Assembly: GCA_963741095.1 (NCBI GenBank)
Contig: CAVUGN010000005.1
Span: 64,001-128,000 of the forward strand
DNA length: 64,000 nt
Source: an uncultured Candidatus Micrarchaeota archaeon
Lineage (GTDB): Archaea > Micrarchaeota > Micrarchaeia > Micrarchaeales > Micrarchaeaceae
Direction of reading: 5' to 3'
The first letter of the stretch is position 1; each line of letters starts with the position of its first letter. The translations under genes and the position numbers were made by a program. This document shows positions 1 through 64,000 of the stretch, piece by piece. The notes under the pieces were generated by a model. That model ran no database searches and was not told the DNA's origin. It worked only from the letters and a program-made list of their open reading frames with translations.

Positions 1-2
1 AC

Positions 3-68
3 GGCAAGACAGCCGCGGATTACGCCTACAGGTATGATATAAGGAAGATGCTCCAAGAAGCAGCATAA
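3..68 (+). CDS. 3' end of an ankyrin-repeat protein (partial, runs off window start)
   Basis: Translates GKTAADYAYRYDIRKMLQEAA*, matching the C-terminal GxTAADYA...I.KLL..AA cap of the other ankyrin proteins in this window. Confidence 0.75.
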   Translation, partial: GKTAADYAYRYDIRKMLQEAA

Positions 69-234
69 ACAGAGATCAGTTTCGTCTTGCATGCCCGTCG
101 TCATATCAATTTTCTCTGGAGGTTCTTGGAAGCGGCCAAACGCCTAGAATAAGGCGATTTCGTCGATCAACGGAGGTGGACTTCGTATATAAATATCTCG
201 GAAATTAAAATATGATATAGAATAAAGCGATACT

Positions 235-1587
235 ATGGCATACGATAGCTTTGACAAGATCGAGGATGCAGTTGACGTCGCGACGAGGGGCTTCTACCAC
301 ACGACTCCGGTAATAAATTACTCGGACGCCAGGAACAACACGTTGGACCTGGGATTGAGGGAGTTCTACATCCTTGGAGCGGTGAGCGGCTGCAACATGC
401 TGGTCACCGGAGGAACGGGCATAGGCAAGACCGTGTTCTCAGAGGCATTCTTGAATGCGATGTACGGGATAGACTGGGCCTACCTGCAGGTCGACGCAAG
501 CCTTGACATGAACAAGCTTAGGAACATAGATTTCGAAACGATAAGGAACGGCTCGGGCACGCTGGCCGATGCGGTGAAAGAGACGAAATTCCTCACCGCT
601 TCTGCGGTGCTTGTGGATGAGTTCAACAGGGCCATACCGGAACAGACCTCGATACTGCACGGATGGCTGACCAACGGCGCTGTCGGGCTTGAGGGGGGCA
701 AGACGTTCAACACGGGCAAAGAGGTTAATGGAGGCGGCAGGTACCAGTTCAAGATCGCAACAATAAACGAGGGCAGCGGGTACACCGGAACGAAGCAGCT
801 TGATATGGCTGCGCGTGCAAGGTTCGCGGTGGAGCTGAACCTTGACATATTCCAGCAGAGCGACGTCGACGCAAGGGCGATGCTGATGGACACGAACAAG
901 TTCGCGCCTCCAGAGGCAGGCATCGGAGCGGGGGTGGCCAAGGAGGTCTTCCAGCTTCACGTAGATGCCAGGAGATTGCCGCTTGACACGATCGTGGAGG
1001 AGCTCTTCGTCTACATGACCAAGATGAACAACTGCATAAGGTCGCCGGAGGGCACCAAGATGAGCATAGAGACCTTCAACGAGCAGTACTGCTCTGGCTG
1101 CCATGCTAATGCGCAGTACCACGAGGCGTGCGCGAACTTCCATGCGCCGTCGCCAAGAGTGCTCCGCGACCTGATGGCGTTCTCGAAGGCGTTTGCGGCC
1201 TACAGGATGCACAAGCTGCCAAACACGCCGAACACGGTGACGCTTGACGATGTGAACGCTGTGGGCTCTTTCGTGGTCACCGCAGAGAAGCTCGGCATAA
1301 ACAGGGGCTGGGTGCACCAGTTCGCCGAGGACAGCGGCTACAACGCCACGAAAGAGGCGCTGAAGCTGATAAGCCTGAAGTTCGTCGTGGACAGCAAGGC
1401 GATGATACCATTCATAGACAGCGAGGCGCGGGGCACAAAGCTTGGCAAGGATGACGTGCAGAAACTGGGCACTATACTCAGGGGAAGCCCGTGGGCGGCA
1501 AGGAACAGGGATGAACTAAGAACCCTGTACAACGAGACCAAGACCGCGACCGAGGCGCAGAAGGCCAGCAAGTCGAAGAGTTCATAA
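235..1587 (+). CDS. MoxR-like AAA+ ATPase with Cys-rich insert
   Basis: Walker A GGTGIGKT, Walker B VLVDEFNR, ATIN and LDxAxRARF motifs; C-x-CxxC-x-C cluster; upstream of a vWA gene. Confidence 0.85.
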   Translation: MAYDSFDKIEDAVDVATRGFYHTTPVINYSDARNNTLDLGLREFYILGAVSGCNMLVTGGTGIGKTVFSEAFLNAMYGIDWAYLQVDASLDMNKLRNIDFETIRNGSGTLADAVKETKFLTASAVLVDEFNRAIPEQTSILHGWLTNGAVGLEGGKTFNTGKEVNGGGRYQFKIATINEGSGYTGTKQLDMAARARFAVELNLDIFQQSDVDARAMLMDTNKFAPPEAGIGAGVAKEVFQLHVDARRLPLDTIVEELFVYMTKMNNCIRSPEGTKMSIETFNEQYCSGCHANAQYHEACANFHAPSPRVLRDLMAFSKAFAAYRMHKLPNTPNTVTLDDVNAVGSFVVTAEKLGINRGWVHQFAEDSGYNATKEALKLISLKFVVDSKAMIPFIDSEARGTKLGKDDVQKLGTILRGSPWAARNRDELRTLYNETKTATEAQKASKSKSS

Positions 1588-1604
1588 AGATGGAATAGCC
1601 GCCG

Positions 1605-3530
1605 GTGCACATCATGATCGACAAAAACTACATGAGGGACGAGGTGCAGAGCCTGCTCCACCGCGAGAGGTGGGACACGGTCTACAAGCTCACGGTCGAT
1701 CGCGAGAAGGAGATGAAGCAGCTCTTCACCGGGATGATGAACAGCGACACCTGGGAGCTCAAGATAGTGCTGGACGAGAAGTTCGAGAGCAAGGAGGCGG
1801 AGGTGCTCGCAAAGACGAAGCTTCAGGTGGACGAACCTTATCAAAAGCTCGCGAGGGCGCTCGCAAGGCACGAGCTCGGCCACTGGATGCACTGCCCGTT
1901 GGATGCCTCTTATGTGCCGCTGCTGTTCGATGCGGTGAGCAACGGCCTGAAGGAGGCATCGTTCGACGAGAGCGAGATAGCGCAGAGCGCGCCGTACGTC
2001 ATGAACATGTTCAGCGACACGCTGGTCAACATGCTCGAGGGCAAGGATTCCGAGTATTCTGAGGGCCAGACGACCATCTACAACACGTTCTTCTACACGG
2101 GCATGGACCGTTCGGGGCACGTTCCGGAGTATTTCAGCATGTTCGTTGACACCTGGATGAATTTCATAGGCAAGAGCAAAGTGGAGAGAAACCTTGTCAA
2201 GGACTTTGCCGGCGATTACAAGAAGGTTGAGGCGGTCAGCAGGGAGCTGCTCGAGAGCATCATGGGCAAGACGCTGGCGGAGCGGACAATCTCCAACAGC
2301 CTCAACGAGGTGGAGAGGGAGCAGGTGCGCGACACGCTCAGGGACACCTCGAAGTGGCACAAGATGGCCCAGGATTACGCCAGGATCATGGCGCCCTACG
2401 TCAAGGACGAGGCCAAGGACATGGAGGGCAGGATCTCGCTGACGCCCATGATAGGCAAGATGATGGAGGGCGAGGGCAGGAAGCAGATGATAAAGAAGCT
2501 GCTTGAGGGCAAGGGCAAGGAGGACCAGAACAAGGACAAGAGCCAGGTTCAGCCAGGCCCAGGCCCGGAGCAGAATGGCGATTACGACCGCGCCAGGAGG
2601 ATGATAAACAAGGCGAAGCGCCACCTGGACGACCCGGTCATGGACAACTTCCAGAAGTACGAGGTGTTTGACGAGGCTTACAAGATGGCGGCCGGGGAGA
2701 TAGTGCTCAAGTTCATAAAGCCGGAGGGCGTGGACGAAGCAGCGTTCCCGATGTTCTACACGAAGACGACCCTCACGGAAAAGCTGCCCGGCAACACCAA
2801 CAACATAGACTGGGGCAGGACCATGATAGTCAATGACAGCAAGATGCTGCTTTCGAGGAAGGAGAACCCGTTCACCATAAGCGGGGGCATGAACGGCCCC
2901 GGCAGCTTCGAGGACATAGTCTTCATTGTGGACAACTCGGGCAGCATGGGCTGGGAGGGAAGAGCCTTCGACGACAGCAAGTACGACATGGCGCTCAGGG
3001 CGATCTATTCGTCATTGAACTATCTTGAGAAGTGCGGCAAGGCGCCCTACATAAGGTACGGGGTGCTGCAGTTCGGTTGGAGGGACAGGACCACCTGGAG
3101 CGGCTGGGTCGGCTACAACGAACTGGACACGTTCAAGAGCCAGCTGTTCGAGAAGTACCAGAACAGCGGCGAGACCGTACTGGATCCCGGCAAGGTCAGC
3201 AAGACGAACGAGGACACCAGGCGCCACTTCCTGGGCATAATGGTCAGCGATGGCGAGCTCCACAACGCGCCGGAGGCGGCCGCTGCGGTGAACAGGGTCA
3301 TCGGCAACAACAACGACTTCATACTTCTTCAGATACAGCAGGATGCAAACGACTTCTCGAGGAGCATAGCGAGGGCCGGCGCGACGATAGTCAAGGTGGA
3401 CGAGCCGAAGGACCTCGTGGGCCTTACCCTCACGGTGGTAAAGAACACCTACGCTCCGGAGAACTTCAGCCTGACGATGCTCAGGCAGGATTCCACGTCT
3501 GCGCAGCAGACAAGGAGCAAGTCGTTCTGA
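1605..3530 (+). CDS. vWA-domain protein with N-terminal HExxH metallopeptidase-like domain
   Basis: RHELGH motif; MIDAS IVDNSGSM and VSDGE; operon position after MoxR ATPase; start may be ATG 1614. Confidence 0.8.
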   Translation: MHIMIDKNYMRDEVQSLLHRERWDTVYKLTVDREKEMKQLFTGMMNSDTWELKIVLDEKFESKEAEVLAKTKLQVDEPYQKLARALARHELGHWMHCPLDASYVPLLFDAVSNGLKEASFDESEIAQSAPYVMNMFSDTLVNMLEGKDSEYSEGQTTIYNTFFYTGMDRSGHVPEYFSMFVDTWMNFIGKSKVERNLVKDFAGDYKKVEAVSRELLESIMGKTLAERTISNSLNEVEREQVRDTLRDTSKWHKMAQDYARIMAPYVKDEAKDMEGRISLTPMIGKMMEGEGRKQMIKKLLEGKGKEDQNKDKSQVQPGPGPEQNGDYDRARRMINKAKRHLDDPVMDNFQKYEVFDEAYKMAAGEIVLKFIKPEGVDEAAFPMFYTKTTLTEKLPGNTNNIDWGRTMIVNDSKMLLSRKENPFTISGGMNGPGSFEDIVFIVDNSGSMGWEGRAFDDSKYDMALRAIYSSLNYLEKCGKAPYIRYGVLQFGWRDRTTWSGWVGYNELDTFKSQLFEKYQNSGETVLDPGKVSKTNEDTRRHFLGIMVSDGELHNAPEAAAAVNRVIGNNNDFILLQIQQDANDFSRSIARAGATIVKVDEPKDLVGLTLTVVKNTYAPENFSLTMLRQDSTSAQQTRSKSF

Positions 3531-3542
3531 GCGCGTGGTTCG

Positions 3543-4295
3543 ATGGACGCCGAGAAGGGTAACCAGAAGGCGAACGATGGGAGGATGACACCCCAGATAG
3601 CGGACGCGCTGAGGGCTTTTGTCGATAAAGCGGCACCGGCACAAGAAGACCTGGTGGTGGCCGTCAATGAAACCAAAAAGCAGCCAGAACCGGTTAGCGC
3701 CCTAGGGCGAGATGACCCAAGGCAAGGCAAACAGCCGTTGATTGAAGCGGCGGAGGCATACCCTCCGAAAACAAGGGAATTCAGAGAGCTGTTGAAAGAC
3801 GGCTTCTGGAATGTAAACGCTCAGGATAATGACGGCAAGACCGCGCTGATGGCTGTAGCAGATAACGCCAGCATGGGTAGGGAGTATAGGAAGTTTGCCG
3901 AGATGCTGATACGCCATGGTGCGATCGTGGACATGAGGGATAATCTTGGACAGACCGCGCTGATGTACGCTTCGTGGCGCGACAATGTAGGTATGGCCAA
4001 GATGCTTATACAAAGCGGTGCGGATGTAAATTTGGCGGATAATGAGGGCGAGACTGCGTTGATGCATGCTGCCAACCGCGACATCGAGATTGCCAAGATG
4101 CTGATACGAAGCGGCGCGATTGTGGACACCAAGGACAAAAAGGGCCAGACGGCGCTGATGTGGGCTTCAGGAAAAGAACAAACTGAGATTGTTGAAATGC
4201 TGCTGAAGAGCGGCGCAGATGAGAGTTTGAGGGATATTTTCGGGTACACTGCTGCAACTTACTCAAACAAAAGCATTAGGGAAATCCCTTTATGA
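3543..4295 (+). CDS. Ankyrin-repeat protein with GRMTP..ALRAFV leader
   Basis: Repeated GxTALMxA...L(I/L)xxGAxVD/N units. Confidence 0.9.
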   Translation: MDAEKGNQKANDGRMTPQIADALRAFVDKAAPAQEDLVVAVNETKKQPEPVSALGRDDPRQGKQPLIEAAEAYPPKTREFRELLKDGFWNVNAQDNDGKTALMAVADNASMGREYRKFAEMLIRHGAIVDMRDNLGQTALMYASWRDNVGMAKMLIQSGADVNLADNEGETALMHAANRDIEIAKMLIRSGAIVDTKDKKGQTALMWASGKEQTEIVEMLLKSGADESLRDIFGYTAATYSNKSIREIPL

Positions 4296-4590
4296 GAAGC
4301 TTCTTGAAGGCGGAGTTTGTAGAAAAGGCTTTTAAGCGTATCCCAGCAAACTGCTTACCATGGAAGGATCGGCGCAGTGCAGGCATTCTCTAAAATATCT
4401 GTTAGCTTCCCCTCTAACCTTAGGGAGCAACGGCACTCTAGTCGCCATGGGGTCTTGCGTTTTGCGCTAATTGTAGAGTCCTTCTCGTTAATCGGTTTGA
4501 TGTTGTAACTTGTTCCTGCGTGGAGCATCGCCGCTTTGCGGCCAGTCTCTCCATAGCTAGTCCTTGCAATCATGCTTTAGAAGTGGTTAG

Positions 4591-5736
4591 ATGCAAATAA
4601 CAATCTTTGACACGACGCTGAGGGACGGAGCGCAGAGCCCGGGAGTGGCGCTAAGGACGGCTGACATGGTTGAGGTCGCCAGATCCGTGGATGGGCTGGG
4701 GGTGAATGTCATCGAGGCGGGGTTCGCGGTGACATCGCCTGGCGAGCGGGAGGGCATGAAGATGATAGCGAACGCCGGACTGAAGGCTGAGATCTGCGGC
4801 CTTGCGCGCGCCGACAAGGGCGACATCGATGCAGTGAGGGAGACGGGTATAAAATATGTGCACCTCTTCATCGGCACATCCGAAACGCACCTCAGGGACA
4901 AGCTTAGGATGACGCAGGGCGAGGCGCTGCAGAAGGCGGAGGGCGCGGTGGGCTACGCCAAATCCATGGGCATGAAAGTGGAGTTCTCGGCCGAGGATGC
5001 GACGGACACCGAGATGGGCTTCCTGAAGGAGGTCTACAGGGCAGTTGCAAGGGCGGGTGCCGACAGGATCAACATACCCGACACGCTCGGACGCGCCACG
5101 CCCAGGCAGATGGCGCGCACAATCCGCGAGATGATGTCCGTTGTGGACCTGCCGATAAGCGCTCACTGCCACGACGATTTCGGGCTTGCCGTAGCCAACT
5201 CGATCGCAGCAATAGAGGCCGGGGCGCAGTGCGTGCACGTCACGATCAACGGAGTTGGAGAAAGAGCGGGAAACGCCGCGCTTGAAGAGGTTGTCGGGAT
5301 CATAAAGCACCTCTCACTGGATGGGGAGTACAGCACCAGCGTCGACCTCAAGGGAGTGTACGAGACATCGCGGCTGGTTTCTTCGCTTTTCGGCATGCCG
5401 GTGCAGCCGAACAAGGCGATAGTGGGCGGCAACGCCTTCGCGCACGAGTCCGGGATACACACGCACGGCATACTGAGGAATCCGAAGACATACCAATACG
5501 TGAGCCCGGACAATTTCGGGAGGACGACCACGATAGTCAACGGCAAGCATTCCGGGGTCCACGGCGTGCAGGCCACTCTCGCGAAGTACGGGATCGAAGC
5601 TCCAAGGGAGAATCTCCTCGAGATTGTGGAGATGATAAAGAGGGCCGGCGACGAGGGCAAGCAGGTCAGCGATGCGGATGTGGTGGCTATGGCAAGGAGA
5701 GTCGAAAGGAGGATGGAGGAGGCGCTGGAGAATTAG
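4591..5736 (+). CDS. 2-isopropylmalate/homocitrate/citramalate synthase family (DRE-TIM), no regulatory domain
   Basis: DTTLRDGAQ, HCHDDFGLAVAN, GERAGNA, HESGIH motifs; substrate not determinable. Confidence 0.9.
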   Translation: MQITIFDTTLRDGAQSPGVALRTADMVEVARSVDGLGVNVIEAGFAVTSPGEREGMKMIANAGLKAEICGLARADKGDIDAVRETGIKYVHLFIGTSETHLRDKLRMTQGEALQKAEGAVGYAKSMGMKVEFSAEDATDTEMGFLKEVYRAVARAGADRINIPDTLGRATPRQMARTIREMMSVVDLPISAHCHDDFGLAVANSIAAIEAGAQCVHVTINGVGERAGNAALEEVVGIIKHLSLDGEYSTSVDLKGVYETSRLVSSLFGMPVQPNKAIVGGNAFAHESGIHTHGILRNPKTYQYVSPDNFGRTTTIVNGKHSGVHGVQATLAKYGIEAPRENLLEIVEMIKRAGDEGKQVSDADVVAMARRVERRMEEALEN

Positions 5737-5737
5737 C

Positions 5738-6997
5738 TCAGGTGCCGCCCTCCCAGCTCGTGAGGTAGCTCTCCTGCTCGTCCGTCAGGCTGTCTATCTT
5801 TATCCCCATCGCGTCCAGCTGGAGCTGCGCTATCCTCGCGTCGGCTTCCGGCGGCAGTGTCAGCACCGCAGGCTTCATCTTGCCCCTGTTGGCGCAGATG
5901 TACTCGCACGCAAGGACCTGGCCGCAGAAGCTCGTTGCCATGACCTCGCTGGGATGGCCTTCCGCAGCGGCAAGGTTGACCAGTCTTCCCTCTGCGCAGA
6001 GGTAGATCCTCTTTCCATCAACATCATACTCTTCCAACGAATCTCTTACCCGGCGCTTGGAAAACTTCTCGTTCATCCCAGCAACGTCGATCTCCACGTC
6101 GAAGTGGCCGGAGTTGGCGATTATCGCGCCGTCCTTCATTCTTGCGACGTGTTCAACTCTTATTATGTTCTTGTCCCCGGTTGCCGTGACGAAGATGTCG
6201 CCAAGCATCGCGGCCTCTGCCATCGGCATGACCCTGAAACCGTCCAACGCGGCCTGCAGCGCCTTGAAGTGGTCGACCTCCGTGACTATGACGTTCGCGC
6301 CCATGCCCTTCGCCCTCATCGCAAGGCCCTTGCCGCATGAGCCGTAACCGGCCACAACGAACTCCTTGCCCGCGATGAGCACGTTCGTCGCCCTCAGAAC
6401 GCCATCTATGCTTGATTGCCCTGTGCCATAGTAGTTGTCAAGAAGGTGCTTTGTCTGGTTGTCGTTCACCGCGATCACGGGGTACTTGAGCTTGCCCGCC
6501 TTCGCCATCGCCCTGAGCCTTATCACCCCGGTTGTGGTCTCCTCGCAGCCGCCCAGCATCTCCTTCAGGAGTTCCGGGTGCTTCTCATGTATCCTGGTCA
6601 CGAGGTCGCAGCCGTCGTCTATCGTCAGGTTCGGCTTCGACTCTATGACGCTGTCTATGAACTTGTAGTAATCCTCGACGCTCTCGCCCTTGTAGCCGAA
6701 GACGTGTATGCCCTCCTTCGCGAGCTGCGCGGCGACGTCGTCCTGGGTTGAAAGAGGATTGCAGCTGGCGATCGCGACGCTGGCGCCGCCGGCCATCAGC
6801 GTCCTGACCAGCACCGCGGTCTCCTTCGTGAGATGAAGCGCCATGCCTATCCTGACGCCCTTGAAGGGCAGGCTCTTCTTGAGCTGCTCCCTTATCTTGA
6901 TGAGCGCGGGCATGCGCATCTCCGCAAGCTCTATATTGAGCAGGCCCTTCTTCGCGAGGGCCATGTCCTTTACCGCGTACGTTGATGACTTGTCCAT
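5738..6997 (-). CDS. ahcY: Adenosylhomocysteinase
   Basis: SCNPLSTQD, EETTTG, DNYYGTGQS, GRLVNL, GHPSEVM motifs. Confidence 0.97.
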   Translation of the reverse strand: MDKSSTYAVKDMALAKKGLLNIELAEMRMPALIKIREQLKKSLPFKGVRIGMALHLTKETAVLVRTLMAGGASVAIASCNPLSTQDDVAAQLAKEGIHVFGYKGESVEDYYKFIDSVIESKPNLTIDDGCDLVTRIHEKHPELLKEMLGGCEETTTGVIRLRAMAKAGKLKYPVIAVNDNQTKHLLDNYYGTGQSSIDGVLRATNVLIAGKEFVVAGYGSCGKGLAMRAKGMGANVIVTEVDHFKALQAALDGFRVMPMAEAAMLGDIFVTATGDKNIIRVEHVARMKDGAIIANSGHFDVEIDVAGMNEKFSKRRVRDSLEEYDVDGKRIYLCAEGRLVNLAAAEGHPSEVMATSFCGQVLACEYICANRGKMKPAVLTLPPEADARIAQLQLDAMGIKIDSLTDEQESYLTSWEGGT

Positions 6998-7077
6998 GAG
7001 ATCACTTTTTGTCTAAATGCAATATGCCGAAGCCCATGCCTGCAGCGCCTGCAATCGCTCCGCTGCAGAAGGCGGGG

Positions 7078-8124
7078 CTATGCCGCTTTGGCCGTGAATG
7101 CCGCAATCTGCGAATAGATCGTGGCGCTTGTGCCGGTCCCTCCAGACTGCGTGCAGCTTCCCTTGCCTCCGACAACACCGGTTCCGGTCGTCGTGTAGTA
7201 GCACACCCAGATGTTGCCGGCTAGTGCGCTGCCGACAGGAACGCTGCCGCTGGCCGGGAACGTGACCGTTTCCTTCCCGCCAGTGGCGAGGGATCCGGTC
7301 ATCGCATAGAACTTGATGTTCGGCGCGCCGTTTGATGCCAGGCTTGTGCCGTTTGCCGCATACGCGACTCCCCAGCCGGTCCAGTTCGCGCCGGTGCTCT
7401 GCCCTATGGTTACGGTCAGTTGGCCGGTCGAGTTTGAGTACAGCATGTTGGAGCAGTAGTATCCCGCCTTTGCTACGCAGGTGGAGGCAAGAGAGGTGAG
7501 GATCGACTTGCCGAACGCACCGATGCCGAACAATGCGACCAGGCCGAAGGCCAGCACATCAGCCACTATGCCGATCAGCACAGCCGAGCCGATTATGATT
7601 ACGAAGGCCGCAAGCCTGCTTGTGCCGTGCATCTTCGCAATGGCGATTATCTCGATGATGAGGGACCATATCCCCAGGATGGCCAGTATCAGCGTCCCGA
7701 GAATAGGCACCAGTAGCAGCCAGAAGAAGAGCATCACGCTGCACGACGCATATACTATCGCGGAGAAGGTGTCATCGTATTTTCCCTTGAACGCCTTGAA
7801 GAGATTGCCGCCAATTGCCTGCAGTATGGCTGCGTTTATCAGGAGGCTTATTGGCTCTATCACCAGGAATAACAGCAGCACCAGCCCCATTATCGAAAAG
7901 ATCGAAAGGGATGAGAGGGCGCGCATGCCCGCCAGCGACATGATATCCCCAAGTAAAGAGCTCCCGATGTAAACCAGGACCAACGATATTATCATGGGTA
8001 TGAATACGAGCTTGTAGTAGTACTTCAGCGAATCTCCGACGCTCCTGCTCTTTGCGGCGCTGCTCGGGTGCAGCATCACGTTAAGCTGCTCCTTTATCTC
8101 GTCAATGAAGATCATCTCATGCAC
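7078..8124 (-). CDS. Yip1-like multi-pass membrane protein fused to extracellular pilin-like beta domain
   Basis: ~5-6 hydrophobic segments, then C-x4-GYYC...IGQ...W...GNIWVCY domain shared with neighbouring pilin-like proteins. Confidence 0.65.
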   Translation of the reverse strand: MHEMIFIDEIKEQLNVMLHPSSAAKSRSVGDSLKYYYKLVFIPMIISLVLVYIGSSLLGDIMSLAGMRALSSLSIFSIMGLVLLLFLVIEPISLLINAAILQAIGGNLFKAFKGKYDDTFSAIVYASCSVMLFFWLLLVPILGTLILAILGIWSLIIEIIAIAKMHGTSRLAAFVIIIGSAVLIGIVADVLAFGLVALFGIGAFGKSILTSLASTCVAKAGYYCSNMLYSNSTGQLTVTIGQSTGANWTGWGVAYAANGTSLASNGAPNIKFYAMTGSLATGGKETVTFPASGSVPVGSALAGNIWVCYYTTTGTGVVGGKGSCTQSGGTGTSATIYSQIAAFTAKAA

Positions 8125-8172
8125 CAGGGATAACTTCCAAGTAAGAATTTAAATAATGTTGCAAGCGGCGGA

Positions 8173-8715
8173 TCAGCTCGAGGTGGTTGCGACCGCGTTG
8201 AACTTTGCAATCTCGGTGAGCGCGTTCGTGGTCGTCGGGGTGGAGTACATGGCCCATACGCTGCCGGTCAGCTTGGTCTGGATCTTTATCGACTGCGTAG
8301 TTGCGCCGGGAAAATTGGGGTTTATGTACATCTGCACTGTCGCGGTCTGCCCTGATGTCAGAGACGAGATGAAGTAGGCGTGGCCCCACAGGCCGCCCCA
8401 GTACCCTATGCTGTTCGTCGAGCTATAATCGGATATGCTGGTGCCCGACAGCATCTGGCCCTGAGGCACTACGACAAACCAGACGTTTGACCAGGGTGTT
8501 GGCGATGTGACGCCTGCACCGAGGATTATGCTGGGGTCGCTGTACGCGTTGTTCACGTTCGCGCTTAACACGAGGTTATTGCAGAGGAAGCCCACATCGG
8601 CTATGCAGGTGCTTGTTGTGAAGTTGGTGCCGTTGAAGACGCCCAAGGAATAGAATGCGCCCAGGACCACCGCGAGTATCAGTATGGCCCAGCCGTAGGT
8701 CATCAGGTATTCCAT
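8173..8715 (-). CDS. Archaeal type IV pilin-like protein (start region apparently disrupted)
   Basis: In-frame upstream RAQSA followed by MEYLMTYGWAILI, a class III signal peptide pattern; no in-frame ATG/GTG/TTG upstream of RAQSA. Confidence 0.75.
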   Translation of the reverse strand: MEYLMTYGWAILILAVVLGAFYSLGVFNGTNFTTSTCIADVGFLCNNLVLSANVNNAYSDPSIILGAGVTSPTPWSNVWFVVVPQGQMLSGTSISDYSSTNSIGYWGGLWGHAYFISSLTSGQTATVQMYINPNFPGATTQSIKIQTKLTGSVWAMYSTPTTTNALTEIAKFNAVATTSS

Positions 8716-8833
8716 CGCGGACTGGGCTCTCGTGAGCCTGGTGTCGGATGTCTGGTCGAGCTTGGCACCGGCATCGCATGCGCAAACTTTATGGGTTCTG
8801 ATAACATCACTGAATCTTCATACCCGTATCGCT

Positions 8834-11800
8834 TCAATCCTTGATCAGACTGTCCCCGGTGCCGGTTATGCTCTGGCTCGCTATGGTCGTATCGTGATAG
8901 TAGAGAGTGTTGTAGCTGCCGGTCATCTTCAGGTTTATGGTGCCTCCTATTGTGTGGAGGGTGTCGTAGCTTCCGGTCACGGTGAGGGCCATTGGCTTCG
9001 AAGTGAGCATGTTCAATGTCAGATCCACGTAGCTTCCAGTGAGCTGCAACGAATTGAGGGCCATGACCTGCACGCTCTCGACCAGGTTGGAGCTGCCGGT
9101 TATCGTGAACGCATTGCCGTTGATTGTCGCGCCGGATATCGTGTCCATGCTTCCCGTTATTGTCTGCGCCGAGAGTATGGTGTTGTGCATTGTTGTCGTG
9201 CCGTAGCTGCCGGTTTCCGTCAGGGTTATGGTGCCGTTGTAGATGTTTACATTGTCCACGCTCCCGGTCACCTGCACTGCGATGTTGCAGTTGCTGCCCG
9301 GCATGTTGATTGTTATGGTGTCGTGGCTCCCCGTGACGATCACTGCGCTTTGATCGGTCACTTGGACCGTACTGGTCAGATAGCTTCCGGTTATGCTGAT
9401 CGGTTTTCCGCTGTTGGAATTCGTGCAACCCTTCACTGGCGGCTGCGTGACCGTTATCACCGGTGTCGTTGCAGATGCTTTTTGACCGATCGAGTCGGTT
9501 GCGGTCACGGCGAATTGGCAGTTCGTTGACGTTGCGGACGGAGTGTACGAGAAGGACGCAGCGCTCGCCGAAACGAATCCAGGGCATGAATCTCCGGCTG
9601 GGACCGCCCACGAGTAGGACACTGCTCCAGTGCCGTTTGAAGCGATTGCAGTCACTGTCACCGGCACACCGACGTTAACTGATGTAGCAGAGGTGGGGGC
9701 CGATATTGATACGGTCAGTTGTTTGTTGATGGTTATCGTCGGAGTCGTAGCGGTTGCCTTTTTACCGAATGAGTCGGTCACAGTCACGGTGAATTGGCAA
9801 TTTACCGGTGCCGGTGCCTGATGGCAGTCTGGCATTGCTCCAGATTGGGTTGTTTGGGATGAAGTTGTTCCGGATGGAGTGTATGAAAAGGATGCTGTGT
9901 TTGCAGAAGTGAATCCTGGGCATGACGCTCCAGTTGAAACGGCCCACGAGTAGGACAATGGTGCTGTACCGCCTGATGCGCTTGCAGCCACAGTTATCGG
10001 CAGCCCTACATCTGCAGATGTTGCAGATGGAGGAGCGGTGATCACTACTGTCGGTAATGGATTGACCGTTATCGCATTGGTCGTAGCCGTGCCCATGCCC
10101 CCGACCGCATCTTTGACCGTCACGGTGAATTCGCAGGTTGATGTCGTACCCGATGGAGTGTAGGTAAACGACTTTGTTGTTGTGCTACTTTCAGTTCCTG
10201 GGCAGGCATGCCCAGCTGCAACCGACCATGAGTATGTTGATGTACCAGTGCCGCCCCCCACCGTGTTTGCGCTGATCGTGATCGGTACCCCGATGTCTGT
10301 CGGATTTGGCAGTACGGATGATATTGATACAGTTGGTTGTGGATTGACCGTTATCGTGGCGATGTTGGACTGTCCGGTGCCTCCGACAGAGTCGGTCACC
10401 GTTTCCTGCACCGTGTAGGTGCCGGATGTTGAGAAGGTCACTTTGTTGTTGTTTCCGAGAGTGCCCCCTGACAGCGTGTATGAATATGTGTACCCCGGCG
10501 TTCCCTGGGTCGTTGTGTTGCTGAATGCCACTGACTGTCCCGCATCGATAGTCTGTGATGTGGGCAGGATTGATATTGTCGGCAATGGATTGACCGTTAT
10601 CGTGGCGATGTTGGACTGTCCGGTGCCTCCGACAGAGTCGGTCACCGTTTCCTGCACCGTGTAGGTGCCGGATGTTGAGAAGGTCACTTTGTTGTTGTTT
10701 CCGAGAGTGCCCCCTGACAGCGTGTATGAATATGTGTACCCCGGCGTTCCCTGGGTCGTTGTGTTGCTGAATGCCACTGACTGTCCCGCATCGATAGTCT
10801 GTGATGTGGGCAGGATTGATATTGTCGGCAATGGATTGACCGTTATCGTGGCGATGTTGGACTGTCCGGTGCCTCCGACAGAGTCGGTCACCGTTTCCTG
10901 CACCGTGTAGGTGCCGGATGTTGAGAAGGTCACTTTGTTGTTGTTTCCGAGAGTGCCCCCTGACAGCGTGTATGAATATGTGTACCCCGGCGTTCCCTGG
11001 GTCGTTGTGTTGCTGAATGCCACTGACTGTCCCGCATCGATAGTCTGTGATGTGGGCAGGATTGATATTGTCGGCAATGGATTGACCGTTATCGTGGCGA
11101 TGTTGGACTGTCCGGTGCCTCCGACAGAGTCGGTCACCGTTTCCTGCACCGTGTAGGTGCCGGATGTTGAGAAGGTCACTTTGTTGTTGTTTCCGAGAGT
11201 GCCCCCTGACAGCGTGTATGAATATGTGTACCCCGGCGTTCCCTGGGTCGTTGTGTTGCTGAATGCCACTGACTGTCCCGCATCGATAGTCTGTGATGTG
11301 GGAGTTATCGAGATTGTCGGAGGCGTGGCCGTTAAGGGAAGCACGGTTATTGAGACGCTGTTGGACAGGGAAGCCTGGTTTTCATCCGTCAAAGTCTCAA
11401 TTAGGTCGTAGGTACCCGGACTTGTGAAAGTGAAGTCATTGTTTTGGGTGTACACGACTCCGTTTTGGGGTATAGTCATGTAAGAAAATGAGTAGGGCGT
11501 CAGGCCCGGGAAATTGATTGATCCGTTTACGGTGCTGTTGTATATGTGCACACCGCTCCCGACGTACACGGTGTACGATGAGGAGGTGATGGAGAACGCA
11601 AGGGCTGGATCTACTGCGATGTATGTCACAGTGCCTCCGGAATTTCCACTGCCGTCGGTTACGGCCAAATTTATCGTATCGGGAGAGGCAGTGTCTGAGC
11701 TATTGCCGAAAAATATTACGTTGCATGAGTTACCTGCAAAGGGGATTGTACCGACTTTGAAGTTGGTGTATGACCACAGACAATTGTAATTCCCGTCCCC

Positions 11801-11962
11801 GCCAGTTATGATGGTGGTGAGCAAGCTGTTTTGCCCGGCGGTCATCGAAGTTCTTTGTGATGTTAAAGTCACTCCGAGGCTGGCCTGTGCTAATGCCGGG
11901 GATAATGCTACAAACAGCAACGATGCCATGATAGAGATTGCCCACTTGTTCATGAAACTCAC
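8834..11962 (-). CDS. Large secreted surface protein with tandem PKD/Ig-like repeats and C-terminal beta-solenoid-like (xTGS) repeats
   Basis: Signal peptide; 82-aa Thr-rich repeats (GTPGYTYSY...GTYTVQETVTDS); periodic TGS motif at C-terminus. Confidence 0.85.
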   Translation of the reverse strand: MSFMNKWAISIMASLLFVALSPALAQASLGVTLTSQRTSMTAGQNSLLTTIITGGDGNYNCLWSYTNFKVGTIPFAGNSCNVIFFGNSSDTASPDTINLAVTDGSGNSGGTVTYIAVDPALAFSITSSSYTVYVGSGVHIYNSTVNGSINFPGLTPYSFSYMTIPQNGVVYTQNNDFTFTSPGTYDLIETLTDENQASLSNSVSITVLPLTATPPTISITPTSQTIDAGQSVAFSNTTTQGTPGYTYSYTLSGGTLGNNNKVTFSTSGTYTVQETVTDSVGGTGQSNIATITVNPLPTISILPTSQTIDAGQSVAFSNTTTQGTPGYTYSYTLSGGTLGNNNKVTFSTSGTYTVQETVTDSVGGTGQSNIATITVNPLPTISILPTSQTIDAGQSVAFSNTTTQGTPGYTYSYTLSGGTLGNNNKVTFSTSGTYTVQETVTDSVGGTGQSNIATITVNPLPTISILPTSQTIDAGQSVAFSNTTTQGTPGYTYSYTLSGGTLGNNNKVTFSTSGTYTVQETVTDSVGGTGQSNIATITVNPQPTVSISSVLPNPTDIGVPITISANTVGGGTGTSTYSWSVAAGHACPGTESSTTTKSFTYTPSGTTSTCEFTVTVKDAVGGMGTATTNAITVNPLPTVVITAPPSATSADVGLPITVAASASGGTAPLSYSWAVSTGASCPGFTSANTASFSYTPSGTTSSQTTQSGAMPDCHQAPAPVNCQFTVTVTDSFGKKATATTPTITINKQLTVSISAPTSATSVNVGVPVTVTAIASNGTGAVSYSWAVPAGDSCPGFVSASAASFSYTPSATSTNCQFAVTATDSIGQKASATTPVITVTQPPVKGCTNSNSGKPISITGSYLTSTVQVTDQSAVIVTGSHDTITINMPGSNCNIAVQVTGSVDNVNIYNGTITLTETGSYGTTTMHNTILSAQTITGSMDTISGATINGNAFTITGSSNLVESVQVMALNSLQLTGSYVDLTLNMLTSKPMALTVTGSYDTLHTIGGTINLKMTGSYNTLYYHDTTIASQSITGTGDSLIKD
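10340..11302. repeat. Perfect 246-bp intragenic tandem repeat, ~3.9 copies
   Basis: ggattgaccgttatcgtggcg at 10341, 10587, 10833, 11079; identical shadow ORFs in ORF track. Confidence 0.95.
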
Positions 11963-12160
11963 CCAATAACGTTACACTTTTGAAAGTTAATAATGTTGTG
12001 GTGAGGTAACGAAACTCGTTTGGCTGGGGGCAAAAATGCTTGAAAACGGAGGCCAGAAGAACGCGTCGCCGCTCTAACATGTCTTTTTGTTCGGAGTTGG
12101 CGGCGATCGGCAACCGAAAGATAGAAATATTATACAAATCACACAATATCGTGTGATCGA

Positions 12161-12592
12161 ATGTCGAAAACAGCGTTGTATGCCGAAGCAAAACTGCCGG
12201 TGCCGATTGGCAGGCCGCAGCATGCCACAGTGGACGGCCAGGAGTACAAGGCCCTAAGATTTGCGGAAGGCAAAGGCCCGGATTTGACAAAAACAAAAGC
12301 CATAGCAAGAATCGAGGGAGACGCAATGCCCACGACAGAAGACCCGAGAGAGATAGGCATCGCGTTGCTGAAGCCGGGGGAGTGGTGCTTCATTATCAAT
12401 AAAAACCCGGATGAGATGCCCATGGTCGCTGTGCTAGATTCCAAGGGTTACGTGTATTATGACGTTTATGATTACATCAAGCCCAACGGCGCCGCTCCCG
12501 TGGTGATTCTGAAGGAGACAGGCAACTCGACGAAGCCGCAAAGCCATCTGCTGCGCGAGGGCGATAGTTTGCAGAACCATCTGCGAAACTAG
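12161..12592 (+). CDS. Hypothetical protein
   Basis: 143-aa ORF with host-like codon usage; no recognised motif. Confidence 0.6.
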   Translation: MSKTALYAEAKLPVPIGRPQHATVDGQEYKALRFAEGKGPDLTKTKAIARIEGDAMPTTEDPREIGIALLKPGEWCFIINKNPDEMPMVAVLDSKGYVYYDVYDYIKPNGAAPVVILKETGNSTKPQSHLLREGDSLQNHLRN

Positions 12593-12801
12593 AAACGCCC
12601 TAATCTCGAGAAGTTTCTAAGGAGCAGGATCAGGGATAAAGGCAGGTTGGAATGATTAAGCCAGGAGAGGGCTCTACCACCCGAGCATACCCTTTTGTTT
12701 GGGTAAGTCATGGTATCACTGCTTATCATGTTCCTTTAAATTTAAATAATCGTTGATTGTTTGCCCCACAATCGAAGCGATAAACTATTTATAGACATTT
12801 T

Positions 12802-14514
12802 TTAATTCCGCCTAAAGTTTTTAAAAACCGGATATACGGTTTCTTTTTCATTAATTTCTTTTATCACTTTATAATACGCATGCATAAATTCTTTATCGAG
12901 TCTTCTTTTTATCGACTCCCTTCTTGTTAATTTATCAATTTTATTGTGTATCATTCGTTTATTCTCGTTTATGCGTTTGGTCCATAAATTTGCTATTCTT
13001 TTATCGCCGTCTTTTATTTTATCCATACTTATTTCCCAAGACATGAAGTATTTGAGGTATTTGGCTGTCCATTGTAATATATCGCTTTCAACAGGATGAA
13101 ATATGGGTGCATTTTTGTTTATTCTTAGTGGCCAGTTGTTTATGCCTAAAGTTTTTAGAGTTTTAAAAGGTACGCTTAGCAATAGTAGCGCGGATATGTC
13201 AGTTCCAGGCATAGTTTTGCCACTTATCTCTTTATGGGATATATCCTCCCACCTAATTATTATGCCTCCGCCGTTATGAACAATACATCTCTGTTGCAAG
13301 CGCTTCAAACCTAAAAATGTGGAATTATGGATTGAATGCCATCTTGATACTGCTCTCCTAGAATCCACCATATAGCATGAGATTGCTTTGTTATTTTCTG
13401 AGGCAATTAGAATATTCAGATTTGATTGGAATATAGAAGTTTTCAATTTTATTCTATTATCTAGTTCGTCGTCCCATGTAGAGAAATAGGAGTTTTTTAG
13501 ATTTATTTTGTCTCTTTCCATTAATAGATTAAGATAATTTTTACATATATTTATACTATCCGAATTTGTAGCTACACATTTTTTGGGTGACTCTATGATG
13601 ATTACATTGTAATTTTGTGAGGGTCTTGTATCTGGAAAATTAACAAGTATTTTATCCATAGTGTCGTCAGTATTATTTACAAATATAGTAACATTGAAAA
13701 ATAATCTTTGTGATTTCTTCATCTCTTGGACTAAGAATTTTATGGACTTGACTATCGTTTCCGATGAATTTTTACAGGGTAGTATTATATTTATGAGCGG
13801 CTTGTTATTAGGGGGTTTCACAGATTTTATGCTAAAGACCTTATAATTTTTACCGTATATACGCAATTTTTTAATATTACGGTTATCGATTCCAAAATAA
13901 TCGTTACTTTTCGGATTTTTCGTTCGGTCCTGATGTTTATAATGTATTATTTCCTTTAGAAGGTCGTTTTTCAGGTTCGTGAAATAATTATGCACATATC
14001 TATCGCCCTTATTTCTTTTTGCTTCATCTATTATATTTTCGTCCATTTCACTTATTGCTTTATTCATATAATTTAATAGGACTTTTTTTGTATCTGACCA
14101 GGAGAAACTATTAGAATATTTGCTTATGCCAACATAATAAGAATCCGCGTTTTTATTTCTGCATATATCTATCCTTTCTTTTGCGTATCTTGACATGTGT
14201 TTAGGTAATAGGTCATAAGTAAAAAAATCTGTATTGGCGACCTCTTTATCTGGTTTCTTTTTGATAGCACCCCCAACAATCTTTATATTGTATATATGTG
14301 CAGTCCCATATCCTGAGGTAAATATGTTACCGAGATAATTCGTCACTTCGCCTTTAAATCCAGTCTCTTCCTCGAGTTCTCGTAGGGCGGCCTTTTTAGG
14401 TGATTCTCCTTTTTTGACTTCCCCTCCGGGAAGGTGCCAGTTCTTCGCGCCATAATTATGTTTCACAAGTAAAATTTTGCCATTGACATTTACATACCCA
14501 AACGCGGAAGTCAT
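12802..14514 (-). CDS. NUDIX hydrolase fused to GT-A-like (glycosyl/nucleotidyltransferase) domain
   Basis: Nudix box GGEVKKGESPKKAALRELEEETG; INIILPCKNS and WDDE GT2-like motifs; start taken at MTSAFG. Confidence 0.7.
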   Translation of the reverse strand: MTSAFGYVNVNGKILLVKHNYGAKNWHLPGGEVKKGESPKKAALRELEEETGFKGEVTNYLGNIFTSGYGTAHIYNIKIVGGAIKKKPDKEVANTDFFTYDLLPKHMSRYAKERIDICRNKNADSYYVGISKYSNSFSWSDTKKVLLNYMNKAISEMDENIIDEAKRNKGDRYVHNYFTNLKNDLLKEIIHYKHQDRTKNPKSNDYFGIDNRNIKKLRIYGKNYKVFSIKSVKPPNNKPLINIILPCKNSSETIVKSIKFLVQEMKKSQRLFFNVTIFVNNTDDTMDKILVNFPDTRPSQNYNVIIIESPKKCVATNSDSINICKNYLNLLMERDKINLKNSYFSTWDDELDNRIKLKTSIFQSNLNILIASENNKAISCYMVDSRRAVSRWHSIHNSTFLGLKRLQQRCIVHNGGGIIIRWEDISHKEISGKTMPGTDISALLLLSVPFKTLKTLGINNWPLRINKNAPIFHPVESDILQWTAKYLKYFMSWEISMDKIKDGDKRIANLWTKRINENKRMIHNKIDKLTRRESIKRRLDKEFMHAYYKVIKEINEKETVYPVFKNFRRN

Positions 14515-14606
14515 TTTATCCCTTTTACACTGTGATATCAGAATAGCAACGCTTTTAATAAAGCTTCGCAAGCTAATGATAAAAAAGGTATGTTTACTTA
14601 TTTATA

Positions 14607-15308
14607 ATGTATTTATTGAACAAATCGCAGGAGGAGGATACGAAACGTGATTACAAGCTTGCAATATTTGATGTTGATGGTACATTATATAGATTACCTT
14701 CTGGTGCCACTAAATTTAGGGACACAGAAATGTATAATGAAGTACGGAATAGAGCTATAGGATTTCTCTCCAAACGGCTTTCTATTGGGAAAGATGAAGC
14801 AGAGGATACTTGGAATTGTATATATCACAAGTACAATGGCCACATAGATAGTGGTATCGAAAAAGACTATAATATCTCTAGGATCGAATACCTTTCAGAA
14901 GCATGGAACATATCTGCAGATAAGTATCTAAAACCGGACCCCGATATACGGAAGTTGTTGATTTCATTGAACATCCATAAAGCTATTTTATCATCTGCGC
15001 CAAAAGTTTGGGTGCACAGCGTTCTCAAGGCTATAGATTTAGGGGGTATTTTTGAATTTATCGTTACAGGGGATGAAAACGGAAGAAAGCCAGAGCGTAT
15101 GGCATATACTAGGGTATTGAGATATTTTAATGTGAAGCCAGAACAAGCGGTAATGATAGATGATGATATAGGGTATCTTAAAGGCGCCAAAGCGGTAGGT
15201 ATAGATACTACCTTTTTGATTAGTAATAAAGGTGTAGATACTAAGAATTCCAGCTTCGCTACTCATAGTATATCAAATCTTTTAGAATTGAGGAATTTCT
15301 TCGAGTAA
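14607..15308 (+). CDS. HAD-superfamily phosphatase (pyrimidine 5'-nucleotidase-like)
   Basis: FDVDGTLY, LSS, KP, MIDD motifs. Confidence 0.9.
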   Translation: MYLLNKSQEEDTKRDYKLAIFDVDGTLYRLPSGATKFRDTEMYNEVRNRAIGFLSKRLSIGKDEAEDTWNCIYHKYNGHIDSGIEKDYNISRIEYLSEAWNISADKYLKPDPDIRKLLISLNIHKAILSSAPKVWVHSVLKAIDLGGIFEFIVTGDENGRKPERMAYTRVLRYFNVKPEQAVMIDDDIGYLKGAKAVGIDTTFLISNKGVDTKNSSFATHSISNLLELRNFFE

Positions 15309-16345
15309 AAGTCGCTGTTCTGAGAGAAGAGTTTAGAAGTAAATCTTTTTGCGTTAGGAAGGAATTGCGCATACCTCATCTGATGCTCGCTTAATAATTT
15401 TGTTGTAACTTTTATGCACCCTGTAATCAAATTTTTACCGCTAGGATCATTATTGCCCAGTGCAGTGCTTTCATAGCTATATTTTGTAAACCACTTTAGT
15501 ATATTGACTGGGAGATTGCTGCCCATATCTTTTTTTGAAACTCAGTTTTCTATAAAGTTTTGGATGTACATTGAACCGTCATCTAATTTTATGCTGTTTT
15601 GAGGCACACTTTTCCCCATTTTTGATCCTAAGATGCCTTGTAGCAGATTGCAGTAGGTGAAGCTTATTAAATTTTTGAATCCTCTTTTTTTTATGATTTC
15701 ATAGACAAGCTTTGCATGACTTATTTCGTCGATACCAAGTGTGACAAGTATGCCGTCATATTTGAATGATTCCGGGTATATTATATCGGCAGCCATTGCA
15801 AGAGAGGAGATGATCTCGCCTTTGTTTAGTTTTCTACCGTATAAACCTTCAAATTTTGATTTATTAATGAAGGAAGCTAAATTTAATGCAATTTTTAATG
15901 TTTGTATATTCCTACTTTGTAAGTATATTTTTGAATTTCTGATGTTCACTCCAGCTGCCATCAAATGCGCTATTAATTTCGGTGTTATCTCCCTTATGTC
16001 TTTGTCTGATTTGTTTCTTACGCAAGTTGCTTCTATATCTGCTATTGGTATGAATAATTCGGCGTTGTAGATTTTTTGATAATACGCCATCTGCTGTAAG
16101 ATACATAAAGTGCCAAGATGTGGTATCCCGCTCGGCATAAATCCGCTAACAAGAGAAACCCTTTTACCGTTAGAGGCTAATTCTAGCCATCCGTCAAAGT
16201 TGTTATGTCCTATGATTAGACCTCTTTTTGAGAAATTAGGTCTTTCCTTAAGATCGAAGTTGAATGGATTTATCTTTAGCTTAGCACGCATTCTGGCGTA
16301 TTGTAGGTTATCCACTTTTGGTACACTCCATGCGTCGAACTCCAT
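15263..16345 (-). pseudogene. Divergent TrpRS-like protein interrupted by one in-frame TGA (15542-15544)
   Basis: SGFMPSGIPHLGT, MAADI, KMGKS motifs; ORF 15263-15526 continues in the same frame after the TGA. Confidence 0.7.
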
Positions 16346-16361
16346 TGTTTAACCTGATGAG

Positions 16362-17333
16362 TTATTTGCAATCAAATATAATCTTTCCATATTTCTGTTT
16401 AAGCATTACATCCAATGCTCTGTCAGAATCCTTAAGATAAAAACGATGTGTTATTATTCGGCCTAAAATCTTTTGTTTTTTCAAAGCAAGCTGGATTGCC
16501 CAATCAAAATCTTTTGGGGTGTAGCCTAGTTGCGTATAGATACTTGCTTCCTTGTTGATAACTCCACTTATGTCTACCGTAAATTTATTTATCATGCATG
16601 CACTTTCGAGTATTACACCATTGGGCTTTACATACCTTGATGCGTCAGCATAAGATTCTGGACTCCCACCTGCATCATAAACAAAATCAAATCGATCTAT
16701 TAGTTTTTCATTATTCGCCCCTTTTTCATAGAATTTGTCTATTACACTTCCAAGAAGTGATGCCTGTTCCTTATGCCCCACCATCGATATCCTTCCGGGA
16801 TTTTTGCTACTGGCATGTATCGCTCCAACAAGTCCTATCGCTCCAGATCCTATTATCAATAGTTCTTTGCCCTCCAAGTCCAAATTATGTAATGGTTTTG
16901 TGCTGGCTATTGTTTCGACCAGTACAGCCGTTCTTGTTTTTAGAGCATCAGGAACTTTTACCAGAATTGTTCCCTTAGGGATTATTGAATGTGTTGCCCA
17001 ACCACCAGCATACCTATTTTTTGTTGTTAAGCCAAACACTTGATTTTGTATGCAAGCATTATACCTTCCATTTTTGCAATTTACACACTTATTGCAGGGT
17101 ATTATTGCGGGCCATATGTAACGTTCTCCATCTAATTCCCCAACGCACTCGTGACCTAATACTCGTGGAAGGTTTATCCCTTTTACATCTCCTTTTATAA
17201 TATGTTTATCGGTTCCACAAACTCCACAAAAGAGCATTTTAATTAGTTCTTCATTCTTACTTTTAATTGATTTATAGTTCACTTTATTCCTGCCTTCCAC
17301 CAATAAAGCCCCCCATTCATTCAAGGATAGCAC
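16362..17333 (-). CDS. Zn-dependent medium-chain alcohol dehydrogenase (sugar/polyol type)
   Basis: CGVCGTD, GHE, CxxCxxC-x7-C, GSGAIG. Confidence 0.9.
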   Translation of the reverse strand: MLSLNEWGALLVEGRNKVNYKSIKSKNEELIKMLFCGVCGTDKHIIKGDVKGINLPRVLGHECVGELDGERYIWPAIIPCNKCVNCKNGRYNACIQNQVFGLTTKNRYAGGWATHSIIPKGTILVKVPDALKTRTAVLVETIASTKPLHNLDLEGKELLIIGSGAIGLVGAIHASSKNPGRISMVGHKEQASLLGSVIDKFYEKGANNEKLIDRFDFVYDAGGSPESYADASRYVKPNGVILESACMINKFTVDISGVINKEASIYTQLGYTPKDFDWAIQLALKKQKILGRIITHRFYLKDSDRALDVMLKQKYGKIIFDCK

Positions 17334-18464
17334 CTAACATATCCCCATCTTTTCTACAATGTTTACAATGTCTACTCCATCATTTTTCATTAATATTTCA
17401 TCTATGTCTTTTGGTTTGACTTTAGCATAGCGCGCAGCAAGTTTGTCGACCTTATCTAAAACTTTTTCTAGCAGCAGCTTCTTCATATCTCCGCTCAGAA
17501 TCTCACCTTTCTTGTACGTTTCGTATAGTTTTTTGCTCTCTTGCTCTTCCAAGAAGTAATATTTCAGGTAGATGTAAGCGACATCATTTTCTGGTATCCC
17601 TCCATACTTTTTGTGTTCTTCGATACTGGTCCTCCCTCCGCTAAAAGCTTTCATTACCTTCTTCATAATTTCGCTTCTGTTTTCAAGGAGGAATATGGCA
17701 TTGTTTTTTGATTTTGACATTTTTGATCCGTCTATTCCGGGAAGGAATTTATTGTGAAGAACTGCAGGGGGGTTGTATCCATATTTGGCCGCGACGTCTC
17801 TGCAGACTCTTAAGTGTGCATCTTCATCAGGTCCGATTGGAACCAGTACATTCTTAATCCCAAGTGTTTGAGGGAATAATACGTGTGCCGCTTGTACCGA
17901 AGGATAGAAATGGAGGCCCACACTCTCGCTATTTTTATAGTCGTATACTGCATTTATTGTAGAAAGAGTTATGCCCTTAGAGAGCTTTATTGCAAAATTG
18001 TAAATATTGGTATATATTTGGTCTATTATTACCTTCGTCTTGTCTTTGTCAAATCCGTACGCTACTAGACTTTTTGTTAGTATCAAAGCATTTTTCAATG
18101 CTTCCTCCTGTGTCGCTACCTTCCTTGTTACATAGCTCTCATCGTCGGATATTGGTATAAATGTTTCGACTCCGTGTGTCTTCTGAAAGTTCTGTATTGT
18201 ATCAAATATGCCCATATGCCCTATGTGGAGAGTTCCGCTGGGATTTAAGCCCGATACGATTGCACTTTTTTCCCCTTTCAATAATCTACCGTAAAATTTA
18301 TCGAAATCCCTATGAGAGTAGAGTAAGCCATTCTTGAAAGCCTTGAATTCGGGTACTTTATCTAAATCTTTTACTCTAAGAGCGCCAAATTGTCGTACTA
18401 GTTTTTCCGTTTCGATTTCCAATAAATCGATAAGGTACTTTTTGTCATTGGTATCTTCTTCCAT
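17334..18464 (-). CDS. trpS: Tryptophanyl-tRNA synthetase (archaeal type), island-encoded
   Basis: SHRDFD, GLNPSGTLHIGH, KMSKS, AFSGGR, GDMKK motifs. Confidence 0.88.
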   Translation of the reverse strand: MEEDTNDKKYLIDLLEIETEKLVRQFGALRVKDLDKVPEFKAFKNGLLYSHRDFDKFYGRLLKGEKSAIVSGLNPSGTLHIGHMGIFDTIQNFQKTHGVETFIPISDDESYVTRKVATQEEALKNALILTKSLVAYGFDKDKTKVIIDQIYTNIYNFAIKLSKGITLSTINAVYDYKNSESVGLHFYPSVQAAHVLFPQTLGIKNVLVPIGPDEDAHLRVCRDVAAKYGYNPPAVLHNKFLPGIDGSKMSKSKNNAIFLLENRSEIMKKVMKAFSGGRTSIEEHKKYGGIPENDVAYIYLKYYFLEEQESKKLYETYKKGEILSGDMKKLLLEKVLDKVDKLAARYAKVKPKDIDEILMKNDGVDIVNIVEKMGIC

Positions 18465-18579
18465 CTCTCTCAGCTCTTATTAAATCTTAATACGCCCAAA
18501 TTTTGGGCACTGATTATCTATTGTAGCGCTAGCTCCTTAAATCTAATGTTTTGTTAGATTTTGTTTATACACTTGACAT

Positions 18580-19419
18580 TTAATTAATCCTTTTACCTAT
18601 TATAAAACCTATCCTGCTTCTCAATTTTGTTTTATAAGGTTTGGTGAAATTTACTTCGAAACCAGAACTTTCGAGTTTTTTTAATAATGGGATATAACCA
18701 TAATGGTATTCGATGAGTATCCCTTTAAATTTCCTTAAGGTCTCTGTAGTTTCGTAAATCAAGTTATATTCGCACCCTTCGCAATCCATTTTAAGCAGCC
18801 CGTCTTTTATTTTAAATTTCTCTACGATGGTCTTAAGGGTGTTTATTTTAATTTGCTTACCTTTTTCAGATTCGATGATGGTATCGCTCGCACTGCTCTT
18901 ATAGTAAGGATCTATTTTTATATAACAATCTATTCTACCATATCCCTCATTTAATAACGTAATCTTTTTTAATAAGTTATTTGTTTTCAGGTTCTTCAGG
19001 GCCACAGAATATGTGTATGGATAGGGCTCAAACGCGTATACATGTTTTGCGGAAGACATTGCAAAATAAATGGCTGAATCCCCGATATTTGCTCCAATAT
19101 CGATTACCGAAGCGTTACGTAAGCGTATTTTAGAGTAGTTTTGCATAATAAATTGTTCATAGATCATAGCTAACGTATTGGATATGAGTTTACTTTTTCC
19201 GCCATGATAAAATTTAAGCACTCTGTTTTTAAAACGAAATTCGGTGTATAGATTGTTTATTTTTATTTTTGATTGTCCTTTCCTAGTTTGGATTAATATT
19301 TGATTTTCTAGTTTAGTACTAATCGATAAAATTTCTTCTGAGAATTTAGAGATAACTTCTAAAAACGGCGTAATTTTCGAATCCTCTTTGGCGGTTATGG
19401 TAAAACCTAGTTTTTCCAT
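18580..19419 (-). CDS. FkbM-family methyltransferase
   Basis: IDIGANIGDS, AFEP, KMDCEGCE, IEYH. Confidence 0.9.
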   Translation of the reverse strand: MEKLGFTITAKEDSKITPFLEVISKFSEEILSISTKLENQILIQTRKGQSKIKINNLYTEFRFKNRVLKFYHGGKSKLISNTLAMIYEQFIMQNYSKIRLRNASVIDIGANIGDSAIYFAMSSAKHVYAFEPYPYTYSVALKNLKTNNLLKKITLLNEGYGRIDCYIKIDPYYKSSASDTIIESEKGKQIKINTLKTIVEKFKIKDGLLKMDCEGCEYNLIYETTETLRKFKGILIEYHYGYIPLLKKLESSGFEVNFTKPYKTKLRSRIGFIIGKRIN

Positions 19420-19511
19420 ACCTAATTGTTTTAATGTTCTACCTTTTATTTGAGATTTTTGTATATGATCATCCGGTATGGCAAAGGCGATCTCAACACA
19501 AATTTATGACT

Positions 19512-20636
19512 TTATCTATTTGCCTTTATATGTAAGAATGGAATATTAATCTCATCACGCGAAAGACCGCCGTGCTCCGCCTTCCAATTCCATCCATGTG
19601 AAGGGAAACTGGGCTTAGTAGCGATTGCGACTATGTCACCAATCTCGTCAAAATGTGATGGGTCAAATCCGAATAACTTTTTAAGTTCTTTATCAGTTCT
19701 TCTAAATACAACACCGGATGAGCCAACTTGTTTTTTAATATCCAAAAAAGCTGCATCTGATTTACTGTATATGTAACGTGCTCTTCCGACACCGCCAGCT
19801 TCACAATAGATAAGATTTTTGATCTTTTCTAAATTTAGCTTCTTTGTATTTTTCTGGTCTATCTGTCCATGATCCGAAACAAAGAGGTAATCATAGCTTG
19901 GATTTTTATTTATGATTTCCGAGATAAGGATGGAGCTCATTTCGAGTAATTTTTGGGTTTTATTATTTTTAACTCCGAATATATGCATTATTTCATCAAA
20001 ATCAACGAAAACGCATAAAACAGAGGGACCCTCTTCTTCTATTAGATTTTCCGCCTTTCTGAAAAGTTCTCTTAGTTCTTCCTTATAATTACGATTATCT
20101 TCAGGTCCGATAAGGGGTATCTTTATACGTAAAGATTCCCCGAGAATTTCATCCCACAAAGACGAGCTTAACCATGGTAGAGCAAGACTCAAGAAGACGG
20201 GGTCTGATTTCGAGTACTCTAAGAACGAATGAATCTTGCCACTTTTTTTATATCGTTTGTTTTTTATTTTTTGGCCGTTCAGGCCAGTAACTCGGTCACT
20301 CATTAGACTAAACAATCCTTTATCTTTGCGGGAATAGAATGCAGTTCCCAATAGTTTATGTTTATCGGGTTTCACGCCAAAAAATATAGAGGGGTATGCG
20401 GTGTATGTCCCAGTAGGGAAGTTGCTATTAAAACATTTTAGATTGCGGAGGTTTATCCTATTATTAAAATGCTTTTTAAATTCGAAATAATTGAGGGAAT
20501 CAAATAAGAAGATGACCTTTTTGGTATCTTTCACCATTTGGCTTTTTAGATACCGACCAATTACATCTGGGGTTTTTTTAGAGTTCGGCACTTCCAATCC
20601 AGAATTGATATTCTTTATTGATTCTCTCTTTACCAT
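19512..20636 (-). CDS. Alkaline-phosphatase-superfamily nucleotide pyrophosphatase/phosphodiesterase
   Basis: FLFDSL, FPTGT, DEIMH, SDHGQ, HGGLS motifs. Confidence 0.85.
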   Translation of the reverse strand: MVKRESIKNINSGLEVPNSKKTPDVIGRYLKSQMVKDTKKVIFLFDSLNYFEFKKHFNNRINLRNLKCFNSNFPTGTYTAYPSIFFGVKPDKHKLLGTAFYSRKDKGLFSLMSDRVTGLNGQKIKNKRYKKSGKIHSFLEYSKSDPVFLSLALPWLSSSLWDEILGESLRIKIPLIGPEDNRNYKEELRELFRKAENLIEEEGPSVLCVFVDFDEIMHIFGVKNNKTQKLLEMSSILISEIINKNPSYDYLFVSDHGQIDQKNTKKLNLEKIKNLIYCEAGGVGRARYIYSKSDAAFLDIKKQVGSSGVVFRRTDKELKKLFGFDPSHFDEIGDIVAIATKPSFPSHGWNWKAEHGGLSRDEINIPFLHIKANR

Positions 20637-21015
20637 ATTAATGATTTGGGGGGTAGTAATTTATATCCGACTCCAGTTTTCCCACCATGTGGGTCAAAAT
20701 TTTCTAGGGAATCTGCTTTAGGGTCATTCTTCAATTATCAAGACCAAAGTATACTTGGCGGCTTCCAATTGGCACTGGATGGACCGTTGCGCTATATCAA
20801 TTTTCAAATCGGAACGCGTACATAAAATTTAGCATGGAGGTATACGGGACCGTCGAAAAGACAACGGCAGCATGCAAATCACGAAGGGCTAAAGAATGGG
20901 GCTATTGGTGAAGGAATGACTGCCGGTATAGTTAGAGGCATATTTGTAGCATGATTCAAAGGGAGAAGGAGATGATTACAGGCAATTCGAATTGTTTGTG
21001 ATGCACTTAGCGGCG

Positions 21016-21870
21016 TTACAACTTTGATGCCCTTTTGGGGTGGAGCGGTTCACTTTTTTCGTTTACTTCTTTTACCACTTTTAGGAGGGAGTTATAGACC
21101 CTGAGTTTAGTAGTTTCGAAGATTAGAGCATTCAAATCTTTCGGCAAACAGCTTCCTCCAAACGGACCTCTGCTCGGATCTAGATGGCTCGAACCAATCC
21201 GCCTATCCAAACCAACTATTTTCATTACACAAATAGGGTCCACATGCATTCGTCTGCATATTACGCCCATCTGATTGGCGAAAGAGACTTTTGTTGCTAA
21301 AAACGAATTGGATGCATATTTTGCAAGTTCTGCGGTATTGGGATCTACTACAATTACGTGTTTTGTGAATCCTTTGTATAAATTGCACAATTTTTTAATC
21401 GCTTTAGTGTCATACCCACCTATAACTATCCTATCTGGATGTAAGAAGTCTTTATATGAATTACTAGCTGTTAAAAACTCTGGATTAAACAGTACTTCAA
21501 CATTTGTAGTTCTCGCTTGCACCATTCTAATTAATTTGTCAGTAGTTCCAACCATAATTGTGGACTTAACTACTATTATCGTCCTTCGCTTACATACGGC
21601 GGCAATTTCCCGAATCATTTTGTAGACTATACTAGAATTGTTGCTACCGTCACGATTTTGGGTGGTTGGTACGCACACAAATATAATTTCGGAGTTATCA
21701 ACTAACTTCTCAAGCTTGTTGTATACCGTATATCCTTTTGTTTTAGCATTCTTAAACGCTACGCATGAGATATCGTATACGCATATGGTATGGCCTAGTT
21801 TTCCAAACCCATTGGCTACTGCTGAGCCAACATAACCAAATCCAACTATCCCAAGGCGCATCGTATTCAA
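21016..21870 (-). CDS. UDP-glucose/GDP-mannose dehydrogenase family (short, lacks C-terminal domain)
   Basis: GFGYVG, VCVPT, KST, NPEFL, FGGSCLPKD. Confidence 0.88.
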   Translation of the reverse strand: MNTMRLGIVGFGYVGSAVANGFGKLGHTICVYDISCVAFKNAKTKGYTVYNKLEKLVDNSEIIFVCVPTTQNRDGSNNSSIVYKMIREIAAVCKRRTIIVVKSTIMVGTTDKLIRMVQARTTNVEVLFNPEFLTASNSYKDFLHPDRIVIGGYDTKAIKKLCNLYKGFTKHVIVVDPNTAELAKYASNSFLATKVSFANQMGVICRRMHVDPICVMKIVGLDRRIGSSHLDPSRGPFGGSCLPKDLNALIFETTKLRVYNSLLKVVKEVNEKSEPLHPKRASKL

Positions 21871-21921
21871 CTCATTTATCTATATATAGGGCGGACATTG
21901 GATGGTAAGCTGGAGTAGTCG

Positions 21922-22013
21922 AGCCAGGAGAGGGATTTTCGTGTTGATATTAACATATCGAACCCCCCTGTGTCGCTCTGCAGGCGACCGCATAGCCTAT
22001 CTGCCATCCTGGC
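21922..22013 (-). tRNA. tRNA-Cys(GCA) with 21-nt T-loop intron (21936-21956)
   Basis: Acceptor GCCAGGA/TCCTGGC-T; anticodon arm GTCGC-CTGCAGA-GCGAC; BHB splicing restores GGGGG-TTCGATT-CCCTC. Confidence 0.9.
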
Positions 22014-22077
22014 CCGTTGCGATTTCTCACTGATGTTATTTATAGTTTCTCTTTTATTATCTTCACGAGGTGAACCA

Positions 22078-23214
22078 ATGGCACTGAACAGGATACCCGA
22101 CGAACTGATATCGAAGACGCTTACGTTTGACTACAAGACGCCGATAACGAAAGTCATACCGGAACTTGTGAAGCACCCGGCCGTGGTCGTGTACAAGAAC
22201 AAGAGCTATCTCGGCATAATAGACTCGAGAACTTTCTACAGGTCCGGCCAGAACCTGAGGCTCGGGAAGACCGAAACGCTTGAGAAGTTCATCACCAAGG
22301 TGCCCCGCATAACCGAGAGCACCTCGGTCGAGGATCTCGTTTATTATTTCTACAGAGCGAGAGTGAAGGCCCTGCCTTATTCCGACGGCAAGAGGATCAT
22401 CGGCGTCCTTGACAGGACGACGCTGCTCAAGATGATGCTCTCCATGGGCATGCTGAAGGACATACAGGTGAGGGAGGCTATGACCACGCCGGTCCTCGCG
22501 ATAGGCAACGACGCGAGCATAACGCAGGCGAAGGCGACGATGCGCGACCAGAAGGTCAACAGGCTGGTTGTACTCGACAACGGCAGGCTCGCAGGCCTGA
22601 TAACCAATCATGACATAGTCCAGGGTTACACTAAAATAGAGGACAGATTGCCGGAGAGGAGCAGCAGGAACTACGGAGCCTCGAACGTCACGGTCAGCGA
22701 CATGATGGAGCGCAACCCGAGGCGCATCGACTACGACAAGAGCCTTACCGACGCGGTGAGGGAGCTGATAGAGAATAACATCTCATCCATTCTTGTGCTG
22801 AGGAAGGGCAGCCCCGCAGGCATGCTAACGGTGATGGACGTCCTCGAAAGCGTCATAGCGAAGAGGAGGATAGAGGAGAGAAGGATATTCATATCCGGGC
22901 TCGACGCGGATTCCTATCAGTACAGCGACGAGATAAACGAGGAGCTGAAAAGCCTGATAGAGAAGGCCGAGAAGATGAACGGCGTGAAGGTCGATTACGT
23001 GACCTTCAGGGTCAAGAAGGTTGGAAACAAATCCTATGAGGTGCAGGTAAGGCTGTCCATAGGGAACAAGGGGATAATCAGCCTGCACACCACCGAACCG
23101 AACTTTGAGGAATCGATGAGGGAGGTCATGGAGAGGCTGAGGAAGATGCTGATAAAGGAGAAGGAGATGATGCAGACTTCAAGGAAGATAAACTTGTACA
23201 GGGAAGCGGAATGA
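22078..23214 (+). CDS. Four-CBS-domain protein with C-terminal HPF/RaiA-like domain (putative ribosome hibernation factor)
   Basis: Two CBS pairs; C-terminal beta-alpha-beta-beta-beta-alpha pattern; GGTGA RBS before ATG 22078. Confidence 0.7.
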   Translation: MALNRIPDELISKTLTFDYKTPITKVIPELVKHPAVVVYKNKSYLGIIDSRTFYRSGQNLRLGKTETLEKFITKVPRITESTSVEDLVYYFYRARVKALPYSDGKRIIGVLDRTTLLKMMLSMGMLKDIQVREAMTTPVLAIGNDASITQAKATMRDQKVNRLVVLDNGRLAGLITNHDIVQGYTKIEDRLPERSSRNYGASNVTVSDMMERNPRRIDYDKSLTDAVRELIENNISSILVLRKGSPAGMLTVMDVLESVIAKRRIEERRIFISGLDADSYQYSDEINEELKSLIEKAEKMNGVKVDYVTFRVKKVGNKSYEVQVRLSIGNKGIISLHTTEPNFEESMREVMERLRKMLIKEKEMMQTSRKINLYREAE

Positions 23215-23693
23215 GCAGCTATCCGAGGAAGAGCAACAACAAGAAGGCGCAGTCGAGCCTGGAACTACTGATAACGCTCTCCTTCGGGCTCATTGTGCTG
23301 CTTCCGATAGTGGCGCTCGCATTCATACAGATGGCGAGCTCCACCTCCACGCTCTCGACGGCCGAGGCGCAAGAAGCAGCCACTAAGCTCGCAAGCATCG
23401 CAACTGCGGTCGGATCACAGGGTTATCCGGCGAAGCAGCTCGTCTTAATCCAGGTTCCGCCGAACATAAACAACATATTCGTCGGTAACACGATGGGCGG
23501 GATAGGCCACGAGATCGTCTTCCTCGTGACAACGAACGCGGGTCCCAGCTACGTGACGGCATACACACCGCTCAACGTCAGCGGATACCTGCAGAACATA
23601 GCGCAGACCGGCACTTACCTTGTCAACGTCAGCGCGCAGAACTCCTGCCCCTCGGTGCCTTCGTCGCCGTGCGTTTATATAAAATCCACGTAA
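23211..23693 (+). CDS. Class III signal peptide (pilin-like) protein
   Basis: KKAQSSLELLI followed by hydrophobic helix. Confidence 0.8.
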   Translation: MSSYPRKSNNKKAQSSLELLITLSFGLIVLLPIVALAFIQMASSTSTLSTAEAQEAATKLASIATAVGSQGYPAKQLVLIQVPPNINNIFVGNTMGGIGHEIVFLVTTNAGPSYVTAYTPLNVSGYLQNIAQTGTYLVNVSAQNSCPSVPSSPCVYIKST

Positions 23694-23718
23694 GGACTCT
23701 TATCCTCAAAAAAGTTTG

Positions 23719-24363
23719 TTATTGGATTCTCAATAGGTAGGTGTTCCTGTAGAGCTTCTTTCCACCCTTTATCGTGGCGAGCGTCGCCGAGAGCTTCGAC
23801 TTCAGCCGCTTCGCCTTCAGGAATTCTGCCGTGAGCTTCTTGTCGCTGACGTAGATGTCGAAGCCGTTCGTCACCTGCTCCGACTTCGCTATGAAGGCGC
23901 CGTTCTTCGCTATGTAGTCGAAGAGCTTCTCCGCGATCTTGTCCGCCTTCACGACGTCGCCGCGCAGCTGGACCAGGGCTTCGTAATAACCTGAGCTTAT
24001 CTTGTAGCAGCGCGGGCATATCTGCTTTATCGGCCGCACGTCCATGGTGGTGTTGAACTTCGCGATCTCGCCGTTCACGTCGCATTCGTACTCGATATCG
24101 ATCTTGTTCTTCAAGAAGCCGGTGACCTTTGCGGTGCAGTCGCGCACGTGGGCGACCGAATTCACCAGCTCGCTCAGCGCCACGTTACCGAGGGGCTTGT
24201 ACTGGCCCTTGACCCTTATGTTGCCGCAGCGCCCGCACCGGTACATGTCGACCGAATTCGCTATCGTGCCGCGTATCTTGTCGGCTGTGCAGAACTCGCA
24301 GATCTCGCCGATGAACTTCACCTCGTCGGAGGACCTGTTGCATATAGGGCAGCGTATTGTCAT
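23719..24363 (-). CDS. nmd3: NMD3-family ribosome biogenesis protein
   Basis: Four CxxC pairs, YYEALVQLRG, GFDIY. Confidence 0.85.
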   Translation of the reverse strand: MTIRCPICNRSSDEVKFIGEICEFCTADKIRGTIANSVDMYRCGRCGNIRVKGQYKPLGNVALSELVNSVAHVRDCTAKVTGFLKNKIDIEYECDVNGEIAKFNTTMDVRPIKQICPRCYKISSGYYEALVQLRGDVVKADKIAEKLFDYIAKNGAFIAKSEQVTNGFDIYVSDKKLTAEFLKAKRLKSKLSATLATIKGGKKLYRNTYLLRIQ

Positions 24364-24381
24364 TCAAATCAGGCTGAGAGA

Positions 24382-25950
24382 TCAGGCGTAGTGCCTGCTT
24401 ATTATGGCGCTGTAGGCCGGCCTTGTTATCATCACTCCGAGAAGCGCGCCTATGATTGTCGATTCGGAGAAGCCGATGACGGTGACCAGCGAGGTGGAGA
24501 AGAACAATGGCAGCATCGCGATTACCAGGAGTATCGCGTCGGCCCAGATTATGTAGAAGGCGTTGCCGAGCAACGTCTTTGCAGAAGTCGTTTCGTGCTT
24601 CCTGCTGAGCATCTCGTCCGTGATTATTATCTGCGCGTCGACTCCCGTTCCTACGACGGCTATCATGCCCGCAACTGCGGAGAGGTCGATGGTGCCTATA
24701 AGGCCTATGATCGACACGATTATGAAGAGCTCCGTGAACGTCGTGAGCAGTATCGGGGCCACCAGGAATAATTTCTTGTACCTGACGACCATGAAGAGGG
24801 ACACCGCGGCGATCGCCAGGAGTCCGGCTATGCCGCTGACGACGAGGAAGTGCTGGCCCAGAGTCGCGGGTATGGTCTCTGGTGTACCAGCTATTATCGC
24901 AACCGGAAGGGCTCCTCCGCTCAGTATGCTTGCGATCGTCTTGGTCTGCTCTTGCGCGAAGACGAGCTTGTTGGCGGCGCTGAGGTGCGACGGAGCGGCT
25001 CCAGAGATCTCGTAGCTCTGGCTGACGTTGCCGTTGGTTATCGCCGGGCTCAAGGCGGGCGAGGAGAGAAGGCCGACTATCGGCCATGAATTGAGGACCG
25101 TGCTGTTCACCGACAGCTTGGTGTACGAGGGGCTCATGTTCGCTGCACCCTCAAGCTTGACAGTGTAGTTTTTGCTATGGAGATAGCCTATCAATGTCTT
25201 GTTTAGGTTGGAGCTCGCTATGACCTGCGTGTACTTGTTCGATGCGAGGAAGCTCTCGGCGCTGATCATGCTCGAGTTGGAGCTGTACACAGCTATGACA
25301 GGTATGGTGCGGTTGCCGAACGCCAGTGCCTTCTGCATCGCGGCCAGAGACTGCGAGCCGCTCAGGCCAACGCTTGCGTTGCCGAGCTGCGATGCATTTA
25401 TGAGCACAAGGGTCGATGACGGGCGGTCGAGGAACATGTACAGGGGCATGTTGCCCTGCCCGAGCACTGCCGTGGCAAAGTGCTTGGCGGCATCCTGTGT
25501 TATGTAGAATGTAACGGACCACTGTACGCTGTTGTTGAACTGCTGCGGGGGTATCTCCCCGATGGTCCCGTGGATTATGTCGGTGCCGTTGACCGCTTCC
25601 CTGCCGTTGACCACGCCATCGAAGGTTCCCTGGCTCTGTATGACGCTGATCGTCTGGTTGACATCGCTCCCGGAGACCGATGGTATTGTTACATAGACGT
25701 GAGTGTCCCCGACTCCTTCGACGGTCACCTGCTTCAGGCCGAAGGTGGAGACCCTCTGCTGCAATGAAGATATCAATGCGGTCATCGCGGTGACGTTTAT
25801 CGAATGCTCCAATGTTATGGGTATCTGCGTCCCTCCGACGAACTCTATTCCGAAGTGTATGCCGTAGTTCAGATCGAGAATGGCCATGGCTGCGACTATG
25901 ACTATCAGGATGAGTATCCTCCTGTCCTTTAGGTAGTCCGTTCTGCTCAT
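24382..25950 (-). CDS. secD: Preprotein translocase SecD
   Basis: GIEFVGGT, LSGGALP, GTGVDAQIIITDE; ATG at 25950 overlaps secF stop. Confidence 0.9.
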   Translation of the reverse strand: MSRTDYLKDRRILILIVIVAAMAILDLNYGIHFGIEFVGGTQIPITLEHSINVTAMTALISSLQQRVSTFGLKQVTVEGVGDTHVYVTIPSVSGSDVNQTISVIQSQGTFDGVVNGREAVNGTDIIHGTIGEIPPQQFNNSVQWSVTFYITQDAAKHFATAVLGQGNMPLYMFLDRPSSTLVLINASQLGNASVGLSGSQSLAAMQKALAFGNRTIPVIAVYSSNSSMISAESFLASNKYTQVIASSNLNKTLIGYLHSKNYTVKLEGAANMSPSYTKLSVNSTVLNSWPIVGLLSSPALSPAITNGNVSQSYEISGAAPSHLSAANKLVFAQEQTKTIASILSGGALPVAIIAGTPETIPATLGQHFLVVSGIAGLLAIAAVSLFMVVRYKKLFLVAPILLTTFTELFIIVSIIGLIGTIDLSAVAGMIAVVGTGVDAQIIITDEMLSRKHETTSAKTLLGNAFYIIWADAILLVIAMLPLFFSTSLVTVIGFSESTIIGALLGVMITRPAYSAIISRHYA

Positions 25951-27095
25951 TGTTTGGCCTCTTTGCTCTGCTTGTGCCACAGCACCAACGGAGTGTCTGC
26001 GCACCAGGTGGTTATGATATCGACAATCAGTCCTATCAGGACGACTCCGGATATCTCGTAGTACGTGGGTATGAACGTCAGGTATGAGACGATGAACAGT
26101 ATTGAGAACGACAGTATCGCGGATATGGTCATGGTCACTCCGGTCTTGAAGGTGCCAAAGGCCCTCTCGGACGAGGTGCCCTCAGTCCTCTTGAGTATCT
26201 TGACAGCAGCCAGCAGGTCCGTGTCTATCGAATAGCCCAGCAGCATCAATATGCCGCCTATCGATGCCACGCCGAGTGGTATTCCAAAAACGGCCATGGC
26301 ACCCAGCGCCACAAGTATGTCGTTCGCAGCGCCGAAGACGACCGTAATGGATGGTATGGGGTCCCTGAAGATGACGAACACTGATATGGCAAGGAGTATG
26401 AACGACCAGATGATTATGTTCTGCATCTGCCCCAGGAAGAACGTTCCCAGCGTGGGGGTCACGGAGTTGTACGAGTAGGATGTGAAGGAGATTATGCTCT
26501 TGAGCGCGGCCACGACCTTGGTCTCGTATGCCGCGGATGAATCGGTGTACGCGCTCTTCGCGAGCGCGAGCATCGCATCCGGGTCTGTTGAGTTGTAGCT
26601 GGTTCCGCTCTGCGGAGGCCCTAGGGCGGTGAGTTCTGCGGCGAGCTGGGCGTCGATTGCGGACAGTGCCTTCAGCCTCTGCTTTGTCGCGTTGGCCGCA
26701 AGCGACTGTATAGTTGAATTGTCAGGCTGGACGGTGAGCCTATTCTGGTACAGCGTCAAGTTCGCGTCGGCCGAGGTGTAGTTGCCGTACGCACCGTATA
26801 TGCTCAGGAGATGGGTCTCCGCGTTGGCCAGGCTGGCGTTCGTGGCTATCGTTATGGAAAGTCCTCCGGGGGACATCTGCACGCTCGCCTCTGCGCCGGG
26901 TATGGCGGAATCGATTGACTGCGTGAGCTGCCTTATGTCGACTATCGAGTTGGTCTGGATCTGGACGTTTATGCCCCCCCTCAGCGAGGTGTCGAGCTGT
27001 ATCTTTGGTATGAAATAGAAGCTTATCAGTAGCAGCGCTATCGGTATGATTATCATCAGCTTGTAATGCTTACTCTCGTATATGTTCGGTAACAT
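25947..27095 (-). CDS. secF: Preprotein translocase SecF
   Basis: LRGG, VTPTLG, GYSIDTDLL, GLIVDIITTW. Confidence 0.9.
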   Translation of the reverse strand: MLPNIYESKHYKLMIIIPIALLLISFYFIPKIQLDTSLRGGINVQIQTNSIVDIRQLTQSIDSAIPGAEASVQMSPGGLSITIATNASLANAETHLLSIYGAYGNYTSADANLTLYQNRLTVQPDNSTIQSLAANATKQRLKALSAIDAQLAAELTALGPPQSGTSYNSTDPDAMLALAKSAYTDSSAAYETKVVAALKSIISFTSYSYNSVTPTLGTFFLGQMQNIIIWSFILLAISVFVIFRDPIPSITVVFGAANDILVALGAMAVFGIPLGVASIGGILMLLGYSIDTDLLAAVKILKRTEGTSSERAFGTFKTGVTMTISAILSFSILFIVSYLTFIPTYYEISGVVLIGLIVDIITTWCADTPLVLWHKQSKEAKQ

Positions 27096-27190
27096 CAAAA
27101 CCAGTGATATTGATAAGGTCAAGAAAATATAAAAAGGAGTGATGAAAAGGCGTTTTCAGCCCTTTCACCAGCTTCTTCAAACTGAAAAGA

Positions 27191-27466
27191 TTATGCGTGC
27201 TTCTTCATCAGCTTCAGGTGCAGCGAGAGCACGAAGCCGTACACTATCACGAACAGTGCCAGCAGCACCATCGCCCAGCCGAAGAATGACATAATGTCAG
27301 CGACGGTCGGGAATGCGGTGAGCAGCAGCACGCCGAGTATGAAGACGAATATGCCCCAGTACACTGCGCGGTACACTTCCCACCCGCTCTGCTTCTCCCT
27401 GAAAAGCGCGTGCTTTTCGATCTGCATCGTCGGGTCAATTGCTATCGTAACTTTCCGTTCAGCCAT
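27191..27466 (-). CDS. Small two-TM membrane protein
   Basis: Two hydrophobic helices; upstream AT-rich promoter-like tract. Confidence 0.65.
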   Translation of the reverse strand: MAERKVTIAIDPTMQIEKHALFREKQSGWEVYRAVYWGIFVFILGVLLLTAFPTVADIMSFFGWAMVLLALFVIVYGFVLSLHLKLMKKHA

Positions 27467-27572
27467 TGCATCACGCGTATATATTAAAACGAAGATTTAA
27501 AAAGACTCGTTTGTTCCGCTAATCGATGCCACTGACGTGCAGTCGGTTTTATCTACTTATACGGCATATTCA

Positions 27573-28373
27573 ATGCGTGGTCGTTTGGTCAGGAGGCTGG
27601 GCAAGAGAAAGAGGCAGGAACGAGAGGAGTACGCCTTCAAGGGGCACAGGACGGTAGATACCGGCATATTCAACGACGAGACGATGGTCTACCTGAGCAA
27701 GTTCTTCGACAAGGGCATCATAAGCAGGATAGTCTTCATAACCGCGAGGGGCAAGGAGGCGGACCTTTATCTTTGCGAGCCGGGCCTATCGGAGACGGTG
27801 AAGAAGGCCAAGTTCGTGGTGCTGAAGTTCTTCCGGATCGAGACCTCGTCGTTCTACACGATGACCGACTACATAATCGGCGATCCCAGGTTCGGAAGGA
27901 TGAACAGGAGCAAGAAGGGCACGATCAAGATATGGTGCAGGAAGGAGTACGGCAATCTTCAGATAGCGAAGGAGGCGGGCGTGAATGCACCAATTCCTTA
28001 CATGTCGAACGGCAGCATTCTGGCAATGGAGTTCATAGGCAGCGACGAGGGAGTGCCGGCGCCTACGCTTAGGCGTTCGGAGCTTACGAACCCGAAGAAG
28101 ACCATGAAAACGATAATAGACGACGTCAGGAAGCTCTACGAAAAGGAGCTGGTGCACGCGGATCTTAGCGAGTACAACATCCTCATGAAAGAGGACACGC
28201 CCTATCTAATCGACTTCGGGCAGGCTGTCGTGATCAGGCACCCCAACGCGATGATGTTCCTTAGGAGGGATGTCAACAACATCCTGCAGTACTTCTCAAG
28301 GCAGTACTGCATAGAAAAGGATCTTGATAGCGTACTGGGTTATGTCACAGGCACAAGAACGGCTTATGACTGA
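27573..28373 (+). CDS. rio1: RIO1-family Ser/Thr kinase
   Basis: GKEA, WCRKEYGNL, HADLSEYNIL, IDFGQ. Confidence 0.92.
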   Translation: MRGRLVRRLGKRKRQEREEYAFKGHRTVDTGIFNDETMVYLSKFFDKGIISRIVFITARGKEADLYLCEPGLSETVKKAKFVVLKFFRIETSSFYTMTDYIIGDPRFGRMNRSKKGTIKIWCRKEYGNLQIAKEAGVNAPIPYMSNGSILAMEFIGSDEGVPAPTLRRSELTNPKKTMKTIIDDVRKLYEKELVHADLSEYNILMKEDTPYLIDFGQAVVIRHPNAMMFLRRDVNNILQYFSRQYCIEKDLDSVLGYVTGTRTAYD

Positions 28374-28660
28374 GGTTTATCATTCTTTGTTGCATCCTCG
28401 ACCGACTTCTTGGCGCTTTTTGCGGCGTCGGAGATTGTAGATTTGTTGTATGCTCCGAGCAGGTTTTTGTAGCTCAATGCTGCAGGATTTCCCCGCGGGC
28501 ACATGTACTGGATGTCGTATCTGAGTGACCGTGCAAGCTCTTCGATTTTGTCGATAGGCACGCCAGTCAGCTTCGTCATGTCAGCCTGCCGGACGAACGC
28601 CTTTATCGCATCGGCTCGCTCCGGAGTCATCCTTCCTTCATTGTTCGCGTTTTTGCCCAT
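28364..28660 (-). CDS. Leader-motif protein, non-ankyrin, last gene of array
   Basis: NEGRMTPERADAIKAFVRQAD leader; TGAGATG coupling to upstream gene. Confidence 0.75.
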   Translation of the reverse strand: MGKNANNEGRMTPERADAIKAFVRQADMTKLTGVPIDKIEELARSLRYDIQYMCPRGNPAALSYKNLLGAYNKSTISDAAKSAKKSVEDATKNDKPQS

Positions 28661-28661
28661 C

Positions 28662-29609
28662 TCACTTACCCTTTGCCGCAGCTTCGAGCAGCTTCCTTGT
28701 CTCTTCGTCCTTTGCGTAATCCGCTGCCGTCTTTCCCATAACGTCTTTTATGCTCACGTCTGCGCCGTTGGCCAGCAGCGTCTTGATGACCTCTTTGCGT
28801 TCATTTTTTGTGGCGGATATCAGCGCCGTGCCGCCGTAGTCAAGGTTCGGATGGTTTACATTCTCGCCGTTCTTCAGCAGCATGAGAACAGTCTTGTTGC
28901 AGCCGTCCTGAGCGGCATAGGATAACAGAGTATCACTGGCAACCGCCCTTATGCTTGGATCTGCCCCGTGGCTCAGCAGCATTTCAGCGATCTCGACGTT
29001 GGTAAGTTCCAGAGCGTGCATCAGGGCGTTATCGCCGTACTTGTCCTTCACATCGAGGTCCGGATTCCTCTCCAGCAGTACTTCGACAACCAGTTTGTAG
29101 CCCTTTGTCGAGGCCATCATCAGCGCGGTCCTGCCCTCATCATCCTGGGCGTTCACGTTCGCGCCGCTGTCCAGCAAAATCTCGGCGCCTTTGTCATTGC
29201 CATGGTACGCAGCGGCCATCAGCGCCGTAAAGTTGGTGCTCAGGATGTCACTGTCCCGCAAGTTAACGTCGGCGCCTTTGTCTATCAGCAATTTCAGGAT
29301 ATCGTTGTTGCGATACATTGCAGCTCCCAGTAGCGGTGTGCCCCCATCCTTTGCAATCGTGTTTATGTCCGCACCGCGGCTTATCAGCTCATTGATCCTA
29401 TCGACTGATACTGATTTTTTTATTGTTTCATGGATCAGTTCTACCCCAAGCGCCTTCGCCTCTTCGTCCTGCCTTCTCAGGCTCTCCCTTATACCCCTGA
29501 GTTCCGCGCCTGCCGTATTGCCGGATTCATCGATCTTGTTGAGGTACGCTTTGAGCGCTTCCACTCTGTTTGTGGTCATTTTCCCGTTGTGGTCCGCGTT
29601 TTTCTCCAT
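28662..29609 (-). CDS. Ankyrin-repeat protein with leader motif
   Basis: NGKMTTNRVEALKAYL plus ~7 ankyrin repeats. Confidence 0.92.
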   Translation of the reverse strand: MEKNADHNGKMTTNRVEALKAYLNKIDESGNTAGAELRGIRESLRRQDEEAKALGVELIHETIKKSVSVDRINELISRGADINTIAKDGGTPLLGAAMYRNNDILKLLIDKGADVNLRDSDILSTNFTALMAAAYHGNDKGAEILLDSGANVNAQDDEGRTALMMASTKGYKLVVEVLLERNPDLDVKDKYGDNALMHALELTNVEIAEMLLSHGADPSIRAVASDTLLSYAAQDGCNKTVLMLLKNGENVNHPNLDYGGTALISATKNERKEVIKTLLANGADVSIKDVMGKTAADYAKDEETRKLLEAAAKGK

Positions 29610-29610
29610 T

Positions 29611-30561
29611 TCACTTGCCCTTTGCGGCGTCCTTGAGCATCCTTTCGATGTTTTTGTTGCTCTGCGCGTAATAAGCGGCCGTATGGCCGTCTTTGTTCTT
29701 CACGCGAGCATCGGCACCATTCTCCAGCAGAAGCTTGACGATCTTTTCATGCCCGAGCTCTGACGCGTCGAAGAGCGCCGTCTTGCCCCTATCGTCCTGC
29801 GCGTTCACATCGACTTTGTATTTCAACAGCAGCCCGACAAGCCTCTCTTTGCCGCAGCACGCTGCGCCGCTCAGCGCGGTCAAGCCAGAGTTGGTTTTCA
29901 GGTTCGGGTCGGCGCCGTTCTCCAGAAGGGTCTTGAACACTTTTTCGTGGCCCTTGTCTGCGGCCCACATCAGCGGCGTCAAGCCGCTGTTTTTCTCCCG
30001 GTTGTTCACGTCGGCGCCGTGGCTTATCAGCAATCTTAAGAGATCGTCAGAATTAACCAGCGTGGCATTAACCAGCGCGGTCTCGCCGTCTTTGTTCTTT
30101 AGGTTGATGTCCGCGCCCCAGTTTATCAGCATCCTTGCAACTTCGCCTTTGGCGTTGTATGAAGCGCGCATCAGCGCAGTGTCGCCCGCTATGTTCTGGA
30201 TGTCGATGCCGGCACCGAGCTCCAGCAATGTTTCGACGTTTTTTGCGAACTCATAGACTGAGGACATGATCAGCGCAGTGTCGCCCTGATTGTCCTGCGC
30301 GTCGATGTTCGCGCCCTTGGCCACCAGTTCCCTGATTTTGTCGGTGTTCCGGCCTTGTGAATGCGCTTCCGACCAGAGTGCCCTGTTAAGTGCGTCCTGT
30401 TCTTTTTCATCCAGAAGGGGCCTTGGGGCGCTGCGCTTCAACTTTGCAATCTCCTTGTTGACTCCAGTGCCCAACGGCCCGTCGGCCTGCCGTACGAATT
30501 CCTTCAGCACTTCCACTCGCTGCGGCGTCATCTTTCCGTTATTCGGTAAATTTGTCTCCAT
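29611..30561 (-). CDS. Ankyrin-repeat protein with leader motif
   Basis: NGKMTPQRVEVLKEFVRQAD plus ~7 ankyrin repeats; start at METN. Confidence 0.92.
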   Translation of the reverse strand: METNLPNNGKMTPQRVEVLKEFVRQADGPLGTGVNKEIAKLKRSAPRPLLDEKEQDALNRALWSEAHSQGRNTDKIRELVAKGANIDAQDNQGDTALIMSSVYEFAKNVETLLELGAGIDIQNIAGDTALMRASYNAKGEVARMLINWGADINLKNKDGETALVNATLVNSDDLLRLLISHGADVNNREKNSGLTPLMWAADKGHEKVFKTLLENGADPNLKTNSGLTALSGAACCGKERLVGLLLKYKVDVNAQDDRGKTALFDASELGHEKIVKLLLENGADARVKNKDGHTAAYYAQSNKNIERMLKDAAKGK

Positions 30562-30562
30562 C

Positions 30563-31105
30563 TCACTTCGCCTTGACCGCATTTTCGAGCAGCTTCTTTA
30601 TGCTATTCTTTATAGTGTGATCCGCTGCGGTCCTGCCGTCCTTGTCCTTCATGCTCGCGTCTGCGCCGTTGTGCAGCAATATCTTGGCAAGCTCATCGCT
30701 ATTGTTCCAGGTAGCGCGCATCAGCGCGGTCCATCCGTTTTTGTCGGTCATGTTCACCTCGGCGCCGTTGCTCAGCAGCATCTTGACAACTTCGGCATGC
30801 TTGTGCAGAACAGCCATCATCAGCGGCGTCCTGCCGTGCAAGTCTTTAACATCAACTTCGGCCCCTTGCCGTATCAGCTCCCTGATTTTGTCGGTGTCCG
30901 CATACCGCATTGATATCTTATCGAACAGTTTTAGCCCGAGCTCCCTTGCCTCCGAGCTCGCGGCGTCTTTCCTTGTTAAGCCCATCCCCGCAGCCTGCTT
31001 GCTTATTTCGGTGCCTGAAGACCCTTCGGCTTGGCGGATGAATGCCTTTATCGCTTCGACTCGCTGCGCGTTCATCTTTCCGTTCTGGTTTGCGTTAGTA
31101 GTCAT
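30563..31105 (-). CDS. Ankyrin-repeat protein with leader motif
   Basis: NGKMNAQRVEAIKAFIRQAE plus ~3 repeats. Confidence 0.92.
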   Translation of the reverse strand: MTTNANQNGKMNAQRVEAIKAFIRQAEGSSGTEISKQAAGMGLTRKDAASSEARELGLKLFDKISMRYADTDKIRELIRQGAEVDVKDLHGRTPLMMAVLHKHAEVVKMLLSNGAEVNMTDKNGWTALMRATWNNSDELAKILLHNGADASMKDKDGRTAADHTIKNSIKKLLENAVKAK

Positions 31106-31841
31106 AGGGCCTGCCCTCTATTGCGTTACGTAGCAACTTCTGTATGCCTAGGTCATCTGTGAGCTTCTCGGCAGTCATGCCGTACTCCCACTCCTGAGCA
31201 GGGTCGGCGCCGTGCTCAAGCAACATCCTGACGATTTCGGCGTGGCGGTTCGTTGCGGCTGACAGCAACGGTGTCCATTTGTTGTTAGCCATTGTATCTG
31301 GATTGGCGCCGCTTTCAAGCAGCATTTCGGCAATCTTGGGATGCCCTACGTGGGCAGCAATCCCCAGAGCGGTTTTGCCATTTTTGGCTGTTGAATTCAC
31401 ATTCGCCCCATAGTCCAACAGCATCTTTGCAATCTCTTCCTGATTGTGTCTCGCAGCGTGCAGCAGCGCAGTCTCGCCATCCCTATCTTTTACATCAACA
31501 TCAGCGCCGCCGCGTATCAGTATCTCAGCAAAATCCTTAAGACCGCTGACCGTAACCCACATCAGCGCGGTGGTGTCGGCGTATTCTTTTATATCCAAGT
31601 CTGCCCCGCGATCTACGAGCGCACGGACCTTGTCAAGATCGGGTTTATCTTCATGCGTTTCTTTGAGTATCTCATCCCCCAGCGCTTTCGCCTCCTTTTC
31701 GCTGATGATAGGTCTTATCGGATTGCTCCTCATCTTCGCGATCTGCTTGGTGGCCATGCCTTCCGACTGCCGAACGAACGCTTTTAGCGCGTCCACTCTG
31801 TCTGTAGTCATCTTTCCGTTCTTGTTTGCGCTTGCTTCCAT
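31095..31841 (-). CDS. Ankyrin-repeat protein with leader motif
   Basis: NGKMTTDRVDALKAFVRQSE plus ~5 repeats; start at MEAS. Confidence 0.92.
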   Translation of the reverse strand: MEASANKNGKMTTDRVDALKAFVRQSEGMATKQIAKMRSNPIRPIISEKEAKALGDEILKETHEDKPDLDKVRALVDRGADLDIKEYADTTALMWVTVSGLKDFAEILIRGGADVDVKDRDGETALLHAARHNQEEIAKMLLDYGANVNSTAKNGKTALGIAAHVGHPKIAEMLLESGANPDTMANNKWTPLLSAATNRHAEIVRMLLEHGADPAQEWEYGMTAEKLTDDLGIQKLLRNAIEGRPYDY

Positions 31842-31842
31842 C

Positions 31843-32490
31843 TCACCTACCCTTCGCGGCACGTTCAAGAAGCTCTTTCATGTCTTTGGTCTTGGCGTAG
31901 TCCAGGGCAATCCTGCCCTGCGGGTCTTTTACGTTCACGTCGGCAAGGCTGCTTATCAGTTTCAAAGCGATCTCGTAATTGCCTGCCTCTGAGGCCATCA
32001 TCAGCGCCGTCAACCCCTGACCGTTCTGAATGTCCGGATTGGCGCCCATGTCCAACAGCGTCCAGACAACTGCCCTTTCGTCATTGCGCAAAGCCATCAT
32101 CAGCGCGGTGTCGCCGTCAACGTCCTTCAGATCCACCCCTGCGCCGTTCTTTATCAATAGCCCTACAACTTCATCATTGCCAGTGACCGAAGCACGCATC
32201 AGAGGAGTCAAGCAATCCTTGACGTGCGCATTGACGTCTGCGCCCTTGGCTATCAGCTCCTTGATCTTATTGGTCGAGGCTGATCCGCCCTTTTCTGTTT
32301 CTTCGAGGATCTTCATCCCGAGCTCCCAGGCCTTCCTTTTACTCACAATGGCTTTGCCCGGATCGCCCAGTTCTGCGACCTGCTTGCGGATAGCACTGCC
32401 CGTTGGTCCGTCGGCCTGCCTGACGAAATTGCTGAGCGCTGCCACTCTGTCGATTGTCATCTTCCCATTATTGTCTGCACTGTGCTCCAT
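31843..32490 (-). CDS. Ankyrin-repeat protein with leader motif
   Basis: NGKMTIDRVAALSNFVRQAD plus ~4 repeats. Confidence 0.92.
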   Translation of the reverse strand: MEHSADNNGKMTIDRVAALSNFVRQADGPTGSAIRKQVAELGDPGKAIVSKRKAWELGMKILEETEKGGSASTNKIKELIAKGADVNAHVKDCLTPLMRASVTGNDEVVGLLIKNGAGVDLKDVDGDTALMMALRNDERAVVWTLLDMGANPDIQNGQGLTALMMASEAGNYEIALKLISSLADVNVKDPQGRIALDYAKTKDMKELLERAAKGR

Positions 32491-32622
32491 TTTGTCGTCA
32501 CTTTTCAGCGTCTTACGTAGACGATGCCGTACATAGGAATTGGGTCGCAGGAGATATTTATAGACGAAGTTAGCCTTCGTCTATTGACGATTCGAGTTCA
32601 TTTCTAAGAAAGTGTTGGAGGA

Positions 32623-33165
32623 TTAATTTGTTTGCTGCTTTGGAAGAATCTGGCTTTTTGCCAGCTTCTCCATCGTGTCTTGTGTGGCCGTGGAATTGCG
32701 CGCCACATGCATCTTAATCTTCTTTCCCTTGTCGTTTGCCAGCTTCTCCAATGTTGCTATTGACGTAGGCGTGCTCGGTATGGACCGCGGCATCGGTGGG
32801 ATGGATAGGGATCTGAAAATGACGTCACTCTCGTACGCGAGGTCGTAGACATTGTACACCTGCGTGTTGCTGATGAAGTACTTCGTCGGGCCAAGCGGTT
32901 CTGGCATATCGTAGAGCGCCTTATGGCCGTTTTCATAGCGGTTTATCTTGCTTATGCGATCCGCATCCGCTTCCGATATCTCATGGGCCGAATAGACGGT
33001 TCCTTCGTCCGAGAATCTGGATATTGCAGTAACGAGGTACACGGATCTCTCGTTCGTGCCGCGCTTCATGCCCATGACCTCCTTGTCTGCGGCCCCGCCG
33101 GACTGCTGGACGAACGCCTTTATCGCTTCGGCTCGCTCCGGAGTCATCCTTCCGTCCTTGAGCAT
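32623..33165 (-). CDS. Leader-motif protein, non-ankyrin, with C-terminal LRV-like repeats
   Basis: DGRMTPERAEAIKAFVQQS leader; TLEKLAND...VARNS...MEKLAK. Confidence 0.75.
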   Translation of the reverse strand: MLKDGRMTPERAEAIKAFVQQSGGAADKEVMGMKRGTNERSVYLVTAISRFSDEGTVYSAHEISEADADRISKINRYENGHKALYDMPEPLGPTKYFISNTQVYNVYDLAYESDVIFRSLSIPPMPRSIPSTPTSIATLEKLANDKGKKIKMHVARNSTATQDTMEKLAKSQILPKQQTN

Positions 33166-33176
33166 TGGCTTCCATT

Positions 33177-33449
33177 TTACCTTGCCTTCCTGTACTCGTA
33201 ATGGCTTACGACCCTGCCGTATTTGTTGCTTATGTTCCTTGAGATGTAATTTGTCACATTGACAGGCTCCTTCCCGTTCATGAACCTGGCCTTGACTATG
33301 AAGCCGCAGTCGCCCTCCGTCAGGTAAACGGATTCTACAGGCTCGAGCGCTATGAGCTTCTCCGCAAGCTCTCCAGCGTTGACACTGGGCCTTGGTTTTA
33401 TGAAGTAGAACTTGCTCATCAGGCCGCGCTTCGTGCTGCCGTTCCTCAT
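33177..33449 (-). CDS. Stand-alone Lrp/AsnC ligand-binding (RAM) domain protein
   Basis: VESVYLTEGDCGFIVK pattern; ATG 33449 overlaps upstream TGA. Confidence 0.7.
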   Translation of the reverse strand: MRNGSTKRGLMSKFYFIKPRPSVNAGELAEKLIALEPVESVYLTEGDCGFIVKARFMNGKEPVNVTNYISRNISNKYGRVVSHYEYRKAR

Positions 33450-33538
33450 ATCAGCACGTGGGCAGCGATTATAGCAACAGAGGCTATTATCCCAACAACA
33501 GACGCCACCAATCCAACAAAATACATTTCGGTTATCAT
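33446..33538 (-). CDS. 30-aa single-TM peptide (not in ORF track)
   Basis: MITEMYFVGLVASVVGIIASVAIIAAHVLI*; GGTGGA RBS-like upstream; ATGA overlap with next gene. Confidence 0.55.
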   Translation of the reverse strand: MITEMYFVGLVASVVGIIASVAIIAAHVLI

Positions 33539-33901
33539 TCATCCACCAATCAAGCATAAGTCGGGTAGAACGATGGAGTAAGGAAGAAGATGAAATAGGC
33601 TATCAACCTAGTCCCTATTCTGCTTTCCAGTGTGTGGTAGGAATGGTAGAGAACAGTCTTCCAAGAGGTAGTATTGCAACCCCTTACAATGGTCTTCCTT
33701 CGAAGATCAACGTTACCCATTTGGTTCCACCCATAGATATTATGAAGTTTGTTGTATTTAGGGGTGCCACACAATTTGTAGGCGAAAAGCGTACACAAAA
33801 ACAAATTTTACATTACTAAGGTCGTTTATTATCTAAATCTTGTAGTATTGCAATTCAAAAATGCCACAAGACTTAAATATTTATTGTAGTATCATATTAC
33901 T

Positions 33902-35290
33902 ATGAAAGACGTTCCAAAGGCGATTAGCGAGGAATTTGGAAGATTGAAGAGGAAATATCCCTTTTATATAGTCCTTACGAGCAAGAACGGTCACTATTAT
34001 GTTTACAGGCACCAAGGGCAGTATGTAAAAAGAACAGGAAAGATCAGATCGATAAGGACGTACTTAGGTAGGATAACTCCATCTGGAGAATTCCTGAAGC
34101 GGGCAGTATTGACGGACAATGACGTAGAAAAAGCAAAAGCTATTATTCTAGCCCATGGAGGCAAGGTGGTACTACCTGAGGAGAGTTTGGTAATCAAACC
34201 CGAAGGTGCAAATGAAGAACCATATGAAAGGCGGATATTGACTTTGTTGAGCACTGATGCGCGCATGGGTGTTTTAGAGATAAGCAAGCAGATTGGATTG
34301 TCTTACGCTGCAACGTTAAACAGGATAAAAAAGATAGAAGAGAAATATGGGATAAAATACACAATCGAATATGGATTTCTTGATAGATTTAATATTCATA
34401 GATTTCTTGCGATAGCAAAGTTTACGGACAAAATACCCGATACACTAGAAGTCAAAAAATTGATAGAGTCAGAGCCCAGAGTCCAACTTGCATTGTGGGC
34501 AGTAGGTGGGTATAATTTGATACTTTTTATGCTCGCATCCACTCCAGCAGAAGCCGAAGACTTAGTTTACAAACTGCGATCAGATCCAGTATTGAGTGAT
34601 TACTCGGCAGATTGGTATTCGAGCTATTTTACTCACGGGTATGGGTATGTTCCTTTGAGGGATAAATTTTTTGAGTTGATCAAAGAGAGAGTTTGGCGAA
34701 GGACGAAGGAATCGCCTAGAAAGTTACCGGGGCAGATTTTCTACAGAGAGTACGCTACAATGAGAGAGTTAAATGTAAATGGATTGGCGGACTTCTCTTT
34801 TATAGATAAAAAGTATAAGTTGAATAAGGGTTCCGCACAGTACACTTATCATGAATTGATAAAAAATGAGAATGTTTGGAGAGTAACCGTAACAATGGAA
34901 AACCCCCCGATAAAGGATGTTGTAATAATAAATTTAGAGCAGGAAGATATCGGAAAATTTAACCGGAATAGGAGAGAGTATTTGTTACATCAGTTAGATG
35001 AAAGTGATGCTCCGCTTAATAAGTATCTTTACACGGGTGATGTTGGTTCTCCTTACGGCATTATGCTTGTAGCTCCGTTGTATAAGGAGGGGGATTTGGA
35101 TGCATTATTATCTACCTTAAACAAAGTTGCAAAAGGTGTACGGATAAGAACTTCGATTGTAAGTAGCATATTGGTAGGCAATCTTGGATTCCGAAAGATA
35201 GATTCAACTAAAACGTTATGGTATAAACTTATGAAAAATCGGATTGAAGAACAGATAGTAAGTGCTAAAACTGATGATGAGAACGATTAG
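33902..35290 (+). CDS. Large Lrp/AsnC-family regulator (N-terminal YYVY..YLGRI domain plus HTH and duplicated RAM-like domains)
   Basis: RILTLLSTDARMGVLEISKQIGLSYAATLNRIKKIE AsnC HTH; GGYNLILF; AT-rich. Confidence 0.75.
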   Translation: MKDVPKAISEEFGRLKRKYPFYIVLTSKNGHYYVYRHQGQYVKRTGKIRSIRTYLGRITPSGEFLKRAVLTDNDVEKAKAIILAHGGKVVLPEESLVIKPEGANEEPYERRILTLLSTDARMGVLEISKQIGLSYAATLNRIKKIEEKYGIKYTIEYGFLDRFNIHRFLAIAKFTDKIPDTLEVKKLIESEPRVQLALWAVGGYNLILFMLASTPAEAEDLVYKLRSDPVLSDYSADWYSSYFTHGYGYVPLRDKFFELIKERVWRRTKESPRKLPGQIFYREYATMRELNVNGLADFSFIDKKYKLNKGSAQYTYHELIKNENVWRVTVTMENPPIKDVVIINLEQEDIGKFNRNRREYLLHQLDESDAPLNKYLYTGDVGSPYGIMLVAPLYKEGDLDALLSTLNKVAKGVRIRTSIVSSILVGNLGFRKIDSTKTLWYKLMKNRIEEQIVSAKTDDEND

Positions 35291-35299
35291 ATGATATGT

Positions 35300-35323
35300 T
35301 TATGCGCCGTTTCCTCCCAACAT
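35300..35323 (-). CDS. Micro-ORF MLGGNGA
   Basis: TTTAAAG box at 35354-35360; RBS AGGTGA-AATC-ATG; TAA stop. Confidence 0.55.
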   Translation of the reverse strand: MLGGNGA

Positions 35324-35519
35324 GATTTCACCTGTTATAGCATCTCGGATAAGCTTTAAATGGCTTGCGTTTTGCATGATTTAGCGCATTCTATGCGTTG
35401 CTCGAATTGCCTCTTTACGCTCTTTTAGATTACAATATAACGGGTATAAACCAGTAAAGAATCGGTTAAACGAGGATTAAATAGTACAGCTACTAGCTAA
35501 GAATAGTTTAATTACCTGT

Positions 35520-35546
35520 TTATGTTGCTCCGTCTCCGCCTGTCAT
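35520..35546 (-). CDS. Micro-ORF MTGGDGAT
   Basis: TTTAAGG box at 35576-35582; CAGTGAGATT-ATG; TAA stop. Confidence 0.55.
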   Translation of the reverse strand: MTGGDGAT

Positions 35547-35619
35547 AATCTCACTGTTTAAGCATCTCTGAGAAGCCTTAAATATTTTGCGCCAAGCAAA
35601 ATTTTCTTCTAAAAGGGCC

Positions 35620-35643
35620 TTATGGTCCATCGCCACCGTTCAT
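35620..35643 (-). CDS. Micro-ORF MNGGDGP
   Basis: Third unit of a tandem run; TAA stop; weak RBS. Confidence 0.45.
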   Translation of the reverse strand: MNGGDGP

Positions 35644-35662
35644 CTTTTAGTCATTTCCGATA

Positions 35663-35686
35663 TTACCCCGTTTCGCCTCCTTCCAT
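35663..35686 (-). CDS. Micro-ORF MEGGETG
   Basis: AAGTGA-AATC-ATG; TAA stop. Confidence 0.55.
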   Translation of the reverse strand: MEGGETG

Positions 35687-35705
35687 GATTTCACTTATCT
35701 GGATA

Positions 35706-35732
35706 TTAACCTCCAGATCCGCCTCCTTCCAT
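35706..35732 (-). CDS. Micro-ORF MEGGGSGG
   Basis: TTTAAGG box at 35761-35767; CAGTGAGATC-ATG; TAA stop. Confidence 0.55.
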   Translation of the reverse strand: MEGGGSGG

Positions 35733-35857
35733 GATCTCACTGACAGCTATCTCTGGAAAGCCTTAAATGGTTTTTGTCTTTTATGGCCAAGGGATATGAG
35801 CACACTTTCATGCGCTCCTTGAGTTGATAATATAAATCTTAAGGTAGAATCGTTACC

Positions 35858-36055
35858 ATGGGAATTTTGGACCATCTAAAGAAGTTCATCGACGACTGCA
35901 AGCACGTGCTGAGCGTAAGCTACAAGCCGAGCCCGGAGGAGTTCAGCAAGAGCGCGAAGCTGATAATAATAGGCATACTGCTCATGGGCCTCCTGGGCTT
36001 CCTGATAGCGGTCGTAATCTCTTACATCATAACGGGCTCGCTCACGCTCATATGA
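35858..36055 (+). CDS. secE: Preprotein translocase SecE/Sec61gamma
   Basis: VLSVSYKPSPEEFSK..IGILLMGLLGF. Confidence 0.9.
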   Translation: MGILDHLKKFIDDCKHVLSVSYKPSPEEFSKSAKLIIIGILLMGLLGFLIAVVISYIITGSLTLI

Positions 36056-36059
36056 TTGG

Positions 36060-36845
36060 ATGAAGGCAAAGATAGACTTCACGAGATCCGCGCAGCAGAA
36101 CGCCAACGAGTACTACAAGGCATCGAAGAAGCTCGCCTCGAAGAAGGAGGGCGCCGAGAGGACCGTGAAGGAACTGGAGAAGAAGCTCGCAGATGCGGAG
36201 AGGAGGCAGCAGAAGCGGGAGTTGAAGGAGAAGCAGAAGTTCATGATCAAGAAGGAGAAGCAGTGGTACGAGAAGTTCCACTGGTTCTTCACCAGCACAG
36301 GCATGCTCGCCGTGGGGGGCAGGGACGCACAGCAGAACGACATGATAAACTCGAGGTACTTCTCTGAAAATGACTTATTCTTCCATGCGGAGATATTCGG
36401 CGCTTCTGTTGTAGTGCTAAAGGATGGGCTGAACGCGAACAAGGAGACAAAGGAAGAGGTGGCCCAGTTCGCCGCGTGCTATTCCAGCGCCTGGGAGTCC
36501 GGGATGAAGGTCGTTGACGTCTACGCGATGAGGCGCGAGCAGATAAGCAAGCTTACCGGCAAGGCTGGCAGTTTTCTACTTAGTGGCGAGCGCGAATGGC
36601 ACAGGAACACGCAGCTGTCGCTCGTGATGTTCATGAAGGAGGGAAGGCTCAATGCAGTTCCTGCGGTTGCCTTCGAGAGGATGGACAAGACCCAGAAGCA
36701 CGTCTTCATCAACCAGGGCAACAGGAAGAAGTCCGACGCGGCGAAGAGGATATCGGAATTGTTGGAGTACAACGACCTCGACGAGATAATAAGGCAGTTG
36801 CCCACGGGCAGCTTCAGCGTCACCACAGGCACGCAGAAGCAGTGA
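36060..36845 (+). CDS. NFACT-R (Rqc2 C-terminal) domain protein
   Basis: NANEYY, WYEKFHWF, GGRDAQQND, FHAEIFGAS, GSF. Confidence 0.88.
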   Translation: MKAKIDFTRSAQQNANEYYKASKKLASKKEGAERTVKELEKKLADAERRQQKRELKEKQKFMIKKEKQWYEKFHWFFTSTGMLAVGGRDAQQNDMINSRYFSENDLFFHAEIFGASVVVLKDGLNANKETKEEVAQFAACYSSAWESGMKVVDVYAMRREQISKLTGKAGSFLLSGEREWHRNTQLSLVMFMKEGRLNAVPAVAFERMDKTQKHVFINQGNRKKSDAAKRISELLEYNDLDEIIRQLPTGSFSVTTGTQKQ

Positions 36846-37610
36846 TCATTGCGGCAGGTGCCTGAGCAGACCGCTTATGTCCTTGTCCTCGATTATGAAG
36901 CTCGCCGCCGCTCTTACGTCAGCGCTCTTCGTGTTTATGACGACGGGCAATCCGACTCTCCCTAGTATGGGTATGTCGTTTCTTGCATCGCCGACGTAGG
37001 AGCACTGCTGCATGCCGATGTTCATCTCGCGGCATATGCTGCGCAGCGCCGTGACCTTGCCCTCGTCGTCCAGGCCGGTTATTATGCCGCCCTTCAGCCT
37101 GCCGCTCTTGCTGAAGATCAGCTCGTTCGCCAGGTAGAGATAATCGACCTTTATATCGTACTTCTTGGCGAAGAGGTCGTAGACGTTCCTTATGCCGCCG
37201 GATATGATGGCCGTCTTTATGCCCCGCTTTTCCAGCTCGCTGAACAGCTCCTTGGTTCCGGGCATGATCTCGGTCTGGTTCATTATTATGTCCTCGAGCA
37301 TCTGCCTCGTCAGTCCGTGCTTTTTGAAGTTGTCGATGGACTTCGACACCCAGGTCACGTAGTCGAACTCCCCGCGGTAATAGGCGTCGCGCATCTCCCT
37401 GCGCTCGGCTTCCGCGCCCAGCGCGTCGCCGATTAGCTCCCATGTTGATTTCTTGACGAACTCCCAGGTGCTCTTCGAACCGGGACTGTGGATCAGAGTG
37501 CCCTCGAAATCGAAGACCGCGAGTTTTATGCTGTGGACCCTGTGGCTGCTGCCGCTCGCTGAGGCATTTTGCACCGCTGCGGCGTTGGCATTCGCCTGTT
37601 TTTCAGCCAT
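36846..37610 (-). CDS. HAD-IB phosphoserine-phosphatase-like hydrolase
   Basis: FDFEGTL, ISGG, GDARND. Confidence 0.85.
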   Translation of the reverse strand: MAEKQANANAAAVQNASASGSSHRVHSIKLAVFDFEGTLIHSPGSKSTWEFVKKSTWELIGDALGAEAERREMRDAYYRGEFDYVTWVSKSIDNFKKHGLTRQMLEDIIMNQTEIMPGTKELFSELEKRGIKTAIISGGIRNVYDLFAKKYDIKVDYLYLANELIFSKSGRLKGGIITGLDDEGKVTALRSICREMNIGMQQCSYVGDARNDIPILGRVGLPVVINTKSADVRAAASFIIEDKDISGLLRHLPQ

Positions 37611-37778
37611 GGAATTCACGTTATGGCTGTTCTGTTCTGTCAGATATTTATGACTTTTTATTAAAAATGTGAAAATTTAGGAGCGATAGTTCGTAATTGG
37701 ACTACGCAGGATAAATTGCATATATAAGTTTAAAAGATACATTTATATATCTAATTGATATATAGATAATTGATAAAC

Positions 37779-38057
37779 ATGGCTTCGGAAAAACAGGTCC
37801 AGATGCAGATTCAGCATTCACCTACATTGAACACTGTGCTCATGGTTGAAAAAGTCCTTAGGGATAGTAAGGAAGTTATCAAGATATCGGAGCTGAAACG
37901 AAGATTGCCTAGAAAGGTGATGCATTCGACTCTTCTTGAGATTTTGGATTATCTTCAAGTTAGTGGCAAGATACTGATAACTACGAAGGGGGTGGTGTGG
38001 ACTTACACCCCCAAAGACGCGATGGATAAACTGATAAAAGGAGGGTTGGAACTGTGA
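37779..38057 (+). CDS. Putative antitoxin / wHTH protein
   Basis: HSPTLNTVLMVE...LEILDYL; GTGA overlap with RelE-like gene. Confidence 0.7.
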   Translation: MASEKQVQMQIQHSPTLNTVLMVEKVLRDSKEVIKISELKRRLPRKVMHSTLLEILDYLQVSGKILITTKGVVWTYTPKDAMDKLIKGGLEL

Positions 38058-38419
38058 AGACACCGAAAATCATAAGACTGATTCTCAAAAACCAGGCTAA
38101 AGAGGCATACGAAATGCTTTGTAAGGTTGTAGAAGAGTAGAGAGATAAGGGAAGGACGAACTCGGAGGAGATGCAATTGCTGAAATCGATAAACAATAAG
38201 ATAGAGATTCTCAAGTACAATCCGACGTACGGGCAGGGCATGGCAAAAGAGCAGATACCAAAGACCCTTGATGTCGATAATTTATTCAGAGTGGAACTTA
38301 CCCATTATTGGAGGATGCTGTACACAATCAGGACCAATGAGGTGGAGATAGTGAATTTTGTCTTGTACATAATAGATCACAAAGAGTACGACAGGATGTT
38401 GGGCTACAGAAAAAGATGA
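38054..38419 (+). pseudogene. RelE/ParE-like toxin with in-frame TAG at 38138-38140
   Basis: GTG 38054 in frame with 38171 ORF; LFRVEL..YWRMLYTI...DHKEYD. Confidence 0.65.
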
Positions 38420-38478
38420 TTGTTGGAAGGTTCCCGGCAATCTGGATTTCGATGCCTGTTTTTATTTTAAAGATAAGA

Positions 38479-38564
38479 TGCAAGGAGAGAGATTTGAACT
38501 CTCGAACCCGCTAGGGGATCAGGCCCTGAACCTGACGCATTTGACCAAGCTTTGCTATCCTTGC
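38479..38564 (-). tRNA. tRNA-Leu(CAG)
   Basis: GCAAGGA/TCCTTGC-A; TCAGG-TTCAGGG-CCTGA; long variable arm; TTCAAAT loop. Confidence 0.95.
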
Positions 38565-38631
38565 ATGATTCTGTTTGGCAACTTCAGGATTTATATCTTA
38601 TTATCTAAGTGATATTGCTTTATTGGTTTCT

Positions 38632-39954
38632 ATGGCGCAGAAGAATGAGATAAGCGTGTGGCTCGCGACGGCCGTGGGGCTCGGCGCGATAATCGGCGCG
38701 GGCATATTCGTGCTCAGCGGCACCGCCATAGCGCTGGCGGGCGCAGACGCGCTGATAGCCTTTCTGTTGGTCGGCATCGTCGCGCTCATAATCGCGCTGG
38801 AGCTGGGAGAGCTGGGGTCGCTGATGCCGCATGAGAAGGGCGCATCGTACTCGTACACGTACAAGGCCTTCGGCAGCGAGCTTGGATTCATAACCGGCAT
38901 ACTGCGGTACGTGGCGCTTGCCACTTCGATATCAGCCATAGCACTCGGGTTCGGCTCCTACCTGTCCAGCGTTTTGGGAATCTCGATCAGCGCCTACGCG
39001 ATACCGTTCGCGATAGCCCTGATAGCCGTGCTCGCCGTAGTGAACATGTTTGGAGTCAAGAAGGCTGCGCAGATGGACTTCGGTCTGGTCAGCCTTAAGC
39101 TGATAATACTCGTGGTGTTCGTGGCCTTTGCGATCTACGCCGCGTTCACCAACCCGCACCTGGGCCTGGCCAACGTCTCCTTCAACCTATCAGAGGGCGC
39201 GCTGGGCGGCATATTCGCAGCCAGCGTTGTCGTTTTCTTTGCGTACTCCGGCTTCCAGTCCATATCGTCCATCACCGACAGGATAGAAGGAGGCTCTTCC
39301 GGCTATGTCAAGTCGATACTCGGCGCAGTGACGATAAGCATGATCGCGTACGTGCTCGTAGTGTTCGCGCTGCTGCTTCTTCTCCCTCCTTCGGCGTACG
39401 TGGTCTCCGCCGACCCGCTCTCGTACGCGCTCAAGAGCGTCGGCGCGCCGTCGTGGCTGGTCGTCGTTGTGGACATCGGCGCGCTCTTGGCAACGGCCTC
39501 GGCCACTCTCGCGATGATACTCACCTCGTCAAGGTCACTCTATCAGATGAGCTCCGACAGACTGCTGCCCAAGTTCCTCAGGAGGTACAACAAGAGCAAC
39601 GACACGGCGGTGAACGGCATAATAGTCTCGGCTATGATAGGGGTGGCGATGCTGTTCGCGGGCAACATCTACATCATCGCCTCGATCGCGAACTTCGGCC
39701 TGATGTTCGATTACATTGTCGTAGGCTTTGACGTCATGCATTTCAGGAGGATCGGCAGCAAATCCAAGTTCAGGATGCCCCTGTATCCCTACCTTCCGAT
39801 CATAGGCATAGGGATGCTGCTGGTGTTCTTCACGGGCATGCCCACGGAGGTGCTGGCCGCCGGCGTGGTGCTGGTTCTGCTGCTGATAATCGTGTACTAC
39901 GCGCTCAGGGAGGTCAGGCATAAGAAGGTGATAAGGGTAAAGCTGTTTGATTAG
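38632..39954 (+). CDS. APC-family amino acid permease
   Basis: GAIIGAGIF, FFAYSGF, ~12 TMs. Confidence 0.9.
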   Translation: MAQKNEISVWLATAVGLGAIIGAGIFVLSGTAIALAGADALIAFLLVGIVALIIALELGELGSLMPHEKGASYSYTYKAFGSELGFITGILRYVALATSISAIALGFGSYLSSVLGISISAYAIPFAIALIAVLAVVNMFGVKKAAQMDFGLVSLKLIILVVFVAFAIYAAFTNPHLGLANVSFNLSEGALGGIFAASVVVFFAYSGFQSISSITDRIEGGSSGYVKSILGAVTISMIAYVLVVFALLLLLPPSAYVVSADPLSYALKSVGAPSWLVVVVDIGALLATASATLAMILTSSRSLYQMSSDRLLPKFLRRYNKSNDTAVNGIIVSAMIGVAMLFAGNIYIIASIANFGLMFDYIVVGFDVMHFRRIGSKSKFRMPLYPYLPIIGIGMLLVFFTGMPTEVLAAGVVLVLLLIIVYYALREVRHKKVIRVKLFD

Positions 39955-39958
39955 TGGT

Positions 39959-41131
39959 ATGATGCTGGTTGGGATAGTGGGGGCGCCGAACAAGGGCAAG
40001 AGCACTCTCTTCTCGGCAATGACCATGAGCGACGTCGCCATAGCCGATTATCCGTTCACAACCATAGACCCTAATCTGGGGGTCTCTTACGCCACGAAGG
40101 AGTGCGTCGAAAAGGAGCTGGGGGTGAAGTGTAAGCCCAGGAATTCGCTCTGCGTCGACGGGATAAGGAAACTGCCGGTCAATCTCGTCGACGTCGCCGG
40201 CCTTGTCGAAGGCGCACACGAAGGGAAGGGCATGGGGAACCAGTTCCTCAACGACCTCGCCGCCTCTGACGCATTGCTCCTTGTCGTCGACGCGAGCGGG
40301 AGGACGGATCCGACGGGCAACAGGAGCGAGGATTCGAACCCCTCGGACGACATGAGGATGGTCATGAAGGAGCTCACGGAATGGCTGGCCTCGATAATAA
40401 AGAGGCACATGAACGTCATATCCAGGGCGGACGACGGCGTCGAGGCGCTCACCCAGGTCCTGACAGGGCTCAAGGCCACCAGGGAAGGCATAGAGAAGGC
40501 CGCAGGGCAGGCCTACCTGACGACCTCGAAGATAAACTGGAAGGACAAGGACATTCTCGCTTTCTCCGAGGCGCTCATCGGGAACACGAAGCCTATCTTG
40601 GTGATCGCCAACAAGGCGGACATGAAGGGAGCGGAAAAGAACATAGAGGCGCTGAAGAAGGAGTTCGGGGCCGACAATGTGATAGCCTGCTCCGCAGCGA
40701 TAGAGCTTGCGCTGAAGAAGGCCGAATCGAAGGGCATCATAAGCTACGCGCCAGGAGCCAGGGATTTCAAGATACTGAAGGAGATAAGCAAGGAGCAGTC
40801 CGATGCTCTCGCCTACATGCTCGGGTTCGTCAAGGCGAACGGCACCGGAGTCCAGGAGGTGCTCAACAGGGTGGTCTTCACGCTTCTCGGCAACATCGTG
40901 GTCTACCCGGTCGAGGACGAGAGCAAGTACACCGACCATTTCGGCAACACTCTCCCCGATGCTATACTGATAAGGAGGGGATCGAAGGCGGTGGACCTCG
41001 CGGCGAAGATACACACGGACCTCGCAAAAGGGATGCTCTACGCGATCGACGCGAGGAGCAAGATGAGGCTCGGCAAGGACTACGTGCTGAAGGACAACGA
41101 CGTGATAAAGATAGTCAGCGCCGCGAAGTGA
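39959..41131 (+). CDS. ychF: YchF/Obg-family translation-associated NTPase with TGS domain
   Basis: GAPNKGKST, YPFTTIDPN, DVAGLV, GNQFL, NKAD. Confidence 0.92.
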   Translation: MMLVGIVGAPNKGKSTLFSAMTMSDVAIADYPFTTIDPNLGVSYATKECVEKELGVKCKPRNSLCVDGIRKLPVNLVDVAGLVEGAHEGKGMGNQFLNDLAASDALLLVVDASGRTDPTGNRSEDSNPSDDMRMVMKELTEWLASIIKRHMNVISRADDGVEALTQVLTGLKATREGIEKAAGQAYLTTSKINWKDKDILAFSEALIGNTKPILVIANKADMKGAEKNIEALKKEFGADNVIACSAAIELALKKAESKGIISYAPGARDFKILKEISKEQSDALAYMLGFVKANGTGVQEVLNRVVFTLLGNIVVYPVEDESKYTDHFGNTLPDAILIRRGSKAVDLAAKIHTDLAKGMLYAIDARSKMRLGKDYVLKDNDVIKIVSAAK

Positions 41132-41193
41132 CGTACCGCGGCCCATAGAACAGTTTATATAAGTTTTATCCCATTATCATTTGACTGATGAGC

Positions 41194-41352
41194 ATGGCAG
41201 ACGTATTTGCACCGCAATCCGGAGCAGGAGTGATGAGTTTCTACGATGCGAAGACGAACGGGCCCAGGATAAACCCGAAGCTGATGCTCGCGATAGTCAT
41301 CCTTTTCACGGTAATAGTGCTGGTGCTCGACCACATCGCATTCTCCGCTTGA
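41194..41352 (+). CDS. secG: Preprotein translocase Sec61beta (not in ORF track)
   Basis: MADVFAPQSGAGVMSFYDAKTNGPRINPK plus one TM, typical SxAGxxxFY..P.I.P motif. Confidence 0.85.
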   Translation: MADVFAPQSGAGVMSFYDAKTNGPRINPKLMLAIVILFTVIVLVLDHIAFSA

Positions 41353-41355
41353 GGA

Positions 41356-42254
41356 TCAGGCTATCTTGAAGATGTCCTTCCTAAGCTCCGTGACGTCGCC
41401 GCTCTCGGACATTATGTAGAGTATCGCCCTTATCCCGTCCTCTTCTATGCCGGTGTCCTTTGAAATGTCCTCGACGTTCTTGCTCTTGTCGCCGAGCGAC
41501 CCCATGATCTTCGGCGCGTTCTGGTTTATGAACATCCTTGTCGCGACGTAGAACTTCTTGTTGAACGCCCTCGTGCCCAGCACCAGGCCGTGCCGTATGC
41601 TGTCCTCTATCGCTGCCGAAAGGCTCGATGCGTCGGCCTCGTTCTGGAGGACGACGAATCCCTTCGTTTCGAGCAGGGTAGTGTTGGCGCTGCTCCCGCC
41701 CAGTTTCTGCTCCCACTGCTTCTGCCTCGGGGAGGGTTCGGCCGGCTTCGTGCTTGATGCGGGGATCACGATGGACGGCGCTGCACCGCCCGCCTTCTGC
41801 CTCTTCCCGTACAGGAACATGTCGTAGATGTTCTTCGCTATCCCGTACTTGAATTCCTGCTCGTTGGCCTTCTTGAACAGGCTGACGAACTTCTTCTTGA
41901 TTAGCAACTGGAGCGTCTGCCTCTCGTCGGGAGAGAGCATCGCGTTGACCTTGTCCTTGGTTCTGTCGTTGTACCTTAGCGTATCGAGTTTCTGCAGTAT
42001 CGCAAGCTCCTTGGCGTCGACCGCTACGCTCGCGCTCGGCTGCTGCACCGGAACGGAGGGCCCGGTCGTCTGGAGCTTAGTGAGAAGGTCGACTATGTCG
42101 TTCTTCTTCGCGAACAGGAAGCTCTTGCCGGAGAACTTGAAGAAATCGACATCGTCGCCGTCCTTTATCCCGAGTTCGGTTATCACGTCGGTCGGTATGT
42201 AGACGACAAGCCTGCTGCTTTCCTTTGATTTGTAGACCTTTGAGATTTACCCAC
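41356..42254 (-). CDS. AbrB-like N-terminal / wHTH C-terminal protein (apparent frameshift near start)
   Basis: SRLVVYIPTDVITELGIKDGDDVDF AbrB pattern extends upstream of the called GTG 42186. Confidence 0.6.
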
Positions 42255-42344
42255 CGCAGTGTTCTGACTTTACGGTATATTGTGGTATGCAAAGCTTAAA
42301 AGGTTTAAGTCCGTAGTAGAAACGGATGTGTTTGGGATGATTTT

Positions 42345-42812
42345 ATGGATGATGAAATAGTGCCGATGGAGGAGCTCAAAAGGCTGATCAAGTCGATACT
42401 CGATAACGGTTTCACCATGAGCCTGGCGACTCTCGACGAGATGGGCGTCTGGGCCGCTACCGTCACCTACATCCATGACGAGAATTATAACCTCTACTGG
42501 CTGTCCCGCACCGATACCCGGCATTCCGAAGCGGTATTGAAGAACGCCAATGTGGCCGCAACCATCACGCTGAGCGACAACCCCAGCAGGGAGGTGATCG
42601 GCCTGCAGATCAGCGGCATCGCCGAAAAGCTGAAGGGCGAACCGGGCAGCGAGATCGTGGAGGAGAGGGTGATAAAGTCGCACAACGGGCCGCCGGCGCA
42701 TGAGGACGGTTCGCTCTATCCCATCACCGCGTGGTACAAGCTGACCCCGAAGAAGATAGAGCTGATGCACGTGCCGCTCTACGGCTTCAACAAGAAGGTC
42801 TTGGAGCTATAG
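42345..42812 (+). CDS. Pyridoxamine 5'-phosphate oxidase-like FMN-binding protein
   Basis: MSLAT, LYWLS..TRHS...N.NVA.TI, GLQISG. Confidence 0.85.
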   Translation: MDDEIVPMEELKRLIKSILDNGFTMSLATLDEMGVWAATVTYIHDENYNLYWLSRTDTRHSEAVLKNANVAATITLSDNPSREVIGLQISGIAEKLKGEPGSEIVEERVIKSHNGPPAHEDGSLYPITAWYKLTPKKIELMHVPLYGFNKKVLEL

Positions 42813-42822
42813 GCGCCTGGCT

Positions 42823-43719
42823 ATGCGAATGGAAAAGCTCTTCGGGCATAACGCCAACAGAAGGGACCTGATTCTTGCATCAAAGAAGAGGAGCGCTTAT
42901 TCTGACAAGTATTCCAACGGCAAAGTCGTTGTCATAGGCGGCAGCGAATCCTTCCACGGAGCGCCAGTGCTGGCTTCAAGGGCCGCGGACAACACGCTTG
43001 CGGCGTTGAGGGTCGGAGCGGGCTATGCGATAACCTGCGTGCCGAAGGGCATCGAAACTGCCGTGAGGAAGGTCTCGCCGGAACTGGTTGTAAGGACGCT
43101 AAGCGGGAAGAATCTCAATCCGAAGGACTTGAAAAGTTTGGAAAAGATTTCGGAGAGGGCTGGCGCAATAGTCATTGGCCCTGGACTGGGCAGGAGCAGG
43201 GGAACGCTGAGCACCATAGCAAAACTCGTCGACAGCTCATGCAAGAAGGGCAAGAGGATCGTTGTCGATGCTGATGCGCTCTACGCGGTCCGATGCATGA
43301 AAAAGCTCGGCAGGAATGTTCTGATAACGCCCAATGCTTTTGAATTCCAGCTTTTCTACAAGCGCAAACTGGACCAGAAGGATCTGGCATCGCGCATCGG
43401 TGCGGCAATCGATGTCGCAAACAGGCTCGGCGTGAATGTACTTCTTAAGGGGCACGAGACCGTTGTCACTGACGGAAAAAGGTACAAGATTATCTCATCC
43501 CACTCGTCGGCGCTGGCCACCATGGGCACAGGAGACGTGCTTTCGGGGATGATAGGCGGATTCGCAGTAGGGAACAGCGACATGTTCGTTGCGGCAGTGG
43601 CTGGAGCCTACCTTCAGGCACAGGTGGGCGATAGTTTATATAAAAAGAAGGGTAACCATATAATTGCGACTGACGTGATAGACGCGATACCAGGCGTCTT
43701 CCGGTCTAATCGCGCATAG
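42823..43719 (+). CDS. nnrD: ADP-dependent NAD(P)HX dehydratase
   Basis: GGSESFHGAP, GPGLGR, VDADAL, LKG, GTGDVLSG. Confidence 0.92.
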   Translation: MRMEKLFGHNANRRDLILASKKRSAYSDKYSNGKVVVIGGSESFHGAPVLASRAADNTLAALRVGAGYAITCVPKGIETAVRKVSPELVVRTLSGKNLNPKDLKSLEKISERAGAIVIGPGLGRSRGTLSTIAKLVDSSCKKGKRIVVDADALYAVRCMKKLGRNVLITPNAFEFQLFYKRKLDQKDLASRIGAAIDVANRLGVNVLLKGHETVVTDGKRYKIISSHSSALATMGTGDVLSGMIGGFAVGNSDMFVAAVAGAYLQAQVGDSLYKKKGNHIIATDVIDAIPGVFRSNRA

Positions 43720-43727
43720 TGTGTCAT

Positions 43728-45611
43728 ATGGCAGTGCCGTACGCAGCGTTAAGGGCAGAGATTGCAAAGCTTGTTGACGATGCAGCGGTCGCGCTGGGTT
43801 ACGGCGAGACCAATTCGTTGGAGAGCATAGGATTCTCGGAACAGTTCGGGGATTTCTCCTGCTCCATCGCATTCAGGCTCGCAAAGGAGAAGAAAAAGAG
43901 CGCCGACGAGATAGCGACTGCGCTCGTCTCGAAGCTCGGCAAGTCGGCGTACGTGAAAAGCACTGAGGTGAAGAACGGATTCATCAATTTCACCGTGGAC
44001 AGGGGCAAATTCACAAAGGCGGTCATAGAGCATGTGCTTGAGAAGAAGGAACTTGTTGTGAGATCCGATGTAGGCAACGGGAAAAAGGTCATCATCGAGT
44101 ACCCGAGCGTCAATCCGGCGCATCCCTGGCACATCGGCCACCTCAGAAGCGCCTTCCTCGGAGACGTCATATCGAACGCCTACGAAGCGTGCGGCTACGT
44201 GGTTGAGCGCGAGGATTACATAGACGACATGGGCCTGCAGGTCGGCCAGGCGGTCTGGGGCCAGATGCACGACGAGCTGATAAAGGTCGGCAACAAGGAT
44301 GAGAAGAAATTTGATCATTGGCTTGGGGAGTTGTACGTTGCGGTGAGCGCTTATGCGCAATCCCACGACATCACAGAGCAGGTCAATGAGACTCTTGAAC
44401 ACATGGAGCAGGATGGCACCTACGAGCACGAGATCGCGAAGAAACTGACTGAGGAATGCGTAAGATCGTACTATCAGACCGCTTTCGATTACAACATTTA
44501 TCATGACATACTCGTTTGGGAGAGCAGCATACTTCGGGAAAAGCTGTTCGAGAAAGCCTTGGAGATGCTCAAGGCAAAGAAGGTTGTGACGTTCATGGAG
44601 AATGGCGACTATGAGCACTGCACAGTCATAAATTTCGAGAACATCGAGAACCTTCCGAAGGAGTTCAGGGGCATGAAGGAGAAAGTCAAGGTGCTCGTCA
44701 GGAGCAATGGCGTGCCCACCTATGTGGCAAAGGACATAGCCTTCCACATGTGGAAGTTGGGACTGCTGCCGAACACGTTCAAGTACAGCAAGTTCATCGA
44801 GAAGCAGCCGAACGGAAAGGTGCTGTACACGACCTCCGATGAGGGGGCTAACGTCAGCTTCGGCAACGTCGACAGGGCGATAAACTTCATAGACGCAAGG
44901 CAGAGCAGCGAACAAGAAACGGTGAGGCTTGCGCTCAATTCTCTGGGAGAGACCAAGGCGGCAAACGGGCTTATGCATGTGGCCTACGGGTTGGTTGCTC
45001 TGGAAGAGGGGACCGTTTCGGCAAGGAAAGGAACAGGCACAGGGTACAGCGCCGACGAACTTTTGAAGGAGACGAAGGACAAGGCGCTGTCGTTGATAAA
45101 GACACGGTTCGATTTCGGCACTGACGAGCAGGAAATGATCGCGAAGAATGTCGCTCTCTCTGCAATAAGGTTCGAATACCTTAGGATAAGTCCAGAAAGG
45201 AAGGTCATATTCTCATGGGAGAAGGCCCTGGACTTCGAAGGCAATTCGGGACCTTACGCGCAGTACAGCTACGCAAGGGCTACAAGGATACTCGAAGGCG
45301 CGCCCAGATCAGGCGGCAAGAGCGTGGATTTCACTAAGATAACCACGGATGCCGAATTCGATGTTGTGAAACTGATCTCCAAGGCAAGCGCGATACTGGA
45401 GAAGACATGCAACGAGTACAGGCCGAATGTGATAACTGAGTACATAAACGAACTTGCACACGCATTCGCGAAGTTCTACGAGCTGGCGCCGGTCCTGAAG
45501 GCCGAATCGGAAGAGACAAAAACAGCGAGGCTCGCGCTCGTGTCCACGTTCAGGTATGTCGTCAAGGGCATGCTCAACGTGCTCGGGATAGAGCCCTTGG
45601 AGAGGATGTAG
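43728..45611 (+). CDS. argS: Arginyl-tRNA synthetase
   Basis: SVNPAHPWHIGHLR, RSNGVPTY, GNSGPYAQYSYAR, C-terminal ERM. Confidence 0.96.
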   Translation: MAVPYAALRAEIAKLVDDAAVALGYGETNSLESIGFSEQFGDFSCSIAFRLAKEKKKSADEIATALVSKLGKSAYVKSTEVKNGFINFTVDRGKFTKAVIEHVLEKKELVVRSDVGNGKKVIIEYPSVNPAHPWHIGHLRSAFLGDVISNAYEACGYVVEREDYIDDMGLQVGQAVWGQMHDELIKVGNKDEKKFDHWLGELYVAVSAYAQSHDITEQVNETLEHMEQDGTYEHEIAKKLTEECVRSYYQTAFDYNIYHDILVWESSILREKLFEKALEMLKAKKVVTFMENGDYEHCTVINFENIENLPKEFRGMKEKVKVLVRSNGVPTYVAKDIAFHMWKLGLLPNTFKYSKFIEKQPNGKVLYTTSDEGANVSFGNVDRAINFIDARQSSEQETVRLALNSLGETKAANGLMHVAYGLVALEEGTVSARKGTGTGYSADELLKETKDKALSLIKTRFDFGTDEQEMIAKNVALSAIRFEYLRISPERKVIFSWEKALDFEGNSGPYAQYSYARATRILEGAPRSGGKSVDFTKITTDAEFDVVKLISKASAILEKTCNEYRPNVITEYINELAHAFAKFYELAPVLKAESEETKTARLALVSTFRYVVKGMLNVLGIEPLERM

Positions 45612-46428
45612 ACTTGTAGGAATCTCTTAGAAATTCGACGCCGTAGGCTTCCACCGATTTTGAGGCGACCTCCACCGCTTTTTTTAGTGAATTGGGAACA
45701 CTCTCGCCCTTTGCCCTGAGGACAAGAAAGACAGCTGCCAGGACGTCCCCGGCGCCAGTCTTGTCGACAACTTTTCTTGGCGTGGCAGGAACGTCGTAGG
45801 ATTCATCGCCTTCGACGAAGGTAGCGCCGTATTTCCCTTTCTTGATTATCCTTGTCTTGGATGTGCATCCCGCAATCAATTCCTTCTCCTTCTGGTCAAT
45901 GAAGGTGATATCGGCCATGTTGAACGCCTTCAGCACGCCACCGAAATCGCTTGAAAGGAATGCCTCGTGCGTGTCTATGCTTATTGCCGCCTTGCTCTTG
46001 CCCCTGAGATATTTTATCAATTGCATCTGGACGTCTGGTGGGCTTGTCGCGATGTGGATGTACCTCGAATCGAGATATCGCTCGGGTATGTCGCTAGGCT
46101 GGATGGTGCATTCTTTGCCCCGCTCCGCGCGGAAGGTTCTGTCTTGTCCGTCCTCCGAGAGGTATGTGTGGATGAATTTGGTTGTTTTGGCGCTGCCGAT
46201 CACCTTTAGGCCTGTCAAATCTATTCCAAGTCCATCCAGTTTTTCGATCGGGAAGTCGTGCCCGACACGGGAAACAATTCCGATGTTCTTTGAGAACAAA
46301 GACGCTGGAAGTATTGAGTAGTAAGCAGCGCCGCCTATGTTTGTTACCACGCGATCCTTGCCGCTGTCTCTTCCAGGAAAGGTGTTGACATCGAAAGCGG
46401 TATCGCCCATGACGATTAGGTCAAACAT
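45574..46428 (-). CDS. PfkB-family kinase (cytidine/nucleoside kinase-like)
   Basis: GGAAYY, VDKTGAGD. Confidence 0.9.
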   Translation of the reverse strand: MFDLIVMGDTAFDVNTFPGRDSGKDRVVTNIGGAAYYSILPASLFSKNIGIVSRVGHDFPIEKLDGLGIDLTGLKVIGSAKTTKFIHTYLSEDGQDRTFRAERGKECTIQPSDIPERYLDSRYIHIATSPPDVQMQLIKYLRGKSKAAISIDTHEAFLSSDFGGVLKAFNMADITFIDQKEKELIAGCTSKTRIIKKGKYGATFVEGDESYDVPATPRKVVDKTGAGDVLAAVFLVLRAKGESVPNSLKKAVEVASKSVEAYGVEFLRDSYKSTSSPRALSRAR

Positions 46429-46520
46429 GTGATTCTATATCCGTTAGAATCCGATAATATTTATTGTGTTTGGCTGCCTTAGATATGATTTAATAAGGTT
46501 TTATCCACTATCTATTGTGA

Positions 46521-46595
46521 GGGCCCGTAGCTCAGCTTGGATAGAGCGACATCCTCCTAAGGTGAAGGTCGTGGGTTCAAATCCCACTGGGCCCG
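46521..46595 (+). tRNA. tRNA-Arg(CCT)
   Basis: GGGCCCG/TGGGCCC-G; loop CTCCTAA; GTGGG-TTCAAAT-CCCAC. Confidence 0.92.
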
Positions 46596-46618
46596 TATGA
46601 TTATTGTTTGGGGATAAG

Positions 46619-47662
46619 ATGGCGAAAAATGTAAAGAAAACGGAAAAGGAGCCGGTTTTCATCATAAGGCCGGCGATGAAGAACTACGGGCTCGACTACC
46701 TGCACATATCGCTCATAGTCCTTGTCATCATACTCGTGGGGCTTGCGCTTGCGCTCTCGTTCTTCAAGCAGGGCACGGTGCTGCAGAACTGCAGCTACGG
46801 CATCGTCAACGGGACGTGCGTTGCCCTGAAGTACAACAGCACGCAGGCGTTGGCGTCCGCGGAGCGCATACTCGCCTCTTACTCGCAGATAAACACGACC
46901 TTGGCGCTCCTGCCCTACTACTCGCTTGTCAACCGGTCAAGCGTCTCCTACCTTCAAAACCAGAGCGAGTGGCTTGTCGTGATACCTTACATCGACCCAT
47001 TGGCCGGCAACGAGGTCTCGAACATGACCATGATTCTCAACGGCAACGACCTCTCGCTTGCAAGCGCATCCTTGGAGACGATAAAGCCCGTGTACTACAC
47101 TAACGACAGCGTCTCGGGCCTGGGCGCGGTGGACCTCTACGGAAAGGCGCTCTGCTCTTCGACGAAGCCCGTGCCGGTCTACCTGATAACCGATCCCTAC
47201 GCCCCCGGGGCGATAGCGAGCATGTACGATGCGATCAGCACGAGCAGCGAGTTCGCGGGCTCGGTGAACATGAGCTACGACTTCGTATTCACCAACTACG
47301 CCATCAAGTTCTACAACAGCTCCAGTGTCGGCAAGACCCAGGCGCTTGGCGAGTATCTGATGTGCGCCTCGAGGCAGCCCAGCCGCCTTGCGGCATTCCT
47401 GGCGAACCTCAGCATAATCTACCTTGGCACTCCAATCGACAGCAGCGTCCTTGGTGAGGTGGAAGCCGGTGCAAAGATGAACGAGAGCAGCTTCAACGCA
47501 TGCCTGAGCAACGCGACTTCGACGCTTAACAGCCAGGCGGCTCTGGCGCATCTTTACGGGATTACGTCCACACCGGAGTTCGTGGTCGATTGCAAGTACG
47601 CCGCGATACCGCAGACCGTAGGGTACGCGATAAACTACACGCTGAAATCTCTGAAGAGCTGA
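46619..47662 (+). CDS. Membrane-anchored exported protein with DsbA/thioredoxin-like domain
   Basis: N-terminal TM; FNACL...YGITSTPEFVVD; CxxC absent. Confidence 0.6.
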   Translation: MAKNVKKTEKEPVFIIRPAMKNYGLDYLHISLIVLVIILVGLALALSFFKQGTVLQNCSYGIVNGTCVALKYNSTQALASAERILASYSQINTTLALLPYYSLVNRSSVSYLQNQSEWLVVIPYIDPLAGNEVSNMTMILNGNDLSLASASLETIKPVYYTNDSVSGLGAVDLYGKALCSSTKPVPVYLITDPYAPGAIASMYDAISTSSEFAGSVNMSYDFVFTNYAIKFYNSSSVGKTQALGEYLMCASRQPSRLAAFLANLSIIYLGTPIDSSVLGEVEAGAKMNESSFNACLSNATSTLNSQAALAHLYGITSTPEFVVDCKYAAIPQTVGYAINYTLKSLKS

Positions 47663-47675
47663 TCGAAAAGATTTG

Positions 47676-48149
47676 ATGTACATAATAGTGGGAGTTGATC
47701 CGGGCAAGACCTCCGCGATAGCAGCAATAGACCTCAACGGAAAGCTCATCCACAGCGCGCACAAGACCTTTGCGGGTGCAGACTGGCTGACCAAGGAGAT
47801 AAGGTCCGTTGGCATTCCCGTGATAATCGCCGGGGACAATCCCGAAGCCAGTCCTATGGTAAGGCGGATAAACGCTTCCTTCAGTGCAAGGCTGTTCACC
47901 CCGAATCGGGAGCTGCCGGTAGAAGAGAAGAGGTTGATAGCGAAGAATTCGGACATAAGGGATCCTCACGAAAGGGACGCCTATGCTGCGGCGGTGAAGG
48001 CCTATCGCAACTACACGAACAAGTTCAAGCAGGCGGAGCACATTGCCAGCGAGATCAGCTTCAAGGACGTGGACCTGATAAAGGCGAAGGTCGTCGGCAG
48101 GTACTCGATAAGCGAGGCCATCGAGAACAGGAAGGCCAACAGAAGGTAA
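47676..48149 (+). CDS. DUF460-like RNase H-fold protein
   Basis: IVGVDPGKTSAIAAIDLNG, HERDAYAAA. Confidence 0.8.
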   Translation: MYIIVGVDPGKTSAIAAIDLNGKLIHSAHKTFAGADWLTKEIRSVGIPVIIAGDNPEASPMVRRINASFSARLFTPNRELPVEEKRLIAKNSDIRDPHERDAYAAAVKAYRNYTNKFKQAEHIASEISFKDVDLIKAKVVGRYSISEAIENRKANRR

Positions 48150-48203
48150 CCCACGCAACAATGGCTATAAATCTTCCCAGCGAGTATTTTGTCAGGTGGA
48201 AGT

Positions 48204-48386
48204 ATGGCAAGAGGCAAAATGGATGTGGAGGATTGGAATAGACGCAGGGGCAAAGGAGCGATTTTTATTGGGCTTCTTATCATCATCATTGGAGTGATGG
48301 AGTATTACCAGTTCAGCTGGCCTTTGATGCTGATTATCATAGGTGTGCTGCTGGTTATCTTTGGAATTTCCAGGATGGCAAAGTAA
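48204..48386 (+). CDS. Small two-TM membrane protein
   Basis: GAIFIGLLIIIIG...WPLMLIIIG. Confidence 0.65.
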   Translation: MARGKMDVEDWNRRRGKGAIFIGLLIIIIGVMEYYQFSWPLMLIIIGVLLVIFGISRMAK

Positions 48387-48396
48387 TGGTGTCCGT

Positions 48397-48900
48397 ATGG
48401 GGTTGTTTGGAATCGGGGACGGGAAAATGGAGCTGCAGCTCAATAGCGAGGATGTCGCTTCCGGGGATTCGCTGGACGGAACTGCGACGCTGACGCTGAA
48501 CAAGGACGTGAAGGGAAAGGAGGTCGTCGCGATCCTGTACGCCGAGAGAACTGAAACGCACCTCAACGCAAAGGGAGGAGTGACGAAGAGCAACTTCAAG
48601 ATCTACGACAGGTCCATCACTCTTGACACCGAGAAGCTGTACACGAAGCAGGGCAGCCCTTACACGTACAAGGTACACTTTGTCATTCCGCAGACCGGCG
48701 CGTCGACCCCGAGTTCCGCAGGTTCCGGCATAGGAGCAGTTGAGAGGCTGGCCGCAGGAGCGATTGGAGTCGGCACGAACCTGGTGAGATGGTACATCAA
48801 GGTCGAACTGAAACACGAGGCGATGCTGACCTTCCCCATAGCCAAGACGCAGGAGATAAACATAATCTCGCGCGCGCCGCAGCCGGCAGCAGGGCTGTGA
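48397..48900 (+). CDS. Arrestin/SpoOM-like beta-sandwich protein
   Basis: GDSLDGTATLTL, YTYKVHFVIP, VRWYIKVEL. Confidence 0.6.
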   Translation: MGLFGIGDGKMELQLNSEDVASGDSLDGTATLTLNKDVKGKEVVAILYAERTETHLNAKGGVTKSNFKIYDRSITLDTEKLYTKQGSPYTYKVHFVIPQTGASTPSSAGSGIGAVERLAAGAIGVGTNLVRWYIKVELKHEAMLTFPIAKTQEINIISRAPQPAAGL

Positions 48901-48971
48901 CGCACATTCTGGCATCGAGCTCGCCGCTCAGAAAGTGATATATTCTTTTCTTTGGATACGAAATCGATAGA

Positions 48972-50156
48972 ATGAATACTGGGGATGGTGCGTGCAGCAG
49001 ATCAACTACACTTAGGTCTCAATCCGCAATGGAATACCTAATGACTTATGGTTGGGCTATTCTGATAATCTCGGTGGTCGTGGGCGCGCTGTTCTCTCTT
49101 GGCGTGTTTGCAGCAGGTCCAAAAGGCGGCAGCGGTTCATGCGGCAGTATGGTCGGCTTCTTCTGCAGCGGACCGCAGTTGGCGAGCAACGGCCTTCTGA
49201 CAGCCACGATAGGGCAAATAGGCAAGGGAAGCGTGACGGTCACCGGTTTGGGCTGCTCCAACAGCAGTGCGATGCCCTCCTCATTCACGCCTACGAGTTT
49301 ACCCCTTCAGCCTTCTCAGACGATGAGCGTCTCGTTCACCTGCAACCTTCCCGTAAAGACAATGGGTTCCACTTTCTCAGGCACGTTGTGGATGCAGTAC
49401 AGCCAGAACGGGCAGAGTGGCTTGACCTCGCAGATAGGCACGATAAACGCGCAGGTGACCCAGACGGCAGCTTCGGGCAGTCTAGTGGTTTATACCATAA
49501 CAGTCGACTACGCCACAAACGACAATGTTTGGATTAATGGAGTTGCGATAGTCCCTAGTGGAACCACTGAATTGTATCAATCGGGTAATGTGCTTACAAT
49601 CGATGGCGCCGATTGCAGTGGACCTGTCGGCGGCTGGACCGTGGACAATCCTGCAAATCTTATATTAGCAAGCAACACTGCCAATCCGACAACGCTGACG
49701 GTTGCCGGTTCTGGAACGCTGACTTTGATACCGCATTCTTGTTTTGCCTGGGGAACGCCAGTCATGACGCCGGCCGGCGATGAACAGATACAGAACATAA
49801 CGAACGGCACTATTGTTGATAGTTTCGATCCGACTTTGGGTACGATGGTTACATCGAATGTCGTACGCACGTTCGTGGAGCCGACTCTTTACACTTACAA
49901 CATCACCACGGCTTTCGGGAAGGTGACGACCACCGCGGACCACCCATTCTACGTGGGCAACAACACGTTTGTAGATGCAGGTTATCTTAGCGTGGGTAAC
50001 AGCATAGGCGTTTACCAGAATGGCACCATCACGCTCACCAGAATCCTTTCGGTTAATGTCTCTTATGCTCCGCAATTGATGTACAATCTTGAGGTGAACA
50101 ACACGCACACTTATTTTGCGGACGGCTTTGCAGTCCATAACAAGGTATGTCCCTGA
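48972..50156 (+). CDS. Type IV pilin-like protein with C-terminal Hint (intein-like) domain, copy 1
   Basis: RSQSAMEYLMTYGWAILI; CFAWGTPV, TTADHPF, YNLEV, HTYFADGFAVHN. Confidence 0.88.
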   Translation: MNTGDGACSRSTTLRSQSAMEYLMTYGWAILIISVVVGALFSLGVFAAGPKGGSGSCGSMVGFFCSGPQLASNGLLTATIGQIGKGSVTVTGLGCSNSSAMPSSFTPTSLPLQPSQTMSVSFTCNLPVKTMGSTFSGTLWMQYSQNGQSGLTSQIGTINAQVTQTAASGSLVVYTITVDYATNDNVWINGVAIVPSGTTELYQSGNVLTIDGADCSGPVGGWTVDNPANLILASNTANPTTLTVAGSGTLTLIPHSCFAWGTPVMTPAGDEQIQNITNGTIVDSFDPTLGTMVTSNVVRTFVEPTLYTYNITTAFGKVTTTADHPFYVGNNTFVDAGYLSVGNSIGVYQNGTITLTRILSVNVSYAPQLMYNLEVNNTHTYFADGFAVHNKVCP

Positions 50157-50323
50157 AGAGATGGAAAGCATGAGGCGATGCTCTCTTTCCCCATAGCCAA
50201 GACGCAGGAGATAAACATAATCTCGCGAGCGCCGCAGCCAGCAGCAGGGTTATGAGACGCACTCCGCATCGAACCGTCTTCAGGAAGTGATATATTCTTT
50301 TCTTTGGATACGAAATCGATAGA

Positions 50324-51508
50324 ATGAATACTGGGGATGGTGCGTGCAGCAGATCAACTACATTTAGGTCTCAATCCGCGATGGAATATTTGATGACCTA
50401 TGGGTGGGCCATTCTTATCATCTCGGTGGTCGTGGGCGCGCTGTTCTCTCTTGGTGTGTTCACAAGTCCCAGAGGCGGCAGCAGTTCATGCGGCAGCATG
50501 GTCGGCTTCTTCTGTAGCGGACCGCAACTGGCGAGCAACGGCCTTCTGATCGCCACGATAGGACAGATAGGCAAGGGAAGTGTGACCGTCACCGGTTTGG
50601 GCTGCTCCAACAGCAGTGCGATGCCCTCTTCGTTCACGCCGGCGAGTCTGTCCCCCCAGTCTTCCCAGGCGATGAGCGTCTCGTTCACCTGCAACCTTCC
50701 GGTGAAGACCATGGGCTCCGCCTTCTCTGGTACGCTGTGGATGCAGTACAGCCAGAACGGACAAAGTGGTTTGACTTCGCAGATAGGCACGATAAATGCA
50801 CAGATAACTCAGATGAGTGGGGCTTCTGGTGGTCCAGTAGTTTATACTGTAACGTTCAATGACGGTTCGTTCGTGACAAGCATCGTTGCCAATGGGGTAA
50901 CCATGAACAATGGCGCTACGGGCTCTTACCAGTCGGGGAACACGATATCGATTGATGCCATCGTAAGCGGAGGCACATTTTCCACCTGGCTGGTGAGCAG
51001 TAGCGCTAATCTTATAGTGACTAGCAACACCGCTAACCCCACCACACTCACGGTCAATGGCTTAGGAACTTTGACTGCAACAGCAACTATTTCCTGTTTT
51101 GCCTGGGGGACCCCAGTTATGACGCTGACTGGGAACGAGCCAATACAGGATGTGACGAACGGCACCATCGTATACAGCTTTGATCCCGTCTCGGATGCGG
51201 TAGTGCCATCGAAGGTTACAAATACTTTTATTGAATTCGATAATTACATCTATAATATCACCACGGCTTTCGGGGAGGTGAGAACACCTGCAGATCAAAC
51301 TCTCTATGTTGGAAACGACACTTTCGTCAGAGCCGGAAACCTCAGCGTGGGTGATGAGGTAGGCGTTTACCAGAATGGCACCATCGCGTACACCAAAATA
51401 CTTTCGATCGTTGTTCCTTACGACCCACAATTAACGTACAATCTAGAGGTGGAGAACACGCATACGTTCTTCGCCAATGGCTTTGCAGTGCACAATGTAT
51501 GCCCCTGA
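50324..51508 (+). CDS. Type IV pilin-like protein with C-terminal Hint domain, copy 2
   Basis: Same architecture; block B reads TPADQTL; ends VHNVCP. Confidence 0.88.
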   Translation: MNTGDGACSRSTTFRSQSAMEYLMTYGWAILIISVVVGALFSLGVFTSPRGGSSSCGSMVGFFCSGPQLASNGLLIATIGQIGKGSVTVTGLGCSNSSAMPSSFTPASLSPQSSQAMSVSFTCNLPVKTMGSAFSGTLWMQYSQNGQSGLTSQIGTINAQITQMSGASGGPVVYTVTFNDGSFVTSIVANGVTMNNGATGSYQSGNTISIDAIVSGGTFSTWLVSSSANLIVTSNTANPTTLTVNGLGTLTATATISCFAWGTPVMTLTGNEPIQDVTNGTIVYSFDPVSDAVVPSKVTNTFIEFDNYIYNITTAFGEVRTPADQTLYVGNDTFVRAGNLSVGDEVGVYQNGTIAYTKILSIVVPYDPQLTYNLEVENTHTFFANGFAVHNVCP

Positions 51509-51581
51509 GTGATGATAAAAAGTACGGGCCCGGGGGCTAATCCTCAGTTATATAAACATTTACGGGATATACTTATCCGTG

Positions 51582-51656
51582 GCTCCTACCGTCTAGCCTG
51601 GTCAAGGACACGGCCCTCTCAAGGCCGAAACTCGGGTTCAAATCCCGATGGGAGCA
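51582..51656 (+). tRNA. tRNA-Glu(CTC)
   Basis: GCTCCTA/TGGGAGC-A; CGGCC-CTCTCAA-GGCCG; TTCAAAT loop; C at position 8. Confidence 0.92.
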
Positions 51657-51675
51657 AAAATTAGATGATAACGGA

Positions 51676-52443
51676 ATGGACAAAAAGAGATCCAAAAGCG
51701 TGAGATACGGCGACATAAGCGTCTACTACGTGCCGCACCTTGACGGCGGCGGCACAAGCTACGGGCAGGATTTCGTGCCCATAGTCAAGAAGAACTTCAA
51801 GAAGCTCGATAGGGTGTGCGAGTTCGGCTCCGGCCCCGGCTTCATAGGCTTCTCGCTTTTGGGCAACGGTCTCTGCAAGTCACTATGCCTGATAGACATA
51901 AATCCCGAAGCGGTCGAGGCGTGCAAGTACACGATAAGGGCGAACGGCCTCCAGGACAAGGTGAAGGTGTACCTTTCCGACGGGCTGAGCAAGGTTCCGG
52001 GATCCGAGAGGTGGGACCTCGTGGTGAGCAATCCCCCGCACCTTGACGGCACCAACAACGAATACGGGATGGACCTGATTGCCATAGACCCGAAATGGCA
52101 GATACATAAAGCGTTCTACAGGAACGTCTCAAAATTCCTCAAGCCCGGCGGCTCGATAATATTCGTTGAGAACAGCGCGGGAAGCAATCCTGAGCAATGG
52201 TTCAAGTTGATAAGGGAGAACGGCCTGAAGCCGGTCAAGAGCTTCACCCACGAAGGGGTTAAAAGAAGCGACAACCAGATATTGGTGCTGTTCATGGAAA
52301 GGTTCGTGGAGAGCATAAGGGACGGGACCGCACTTTCAAAGGGCTTCCGGTTCTACACCCACAACCTCAAGAAGTTCGTGAGCGGCGCGTACAAGCAGAA
52401 CAAGTTTTATTTCGTTTGGAGCAAAAAGAGCAAAAGGTCCTGA
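51676..52443 (+). CDS. Class I SAM methyltransferase (NPP motif, PrmC/MTS-like)
   Basis: EFGSGPGFIG, DINP, VVSNPPH. Confidence 0.85.
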   Translation: MDKKRSKSVRYGDISVYYVPHLDGGGTSYGQDFVPIVKKNFKKLDRVCEFGSGPGFIGFSLLGNGLCKSLCLIDINPEAVEACKYTIRANGLQDKVKVYLSDGLSKVPGSERWDLVVSNPPHLDGTNNEYGMDLIAIDPKWQIHKAFYRNVSKFLKPGGSIIFVENSAGSNPEQWFKLIRENGLKPVKSFTHEGVKRSDNQILVLFMERFVESIRDGTALSKGFRFYTHNLKKFVSGAYKQNKFYFVWSKKSKRS

Positions 52444-52444
52444 C

Positions 52445-54196
52445 ATGATTAGCGACGGAGTGATGGAGTACGCCTTTACACTAGGCGTTCTCATATCCTT
52501 TTTCGGCCTGATAGCCGGCATGGTGCTGAACAGGAAGGCAATAGCCGAGACCCTCAGGGCGTCTGGCTTCGGAAGGAAGGAGCTCCTGCTCGCGATCGTG
52601 GTCGTCATCGTCTTCATCGCCGTCGATGTCTATCTCGTGAAACCGACGCAGCTGCTCTTCTTCGACGATGCCATATACCAGGGAATGGCGCAGGATCTGC
52701 TGCACACCGGACAGGCATGGATGTGCAACTACGGAACAACGGCGCAATGCTTCTCCGGGCAGATCTTCCATGAACCCATAGGGCTTTCCTTCAACTTTGC
52801 AATCGCTTTCATGATACTCGGAATCACACGCAGCGCCGCTTACGCCGCGGAGCTCGCGCTTGCCGCAATGGCCGTGTTCATGACCTTCCTGGTGTCGATG
52901 ATTTTGCTGAAAGACGGCAAATCCGCATTCTTCTCAGCGCTCATACTGGGATTGACCCCGCTGATAATGGCCTGGGCCATGCCCACCAACTCGGACATAG
53001 CGACCCTCGCGTATTCGCTGCTCTCCATCTTTCTGCTGTTCGTGTTCATCAAGGAAAGGAGCAAGCTCGGGCTTCTGAACCTGCTGCTGTCCATCAGCCT
53101 GCTGATGTACATGAAGGTTGACGCGGTCATATACCTGCCCATACTGGCGTTCATGTTCCTCATGTTTGCGGAAAGCAGCGTGAGGAAGTCCTTGAACAGC
53201 GCGTACGCGCTCATCATGAAAAACGTTTTCGAAACAAAGTTTCTCCTCATCCTGCTGGTCTTTGTCATTCTACTCTACCCTTCGATAAACTTCGCGCTGA
53301 GCAACTATTCGAGCGACGGCTACGGCTATCAGGGGACGAACGTGCCGCTGACCTGCGCCTCTCAGGGCAAATTCATAGTTGCCACCGGGGCGATCGACCT
53401 CGCCAATTTCAAAGCGAACATCTGCGCCAACCTCAATTTCTGGTTCGATGCTTTCAAGGGCCAGGATGTGATCCAGCCCGTCTATCTTACCGCGCTTGCG
53501 CTTCTGGGGGTGCTGGCGATGGTTGCGGCAAACAAGGAGAAAGTGCTTGCCTCGGTGCTGGTGTGGTTCGCGCTCATCTTCCTGCTCTACACCTCTTTCT
53601 ATGCCGGTGCGGTGACTTTCGGCGTGGATTGGCGGTTCTTCATCGGGCTCATGGCCGAGACCGCCATACTCGGCGGTTTTGCATTGGGCTTCCTGACCGA
53701 CACCATCAGCAGACTGGCATCGAAGCTCGGGAAAAAGAGGTCGTCTACATTGAGGATACGCTCCCTGGCAACCTACGCGCTGATTCTCGTCTTCATCGCA
53801 TCGCTGTTCTACACCGTGTACGCAGAGGCGCCCACGCTTTCCATAAACCCCTCGCAGATAATGCAGGCGTCGCAGGCGAGGTTCTACGAGAACTTCGTCT
53901 ACAACCAGAGCTACAAGATACCCGTGAATTGCCTGGTCTACACCTATGATCCGGGCCTGTTCAACATAAACAACCGGTCAGCGGCGCAACTCTCCAACAT
54001 CTACGACACCAGCTTCTACAGCAACGCAAGCTCCAAGTACTCCTGCGCCGTTGTCGATTACGGGTTCTGGTGCTACACCCCCAACAATCTGTGCGCAAAC
54101 CTGAACAACACCTTCGTGCTGAAGCCCATAGCCAATAACACCTACTCCGAATTCCACCTAAAGTATTCGTTCTATCTTGTGGAAGGCAAGAAGTAG
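52445..54196 (+). CDS. GT-C (ArnT/PMT-like) membrane glycosyltransferase
   Basis: FFDDAIY loop after TM, many TMs, DWRFF. Confidence 0.75.
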   Translation: MISDGVMEYAFTLGVLISFFGLIAGMVLNRKAIAETLRASGFGRKELLLAIVVVIVFIAVDVYLVKPTQLLFFDDAIYQGMAQDLLHTGQAWMCNYGTTAQCFSGQIFHEPIGLSFNFAIAFMILGITRSAAYAAELALAAMAVFMTFLVSMILLKDGKSAFFSALILGLTPLIMAWAMPTNSDIATLAYSLLSIFLLFVFIKERSKLGLLNLLLSISLLMYMKVDAVIYLPILAFMFLMFAESSVRKSLNSAYALIMKNVFETKFLLILLVFVILLYPSINFALSNYSSDGYGYQGTNVPLTCASQGKFIVATGAIDLANFKANICANLNFWFDAFKGQDVIQPVYLTALALLGVLAMVAANKEKVLASVLVWFALIFLLYTSFYAGAVTFGVDWRFFIGLMAETAILGGFALGFLTDTISRLASKLGKKRSSTLRIRSLATYALILVFIASLFYTVYAEAPTLSINPSQIMQASQARFYENFVYNQSYKIPVNCLVYTYDPGLFNINNRSAAQLSNIYDTSFYSNASSKYSCAVVDYGFWCYTPNNLCANLNNTFVLKPIANNTYSEFHLKYSFYLVEGKK

Positions 54197-54389
54197 CCGC
54201 AAAGCACGGCGTGCTGCTGTTCCTTGCCATACCCGTTACCTAACCCAAGCCTTAAAGCTTTTATCGAAGTTAATATTCTCTGCATTTAACAATACGTTCG
54301 AGCATTCGTAAATTTTCCTGCATGGACAACTAAGGCAACTTCTGAAAACAAACCCACGACAATAGAGCATCGCCAAACCTTCTACAGGG

Positions 54390-55706
54390 ATGTACATCGC
54401 GACCAAAAACCTACAAAAAGGCACGACGGCCAAAACCAGCGCGCACAGGCATTCGATAGTAAGGAAAAAAATAATCAAATTCATAAAGAACTTGGGCCCG
54501 GGACTCATAACCGGCGCAAGCGATGACGATCCATCAGGAATCGCAACCTACTCCCAGGCGGGCGCCCAATTCGGGCTTGCCACGCTCTGGACTGCGCTCA
54601 TATCCACCCCGTTGATGATAGCCATCCAGGAGATGTGCGCAAGGATAGGCCTGGTGACAAATCAGGGGCTCGCGGGAGTCATAAAGAGGGACTACCCGAA
54701 GCCGGTCCTGTACCTCATAATTCTTGTGACCTTCCCGGCAGTGATACTCAACATAGGGGCGGACATCTCCGCGATCGGTGCGGTGTCCAACCTGCTGCTG
54801 CCACAGATACCAACCACATTGTTCAGCGTGATCTTCACAGTTCTGCTAACGGTCGCCCTGATAAAATTTCCGTACAAGAGAATAGCAAAAATCCTCAAAT
54901 GGCTGTGCATTTTCATGCTTTCCTATTTCATTGTGCCTTTCCTTGTGAACCCAAACTGGCAAAAAATCATCATCAATACCCTGATACCCTCAATACATCT
55001 CAATACAAATTTCATACTCATCATTGTCGCGCTCTTCGGAACGACGATATCGCCGTACCTGTTCTTCTGGCAGGCATCAACGGAAGCCGAGGAAAGGCGC
55101 CATAGCAGCAAACAATTGATTGTCAACAAGAAGGTTATTCGGAATATGGGTATCGACACTGATGTGGGCATGATATTCTCAAACCTGATAATGTTTTTCA
55201 TCATCCTGACCGCGGGGACGGTCCTATTCACGGCCAACATAACGCAGATCGATACTGTCCAGCAAGCGGCGAGCGCGCTGGAGCCGCTAGCCGGGAACGC
55301 ATCCTACCTGCTGTTCGCTCTGGGCATAATCGGTTCAGGACTGATCGCGATTCCGGTGCTGGCAGGTTCCCTCTCATACATCTATGCGGAAATCAGGGAA
55401 TCTGATGATGGCCTGGATAAAAAGTTCCACGAAGCGAAGGGTTTCTACATGGTCCTCATCATAGCGCTGTTTGTGGGACTGGTCATCAATTTTGTGGGGA
55501 TAAGCCCCATCAAGATGCTGATCTATTCCGCAGTCCTGTACGGCCTTACGGCCCCGGTGCTGATACTGCTGATCCTGCACATATCCAACAACAAGTCCAT
55601 TCTGGGAAAGTACGTGAACGGAAAACTGTCCAACATCTTAGGGATCCTGGTCTTCATAATCATGGCGGCCGTGGCGATAGCGTACCTGTACCTGCAATTC
55701 CTCTAA
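54390..55706 (+). CDS. NRAMP-family divalent metal transporter
   Basis: GPGLITGASDDDPSGIATYSQAGA, GTTISPYLFFWQ. Confidence 0.92.
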   Translation: MYIATKNLQKGTTAKTSAHRHSIVRKKIIKFIKNLGPGLITGASDDDPSGIATYSQAGAQFGLATLWTALISTPLMIAIQEMCARIGLVTNQGLAGVIKRDYPKPVLYLIILVTFPAVILNIGADISAIGAVSNLLLPQIPTTLFSVIFTVLLTVALIKFPYKRIAKILKWLCIFMLSYFIVPFLVNPNWQKIIINTLIPSIHLNTNFILIIVALFGTTISPYLFFWQASTEAEERRHSSKQLIVNKKVIRNMGIDTDVGMIFSNLIMFFIILTAGTVLFTANITQIDTVQQAASALEPLAGNASYLLFALGIIGSGLIAIPVLAGSLSYIYAEIRESDDGLDKKFHEAKGFYMVLIIALFVGLVINFVGISPIKMLIYSAVLYGLTAPVLILLILHISNNKSILGKYVNGKLSNILGILVFIIMAAVAIAYLYLQFL

Positions 55707-55787
55707 ACGATCCTTGGCTTATTTTCGGAAGAATTACCAAAGAAACTTTAAACCTGACTCTCATAAGATAGAACAGCCTGCGATTGA

Positions 55788-57083
55788 ATGAGAAGAGTCC
55801 GAGTGGTCAGCAGCCTGAGCTTCTTCGATTCCGTAATGCTGGGCATAGGCTTCATAGTCGGCTCCGGAATCTTCATAATGCCCCTGATCGCTGCAGAGAC
55901 GTCTGGAACATATTCCATAGTCGCATGGGTCGTCGGCGGAATCTATCAGATCCTCACGGGGCTCTGTTTTGCGGAATGCGCGATGAAGATTCCGAAGGTC
56001 GGAGGGCTCTACAGCTATGCGCACAAGGCTTACGGCGACTTCACCGGGTTTTTCGCCGGCTGGACCTTCTGGATCGGATACCTGGTGACGATCGCAGCGG
56101 AGCAATGGGCATTGGGGTGGTACCTGCAATTTTTCCTGCCGCAATACTCCCTTCTGATAAGGGTCACGATCGGCGTGCTGACCGGCCTTGTCCTCACATA
56201 CCTGAATTTCAGGGGCGTCAAGCTCGGCGGAAGGATAGAGGATTACTTCACGGTCGGAAAGCTGTTAATAATCGCCCTTTTCATCATAGGCGCGCTCATC
56301 TTCTTCAAGCTGGCGAATTTCTATCCGTTGATACCTCCGGGCACCAACCTGTTTCCTGCGATCGGCTCGACTTCCATCATAGTTCTGTACGCCTATCTGG
56401 GCGAGGAGATCATAACCGTGCCCGAAGGCGAAAGCGAAAAAGCCAAGAAACTGATCCCGAAGGCGATAATGATCGCTTCGGTATCCACCATGATCATCTA
56501 CCTCCTCGTCGTTGTAGCTTTTCTCGGAGCTGCAAGATGGACCAGCTTCACGGCCTCACAGTCTCCGTTGGCTGCGGTTTTCAGCAGCATAACCCACTCG
56601 GAGATAGGTGGGATAATAATCACGGTCGGGGGCGTTCTCGCCATAATAGGCTCACTGAACGCAGTGATCCTCGGAACTGCAAGAATAGCGACCGCCATGT
56701 CAAACGATGGATTGTTCCCAAAAATATTCGGAAGGATAAGCGTGAAACGCCAGACACCTTACATGTCCTTGCTGATCCAAACGGTCATTGCGGTGATCCT
56801 GACCTACACGGTCAAGGATTTTGTCACGCTGGCTTCGATCGCGGTCTTCTTCACGATATTCCCATACGCGATCACCGCTTTTGCGACCCTGGGGCTAATC
56901 AAGAAGGCGGGAGGAAGACTGGACATCCTGCATTCGAAGGCGATTCCGTTGATAACGGGACTGGTCTCGATAATACTGCTTGGCACCTATCTGGCCCAGC
57001 CGTTAGTCCTAGAAGTGATAGTGGTCCTGTTCTTTGTCGGGCTGCTGATCTTCATAGAGCGAAAGAAGATCCACAAGCTGTAA
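55788..57083 (+). CDS. APC-family amino acid permease
   Basis: GFIVGSGIF, GGLYSY, YAYLGEE. Confidence 0.9.
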   Translation: MRRVRVVSSLSFFDSVMLGIGFIVGSGIFIMPLIAAETSGTYSIVAWVVGGIYQILTGLCFAECAMKIPKVGGLYSYAHKAYGDFTGFFAGWTFWIGYLVTIAAEQWALGWYLQFFLPQYSLLIRVTIGVLTGLVLTYLNFRGVKLGGRIEDYFTVGKLLIIALFIIGALIFFKLANFYPLIPPGTNLFPAIGSTSIIVLYAYLGEEIITVPEGESEKAKKLIPKAIMIASVSTMIIYLLVVVAFLGAARWTSFTASQSPLAAVFSSITHSEIGGIIITVGGVLAIIGSLNAVILGTARIATAMSNDGLFPKIFGRISVKRQTPYMSLLIQTVIAVILTYTVKDFVTLASIAVFFTIFPYAITAFATLGLIKKAGGRLDILHSKAIPLITGLVSIILLGTYLAQPLVLEVIVVLFFVGLLIFIERKKIHKL

Positions 57084-57113
57084 AGACGTGGGAAATGCAA
57101 CCATGCGGGCAAG

Positions 57114-57689
57114 TCAGTTTACCCGCGTGTAGTTCAGTTTTCCCGTGAGGTAGTACTCCGAATAATAAGCAAGTGCGGCCGCAATGTTCTTGTTGATGGC
57201 TGCCTGCGAGAATTTAAAGAACTCTGAAGGCGTCAGCGTCACCGCGTAGGTCGGGGATATCCCGGTGTTCACTATGCCCTGCTGCACTGAGAGGCTCTTG
57301 CTCTGCCCGTTCCAGCTCACGGTCAGTTGCCCTATCGGGGTGCTGTTGCCGGGGATCTCGTCCGTGACCTGCACCGACCAGCTCTGGTTCACCGGAAAGT
57401 GGTAGTTCGGGGCGTTATCCAGGTAGAAAAGCCCGAGGTTCTGGTTGCTGTTCTGCATCGTTGCAAGCTGGTTAGTGAACTGGCTGTGCTCCTGTGCCGG
57501 AGTTGCCGAATAGTACATCGAAAAGAAGAACACCGCGACAAGCAGCAACAGGATGATGATTATCCCGGCAATTAGCGCCCCATGGCCCTTCTTCTTGGCT
57601 GCAGGCGCCTTCGCGTTGTTTGTGGTTTTTGTGCGGGTCGTGTATGTCGTAGTCTTGGTAGTTCCATCCGTGTCCGTCTGCTTTGCCAT
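57114..57689 (-). CDS. Membrane-anchored hypothetical protein
   Basis: Basic N-terminus, one TM, exported domain. Confidence 0.7.
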   Translation of the reverse strand: MAKQTDTDGTTKTTTYTTRTKTTNNAKAPAAKKKGHGALIAGIIIILLLLVAVFFFSMYYSATPAQEHSQFTNQLATMQNSNQNLGLFYLDNAPNYHFPVNQSWSVQVTDEIPGNSTPIGQLTVSWNGQSKSLSVQQGIVNTGISPTYAVTLTPSEFFKFSQAAINKNIAAALAYYSEYYLTGKLNYTRVN

Positions 57690-57755
57690 GTTAATCCCAT
57701 CAAAAGTAAAATATTTAAGCGTTCTGGGCGATCAAACCGTAAAGCCGGCCGGTCC

Positions 57756-58028
57756 TCACTTAGCCACCCCGTCCTTAACCTCAAGCCTCGAGATGTAAGT
57801 GATGGCTACCACGGCTATAACCGTTATTATGATCGCATAGCCGAGCAGGGCCAGCAGTGTCGATTGCGGGCCCAGAAACTTCGTGAACGCGGCCTGTATC
57901 AGTGTGTTCCACGCAAGGGCCGCAACGAAACCGAAGGCCGCGGTCATCAAGGTAACTACATTATGTATCGTCTCCTTCTTCAGCCTCGCTCCTCTCGAAA
58001 GGGGTGTCTTTATCGTTTTTTTCGGCAT
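57756..58028 (-). CDS. DUF5654-like small membrane protein
   Basis: LMTAAFGFVAALAWN...YAIIITVIAV. Confidence 0.8.
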   Translation of the reverse strand: MPKKTIKTPLSRGARLKKETIHNVVTLMTAAFGFVAALAWNTLIQAAFTKFLGPQSTLLALLGYAIIITVIAVVAITYISRLEVKDGVAK

Positions 58029-58038
58029 GCTATCCCAG

Positions 58039-58296
58039 TCAGCTCCTGCTCCTGTCAAACAAGGCAAAAAGGGCGACCACCAGCCCGATTATCGCAGCGA
58101 CGATGCCACCTATTTCTAGCAGCTGCGCGTTGGAGCAGGTCTGCGCCCTCTGGCCCCCGAAGAACGTGCTTATGGCCGTGGCAATGGTGCCCCCGGCCGA
58201 ATTGCACTGGGTCACAGTCAGATAGCTCTGCCAGGCCAGCACGGCCCCGACAACCAGCAATATAACTCCAATGATCACTGCACTCTCTTTGCTCAT
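58039..58296 (-). CDS. Small two-TM protein with Cys-bracketed loop
   Basis: TM-C..C-TM pattern. Confidence 0.65.
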   Translation of the reverse strand: MSKESAVIIGVILLVVGAVLAWQSYLTVTQCNSAGGTIATAISTFFGGQRAQTCSNAQLLEIGGIVAAIIGLVVALFALFDRSRS

Positions 58297-58532
58297 CCAA
58301 TTACCCTAAGACAATGCTCAGCAGGCAAATATTAACCTATCTGTTAGGCCCGCTACTGCCATTCACCCACCATACCCCGTTATAACGTCGATAAACGGCT
58401 GTGGCTGCGAACTTGTAACTTTCATCTTCTTGGATAAACTTTTCTATTATCATATTATTATAAAAGTAAAGTAACATTTAAAAAGCAAAGACTTATAAGC
58501 TTAATTAAAGTATACTAATCCGGGGTGATGAA

Positions 58533-59681
58533 ATGTTATACAAAAGCCTATTTGGACTGATAATATCCGTTCTTCTTCTGTCGCAAGCAGTTTATGCTGC
58601 AGGCCCTGCAGCTGTGAATCTTGGGTCTGCGGGGAGTTTTGCCATCCTGTCAAAGTCAGGCATCTCAACCACCGGAACCACCTCGATAATTGGCGATATC
58701 GGAGTGAGCCCAATCGACAGCACAGCCATCACCGGGTTTGGATTAACACTAGATTCATCAACTCAATTTGCAACGTCCCCCATAGTGACTGGAAAAATTT
58801 ATGCGGCTGACTATAGCGTTCCGACCCCGGCCAAAATGACTACTGCCATCGGTGACATGCAAACTGCGTACACCGACGCAGCAGGGAGGACAGACCCCAC
58901 CGCTACTGAATTGGGTGCCGGAAATATCGGCGGAATGACGCTCGCTCCGGGTCTTTATAAATGGTCAACAGGTCTTACAATACCGACAACTGTTACGCTC
59001 TCAGGTGGCCCGAATGATGTCTGGATCTTCCAGGTAGCACAGAATCTCAATGTGGGCAACGGTGTCAGTATCATTCTGAGCGGCGGCGCACAGCCGCAGA
59101 ACGTCTTCTGGGTGGTTGGTGGTCAAGCAACCCTCGGAACAACGTCTAGCTTCGAAGGAATTATACTGTCCCAAACCGCGATTGTGGTAAACACCGGGGC
59201 GCAAGTTAACGGCAGATTGCTCGCGCAGACTGCAGTCACGTTAGACGCTGACGCTGTGACAGCACCGGCAGGTTCAGCATCAACATCAACACCCACGACG
59301 ACAATCAGTGGGCCGTCAACAGCACCAACAACGACAATCAGTAGTGGGCCATCTACTGCACCAACAACTACGATAGCATCGCCTGCATCCACGACAACAA
59401 TTAGCACTACAACAGTTAGCGGAGGCAGCGCATCAACCACTGTCGCAGCGACGACCACGATAACCACCTCTTCAACAACGATTGGGAACGGAGCAACCGC
59501 CACAACAATATTACCCACATCCGGCGCAGGTGGATTGTACTTCACGTGGCAAGGAAGCGGATATTACGAGATAACATCGGGAGGGCCAAGCATATCGGCA
59601 ACCGGCATGAAACCCGGGGTTCAGTATTGGGTCTCGAACAAAGCGTTCATCGACGGAGTCAATTCGTGGATCGGGTCATAG
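58533..59681 (+). CDS. Secreted ice-binding-like (DUF3494) protein with Thr-rich stalk
   Basis: AVNLGSAGSFAILSKSG, TLAPGLYKW, VWIFQ, NVFW, GRLLAQTAVTLD. Confidence 0.92.
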   Translation: MLYKSLFGLIISVLLLSQAVYAAGPAAVNLGSAGSFAILSKSGISTTGTTSIIGDIGVSPIDSTAITGFGLTLDSSTQFATSPIVTGKIYAADYSVPTPAKMTTAIGDMQTAYTDAAGRTDPTATELGAGNIGGMTLAPGLYKWSTGLTIPTTVTLSGGPNDVWIFQVAQNLNVGNGVSIILSGGAQPQNVFWVVGGQATLGTTSSFEGIILSQTAIVVNTGAQVNGRLLAQTAVTLDADAVTAPAGSASTSTPTTTISGPSTAPTTTISSGPSTAPTTTIASPASTTTISTTTVSGGSASTTVAATTTITTSSTTIGNGATATTILPTSGAGGLYFTWQGSGYYEITSGGPSISATGMKPGVQYWVSNKAFIDGVNSWIGS

Positions 59682-59733
59682 ATTTTGTAAAGGGGATACC
59701 GACTGACAATGGGATACTATACTAAGTGATAAA

Positions 59734-60117
59734 ATGGCAGAAAAAATCATGAGATTCAGGGGGAAGAAGAAAGATCTTGACAAGCTTTCGCAGGAGATAA
59801 TGGGAAGGCTTGAGTCGGAAGGCTATACGAATCAATCCACCACGGCTCCCGCTGGGATAATAATACAGACGAAGAAGGCAGGGATAATGAGGGACGTGAT
59901 AGATGCCGATAGGGCGTTTACGATACTGATAGCCGGCCAGCCGAACGATTTTGCGGTGCACATAGGGATAGGCAAATTAGTTCAGAACCTTGCGGTGGCT
60001 GCGACAGAGACGCTGCTGTTGTCTAGTCTGTTCCTGACCGTGGACGTTCCAGAGATGCTCTGGACGAAGCACGTCGAGAACGGTTTGGCGCAGGAAATAA
60101 CAGAGATCGTTGGTTGA
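59734..60117 (+). CDS. Conserved hypothetical protein
   Basis: 127-aa ORF with RBS; AFTILIAGQPNDF.VHIGIGK. Confidence 0.7.
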   Translation: MAEKIMRFRGKKKDLDKLSQEIMGRLESEGYTNQSTTAPAGIIIQTKKAGIMRDVIDADRAFTILIAGQPNDFAVHIGIGKLVQNLAVAATETLLLSSLFLTVDVPEMLWTKHVENGLAQEITEIVG

Positions 60118-60152
60118 CTCCAACGATCGCATCCTTTTATCGGGTGAAAAAA

Positions 60153-60302
60153 ATGAGAGCAGGTTTGCTTGTTGGAGGGTTAATATTCCTAGTCGTGGGA
60201 CTGGGCTTGGATGCGTCGTTGTTGGGCCTGATCGTGGGAATACCCGTAGGAATCATCGGAGTCATAATGATCATAGTGGGTTTTTTCAGTAGGGGCAAAT
60301 AA
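60153..60302 (+). CDS. Small membrane protein (paralog of next gene)
   Basis: MRAGLLVGGL...; GGTGA RBS. Confidence 0.7.
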   Translation: MRAGLLVGGLIFLVVGLGLDASLLGLIVGIPVGIIGVIMIIVGFFSRGK

Positions 60303-60334
60303 AGTGATCTGATAATCAAACTTGGGCGAAAAAA

Positions 60335-60616
60335 ATGAGAGCTGATCTGCTTGTTGGGGGCCTGTTCCTACTGGTCGTAGGCATAGTCCTTGATGTAACG
60401 CTGATAGGGGCAATCCTGGGGTTGCCGATAGGCGCCATTGGCGTTGTAATGATGATTGCAGGGTTTTTCATGGGCGGGGGCGGCGGCAAAGGCCAAACGA
60501 AAGGGCAGCAGAGCTCCGATGAAAAGCAGAGGCGCTACCAGCGCTATCAGGCAGAACAGTACAACAGGCATAGGCGGCAGATAGAATCGCAGGAGAGATC
60601 AAAGAAAAAACAGTAG
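60335..60616 (+). CDS. Small membrane protein with charged tail
   Basis: MRADLLVGGL... paralog of the previous gene. Confidence 0.7.
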   Translation: MRADLLVGGLFLLVVGIVLDVTLIGAILGLPIGAIGVVMMIAGFFMGGGGGKGQTKGQQSSDEKQRRYQRYQAEQYNRHRRQIESQERSKKKQ

Positions 60617-60652
60617 AACTCCTTGGCGCGATCGCGCTTTACGAGTGATTGG

Positions 60653-60880
60653 ATGGAACAAACAAAAAATGAGAAGATGGAAGGCAAGATGAAGATGTGG
60701 AAGATGCAGAAGGAGATGCTCAACTCCATGGGCGACAAGGAACTCCGTGCGTTCATCACGGGCTACATGATGGCCGAATCGAAGATACTGAAGGCGATGA
60801 ACTCAGAGTGCGGCTGCGGCTGTGGTTGCGGACAGGAGTGCAATTGCGAGGACGGTTCTTGCAAGTGCGATGAGAAATGA
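60653..60880 (+). CDS. Small protein with metallothionein-like Cys-rich tail
   Basis: ECGCGCGCGQECNCEDGSCKC. Confidence 0.65.
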   Translation: MEQTKNEKMEGKMKMWKMQKEMLNSMGDKELRAFITGYMMAESKILKAMNSECGCGCGCGQECNCEDGSCKCDEK

Positions 60881-61008
60881 GCAACATGCTCGTTTCCATA
60901 TCCTAGATCCTTACTGAGCGATCCTTTTTCGACAGTTTCCTACATCTTTTTAACTCTGTTTATTACCCGCACCGATACCCTTAATAAATTTGGTTATTAG
61001 GTATTACC

Positions 61009-61410
61009 ATGTCACTGGTGCAAGAGTTCAAGGACTTCATAATGAAGGGAGACGTCATAGACCTTGCGGTTGCAGTGGTGGTGGGGCTCGCCTTCAACAC
61101 CGTCGTGACTGCATTCGTAACCGACATAGTAACTCCATTGATAGGAATTCCCGGTCATGTGAATTTCGCGACATTGACCTACACGATCAACGGCAGTACA
61201 ATCCTGTTTGGCACGTTCGTCAATGCGGTGATAAACTTCATCACGATAGCGCTTGTTGTCTTCTTCTTCATAATAAAGCCGATGTCGAAGATAAAAGAGA
61301 AGACTACGAAGAAGGTAACTCTATCTCCAACAACGAAGCAGTGCCCCGAATGCCTGTCCGTCATACCGATAGGGGCGAAACGCTGCGCCTTCTGCACCTC
61401 CAAATTATGA
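61009..61410 (+). CDS. mscL: Large-conductance mechanosensitive channel with C-terminal zinc ribbon
   Basis: EFKDFIMKGDVIDLAVAVVVG; CPECLS..CAFCT. Confidence 0.93.
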   Translation: MSLVQEFKDFIMKGDVIDLAVAVVVGLAFNTVVTAFVTDIVTPLIGIPGHVNFATLTYTINGSTILFGTFVNAVINFITIALVVFFFIIKPMSKIKEKTTKKVTLSPTTKQCPECLSVIPIGAKRCAFCTSKL

Positions 61411-61445
61411 TCCGACAATATCCGTATGGCATCCTTTCAGAGGTA

Positions 61446-61733
61446 TCATTTCGCCTTAGGAACAGCAAATTCTACTTCGAGCTCCGTTGCCAGCTCTATC
61501 GCCCGTTTGCCTTTTTCCGTTGTCCTGTAAGCTATCGTCCGTCTTCCCGTCTTCGATCTGCTCACCACCTCCTCTATGACCTTTACCTCGATGAGCCCGT
61601 CAAGCCTCTTGGAGACCGTCGCCGAACTCAGTCTGCCCTTTCCGACCTGTATCTTTGTAAAATCATTGAAAGATTTGGGTTCGTTGCCATCGGCCATTAG
61701 CAACATCTCCAAAACTCCCCTTACCATTAGCAT
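61446..61733 (-). CDS. HxlR/MarR-like wHTH regulator, copy 1
   Basis: LSSATVSKRLDGL...YRTTEKG. Confidence 0.8.
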   Translation of the reverse strand: MLMVRGVLEMLLMADGNEPKSFNDFTKIQVGKGRLSSATVSKRLDGLIEVKVIEEVVSRSKTGRRTIAYRTTEKGKRAIELATELEVEFAVPKAK

Positions 61734-61771
61734 TCGATTACCTCATAATACATTGAACAAGCAGATATATA

Positions 61772-61792
61772 ATACTTTAGTTTGTAAAGTAT
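61772..61792. promoter_or_regulatory. Inverted-repeat operator ATACTTTA-N5-TAAAGTAT
   Basis: Perfect 8-bp arms upstream of wHTH copy 1; near-identical copy at 62282-62302. Confidence 0.65.
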
Positions 61793-61929
61793 ATTCTAAT
61801 ATACTAAATAATACATCATTTACTCAAAGAAATCGCCCGTGGACATAAAATAAAAAAGCAGAACAAATGTTAAAAAGACGCACACCCTCTAATCGCAGCA
61901 GGCATTCCTCATGCCTCATACTCTGGATA

Positions 61930-62229
61930 TTATTTCGCCTTCGATATAACGAACAGCTCATGGAGTTCTGCCGCCAGCTTCACGGCCTTTCTGCCTTTTT
62001 CTGTTGCCCTGTACGCTATTATCCTCCTTCCTACCTTCGACCTGGTTATCACCTCCTCTATGACCTTAGCCGCGATAAGCCTGTCAAGCCTCTTTGCAAC
62101 CGTCGCCGAACTCAGTCTGCTCTTCTCGACCTGGATGCCCGTAAAATCATTGAAAGATCTTGGCTCGCCGCCGCTAGCCATCTGCAGAATCTCAATGAAC
62201 CCTCTCTTTATTACCATGTGATCATTCAA
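61930..62229 (-). CDS. HxlR/MarR-like wHTH regulator, copy 2
   Basis: LSSATVAKRLDRL...YRATEKG; tandem paralog. Confidence 0.8.
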   Translation of the reverse strand: MNDHMVIKRGFIEILQMASGGEPRSFNDFTGIQVEKSRLSSATVAKRLDRLIAAKVIEEVITRSKVGRRIIAYRATEKGRKAVKLAAELHELFVISKAK

Positions 62230-62281
62230 ACTTATTGAAGTAATACTATAAATATCTTAACATTGGAGGGCTTTTTATATA

Positions 62282-62302
62282 ATACTTTAGTTTCTAAATT
62301 AT
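62282..62302. promoter_or_regulatory. Second operator copy ATACTTTA-N5-TAAATTAT
   Basis: In divergent intergenic region between wHTH copy 2 and VOC gene. Confidence 0.6.
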
Positions 62303-62402
62303 ACTCTCTAATGAGTAACTTTCAACAGAAATGAAGTATCATGCAAAATAGCAAAGTTATATATACCCTAATAAACTATAATTTAGTACAAGGGGTGTGA
62401 AC

Positions 62403-62873
62403 ATGGCAAAGAACGAAATATACGAGATATCTCATTTCGAGATCCCTGCACGGGATCCGGACAGGTTAAGGAAATTCTACGCCGATGTGTTCGGCTGGAA
62501 GTTCAAGAATTCCGCGGCGCAGAATATGCAGTACTGGAACATAAGCACCGGGACAAAGCATATCCCTGGAGTGAACGGCGGGTTGTACAAGAAGGGAAGT
62601 GAAAACGAGACTCCCGTGAACTACATCAGCACGCCAGACATATACCAGACCATACGGGAGATCAAGAAAGCGGGAGGCAAGATAACCGTGGACGTCAGAA
62701 AAACATTGAAGCACGGCTATACCACAGTGGGCACGGATCCGGAAGGCAATCCGATAGGTCTGTTCGAATCCATGAACAGGGGCTTCCTCAGGGAGAGGGG
62801 CAAGCAGAGCCAGAGCGGAGCGAACAGGGTAAAGTCCAGCCACAGGCACAACATGATGGCGGACAGCAAATAA
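62403..62873 (+). CDS. VOC/glyoxalase-family protein
   Basis: HFEIPARD..FY..VFGWKF, DPEGNPIGL. Confidence 0.9.
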   Translation: MAKNEIYEISHFEIPARDPDRLRKFYADVFGWKFKNSAAQNMQYWNISTGTKHIPGVNGGLYKKGSENETPVNYISTPDIYQTIREIKKAGGKITVDVRKTLKHGYTTVGTDPEGNPIGLFESMNRGFLRERGKQSQSGANRVKSSHRHNMMADSK

Positions 62874-62888
62874 TATTGATGGGATAAC

Positions 62889-63161
62889 ATGGCTAACCAA
62901 ATAAAGGCAGGGCATGGAATAGGGCTATTGGCAACTATCGTTTTGATTGCGCTGATAGTGCTCTTCGTGTTACCGCTCAGCGGTGGCATACTGTACGCGC
63001 TGTTGGTCAACACCGTGGTCGGATTGATAGTAATCTTCCTGGTGAACGCGGTCTTCGGATTGGGCATAAAGTACGATCTGCTCGTGCTTATCTTTGTTGC
63101 CGTGTTCGGGCTGCTTGCAGTGGCAATATTGATAATATTGAACCTGCTGGGCGTGGTGTGA
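62889..63161 (+). CDS. BofA-like small membrane protein
   Basis: NTVVGLIVIFLVN...VFGLLAV. Confidence 0.65.
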   Translation: MANQIKAGHGIGLLATIVLIALIVLFVLPLSGGILYALLVNTVVGLIVIFLVNAVFGLGIKYDLLVLIFVAVFGLLAVAILIILNLLGVV

Positions 63162-63165
63162 TACT

Positions 63166-63441
63166 ATGTTGCTGGCTATAACTTTAGGAGCTATCGAATC
63201 GGAAGTAGTGGTTATAGCCGCAATCTTAGTCGTGCTGTACATAATACTGAAATTCGGCGGAATATTGATCGGCCTCGTACTGAACAGCGTACTGGGCCTG
63301 ATCGCCATATACCTGGTCAACGTCATCTTCAACCTGGGCATAATCTTCAACCTGCTCACGCTGATCGTTGTCGCGATATTCGGCTTGCCGGCAGTTGGCG
63401 TCATAATAATCCTGAAATTGATCGGGATAACGGTACCATGA
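63166..63441 (+). CDS. BofA-like small membrane protein (tandem paralog)
   Basis: NSVLGLIAIYLVN...IFGLPAV. Confidence 0.7.
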   Translation: MLLAITLGAIESEVVVIAAILVVLYIILKFGGILIGLVLNSVLGLIAIYLVNVIFNLGIIFNLLTLIVVAIFGLPAVGVIIILKLIGITVP

Positions 63442-63463
63442 TTCATGTTTAATCGGTGAAACA

Positions 63464-64000
63464 ATGAGCGAACAAGGAAACAGGGAAAAAGTGTACACCG
63501 TTTCGGCAAGACTGGTGTTCTCCACCATAATAGTGTTGTTGGTAGTGGCGCTGGTGCTGGGCGCATCGATTGTGATCAACAAAGGGCCGATAATCCCATT
63601 GCTGGGCATAATACCGATGGGCAACGCAGGCACTGCAACCACGACCATCCCTAACTCGGGCACTAACCCGAACGGGTCACCCATAGTCGTAGAGGCCACA
63701 TGCTCGGCAACCTCTACCTCTTATCTGTGCCAATACCCGTACTTCAATTACACCACTGGCGTATACACGGTCGCGCTAAGCCAAAAATCCGGATTCAACT
63801 GGACTCTGGTTAGCGTGGACTTCGTTCCGTCGAATGCAGTCTACTCGCACGGCGTGCCGGAGCTTTCGTGGTTCGCGTCTAGGAACACGGTCAACGTAAC
63901 GGGCGGATTGCCGTCGAACGTCACCAAGTACGTCAACATACCGATAACCTCTGGGCCGGTGGCCGTAGGCACAAATATAACGGGATCGATCTGGGCCAAG
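63464..64000 (+). CDS. Membrane-anchored protein with pilin-like beta domain (partial, runs off window end)
   Basis: GGTGA RBS; MSEQGNREK, one TM, then CSATSTSYLC...SQKSGFNW...ITGSIWAK. Confidence 0.75.
   Translation, partial: MSEQGNREKVYTVSARLVFSTIIVLLVVALVLGASIVINKGPIIPLLGIIPMGNAGTATTTIPNSGTNPNGSPIVVEATCSATSTSYLCQYPYFNYTTGVYTVALSQKSGFNWTLVSVDFVPSNAVYSHGVPELSWFASRNTVNVTGGLPSNVTKYVNIPITSGPVAVGTNITGSIWAK

Follow-up and report, generated by a model that had tools for sequence, protein, structure and literature searches.

A rare, mobile TrpRS–dehydrogenase module in DPANN archaea and its putative role in a tryptophan-derived pathway

Paralogues of aminoacyl-tRNA synthetases (aaRSs) serve as non-translational ligases, including MshC, GluQRS/YadB, PoxA/EpmA and the amino acid:carrier-protein ligases; cyclodipeptide synthases, which are not known to carry HIGH or KMSKS, are a further reuse of the synthetase scaffold. 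Synthetases also act as self-resistance enzymes in antibiotic clusters, as with the indolmycin-resistant TrpRS, the IleRS of mupirocin and the SerRS of albomycin (accessible sections of PMC9437257 and PMC5388404). According to the same part of PMC9437257, Deinococcus TrpRS II pairs with a nitric-oxide synthase. Clusters of TrpRS-A genes with TrpRS-A-like genes and ORF1 in DPANN archaea and CPR bacteria were described by Mukai et al. 2017 (available sections of PMC5370408).

The locus described here lies in a 64-kb window (the whole stretch of DNA analysed) and combines a full-length TrpRS (clade B), a TrpRS-like gene (family C) and a Zn-dependent dehydrogenase (Zn-ADH). As in the self-resistance systems covered by the sections cited, tailoring-type enzymes adjoin a second TrpRS that shares about 30% identity with the housekeeping enzyme (33% between the island and native enzymes here), and acquired DNA carries the extra TrpRS while the native copy lies elsewhere. 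Unlike in those systems, the inhibitor is only putative, no scaffold-forming enzyme is recognisable in the conserved unit of two or three enzymes, the host is a DPANN archaeon, in some relatives no TrpRS other than the extra type was found, and three clades fill one slot. In the available part of PMC5370408, extra TrpRS-type genes likewise cluster in DPANN genomes that also have a canonical TrpRS, some of the proteins are without Trp, cross-domain transfer has taken place, and the C-x22-C-x6-C-x2-C motif of TrpRS-A2 recurs in 2 of 10 clade-D proteins. However, those clusters have adjacent tRNA-Trp(A73) genes, whereas none was present in the 22 module loci searched, and their partner ORF1 belongs to no known family, whereas the partner here is a constant Zn-ADH, often with a methyltransferase, neither of which is mentioned in those sections. 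As with Deinococcus TrpRS II in the portion of PMC9437257 cited, an auxiliary TrpRS paralogue and a redox enzyme occur alongside a normal TrpRS, the tryptophan role here being putative. The partner here is instead an adjacently encoded Zn-ADH, and TrpRS II reportedly keeps aminoacylation activity, whereas family C lacks the α-amino-binding Gln.

An inserted AT-rich island and its synthetase genes

GC content was 0.34–0.40 across 12–22 kb of the window versus 0.52–0.57 in the flanks, and the AT-rich island spans 9.25 kb (12672–21921). The island is an insertion with a 13-nt core on both sides (Table 1). Exactly two matches to the core occurred in the 64-kb window, both at the GC borders (0.01 expected; at least two matches in 0 of 100 shuffles), and the colinear same-genus genome G001 contained it once, at the empty junction. 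The island would have entered by site-specific integration once this species and the nearest relative sampled had diverged. No integrase gene was found among the annotated island ORFs with Pfam and NCBIfam profiles, which were used to assign domains to the window ORFs. The host genome measures 1.08 Mb.

Table 1 Features of the island, its borders and the native TrpRS (window coordinates unless a contig is given).
Feature	Position	Strand	Remarks
Left 13-nt direct-repeat core AGCCAGGAGAGGG, att-like	12659..12671	+	inside 31-nt imperfect repeat 12641-12671
NUDIX protein, 589 aa	12802..14571	-	N-terminal NUDIX, residues 27-124, 63 bits
HAD-IA hydrolase	14607..15308	+	best model pyrimidine 5'-nucleotidase, below cut-off
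TrpRS-like gene, family C	15263..16345	-	361 codons including terminal stop; one in-frame TGA; HLGT, KMGKS
In-frame TGA, codon 268 of family C gene	15542..15544	-	coordinates on + strand
Zn-dependent medium-chain dehydrogenase (Zn-ADH)	16362..17333	-	distantly like L-threonine 3-dehydrogenase
Full-length TrpRS, clade B	17334..18464	-	HIGH, KMSKS; without Trp residues
FkbM-family methyltransferase	18580..19419	-	Pfam/NCBIfam
Type I phosphodiesterase / nucleotide pyrophosphatase	19512..20636	-	30.6 bits, cut-off 23
NDP-sugar dehydrogenase, truncated	21016..21870	-	284 aa; N-terminal and central domains only
Right 13-nt direct-repeat core copy, att-like	21922..21934	+	same-genus genome match resumes at 21921
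Third TrpRS-type gene, type A (native)	G000:C5:178358-179473		outside island

The original prediction placed an intact TrpRS directly against a Zn-dehydrogenase, and the coordinates agree, the TrpRS stop meeting the Zn-ADH start with zero spacer. The divergent TrpRS-like gene that it listed is present, but an in-frame TGA means that it is not an intact ORF. The other genes named for the island all lie where they had been placed, although the NDP-sugar dehydrogenase is truncated; the 380 nt downstream of it contain stops in all three frames, and it is probably a remnant.

The window genome (G000) encodes four class Ic genes: two lie in the island, contig C2 carries a TyrRS, and the last is a third TrpRS-type gene, type A. 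This third gene bears out the suggestion that a housekeeping trpS be sought elsewhere in the genome. Its native GC (0.52), its 87% identity in G001 and its presence at ≥55% identity in 27 of 40 relatives indicate a vertically inherited trpS, so the island TrpRS is not the only, vertically inherited copy. The island gene itself passes the trpS equivalog cut-off (230 vs 176.75 bits). Comparison across relatives points to its horizontal acquisition: clade B is patchy, only 10 of the 40 relatives having it at ≥50% identity, with pseudogenes or fragments in G009, G018 and G030. Trp residues are absent from 11 of 12 clade-B members, compared with 12.5% of similar-length ORFs in the window genome. 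Since clade B is the only TrpRS-type found in six relatives (G006, G010, G011, G020, G033 and G037), five of which lack both family C and the ADH, clade B is not a dedicated self-resistance protein. A separate type-A-like TrpRS also occurs in the module-bearing genomes G000, G007 and G042-G045, and the full TrpRS of the module is usually an extra copy.

The conserved trio and the remaining island genes

Family C comprises about 35 proteins and is rare, with only about 11 representatives above 200 bits among 1.84 billion. The ADH adjoins family C in 23 of 25 loci, a TrpRS-type gene lies alongside in 23 of 25, and a SAM methyltransferase sits between module genes in 12; the loci missing the ADH or the TrpRS-type gene are cut contigs. 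Because several of the 25 loci are near-duplicates, they represent roughly 8–10 independent lineages. These comparisons indicate that the conserved unit is the TrpRS, the TrpRS-like family C and the Zn-ADH, contrary to the possibility that these neighbours never co-occur elsewhere. Full-length ADH was found only in the three C-bearing genomes among 41 related genomes, and phylum-wide (401 genomes) ADH occurred in four and family C in three. In the fourth ADH genome, G114, the gene immediately upstream of the ADH is a second B-type TrpRS, and the search for family C gave no match there. The ADH family is strongly conserved, alignment A4, which spans distant lineages, giving 73% mean column identity and over 80 invariant columns.

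In phylogenetic comparison, as proposed for both copies, the full TrpRS slot is filled from clade B, clade D or a bacterial type, and the tree of family C mirrors that of its TrpRS partner. Taken together, the sequence comparisons show the trio to be a rare, mobile unit across DPANN archaea and at least one high-GC contig. Accessory genes vary between lineages. On the high-GC contig (L115), an overlapping operon encodes a radical-SAM/SPASM protein, family C, ADH, a bacterial TrpRS and a PhyH dioxygenase, followed after a 0.9-kb gap by a ThDP 2-oxoacid-decarboxylase-type enzyme and an MsbA-type ABC exporter. Extra genes in G114 are those for a HisC-like aminotransferase, a RibD-C-like reductase and a DMT transporter, together with two TrpD-like genes, and in L105 an S66 peptidase adjoins the ADH. 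MccF, which confers immunity to microcin C, belongs to the S66 peptidase family.

The original prediction drew the whole island into one cluster. In that reading, an aminoacyl-nucleotide-type TrpRS inhibitor would be made, with family C joining a nucleotide or sugar to Trp or one of its analogues, the NUDIX-GT, HAD, FkbM, phosphodiesterase and sugar dehydrogenase genes building or trimming that moiety, and the intact TrpRS conferring immunity. The order phosphodiesterase-TrpRS-ADH-C-HAD-NUDIX does recur in one other genus, represented by G007, where it occupies a second low-GC island whose flanks differ. There, the HAD and C genes also converge and overlap (L022 11011-11667 vs 9908-11056), as they do here, the HAD gene running towards the 3' end of family C and overlapping it by 46 nt. 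Among 40 relatives, G007 alone has a full-length NUDIX homologue (53% identity) and a phosphodiesterase homologue (66% identity). NUDIX, HAD and phosphodiesterase enzymes all act on nucleotides or phosphoesters by family, and the TrpD-like phosphoribosyltransferases and ribosylamino reductase homologue in G114, as well as the S66 peptidase beside the module in L105, also favour this reading. Against this, neither the other 24 family-C loci nor 39 of 40 relatives have the NUDIX-GT, HAD and phosphodiesterase genes, and G000 and G007 may owe them to a single common transfer. The FkbM gene, used as a BLAST query, had no match in the 25 module loci or G007, the sugar dehydrogenase is truncated, and the glycosyltransferase assignment is a language-model lead only (the C-terminal ~440 aa of the NUDIX protein are possibly GT2-like, ESM-Atlas 0.93). 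Of the cassette suggested for a synteny search, the trio recurs in 23 of 25 loci, but HAD and NUDIX accompany it in only one other genome. The sugar and nucleotide genes fall outside the conserved unit, and the NUDIX-GT, HAD and phosphodiesterase genes appear to be a lineage-specific extension common to G000 and G007 only. We consider the whole-island cluster, a narrower form of the pathway favoured below, unlikely.

A surface-glycan function, the alternative offered in the original prediction, would have family C attach Trp to a sugar polymer of the cell surface produced by the neighbouring sugar genes; it draws on the PKD-domain surface protein gene beside the island and on the FkbM methyltransferase, possible GT2 domain and sugar dehydrogenase fragment within it. 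But that PKD gene lies outside the att-like repeats, the conserved unit contains no sugar gene, the sugar dehydrogenase is broken, and neither a flippase nor an oligosaccharyltransferase was found in the island with Pfam and NCBIfam, making this the least probable of the readings considered.

Family C and a putative tryptophan-derived pathway

The nearest solved sequence to family C is the Aeropyrum pernix TrpRS 3A04 (180 bits). Family C is a diverged TrpRS duplicate that keeps the whole TrpRS fold in an AF2 model (pLDDT 82; TM 0.77 over 367 columns to 3A04), and 3A04/3A05 and the subtype NF008925 are its best sequence and fold matches. Family C and the 3A04 subtype have in common the motifs 'GFMxSG' and 'A-D-I-L' and a non-canonical pocket without equivalents of Tyr77, Gln111 and Lys117; the C-terminal domain of family C does not align in sequence with that subtype beyond profile position ~272. 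With residue roles taken from the accessible part of PMC2831299, family C retains the indole-pocket residues common to clade B and the 3A04 enzyme, the α-amino-binding Glu and a KMSKS-type loop. However, the α-amino-binding Gln is replaced by Met, and the last His of HIGH by Ser/Thr, in all 16 C members and in none of 33 proteins from clades A, B and D. In the alignment, 3A04 has HFGH and Q-A-A-D-I-L where family C has HxG[S/T] and M-A-A-D-I-L. HIGH also deviates in real TrpRS enzymes, as TIGH/TLGH in clade A. Like the known aaRS-paralogue ligases, family C reuses a synthetase scaffold with partly kept signature motifs and an altered substrate site. It differs from the cyclodipeptide synthase AlbC, which lacks a C-terminal domain (PMC9437257, same sections), in keeping the full-length TrpRS architecture.

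We give about an even chance to a mobile pathway for a putative Trp-derived small molecule that carries its own TrpRS. Its functional core would be the operon TrpRS(B)-ZnADH-TrpRS-like(C). Family C, no longer an ordinary TrpRS, would activate with ATP either tryptophan or a derivative altered near the α-amino group, and the threonine-dehydrogenase-like ADH may make or convert the compound that C activates. In other lineages, a SAM methyltransferase, radical-SAM enzyme or dioxygenase would also contribute. The module's full TrpRS would sustain Trp-tRNA charging during module activity, either through insensitivity to the product, and hence self-resistance, or as a back-up enzyme that contains no Trp. 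No exporter was found in the window; the L115 exporter lies 0.9 kb from the core, and the G114 transporter is a single case. The predicted pairing of a biosynthetic aaRS-like enzyme with an extra TrpRS is favoured circumstantially by the active-site changes, the three clades and the L115 operon, with product, inhibitor and resistance all putative.

Alternatively, the trio could be a translation kit for tryptophan scarcity or stress, supplying alternative TrpRS isoforms to Trp-auxotrophic archaea without any secondary metabolite. Clade B or D would then be a Trp-free enzyme still producible when Trp-tRNA is scarce, family C a specialised isoform, heterodimer partner or tRNA-binding regulator, and the task of the ADH and methyltransferase would be the salvage or detoxification of Trp-related compounds acquired from the host. 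Consistent with this, the search for trpB gave no match in any of 5 module genomes (control positive in 14 of 14), Trp is missing from nearly all clade-B members, and the cited part of PMC5370408 favoured 'tryptophan metabolism and encoding' for extra DPANN/CPR TrpRS genes. Because clades C and D both best match the subtype NF008925, the pair may go back to a tandem duplication that had a translation role. The relaxation ratio of C-terminal to catalytic domain is 0.62 in both, so tRNA binding by the helical C-terminal domain of family C may persist. The second B-type TrpRS upstream of the ADH in G114, where family C was not found, also fits a translation kit. However, the Zn-ADH, SAM methyltransferase, radical-SAM enzyme and dioxygenase have no known aminoacylation role, both invariant changes in family C hit α-amino-binding and ATP-handling residues, and the 22 module loci have no tRNA-Trp gene. 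Moreover, although these lineages probably share Trp auxotrophy generally, the module has a rare and patchy distribution (3 of 401 phylum genomes). We regard the translation kit as somewhat unlikely.

An interrupted gene in a rare module

In this assembly, the uninterrupted C ORF covers 15542-16345 (-). After the TGA, the same frame runs for 92 further codons to 15263, and this tail aligns with homologue C-termini, the closest homologue (P0003) having Trp at the stop position. Across the 3.9 kb compared with public runs, the only listed differences were 15542 T>C in run X3, which makes the codon TGG, and 15544 A>G in run X1, which makes it CGA, each allele being seen in one Logan contig of depth 2–3 from a single study. 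Because these low-depth contigs carry sense codons, the stop appears polymorphic, with the population apparently holding sense alleles as well.

The island could also be decaying cargo, a functionless acquired remnant with family C as a pseudogene and the gene association mere co-transfer. The TGA here, a TAA at codon 113 of the family-C gene in L027, the truncated sugar dehydrogenase, the clade-B pseudogenes and fragments, and the lack of an integrase among annotated island ORFs all point that way. But the post-stop codons remain in frame and alignable, sense alleles were seen in both runs, the ADH is strongly conserved, the C-specific substitutions are invariant, and adjacency is kept across archaeal phyla and the high-GC contig. 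Mere decay is therefore very unlikely.

For the favoured Trp-derived pathway, the interruption bears on how the module fares in its host. With family C switched off by the TGA here and sense alleles seemingly coexisting, the module looks dispensable and is possibly costly.

An integrated island carrying an extra TrpRS

Pfam and NCBIfam searches recovered all genes named in the original prediction, and the AT-rich island proposed to hold them was evident from base composition, with a GC content of 0.34-0.40 across 12-22 kb of the window versus 0.52-0.57 on either side. This GC shift is bracketed by the region's longest non-tandem direct repeat (12641-12671 and 21904-21934), whose exact 13-nt core occurs twice in the 64-kb window (0.01 expected; two or more copies in 0 of 100 shuffles). 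The same-genus genome G001 is colinear with the window at 5742-8164 and 21921-28359 (78-86% nucleotide identity) and has about 60 nt between these blocks, with a single copy of the core, representing an empty site. Based on the core repeats at the GC shift and the empty junction in G001, we placed the island proper at 12672-21921. The AT-rich stretch deviates in composition, lies between direct repeats, and is missing from an otherwise matching site in a close relative, which together demonstrate that it is an integrated genomic island of recent insertion. No integrase or recombinase family was matched among the island ORFs scanned with Pfam and NCBIfam, and the PADLOC search for anti-phage defense returned a generic NUDIX model only.

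Features of the island (window coordinates; assignments by Pfam/NCBIfam unless stated)
Feature	Position	Strand	Remark
NUDIX domain with a 440-aa C-terminal part	12802-14571	-	
HAD hydrolase	14607-15308	+	
Class Ic synthetase-like ORF	15542-16345	-	HLGT, KMGKS
Zn-dependent dehydrogenase (ADH)	16362-17333	-	
TrpRS	17334-18464	-	HIGH, KMSKS; 230 bits versus the TIGR00233 trpS equivalog cut-off of 176.75
FkbM methyltransferase	18580-19419	-	
Type I phosphodiesterase / nucleotide pyrophosphatase	19512-20636	-	
NDP-sugar dehydrogenase	21016-21870	-	

In the gene predicted to be a NUDIX-glycosyltransferase fusion, the NUDIX domain was recovered, and the only lead to a glycosyltransferase half came from the ESM Atlas (GT2 clusters at 0.93). 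The NDP-sugar dehydrogenase gene is present but truncated: only the first two domains remain, and stops occur in every frame over the following 380 nt.

Beside the island, segment 8165-12640 has native GC and is likewise absent from G001. It encodes a 1042-aa PKD-domain surface protein with 246-nt tandem repeats (8834-11962, minus strand) and a 143-aa ORF without a family match, and probably represents a hypervariable segment for surface proteins, distinct from the island. Low GC (0.40) recurs in a second patch at 34-36 kb, where a 462-aa protein bearing an AsnC-type HTH domain is encoded (33902-35290).

Both predicted TrpRS paralogs lie in the island, and the genome total is four class Ic genes: the two island genes, one TyrRS, and another gene of TrpRS type on the same contig, 97 kb away (C5:178358-179473). 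The last of these (type A) is the third, housekeeping trpS for which a search had been proposed. We queried each full-length type against 40 relatives from the same genus, family, and order. Type A was 87% identical in the same genus, reached at least 55% identity in 27 of the 40 relatives and 40-51% in four more; two genomes gave no match, one gave a fragment only, and the gene was not found in G006, G010, G011, G020, G033, and G037. Its GC content is 0.52, which is native. The island TrpRS (type B), 33% identical to type A, had homologs of at least 50% identity in 10 of the 40 relatives, including exactly the six without type A; in these genomes (88-96% complete) clade B was the only TrpRS-type gene found. 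Taken together, identity, distribution, and GC across the relatives identify type A as the vertically inherited housekeeping trpS and type B as a mobile, complete TrpRS, which apparently can serve as a cell's sole TrpRS. Given its trpS score, its signature motifs, and the alpha-amino-binding residues retained in its clade (Glu in 11 of 12, Gln in all 12), the island gene is a complete extra TrpRS with predicted charging activity.

Tryptophan is absent from 11 of 12 clade B proteins; about 12.5% of similar-length ORFs in the genome of the window lack it. The history of clade B suggests a mobile TrpRS that was repeatedly gained and decayed. Clade B remnants were observed in relatives that keep type A: a pseudogene with four stops (G009:C22:1548-2633), a fragment with stops (G018:C6:87580-87984), and a weaker fragment of 42% identity (G030:C19:25407-25889). 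The G009 and G018 remnants count among the 10 relatives with a clade B match of at least 50%.

The divergent TrpRS-like family

The divergent TrpRS-like gene defines a rare and sharply bounded family, here termed family C. A database search returned about 35 proteins of 316-360 aa with 38-65% identity, followed by a sharp score drop to ordinary TrpRS. In an exhaustive profile search of 1.84 billion representatives, about 11 scored above 200 bits; these bear the family C signature, and lower matches bear that of ordinary TrpRS. Among 41 related genomes, the family occurred in that of the window (G000), in G007 from another genus, and in G011, and the same three were the only carriers among 401 genomes of the phylum. 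No family C relatives were found on viral contigs. Both the window ORF (90.6 bits) and its closest homolog, the G007 ortholog P0003 (94.9 bits), fell below the trpS equivalog cut-off of 176.75. The nearest solved sequence was PDB 3A04/3A05, Aeropyrum pernix TrpRS by entry title (180 bits; next best 77). An AlphaFold (AF2) model of P0003 (pLDDT 82, pTM 0.86) superposed on 3A04 over 367 columns, including the C-terminal helical domain (TM 0.77/0.74); family C thus keeps the class Ic fold.

We then compared the tryptophan-binding residues by clade, taking their roles from P. horikoshii TrpRS, in which the alpha-amino Gln198 equals human Gln284 (PMC2831299).

Active-site residues by clade (P. horikoshii numbering)
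Residue (role)	A (n=11)	B (n=12)	C (n=16)	D (n=10)
Tyr77 (indole)	Y 8/11	V 12/12	V 16/16	L 8, M 2
Gln111 (indole N)	Q 8, P 3	P 12/12	P 16/16	V 7, others 3
Glu116 (alpha-amino)	E 11/11	E 11/12	E 16/16	D 10/10
Lys117 (carbonyl)	K 11/11	S 12/12	A 16/16	A 9, G 1
Gln198 (alpha-amino)	Q 11/11	Q 12/12	M 16/16	Q 10/10
Last residue of HIGH	H 11/11	H 12/12	S 10, T 6	H 10/10

Two changes set family C apart. The alpha-amino Gln is Met in all 16 members and Gln in all 33 sequences of clades A, B, and D as well as in the 3A04 alignment, and the final His of HIGH is replaced by Ser or Thr in all 16 and kept in the same 33. Family C retains the Glu that forms a salt bridge with the amino group, as well as the KMSKS-type loop (KMGKS in 13 of 16, KMSKS in 3 of 16). 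This pattern fits a rare TrpRS paralog with changed function better than one in decay, and suggests that the substrate, or the chemistry, is a different one near the alpha-amino group. Tyr77, Gln111, and Lys117 are uninformative on specificity, since clade B and the 3A04 alignment likewise lack their equivalents. As to a relaxed C-terminal domain, a possible mark of lost tRNA binding, the ratio of C-terminal to catalytic identity in family C (0.62) equals that of clade D (0.62; 0.73 for B and 0.90 for A), and tRNA binding may persist. The predicted complex of family C with the ADH scored 0.00, a result that speaks neither for nor against binding.

At L105, a low-GC, DPANN-like contig, a third TrpRS-type gene (2353-3435) lies between the clade D and family C genes. 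It matches NF008925 over its full length with an intermediate score of 227 bits, carries HFGS, QMGKS, a Met at the Gln position, and a [4Fe-4S]-type Cys motif, and may be a transitional form of family C.

The window copy of the gene is present as predicted, but its ORF is interrupted by an in-frame TGA, which corrects the original description. The frame continues for 92 codons past this stop, to 15263; the tail aligns with the C-terminus of the homologs, and P0003 has Trp exactly at the stop position. We compared 14600-18500 (3.9 kb) with Logan contigs from four soil runs of one study, two of which do not cover the codon. The sole differences listed both fell within the stop codon: 15542 T>C in run X3, giving TGG on the coding strand, and 15544 A>G in run X1, giving CGA. 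Each was seen in one contig at a depth of 2-3, and two sense-restoring differences at one codon are unlikely to be noise. The TGA is carried by the window and by P0002, a protein from a 9.3-kb Logan contig.

Recoding of TGA as Trp was rejected, as it lengthens none of the genes but family C, and there translation would also continue past the gene's normal final TGA into HAD; the remaining island genes terminate in TAA or TAG. No suppressor tRNA or tRNA-Trp was found in the window or in 22 module loci. ARAGORN reported only 28 tRNAs for this genome; those for Trp and Tyr were not among them, probably owing to introns or unusual structures. It also called a tRNA-like gene of 91 nt with four bases (cgaa) in the anticodon loop call, at G000:C2:57224-57314. 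A second, independent interruption was observed in the family C gene of a Woesearchaeota MAG (L027, 4915-5970), where codon 113, a Lys in the consensus of the family, is a single in-frame TAA; in this gene the alpha-amino-binding Glu is Val.

A conserved module of TrpRS, dehydrogenase, and family C

The original prediction had proposed a cassette comprising TrpRS, ADH, the TrpRS-like gene, HAD, and NUDIX. Profile scans of genome and metagenome collections yielded 25 loci with a true family C member (L022-L030, L102-L117), several of them near-duplicates, so that the tree gives roughly 8-10 independent lineages. The first three elements of the cassette recurred. A Zn-ADH homolog (46-68% identity) adjoins family C in 23 of the 25 loci, usually with overlapping stop and start codons, and the two exceptions are contigs ending at or just after family C. 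The pair has a TrpRS-type gene as neighbor in 23 of the 25, and the contig is cut in both misses. In 12 loci, TrpRS and family C are separated by a SAM-dependent methyltransferase of roughly 300 aa, and radical-SAM genes occur in three; the only families conserved in more than two loci are the TrpRS-type gene, the ADH, and the methyltransferase. The loci are labeled Micrarchaeota, Woesearchaeota, and Pacearchaeota, with one MAG labeled Methanosarcinales.

The ADH homolog search gave at least 11 proteins among the matches listed, and the family is highly conserved, with a mean column identity of 73%. In the reverse query, the full-length ADH subfamily was confined to the three family C-bearing genomes among 41 and occurred in 4 of 401; in the fourth genome (G114), a second B-type TrpRS lies directly upstream of the ADH, and no family C gene was found. 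These results establish a strict, cross-phylum association of family C with one ADH subfamily and a full TrpRS.

A quick maximum-likelihood tree of 59 sequences with a TyrRS outgroup, which supplied the proposed phylogeny of both island copies, placed the island TrpRS in clade B (12 rows) and the TrpRS-like protein in family C (17 rows, support 99). The remaining groups were clade A (11 rows), a bacterial type, and clade D (10 rows, support 100), whose rows are all module-adjacent. The full TrpRS of the module belongs to clade B in Micrarchaeota-type loci, to clade D in Woesearchaeota/Pacearchaeota-type loci, and to the bacterial type in the high-GC contig L115. Family C branching mirrors that of its partner, as in (G000, G007) and (L107, (L028, L029)). 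NF008925 was the best subtype for both C and D; clade D matched over its full length above the trpS cut-off, and the family C match was limited to the catalytic domain. Module-bearing genomes usually encode a separate type-A-like TrpRS and a TyrRS as well, as in G000, G007, and G042-G045; this was not found in G041 or G011.

The surroundings of the module vary. In L115 (GC 0.66), a tightly overlapping operon encodes a radical SAM/SPASM protein, a 225-aa ORF, family C, the ADH, a TrpRS of bacterial type (342 bits on trpS), and a PhyH-type dioxygenase. Beyond a gap of 0.9 kb follow a sugar-acid-dehydratase-like enzyme, a 2-oxoacid-decarboxylase-type ThDP enzyme, and an MsbA-type ABC exporter, the last lying 0.9 kb and two genes downstream. 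The variant low-GC island of G114 (L202, G114:C1:896000-912000, at 3000-14300) encodes an Lrp-type regulator, a HisC-like aminotransferase, a B-type TrpRS with a degenerate HIGH motif (HIAQ), the second B-type TrpRS, the ADH, a RibD-C-like reductase, a third, 250-aa mini class Ic ORF, two TrpD-like phosphoribosyltransferases (one at 198.3 bits versus a cut-off of 199.05), and a DMT transporter. trpB was not found in G114 and was found in none of five module genomes (control detected in 14 of 14). In L105, and also in L106, an S66-family peptidase of the LD-carboxypeptidase type directly follows the ADH (L105 5571-6515). An organism of the L105 type is expected to lack murein, and the S66 family includes the microcin C immunity enzyme.

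Possible functions of the module

New chemistry has come to light time and again from synthetase paralogs, and extra copies of synthetases are an established guide to antibiotics. We place at about even the chance that the trio forms a module for small-molecule chemistry on tryptophan or one of its derivatives, with the full TrpRS as protection or back-up. This reading is favored by the variable tailoring genes around a constant core, by three unrelated TrpRS clades occupying one slot, and by the L115 operon. Against it stand the low number of enzymes, the absence of an exporter from the window, the occurrence of clade B independently of the module, and possible tRNA charging by family C. The enzymes present are family C, the ADH, and a variable tailoring set (methyltransferase, radical SAM, PhyH, NUDIX/HAD/phosphodiesterase); no match to a known inhibitor pathway was identified among the module enzymes, and the Pfam/NCBIfam scan of ORFs found no exporter in the window island.

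The original prediction counted the nucleotide and sugar genes as part of the pathway, a narrower form of the small-molecule reading that we consider unlikely. Its support comes from one further genome: NUDIX-589, HAD, and phosphodiesterase genes recur only in G007, with their order kept, in another low-GC island with different flanks. FkbM did not recur among the module loci. Just upstream of its phosphodiesterase, the G007 island additionally encodes a low-molecular-weight phosphatase and a protein of the Fic/DOC family (L022 4779-6624); on the opposite strand it has a second clade B TrpRS, 50% identical (14323-15444).

A more specific and tentative proposal, to which we give a modest chance, is that the family C-ADH pair makes a tryptophan-derived TrpRS inhibitor, a DPANN weapon against hosts or competitors, with the co-transferred TrpRS as immunity gene. 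As in inhibitor clusters, an extra synthetase sits beside candidate pathway genes while a housekeeping copy, 33% identical, lies elsewhere; G007 and G042-G045 share the arrangement of an extra TrpRS and a separate housekeeping copy. Such an inhibitor would possibly mimic tryptophanyl-adenylate, and the apparent stop/sense polymorphism of family C would mirror producer and non-producer variants in one population.

The main rival, which we hold to be possible though doubtful, is a translation-related kit for tryptophan scarcity. Full-text literature searches turned up no account of the TrpRS-ADH module, the nearest report being Mukai et al. 2017 (PMC5370408). In the TrpRS-A / TrpRS-A-like / ORF1 system described there, an adjacent tRNA-Trp (A73) is present, whereas none of 22 module loci, nor the window, has one. 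That report, whose TrpRS-A-like proteins may overlap with family C, mentions neither a dehydrogenase nor a methyltransferase.

Overall, family C derives from TrpRS, is rare and sharply delimited, and carries two invariant changes in its active site; its constant companions are one dehydrogenase and a full TrpRS of whichever type suits the host. Its carriers are tiny symbiotic archaea thought to be almost without secondary metabolism. The module proteins are small and soluble-looking, and therefore open to direct bench testing. Should the translation device be correct, it would represent a new way to cope with tryptophan scarcity. If the TrpRS inhibitor is real, the module would be the first archaeal aaRS-targeting antibiotic system with self-resistance to be described, mobile across archaeal phyla and into bacteria, and would both open up aaRS-targeting compounds from a new source and change how DPANN-host interaction is seen.

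Follow-up and report, generated by a model that had tools for sequence, protein, structure and literature searches.

What occupies the seemingly empty interval between the gene of a 462-aa Lrp/AsnC-type protein and secE in this archaeal genome, and is it tied to the regulator that lies beside it? Within the stretch of DNA that we analysed (64 kb, hereafter the window), an initial annotation had placed five minus-strand micro-ORFs in this interval, each with Gly-Gly at residues 3 and 4 and a TAA stop, had assigned the DNA to the DPANN archaea and had proposed that the micro-ORFs belong with the regulator. All five micro-ORFs are present, with the Gly-Gly and TAA as stated, the flanking genes do encode an HTH_AsnC protein (PF13404) and SecE (PF00584), and the relatives of the organism are Micrarchaeota. 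As described below, the array is one instance of a two-gene module that is specific to the lineage and in which a tandem-Lrp gene meets a miniature gene tail to tail.

The micro-ORFs are distributed over three units, all on the minus strand. Unit C (35300..35378) comprises a BRE/TATA element, TTTAAAG (35360-35354), the conserved segment CTTATCCGAGATGCTATAACA, the Shine-Dalgarno (SD) sequence GGTGA and the micro-ORF MLGGNGA (35323-35300), with 9 nt between its stop and that of the regulator. Unit B (35520..35600) has the same layout, with a TATA box TTTAAGG from 35582, the conserved segment, a GTGA SD and the micro-ORF MTGGDGAT (35546-35520). In unit A (35620..35785) a single TATA box, TTTAAGG from 35767, precedes three serial micro-ORFs, MEGGGSGG (35732-35706), MEGGETG (35686-35663), which has its own GTGA SD, and MNGGDGP (35643-35620), which lacks a clear one; these are followed by GGCCCTTTTAG. 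Four of the five micro-ORFs thus start at GTGA(A/G)AT(C/T)ATG, MNGGDGP being the exception, and the element TTTAA(A/G)GCTT..C.GAGAT recurs in the three units, where its TTTAA begins 35, 36 or 37 nt upstream of the ATG. Scanning with a nucleotide profile (nhmmer) recovered units C, B and A with E-values of 8.6e-19, 1e-21 and 2e-18, respectively, and the MEGGETG ORF weakly (E 0.25). Alignment and repeat analysis revealed a degenerate relic of the regulator 3’-end downstream of unit B (35420..35515, minus strand), and a repeat pair (35220-35242 and 35443-35465) shows the same 223-nt spacing as the units. The relic behind unit B shows that the array in the window grew by tandem duplication of a gene 3’-end together with its unit, with a period of about 222 nt. 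An Rfam scan of the 64-kb window at the gathering score returned nothing except two tRNAs, and a scan of 35150-35900 at E <= 1 gave no match. On the other side of the regulator, and divergent from it, lies a possible accessory gene for a protein of about 85 aa (33186..33440, minus strand; ..YGRVVSHYEYRK) with no Pfam match, which occurs in five copies in the genome and adjoins 4 of the 12 paralogs of the regulator.

The partner protein (33902..35290, plus strand) is a true Lrp/AsnC-type protein with helix-turn-helix (HTH) and RAM domains. An AsnC-type winged HTH was detected at residues 108-147 (PF13404, E 6.9e-8; PF13412, E 8e-6), and in a profile search of the PDB many Lrp/FFRP chains matched residues ~105-240, among them 1ri7 (E 8e-16), whose aligned chain residues 22-141 span HTH and RAM. 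The structure model (pLDDT 82.5) places one HTH+RAM module at residues ~105-250 and another at ~281-430, with a RAM-like beta-alpha-beta-beta-alpha-beta pattern behind each HTH, preceded by an N-terminal domain of ~90 aa modelled as a helix and three strands. In Foldseek searches the tandem-Lrp fold of NirDL ranked top, followed by single Lrps (TM 0.64-0.75 on target), while the N-terminal domain gave no match at E <= 1e-3 (best VIA Z 4.8) and has no clear structural relative in these searches. The protein had been called a ‘giant’ Lrp/AsnC regulator; it is Lrp-type, and in place of the single HTH+RAM architecture of ~150 aa it consists of an N-terminal domain of unmatched fold and two tandem modules. 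The occurrence of TTAAATAT about 30 nt upstream of the regulator ATG suggests that its mRNA may be leaderless.

The 1.08-Mb genome contains 12 paralogs of the 462-aa protein, and at all 12 of them a convergent unit composed of promoter, GGTGA, ATG and a Gly-rich micro-ORF lies 9-79 nt beyond the stop codon. A profile built from just the three window units found 16 genomic copies at E <= 5.5e-5, every one of them (16/16) at the 3’-end of one of the 12 paralogs. Scanning both strands for ATG-initiated ORFs of 4-15 codons with at least 40% glycine yielded 44 micro-ORFs genome-wide, 19 of which fell inside the twelve 650-nt convergent zones that make up 0.36% of strand positions; where G[TA]GA stood 3-5 nt upstream of the ATG, all 15 such micro-ORFs were in convergent zones. 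The association between micro-ORF and regulator is thus far above chance. The micro-ORFs are 5-13 codons long in this genome, and units extend up to 480 nt from the regulator gene in the window array. The family costs the organism 12 genes of a 1.08-Mb genome.

The same pairing extends to relatives, other genera among them. Strict detection (TATA, SD and ATG) in the flanks of 72 loci, drawn from 30 genomes within the order, identified micro-ORFs at 35 loci, compared with 2/72 in reversed sequence and 0/72 on the sense strand; relaxed detection identified them at 50/72 loci, compared with 3 and 2 in the two controls and a shuffle mean of 4.7. In the relatives’ set, which was chosen with a small-residue filter, the micro-ORFs have 4-20 codons, one locus (L032) carries seven of them, and many of the peptides have few GG runs (for example MDGTR, MDGAY and MRIGDT). 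Genomes with the full-length protein family came from two families within a single order (36/45 and 17/25 genomes), and the 80 genomes searched in 18 other families of the phylum yielded none; several of the searched relatives have single-contig genomes. Searching the 462-aa protein against metagenome contigs gave no homolog, against genome contigs it gave two ~36%-identical loci (L037 and L038), and an alignment-based search added one further contig (L039), which lacks the 3’ flank.

Several features indicate that the micro-ORFs are likely translated. The 16S rRNA of this genome, located with RF01959, has the 3’-end ...GAUCACCU, without CCUCC, and in the -14..-6 region of long ORFs the enrichment of GGTG and GTGA is about 5-fold, that of GGAGG minimal. 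The micro-ORFs carry exactly GGTGA or GTGA 3-5 nt ahead of the ATG, and the combination of SD and ATG recurs at downstream micro-ORFs that have no promoter of their own; the promoter and ribosome-binding signals proposed initially fit this organism. In 13 of 19 micro-ORFs the earliest stop among the three frames is the in-frame one. The composition of the peptides, too, carries signs that selection acts at the residue level. Across 21 ORFs of this genome the residues are G90 D14 S9 E8 T7 N6 A4 P3 K1 R0 H0, and codons of the AGY and AAY type (Ser, Asn) outnumber those of the AGR and AAR type (Arg, Lys) 12:1, with purines at 58% of third positions (binomial 2.3e-4), statistics that overcount independent events because the units of one genome are paralogous. 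Serine is drawn from both codon families (TCN 3, AGY 6), the peptide pattern DPGK.GG is common to two genera (L016 and L022) with synonymously different codons, and of the 148 codons after Met1 5 specify a hydrophobic, aromatic or Cys residue, with no signal-like segment present. That ribosomes can translate a gene of seven codons has a precedent in MccA of microcin C, in the accessible parts of the reports (PMC6495379, PMC4231749).

Selection on the peptide had originally been argued from the synonymous variation of the Gly-Gly codons. Glycine codons do differ among the window micro-ORFs, and the residue-level bias just described points the same way; the argument is weakened, however, by the share of GGA among glycine codons, which is 63% in micro-ORFs versus 21% genome-wide and 22% among the paralogs (chi-square p ~1e-12 to 1e-21) and which therefore indicates a constraint at the level of RNA, DNA or tRNA beyond a pure peptide model. 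G occupies just 8 of 137 third codon positions in the micro-ORFs, and ARAGORN found one tRNA-Gly(UCC) and one tRNA-Gly(GCC). The peptides also turn over quickly. In the closest ortholog pair, from one genus and with proteins 74% identical, the peptides are MSEGGWS and MAANWGG, with 35/45 identical nucleotides in the 5’ 45 nt and 16/24 in the ORF, so that peptide sequence is either of little weight or fast-evolving. In a Mantel-type test, peptide similarity did not follow regulator similarity (Spearman 0.06; 524 of 2000 permutations reached the observed value), and stable, specific peptide-regulator pairs are therefore without support. Paralog-specific peptide signatures, namely Trp in one clade, DPGK in another and MGGxGx in the clade of the window, were considered on a regulator tree from a quick search with SH-aLRT support only, and were rejected on Mantel-type tests (524/2000 and 1289/2000). 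The folding of three putative unit transcripts was no better than that of shuffles (z -1.70, +1.32 and +0.70). A role of GGAGG as an SD decoy was likewise rejected: it is not complementary to the 16S tail and is barely enriched before genes, which makes an SD sponge unlikely.

Between TATA box and start codon the units share a conserved segment of ~20 nt. At up to 4 mismatches its 19-nt core has 13 matches in the genome, 11 of them inside units and the other two without a TATA box. According to the available text of PMC2995911, LrpA of P. furiosus exerts repression from a binding site immediately past the TATA box, which is where this segment sits. Palindromy of the segment in this genome is not above that of shuffles, unlike typical Lrp boxes. 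Inverted repeats are visible by eye in the units of three relatives (G011, G002 and G018). The unit promoters of the 12 paralogs have a mean identity of 79% over 45 nt, beside proteins that share 31-37% identity with the window protein, which would make the units a clear example of concerted evolution; what is nearly one promoter common to all paralogs does not fit 12 private operators. Judged by runs of at least four T, which are a weak guide to terminators in archaea, the first run on the micro-ORF strand falls within the regulator coding region at 7 of 12 loci, and on the regulator strand no such run precedes the micro-ORF ATG at 7 of 12 loci. The convergent, stop-to-stop placement suggests that the cis arrangement itself matters.

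Combining these results, we tentatively favor, with somewhat less than even confidence, a model in which a translated micropeptide feeds back on its cognate tandem-Lrp regulator. The micro-ORFs would have promoters of their own that drive their transcription, and translation would yield Gly-rich micropeptides of acidic or neutral character, each presumably short-lived, such that its level would report ongoing transcription and translation. The target of the peptide would then be its cognate tandem-Lrp protein, on which it would, in the simplest case, act as an effector where the RAM domains meet, and the conserved segment past the TATA box would be a putative operator through which the Lrp-type protein gates the micro-gene. 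Extra copies, of which the window has three promoters and five ORFs and one relative seven ORFs, would raise the dose. Arrays of units with their own promoters speak for a product that acts in trans rather than for an effect confined to cis. The stronger version of this model, in which tandem feast/famine regulators of Micrarchaeota possess private, ribosomally made micropeptide effectors, up to a dozen pairs per 1-Mb genome, we regard as rather unlikely.

The main rival explanation, which we consider possible but doubtful, is a cis-antisense or translation-sensor role. In this case RNA from the unit would enter the regulator 3’-end and the regulator transcript would cross the unit, leading to polymerase collision or to an RNA duplex, while the micro-ORF would be translated with the peptide as a by-product. 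Ribosome progress along GGA codons, served by the single tRNA-Gly(UCC), would determine how stable or how long the antisense RNA is and would thereby couple the regulator level to the supply of glycine or of translation. The invariably convergent placement, within 0-90 nt of the stop, agrees with such a device, as do T-run positions that allow overlap at 7/12 loci on each strand (weak terminator evidence in archaea), the strong GGA bias beside one tRNA-Gly(UCC) and one tRNA-Gly(GCC), peptides that turn over fast while promoter, SD and ATG persist, and the gene 3’-end relic kept behind unit B. However, distant units with their own promoters (up to 480 nt away in the window; seven ORFs in L032) cannot all overlap the regulator, and a by-product would need neither the avoidance of Lys and Arg nor serine from two codon families.

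If even translation is set aside, the units could be non-coding, purine-rich (GGA)n elements, selected as RNA or DNA tracts (for example as a G-quadruplex, triplex or protein-binding site), in which slippage of trinucleotides produces the 3-nt periodicity and the start and stop codons are incidental. We judge this improbable. It would account for the GGA excess, the scarcity of G at third positions, length changes in whole codons and rapid sequence turnover, but it leaves unexplained why every unit has an ATG with the organism’s own SD at the correct distance, promoterless repeats included, why an in-frame stop terminates the G-rich tract and why purine-rich Arg and Lys codons are avoided; moreover, GG runs are few in many relatives, GGAGG is not complementary to the 16S tail, no Rfam family matches and fold stability does not exceed that of shuffles. 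At the opposite extreme, the peptides could be end products, either exported or host-directed signals or minimal precursors for modification, with the tandem-Lrp protein merely regulating their promoter. The residue-level bias, the dose-raising arrays, the conserved promoter segment unique to the units and the microcin C precursor encoded by seven codons (as far as the cited sources extend) are compatible with this possibility, which nonetheless strikes us as a long shot: the peptides lack a leader as well as any hydrophobic or signal segment, the neighbors of the window locus are the regulator and secE rather than a modifying enzyme or transporter, 1 of 21 peptides ends in Asn, against the MccA rule, and a separate copy for each paralog is left unexplained. 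The initial suggestion of minimal RiPP-like precursors is not borne out, given the lack of a leader peptide and of an adjacent modifying enzyme.

Gene callers discard ORFs of 5-13 codons, and a conserved class of such micro-genes, with its own promoter and SD and a fixed protein partner, would therefore be invisible in every annotation of these genomes. Should the peptides be made, the regulator and micro-gene form a compact, synthesizable pair, for which an in vitro test could make do with the 462-aa protein, 60 bp of promoter and a 7-mer peptide. The module also has implications for self-regulation in DPANN archaea, whose genomes are reduced and which depend on hosts. If private effectors do exist, they would constitute the first gene-encoded signalling system of peptide and transcription factor in archaea, their genes would be some of the smallest functional genes known, with complete transcription and translation units of 60-80 nt, and the amount of peptide would inform the cell internally about translation or about host-derived amino-acid supply. 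Even as an antisense RNA or sensor, the unit would be an unusual, strictly conserved 3’-end control device.

How does this module relate to known systems? The effectors known for Lrp/AsnC proteins are amino acids in free form rather than encoded peptides, and we know of no Lrp with a dedicated convergent micro-gene. A literature search limited to the articles themselves found no description of micro-ORFs beside Lrp-type genes in archaea, in line with the initial view that no archaeal system like the array had been described; PMC5498576, in its accessible part, mentions just an ordinary Lrp adjoining a copper ATPase. The protein resembles archaeal Lrp/AsnC members such as FL11/PH1519 and LrpA in residues ~105-240, which match HTH+RAM by profile and fold, and the conserved segment of the units sits past the TATA box where LrpA represses (PMC2995911, as excerpted). 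It differs from them in having two modules in one chain with an extra N-terminal domain of ~90 aa, and in its 12 paralogs within a 1-Mb genome. The best whole-chain structural matches were the NirDL/AhbAB siroheme decarboxylases (4ch7, E 3.2e-11, TM 0.45/0.64; 4czc, E 2.5e-10), which share the two-module architecture and the tandem Lrp-like fold. NirDL, however, is 11% identical in sequence and lacks the extra N-terminal domain, and the first HTH of the 462-aa protein still scores as HTH_AsnC; this low identity, together with 12 paralogs, a number unfit for one enzymatic step, argues against membership in the NirDL/AhbAB family.

Among very short genes, mccA of microcin C is likewise a translated 7-codon ORF with its own SD, in the available portions of PMC6495379, PMC4231749 and PMC4010828. 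Unlike MccA, just 1 of 21 peptides here has a C-terminal Asn, no MccB-like (ThiF-like) adenylyltransferase adjoins the window locus, where the Lrp-type gene and secE are the neighbors, and the partner of the micro-ORF is a DNA-binding protein. Attenuator leader peptides and type I toxin-antitoxin systems share with the units a very short ORF, whose translation may outweigh its product, and an antisense orientation to a neighbor. Leader-peptide attenuation and uORFs act on a co-directional downstream gene, whereas 12 of 12 units face the 3’-end of a convergent gene. Type I toxins are hydrophobic, membrane-active and roughly 20-60 aa long, whereas the peptides here are hydrophilic, Gly-rich and far shorter.

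In the RRNPP pairs of Firmicutes and phages (Rgg/SHP, PrgX/prgQ and AimR/AimP), the gene of a transcription factor lies beside that of its cognate peptide, and the prgQ and prgX transcription units overlap in antisense. The receptor here is Lrp/AsnC-type, with no TPR in Pfam or fold searches, the peptides have 5-13 residues as translated and no export or processing signal, in contrast to secreted pro-peptides, and the module is archaeal, with the micro-gene always convergent at the 3’-end. What the two share is the gene arrangement itself: at 12 of 12 loci in this genome, and at 50 of 72 across genomes, the peptide gene adjoins the gene of the regulator.

Reading the minus strand of 35250-35870, we recovered all five micro-ORFs that the initial annotation had placed between the 462-aa AsnC-type HTH protein upstream and secE downstream: MEGGGSGG (35732-35706), MEGGETG (35686-35663), MNGGDGP (35643-35620), MTGGDGAT (35546-35520) and MLGGNGA (35323-35300), each ending in TAA. 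The expression signals reported for them were likewise present, with GTGA(A/G)AT(C/T) preceding the ATG in four of the five and TTTAA(A/G)GCTT..C.GAGAT, with a TATA-like box 35-37 nt from the ATG, preceding three. The array arose by tandem duplication of the gene 3' end together with a unit (promoter, conserved segment, Shine-Dalgarno (SD) sequence and micro-ORF), since unit B has behind it a degenerate version of the terminal ~100 nt of the regulator gene (35420-35515 vs 35200-35290) with the same 222-223-nt period. This relic would make the unit B transcript partly complementary to the regulator 3' end.

The array is no local oddity and belongs to a genome-wide module. A profile of the three window units yielded 16 matches at E <= 5.5e-5 in the source genome, G000 (1,078,454 bp, 11 contigs, the window being C5:64001-128000). 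All of them share the arrangement ..ACACAAGCTATTTAAGCCTTTTCAGAGATGTTTGGACA(G)GTGA..ATG and a Gly-rich reading frame 5-13 codons long. When ORFs were mapped around all copies, every one adjoined a gene paralogous to that of the 462-aa protein, on the opposite strand and directly past its stop codon. G000 encodes 12 such paralogs, with identities of 31.5-37.3% to the window protein, and at least one unit accompanies each (12/12), with gaps of 9-79 nt between stops. Several loci carry a second or third micro-ORF, some with their own promoter and others promoterless with a repeated SD and ATG. Counting both strands, the genome has 44 ATG-initiated ORFs 4-15 codons long in which Gly makes up >= 40% of residues; 19 of these fall inside the twelve 650-nt convergent zones, as do all 15 that also have an SD-like motif. 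Allowing <= 4 mismatches, there are 13 matches to the 19-nt promoter core, 11 of them inside units; the remaining two have no TATA. Separately, we observed a segmental duplication at one locus (L005 717-6221 and 7156-12394, G000 C5:49716-55220 and 56155-61393), both copies of which encode a large MRNEKTIEK.. protein and a 263-aa CGACGYKSC protein in addition to a family paralog accompanied by micro-ORF units.

The paralog profile matched 37/41 related genomes at E <= 1e-10. Source records describe homologs as Lrp/AsnC regulators and assign them to MAGs of Micrarchaeota or Micrarchaeia, some labelled Marsarchaeota. At E <= 1e-60 the full-length architecture was found in two families belonging to a single order, in 36/45 genomes of the first and 17/25 of the second, and in 0/80 genomes of 18 other families sampled in the phylum; one positive genome (G054), flagged as unpublished, was counted only in this full-length tally. 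Three-prime flanks were gathered for 74 loci (12 from G000, 29 + 33 from relatives), and 72 were analysed after dropping two with flanks < 120 nt. Under a strict rule (TTTA[AT] 24-48 nt upstream, an SD-like core and a convergent, ATG-initiated ORF 4-20 codons long whose end lies <= 200 nt from the stop), units were detected at 35/72 family loci, at 2/72 in reversed sequence and at 0/72 on the sense strand. Under a relaxed-distance rule, units were detected at 50/72 loci, including 38/60 outside G000, against 2-5/72 in controls (reversed sequence 3/72, sense strand 2/72, shuffles mean 4.7, maximum 7). By eye rather than by computation, ~8 of the 22 relaxed negatives do have a unit, its SD or TATA being a variant; L032 is among them, with seven consecutive micro-ORFs (MGGAGGGG, MGGSGGGS, MSGSGGGG ...). 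Inspection of the 72 loci left ~13 without any unit, among them the sister pair L024 and L026, where a different gene occupies the unit position.

The 16S rRNA of G000 ends in ...GGAUAGAUCACCU (L073 3470-3494, G000 C1:100574-100598) and has no usual CCUCC; therefore GGTG and GTGA are ~5-fold enriched 6-14 nt ahead of long ORFs and GGAGG hardly is, and the genome's SD is of the GGTGA type. A GGTGA-type SD stands at the correct distance before the micro-ORFs, including promoterless secondary ones. In 13 of 19 ORFs (of 21 in G000) the first stop among the three frames is the in-frame one, vs ~1/3 expected. Leaving out Met1, the 21 ORFs contain 148 codons (G90 D14 S9 E8 T7 N6 A4 P3 W2, K1, R0 and H0), and A-starting codons end in a pyrimidine (Ser/Asn, not Arg/Lys) in 12/13 cases while purines make up 58% of third positions (binomial 2.3e-4), with units within one genome being related by descent. 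Ser codons come from both families, TCN and AGY, and a DPGK.GG motif is common to two genera with synonymous differences; micro-ORFs of other genomes were selected using a small-residue filter. These features, together with the SD match and the in-frame stops, favor translation of the micro-ORFs. The earlier proposal of selection on the peptide is borne out in part: the residue-level bias and the synonymous DPGK.GG variation speak for it, but codon bias and quick turnover speak against a purely peptide-level explanation. GGA makes up 63% of micro-ORF Gly codons vs 21% for long ORFs genome-wide and 22% for the paralogs, and is decoded by tRNA-Gly(UCC), ARAGORN having found one UCC and one GCC tRNA-Gly. 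Micro-ORF sequence turns over quickly: a same-genus ortholog locus, with proteins 74% identical, encodes MAANWGG vs MSEGGWS in G000, both of 7 codons. ARAGORN also called an 89-nt tRNA-Leu(CAG) in the window (38477-38565, minus strand), absent from Rfam tRNA matches at gathering score, which may have a long variable arm or an intron.

A quick ML tree built from 41 full-length proteins, with SH-aLRT support only, intersperses the G000 paralogs among proteins of other genera, so the paralogs predate the genera; in it, the window protein joins L018 (94) and next L021 and L025 (98). The 45 nt ahead of the micro-ORF ATG have a mean identity of 79% (0.62-0.96) among units of different G000 paralogs, and 26-35 of 45 positions are identical in sister orthologs of other genomes, which have their own common promoter version (e.g. 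three G006 loci, three G011 loci). Because paralog units are more alike than those of sister orthologs, promoters evolve in concert within a genome, a pattern that fits gene conversion or one trans factor specific to the genome and does not fit 12 private operators. Peptide similarity did not correlate with regulator protein similarity. Between TATA box and ATG, a short inverted repeat (e.g. ATTCCA-N3-TGGAAT) was seen by eye at L016, L049 and L045 (G011), L046 (G002) and L021 (G018); in G000, palindromy of this segment was not above shuffles.

The AlphaFold model of the 462-aa protein (pLDDT 82.5) comprises an N-terminal part (residues 1-85; helix, three long strands, helix), for which structure comparisons gave no convincing relative, a disordered linker and two HTH + beta-alpha-beta-beta-alpha-beta modules. 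Sequence profiles relate the first of these modules to solved Lrp/FFRP proteins (1ri7, E 8e-16; 1i1g LrpA, E 7e-13), and for the whole chain the best structural match is NirDL with its fused tandem-Lrp fold (E 3e-11), ahead of single Lrps. Regulator genes carry TTTAAATAT ~30 nt ahead of the ATG, which suggests leaderless mRNAs, unlike the SD-led micro-ORFs. The window has low-GC islands at 33600-35800 and 37600-38400 (0.36-0.42 vs 0.52-0.58 background, ~0.52-0.55 for the first), and GC is <= 0.43 in 9/12 paralog genes, though the paralogs are ancient.

Other genes recur nearby. An ~85-aa family without a Pfam match (..EGDCGF.VKARF....YISKN.S.KYG..VSHYEYRK; five genome copies, two identical) lies divergently upstream of 4/12 paralogs, at window 33186-33440 (minus strand), L003 1540-1797 and 6749-7006, and L001 ~4639-4890, and may serve some modules as a third component. 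At least three neighbouring genes, including window 31843-33165 (minus strand) and C5:95095-95841, have the N-terminus ..GKMT.DR..A...FV.Q..G in common and differ beyond it, marking a local paralog family; its 180-aa member has no Pfam match. Between two modules, L004 1459-8218 (G000 C11:48959-55718) holds two radical-SAM-like genes (..CNLNCTYCYAQP.., ..CNLACPNCYAQP..) adjoining 373-aa and 130-aa ORFs with the common N-terminus M..KQASKAESATRVQN, and looks like a peptide-modification cluster.

The RAM interface is the amino-acid binding site of the Lrp/AsnC family. We tentatively favor a translated micropeptide acting on its tandem-Lrp partner, combined with an Lrp-type operator: the micro-genes would be transcribed and translated, the short-lived acidic Gly-rich peptide would act on the partner, most simply at the RAM interface, and the conserved TATA-proximal segment would be a putative Lrp-type operator. 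P. furiosus LrpA represses from the same TATA-proximal position (PMC2995911).

The chief rival, which we regard as doubtful, is a cis device in which translation of GGA-rich codons would serve as the sensor; these codons depend on tRNA-Gly(UCC), and T runs suggest that the micro-ORF transcript would enter the regulator coding region in 7/12 loci and that the regulator transcript would cross the micro-ORF in 7/12. Weaker still are a non-coding (GGA)n element, which we consider improbable, and peptides with an independent role, which seem slightly more so. An anti-SD decoy was rejected, given the CCUCC-less 16S tail and the scant GGAGG before genes, and a known or structured small RNA found no support.

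In RRNPP pairs the regulator adjoins its own peptide gene, and the module similarly sets a regulator gene beside a peptide gene; it resembles microcin C in having a 7-codon gene, and has single features in common with attenuators and type I toxin-antitoxin pairs. The module failed the defining features tested of all four, and the literature searched yielded no description of it, in keeping with the earlier statement that no described archaeal system of this kind was known; on these grounds, we rate it as a real, conserved and apparently undescribed kind of genetic element.
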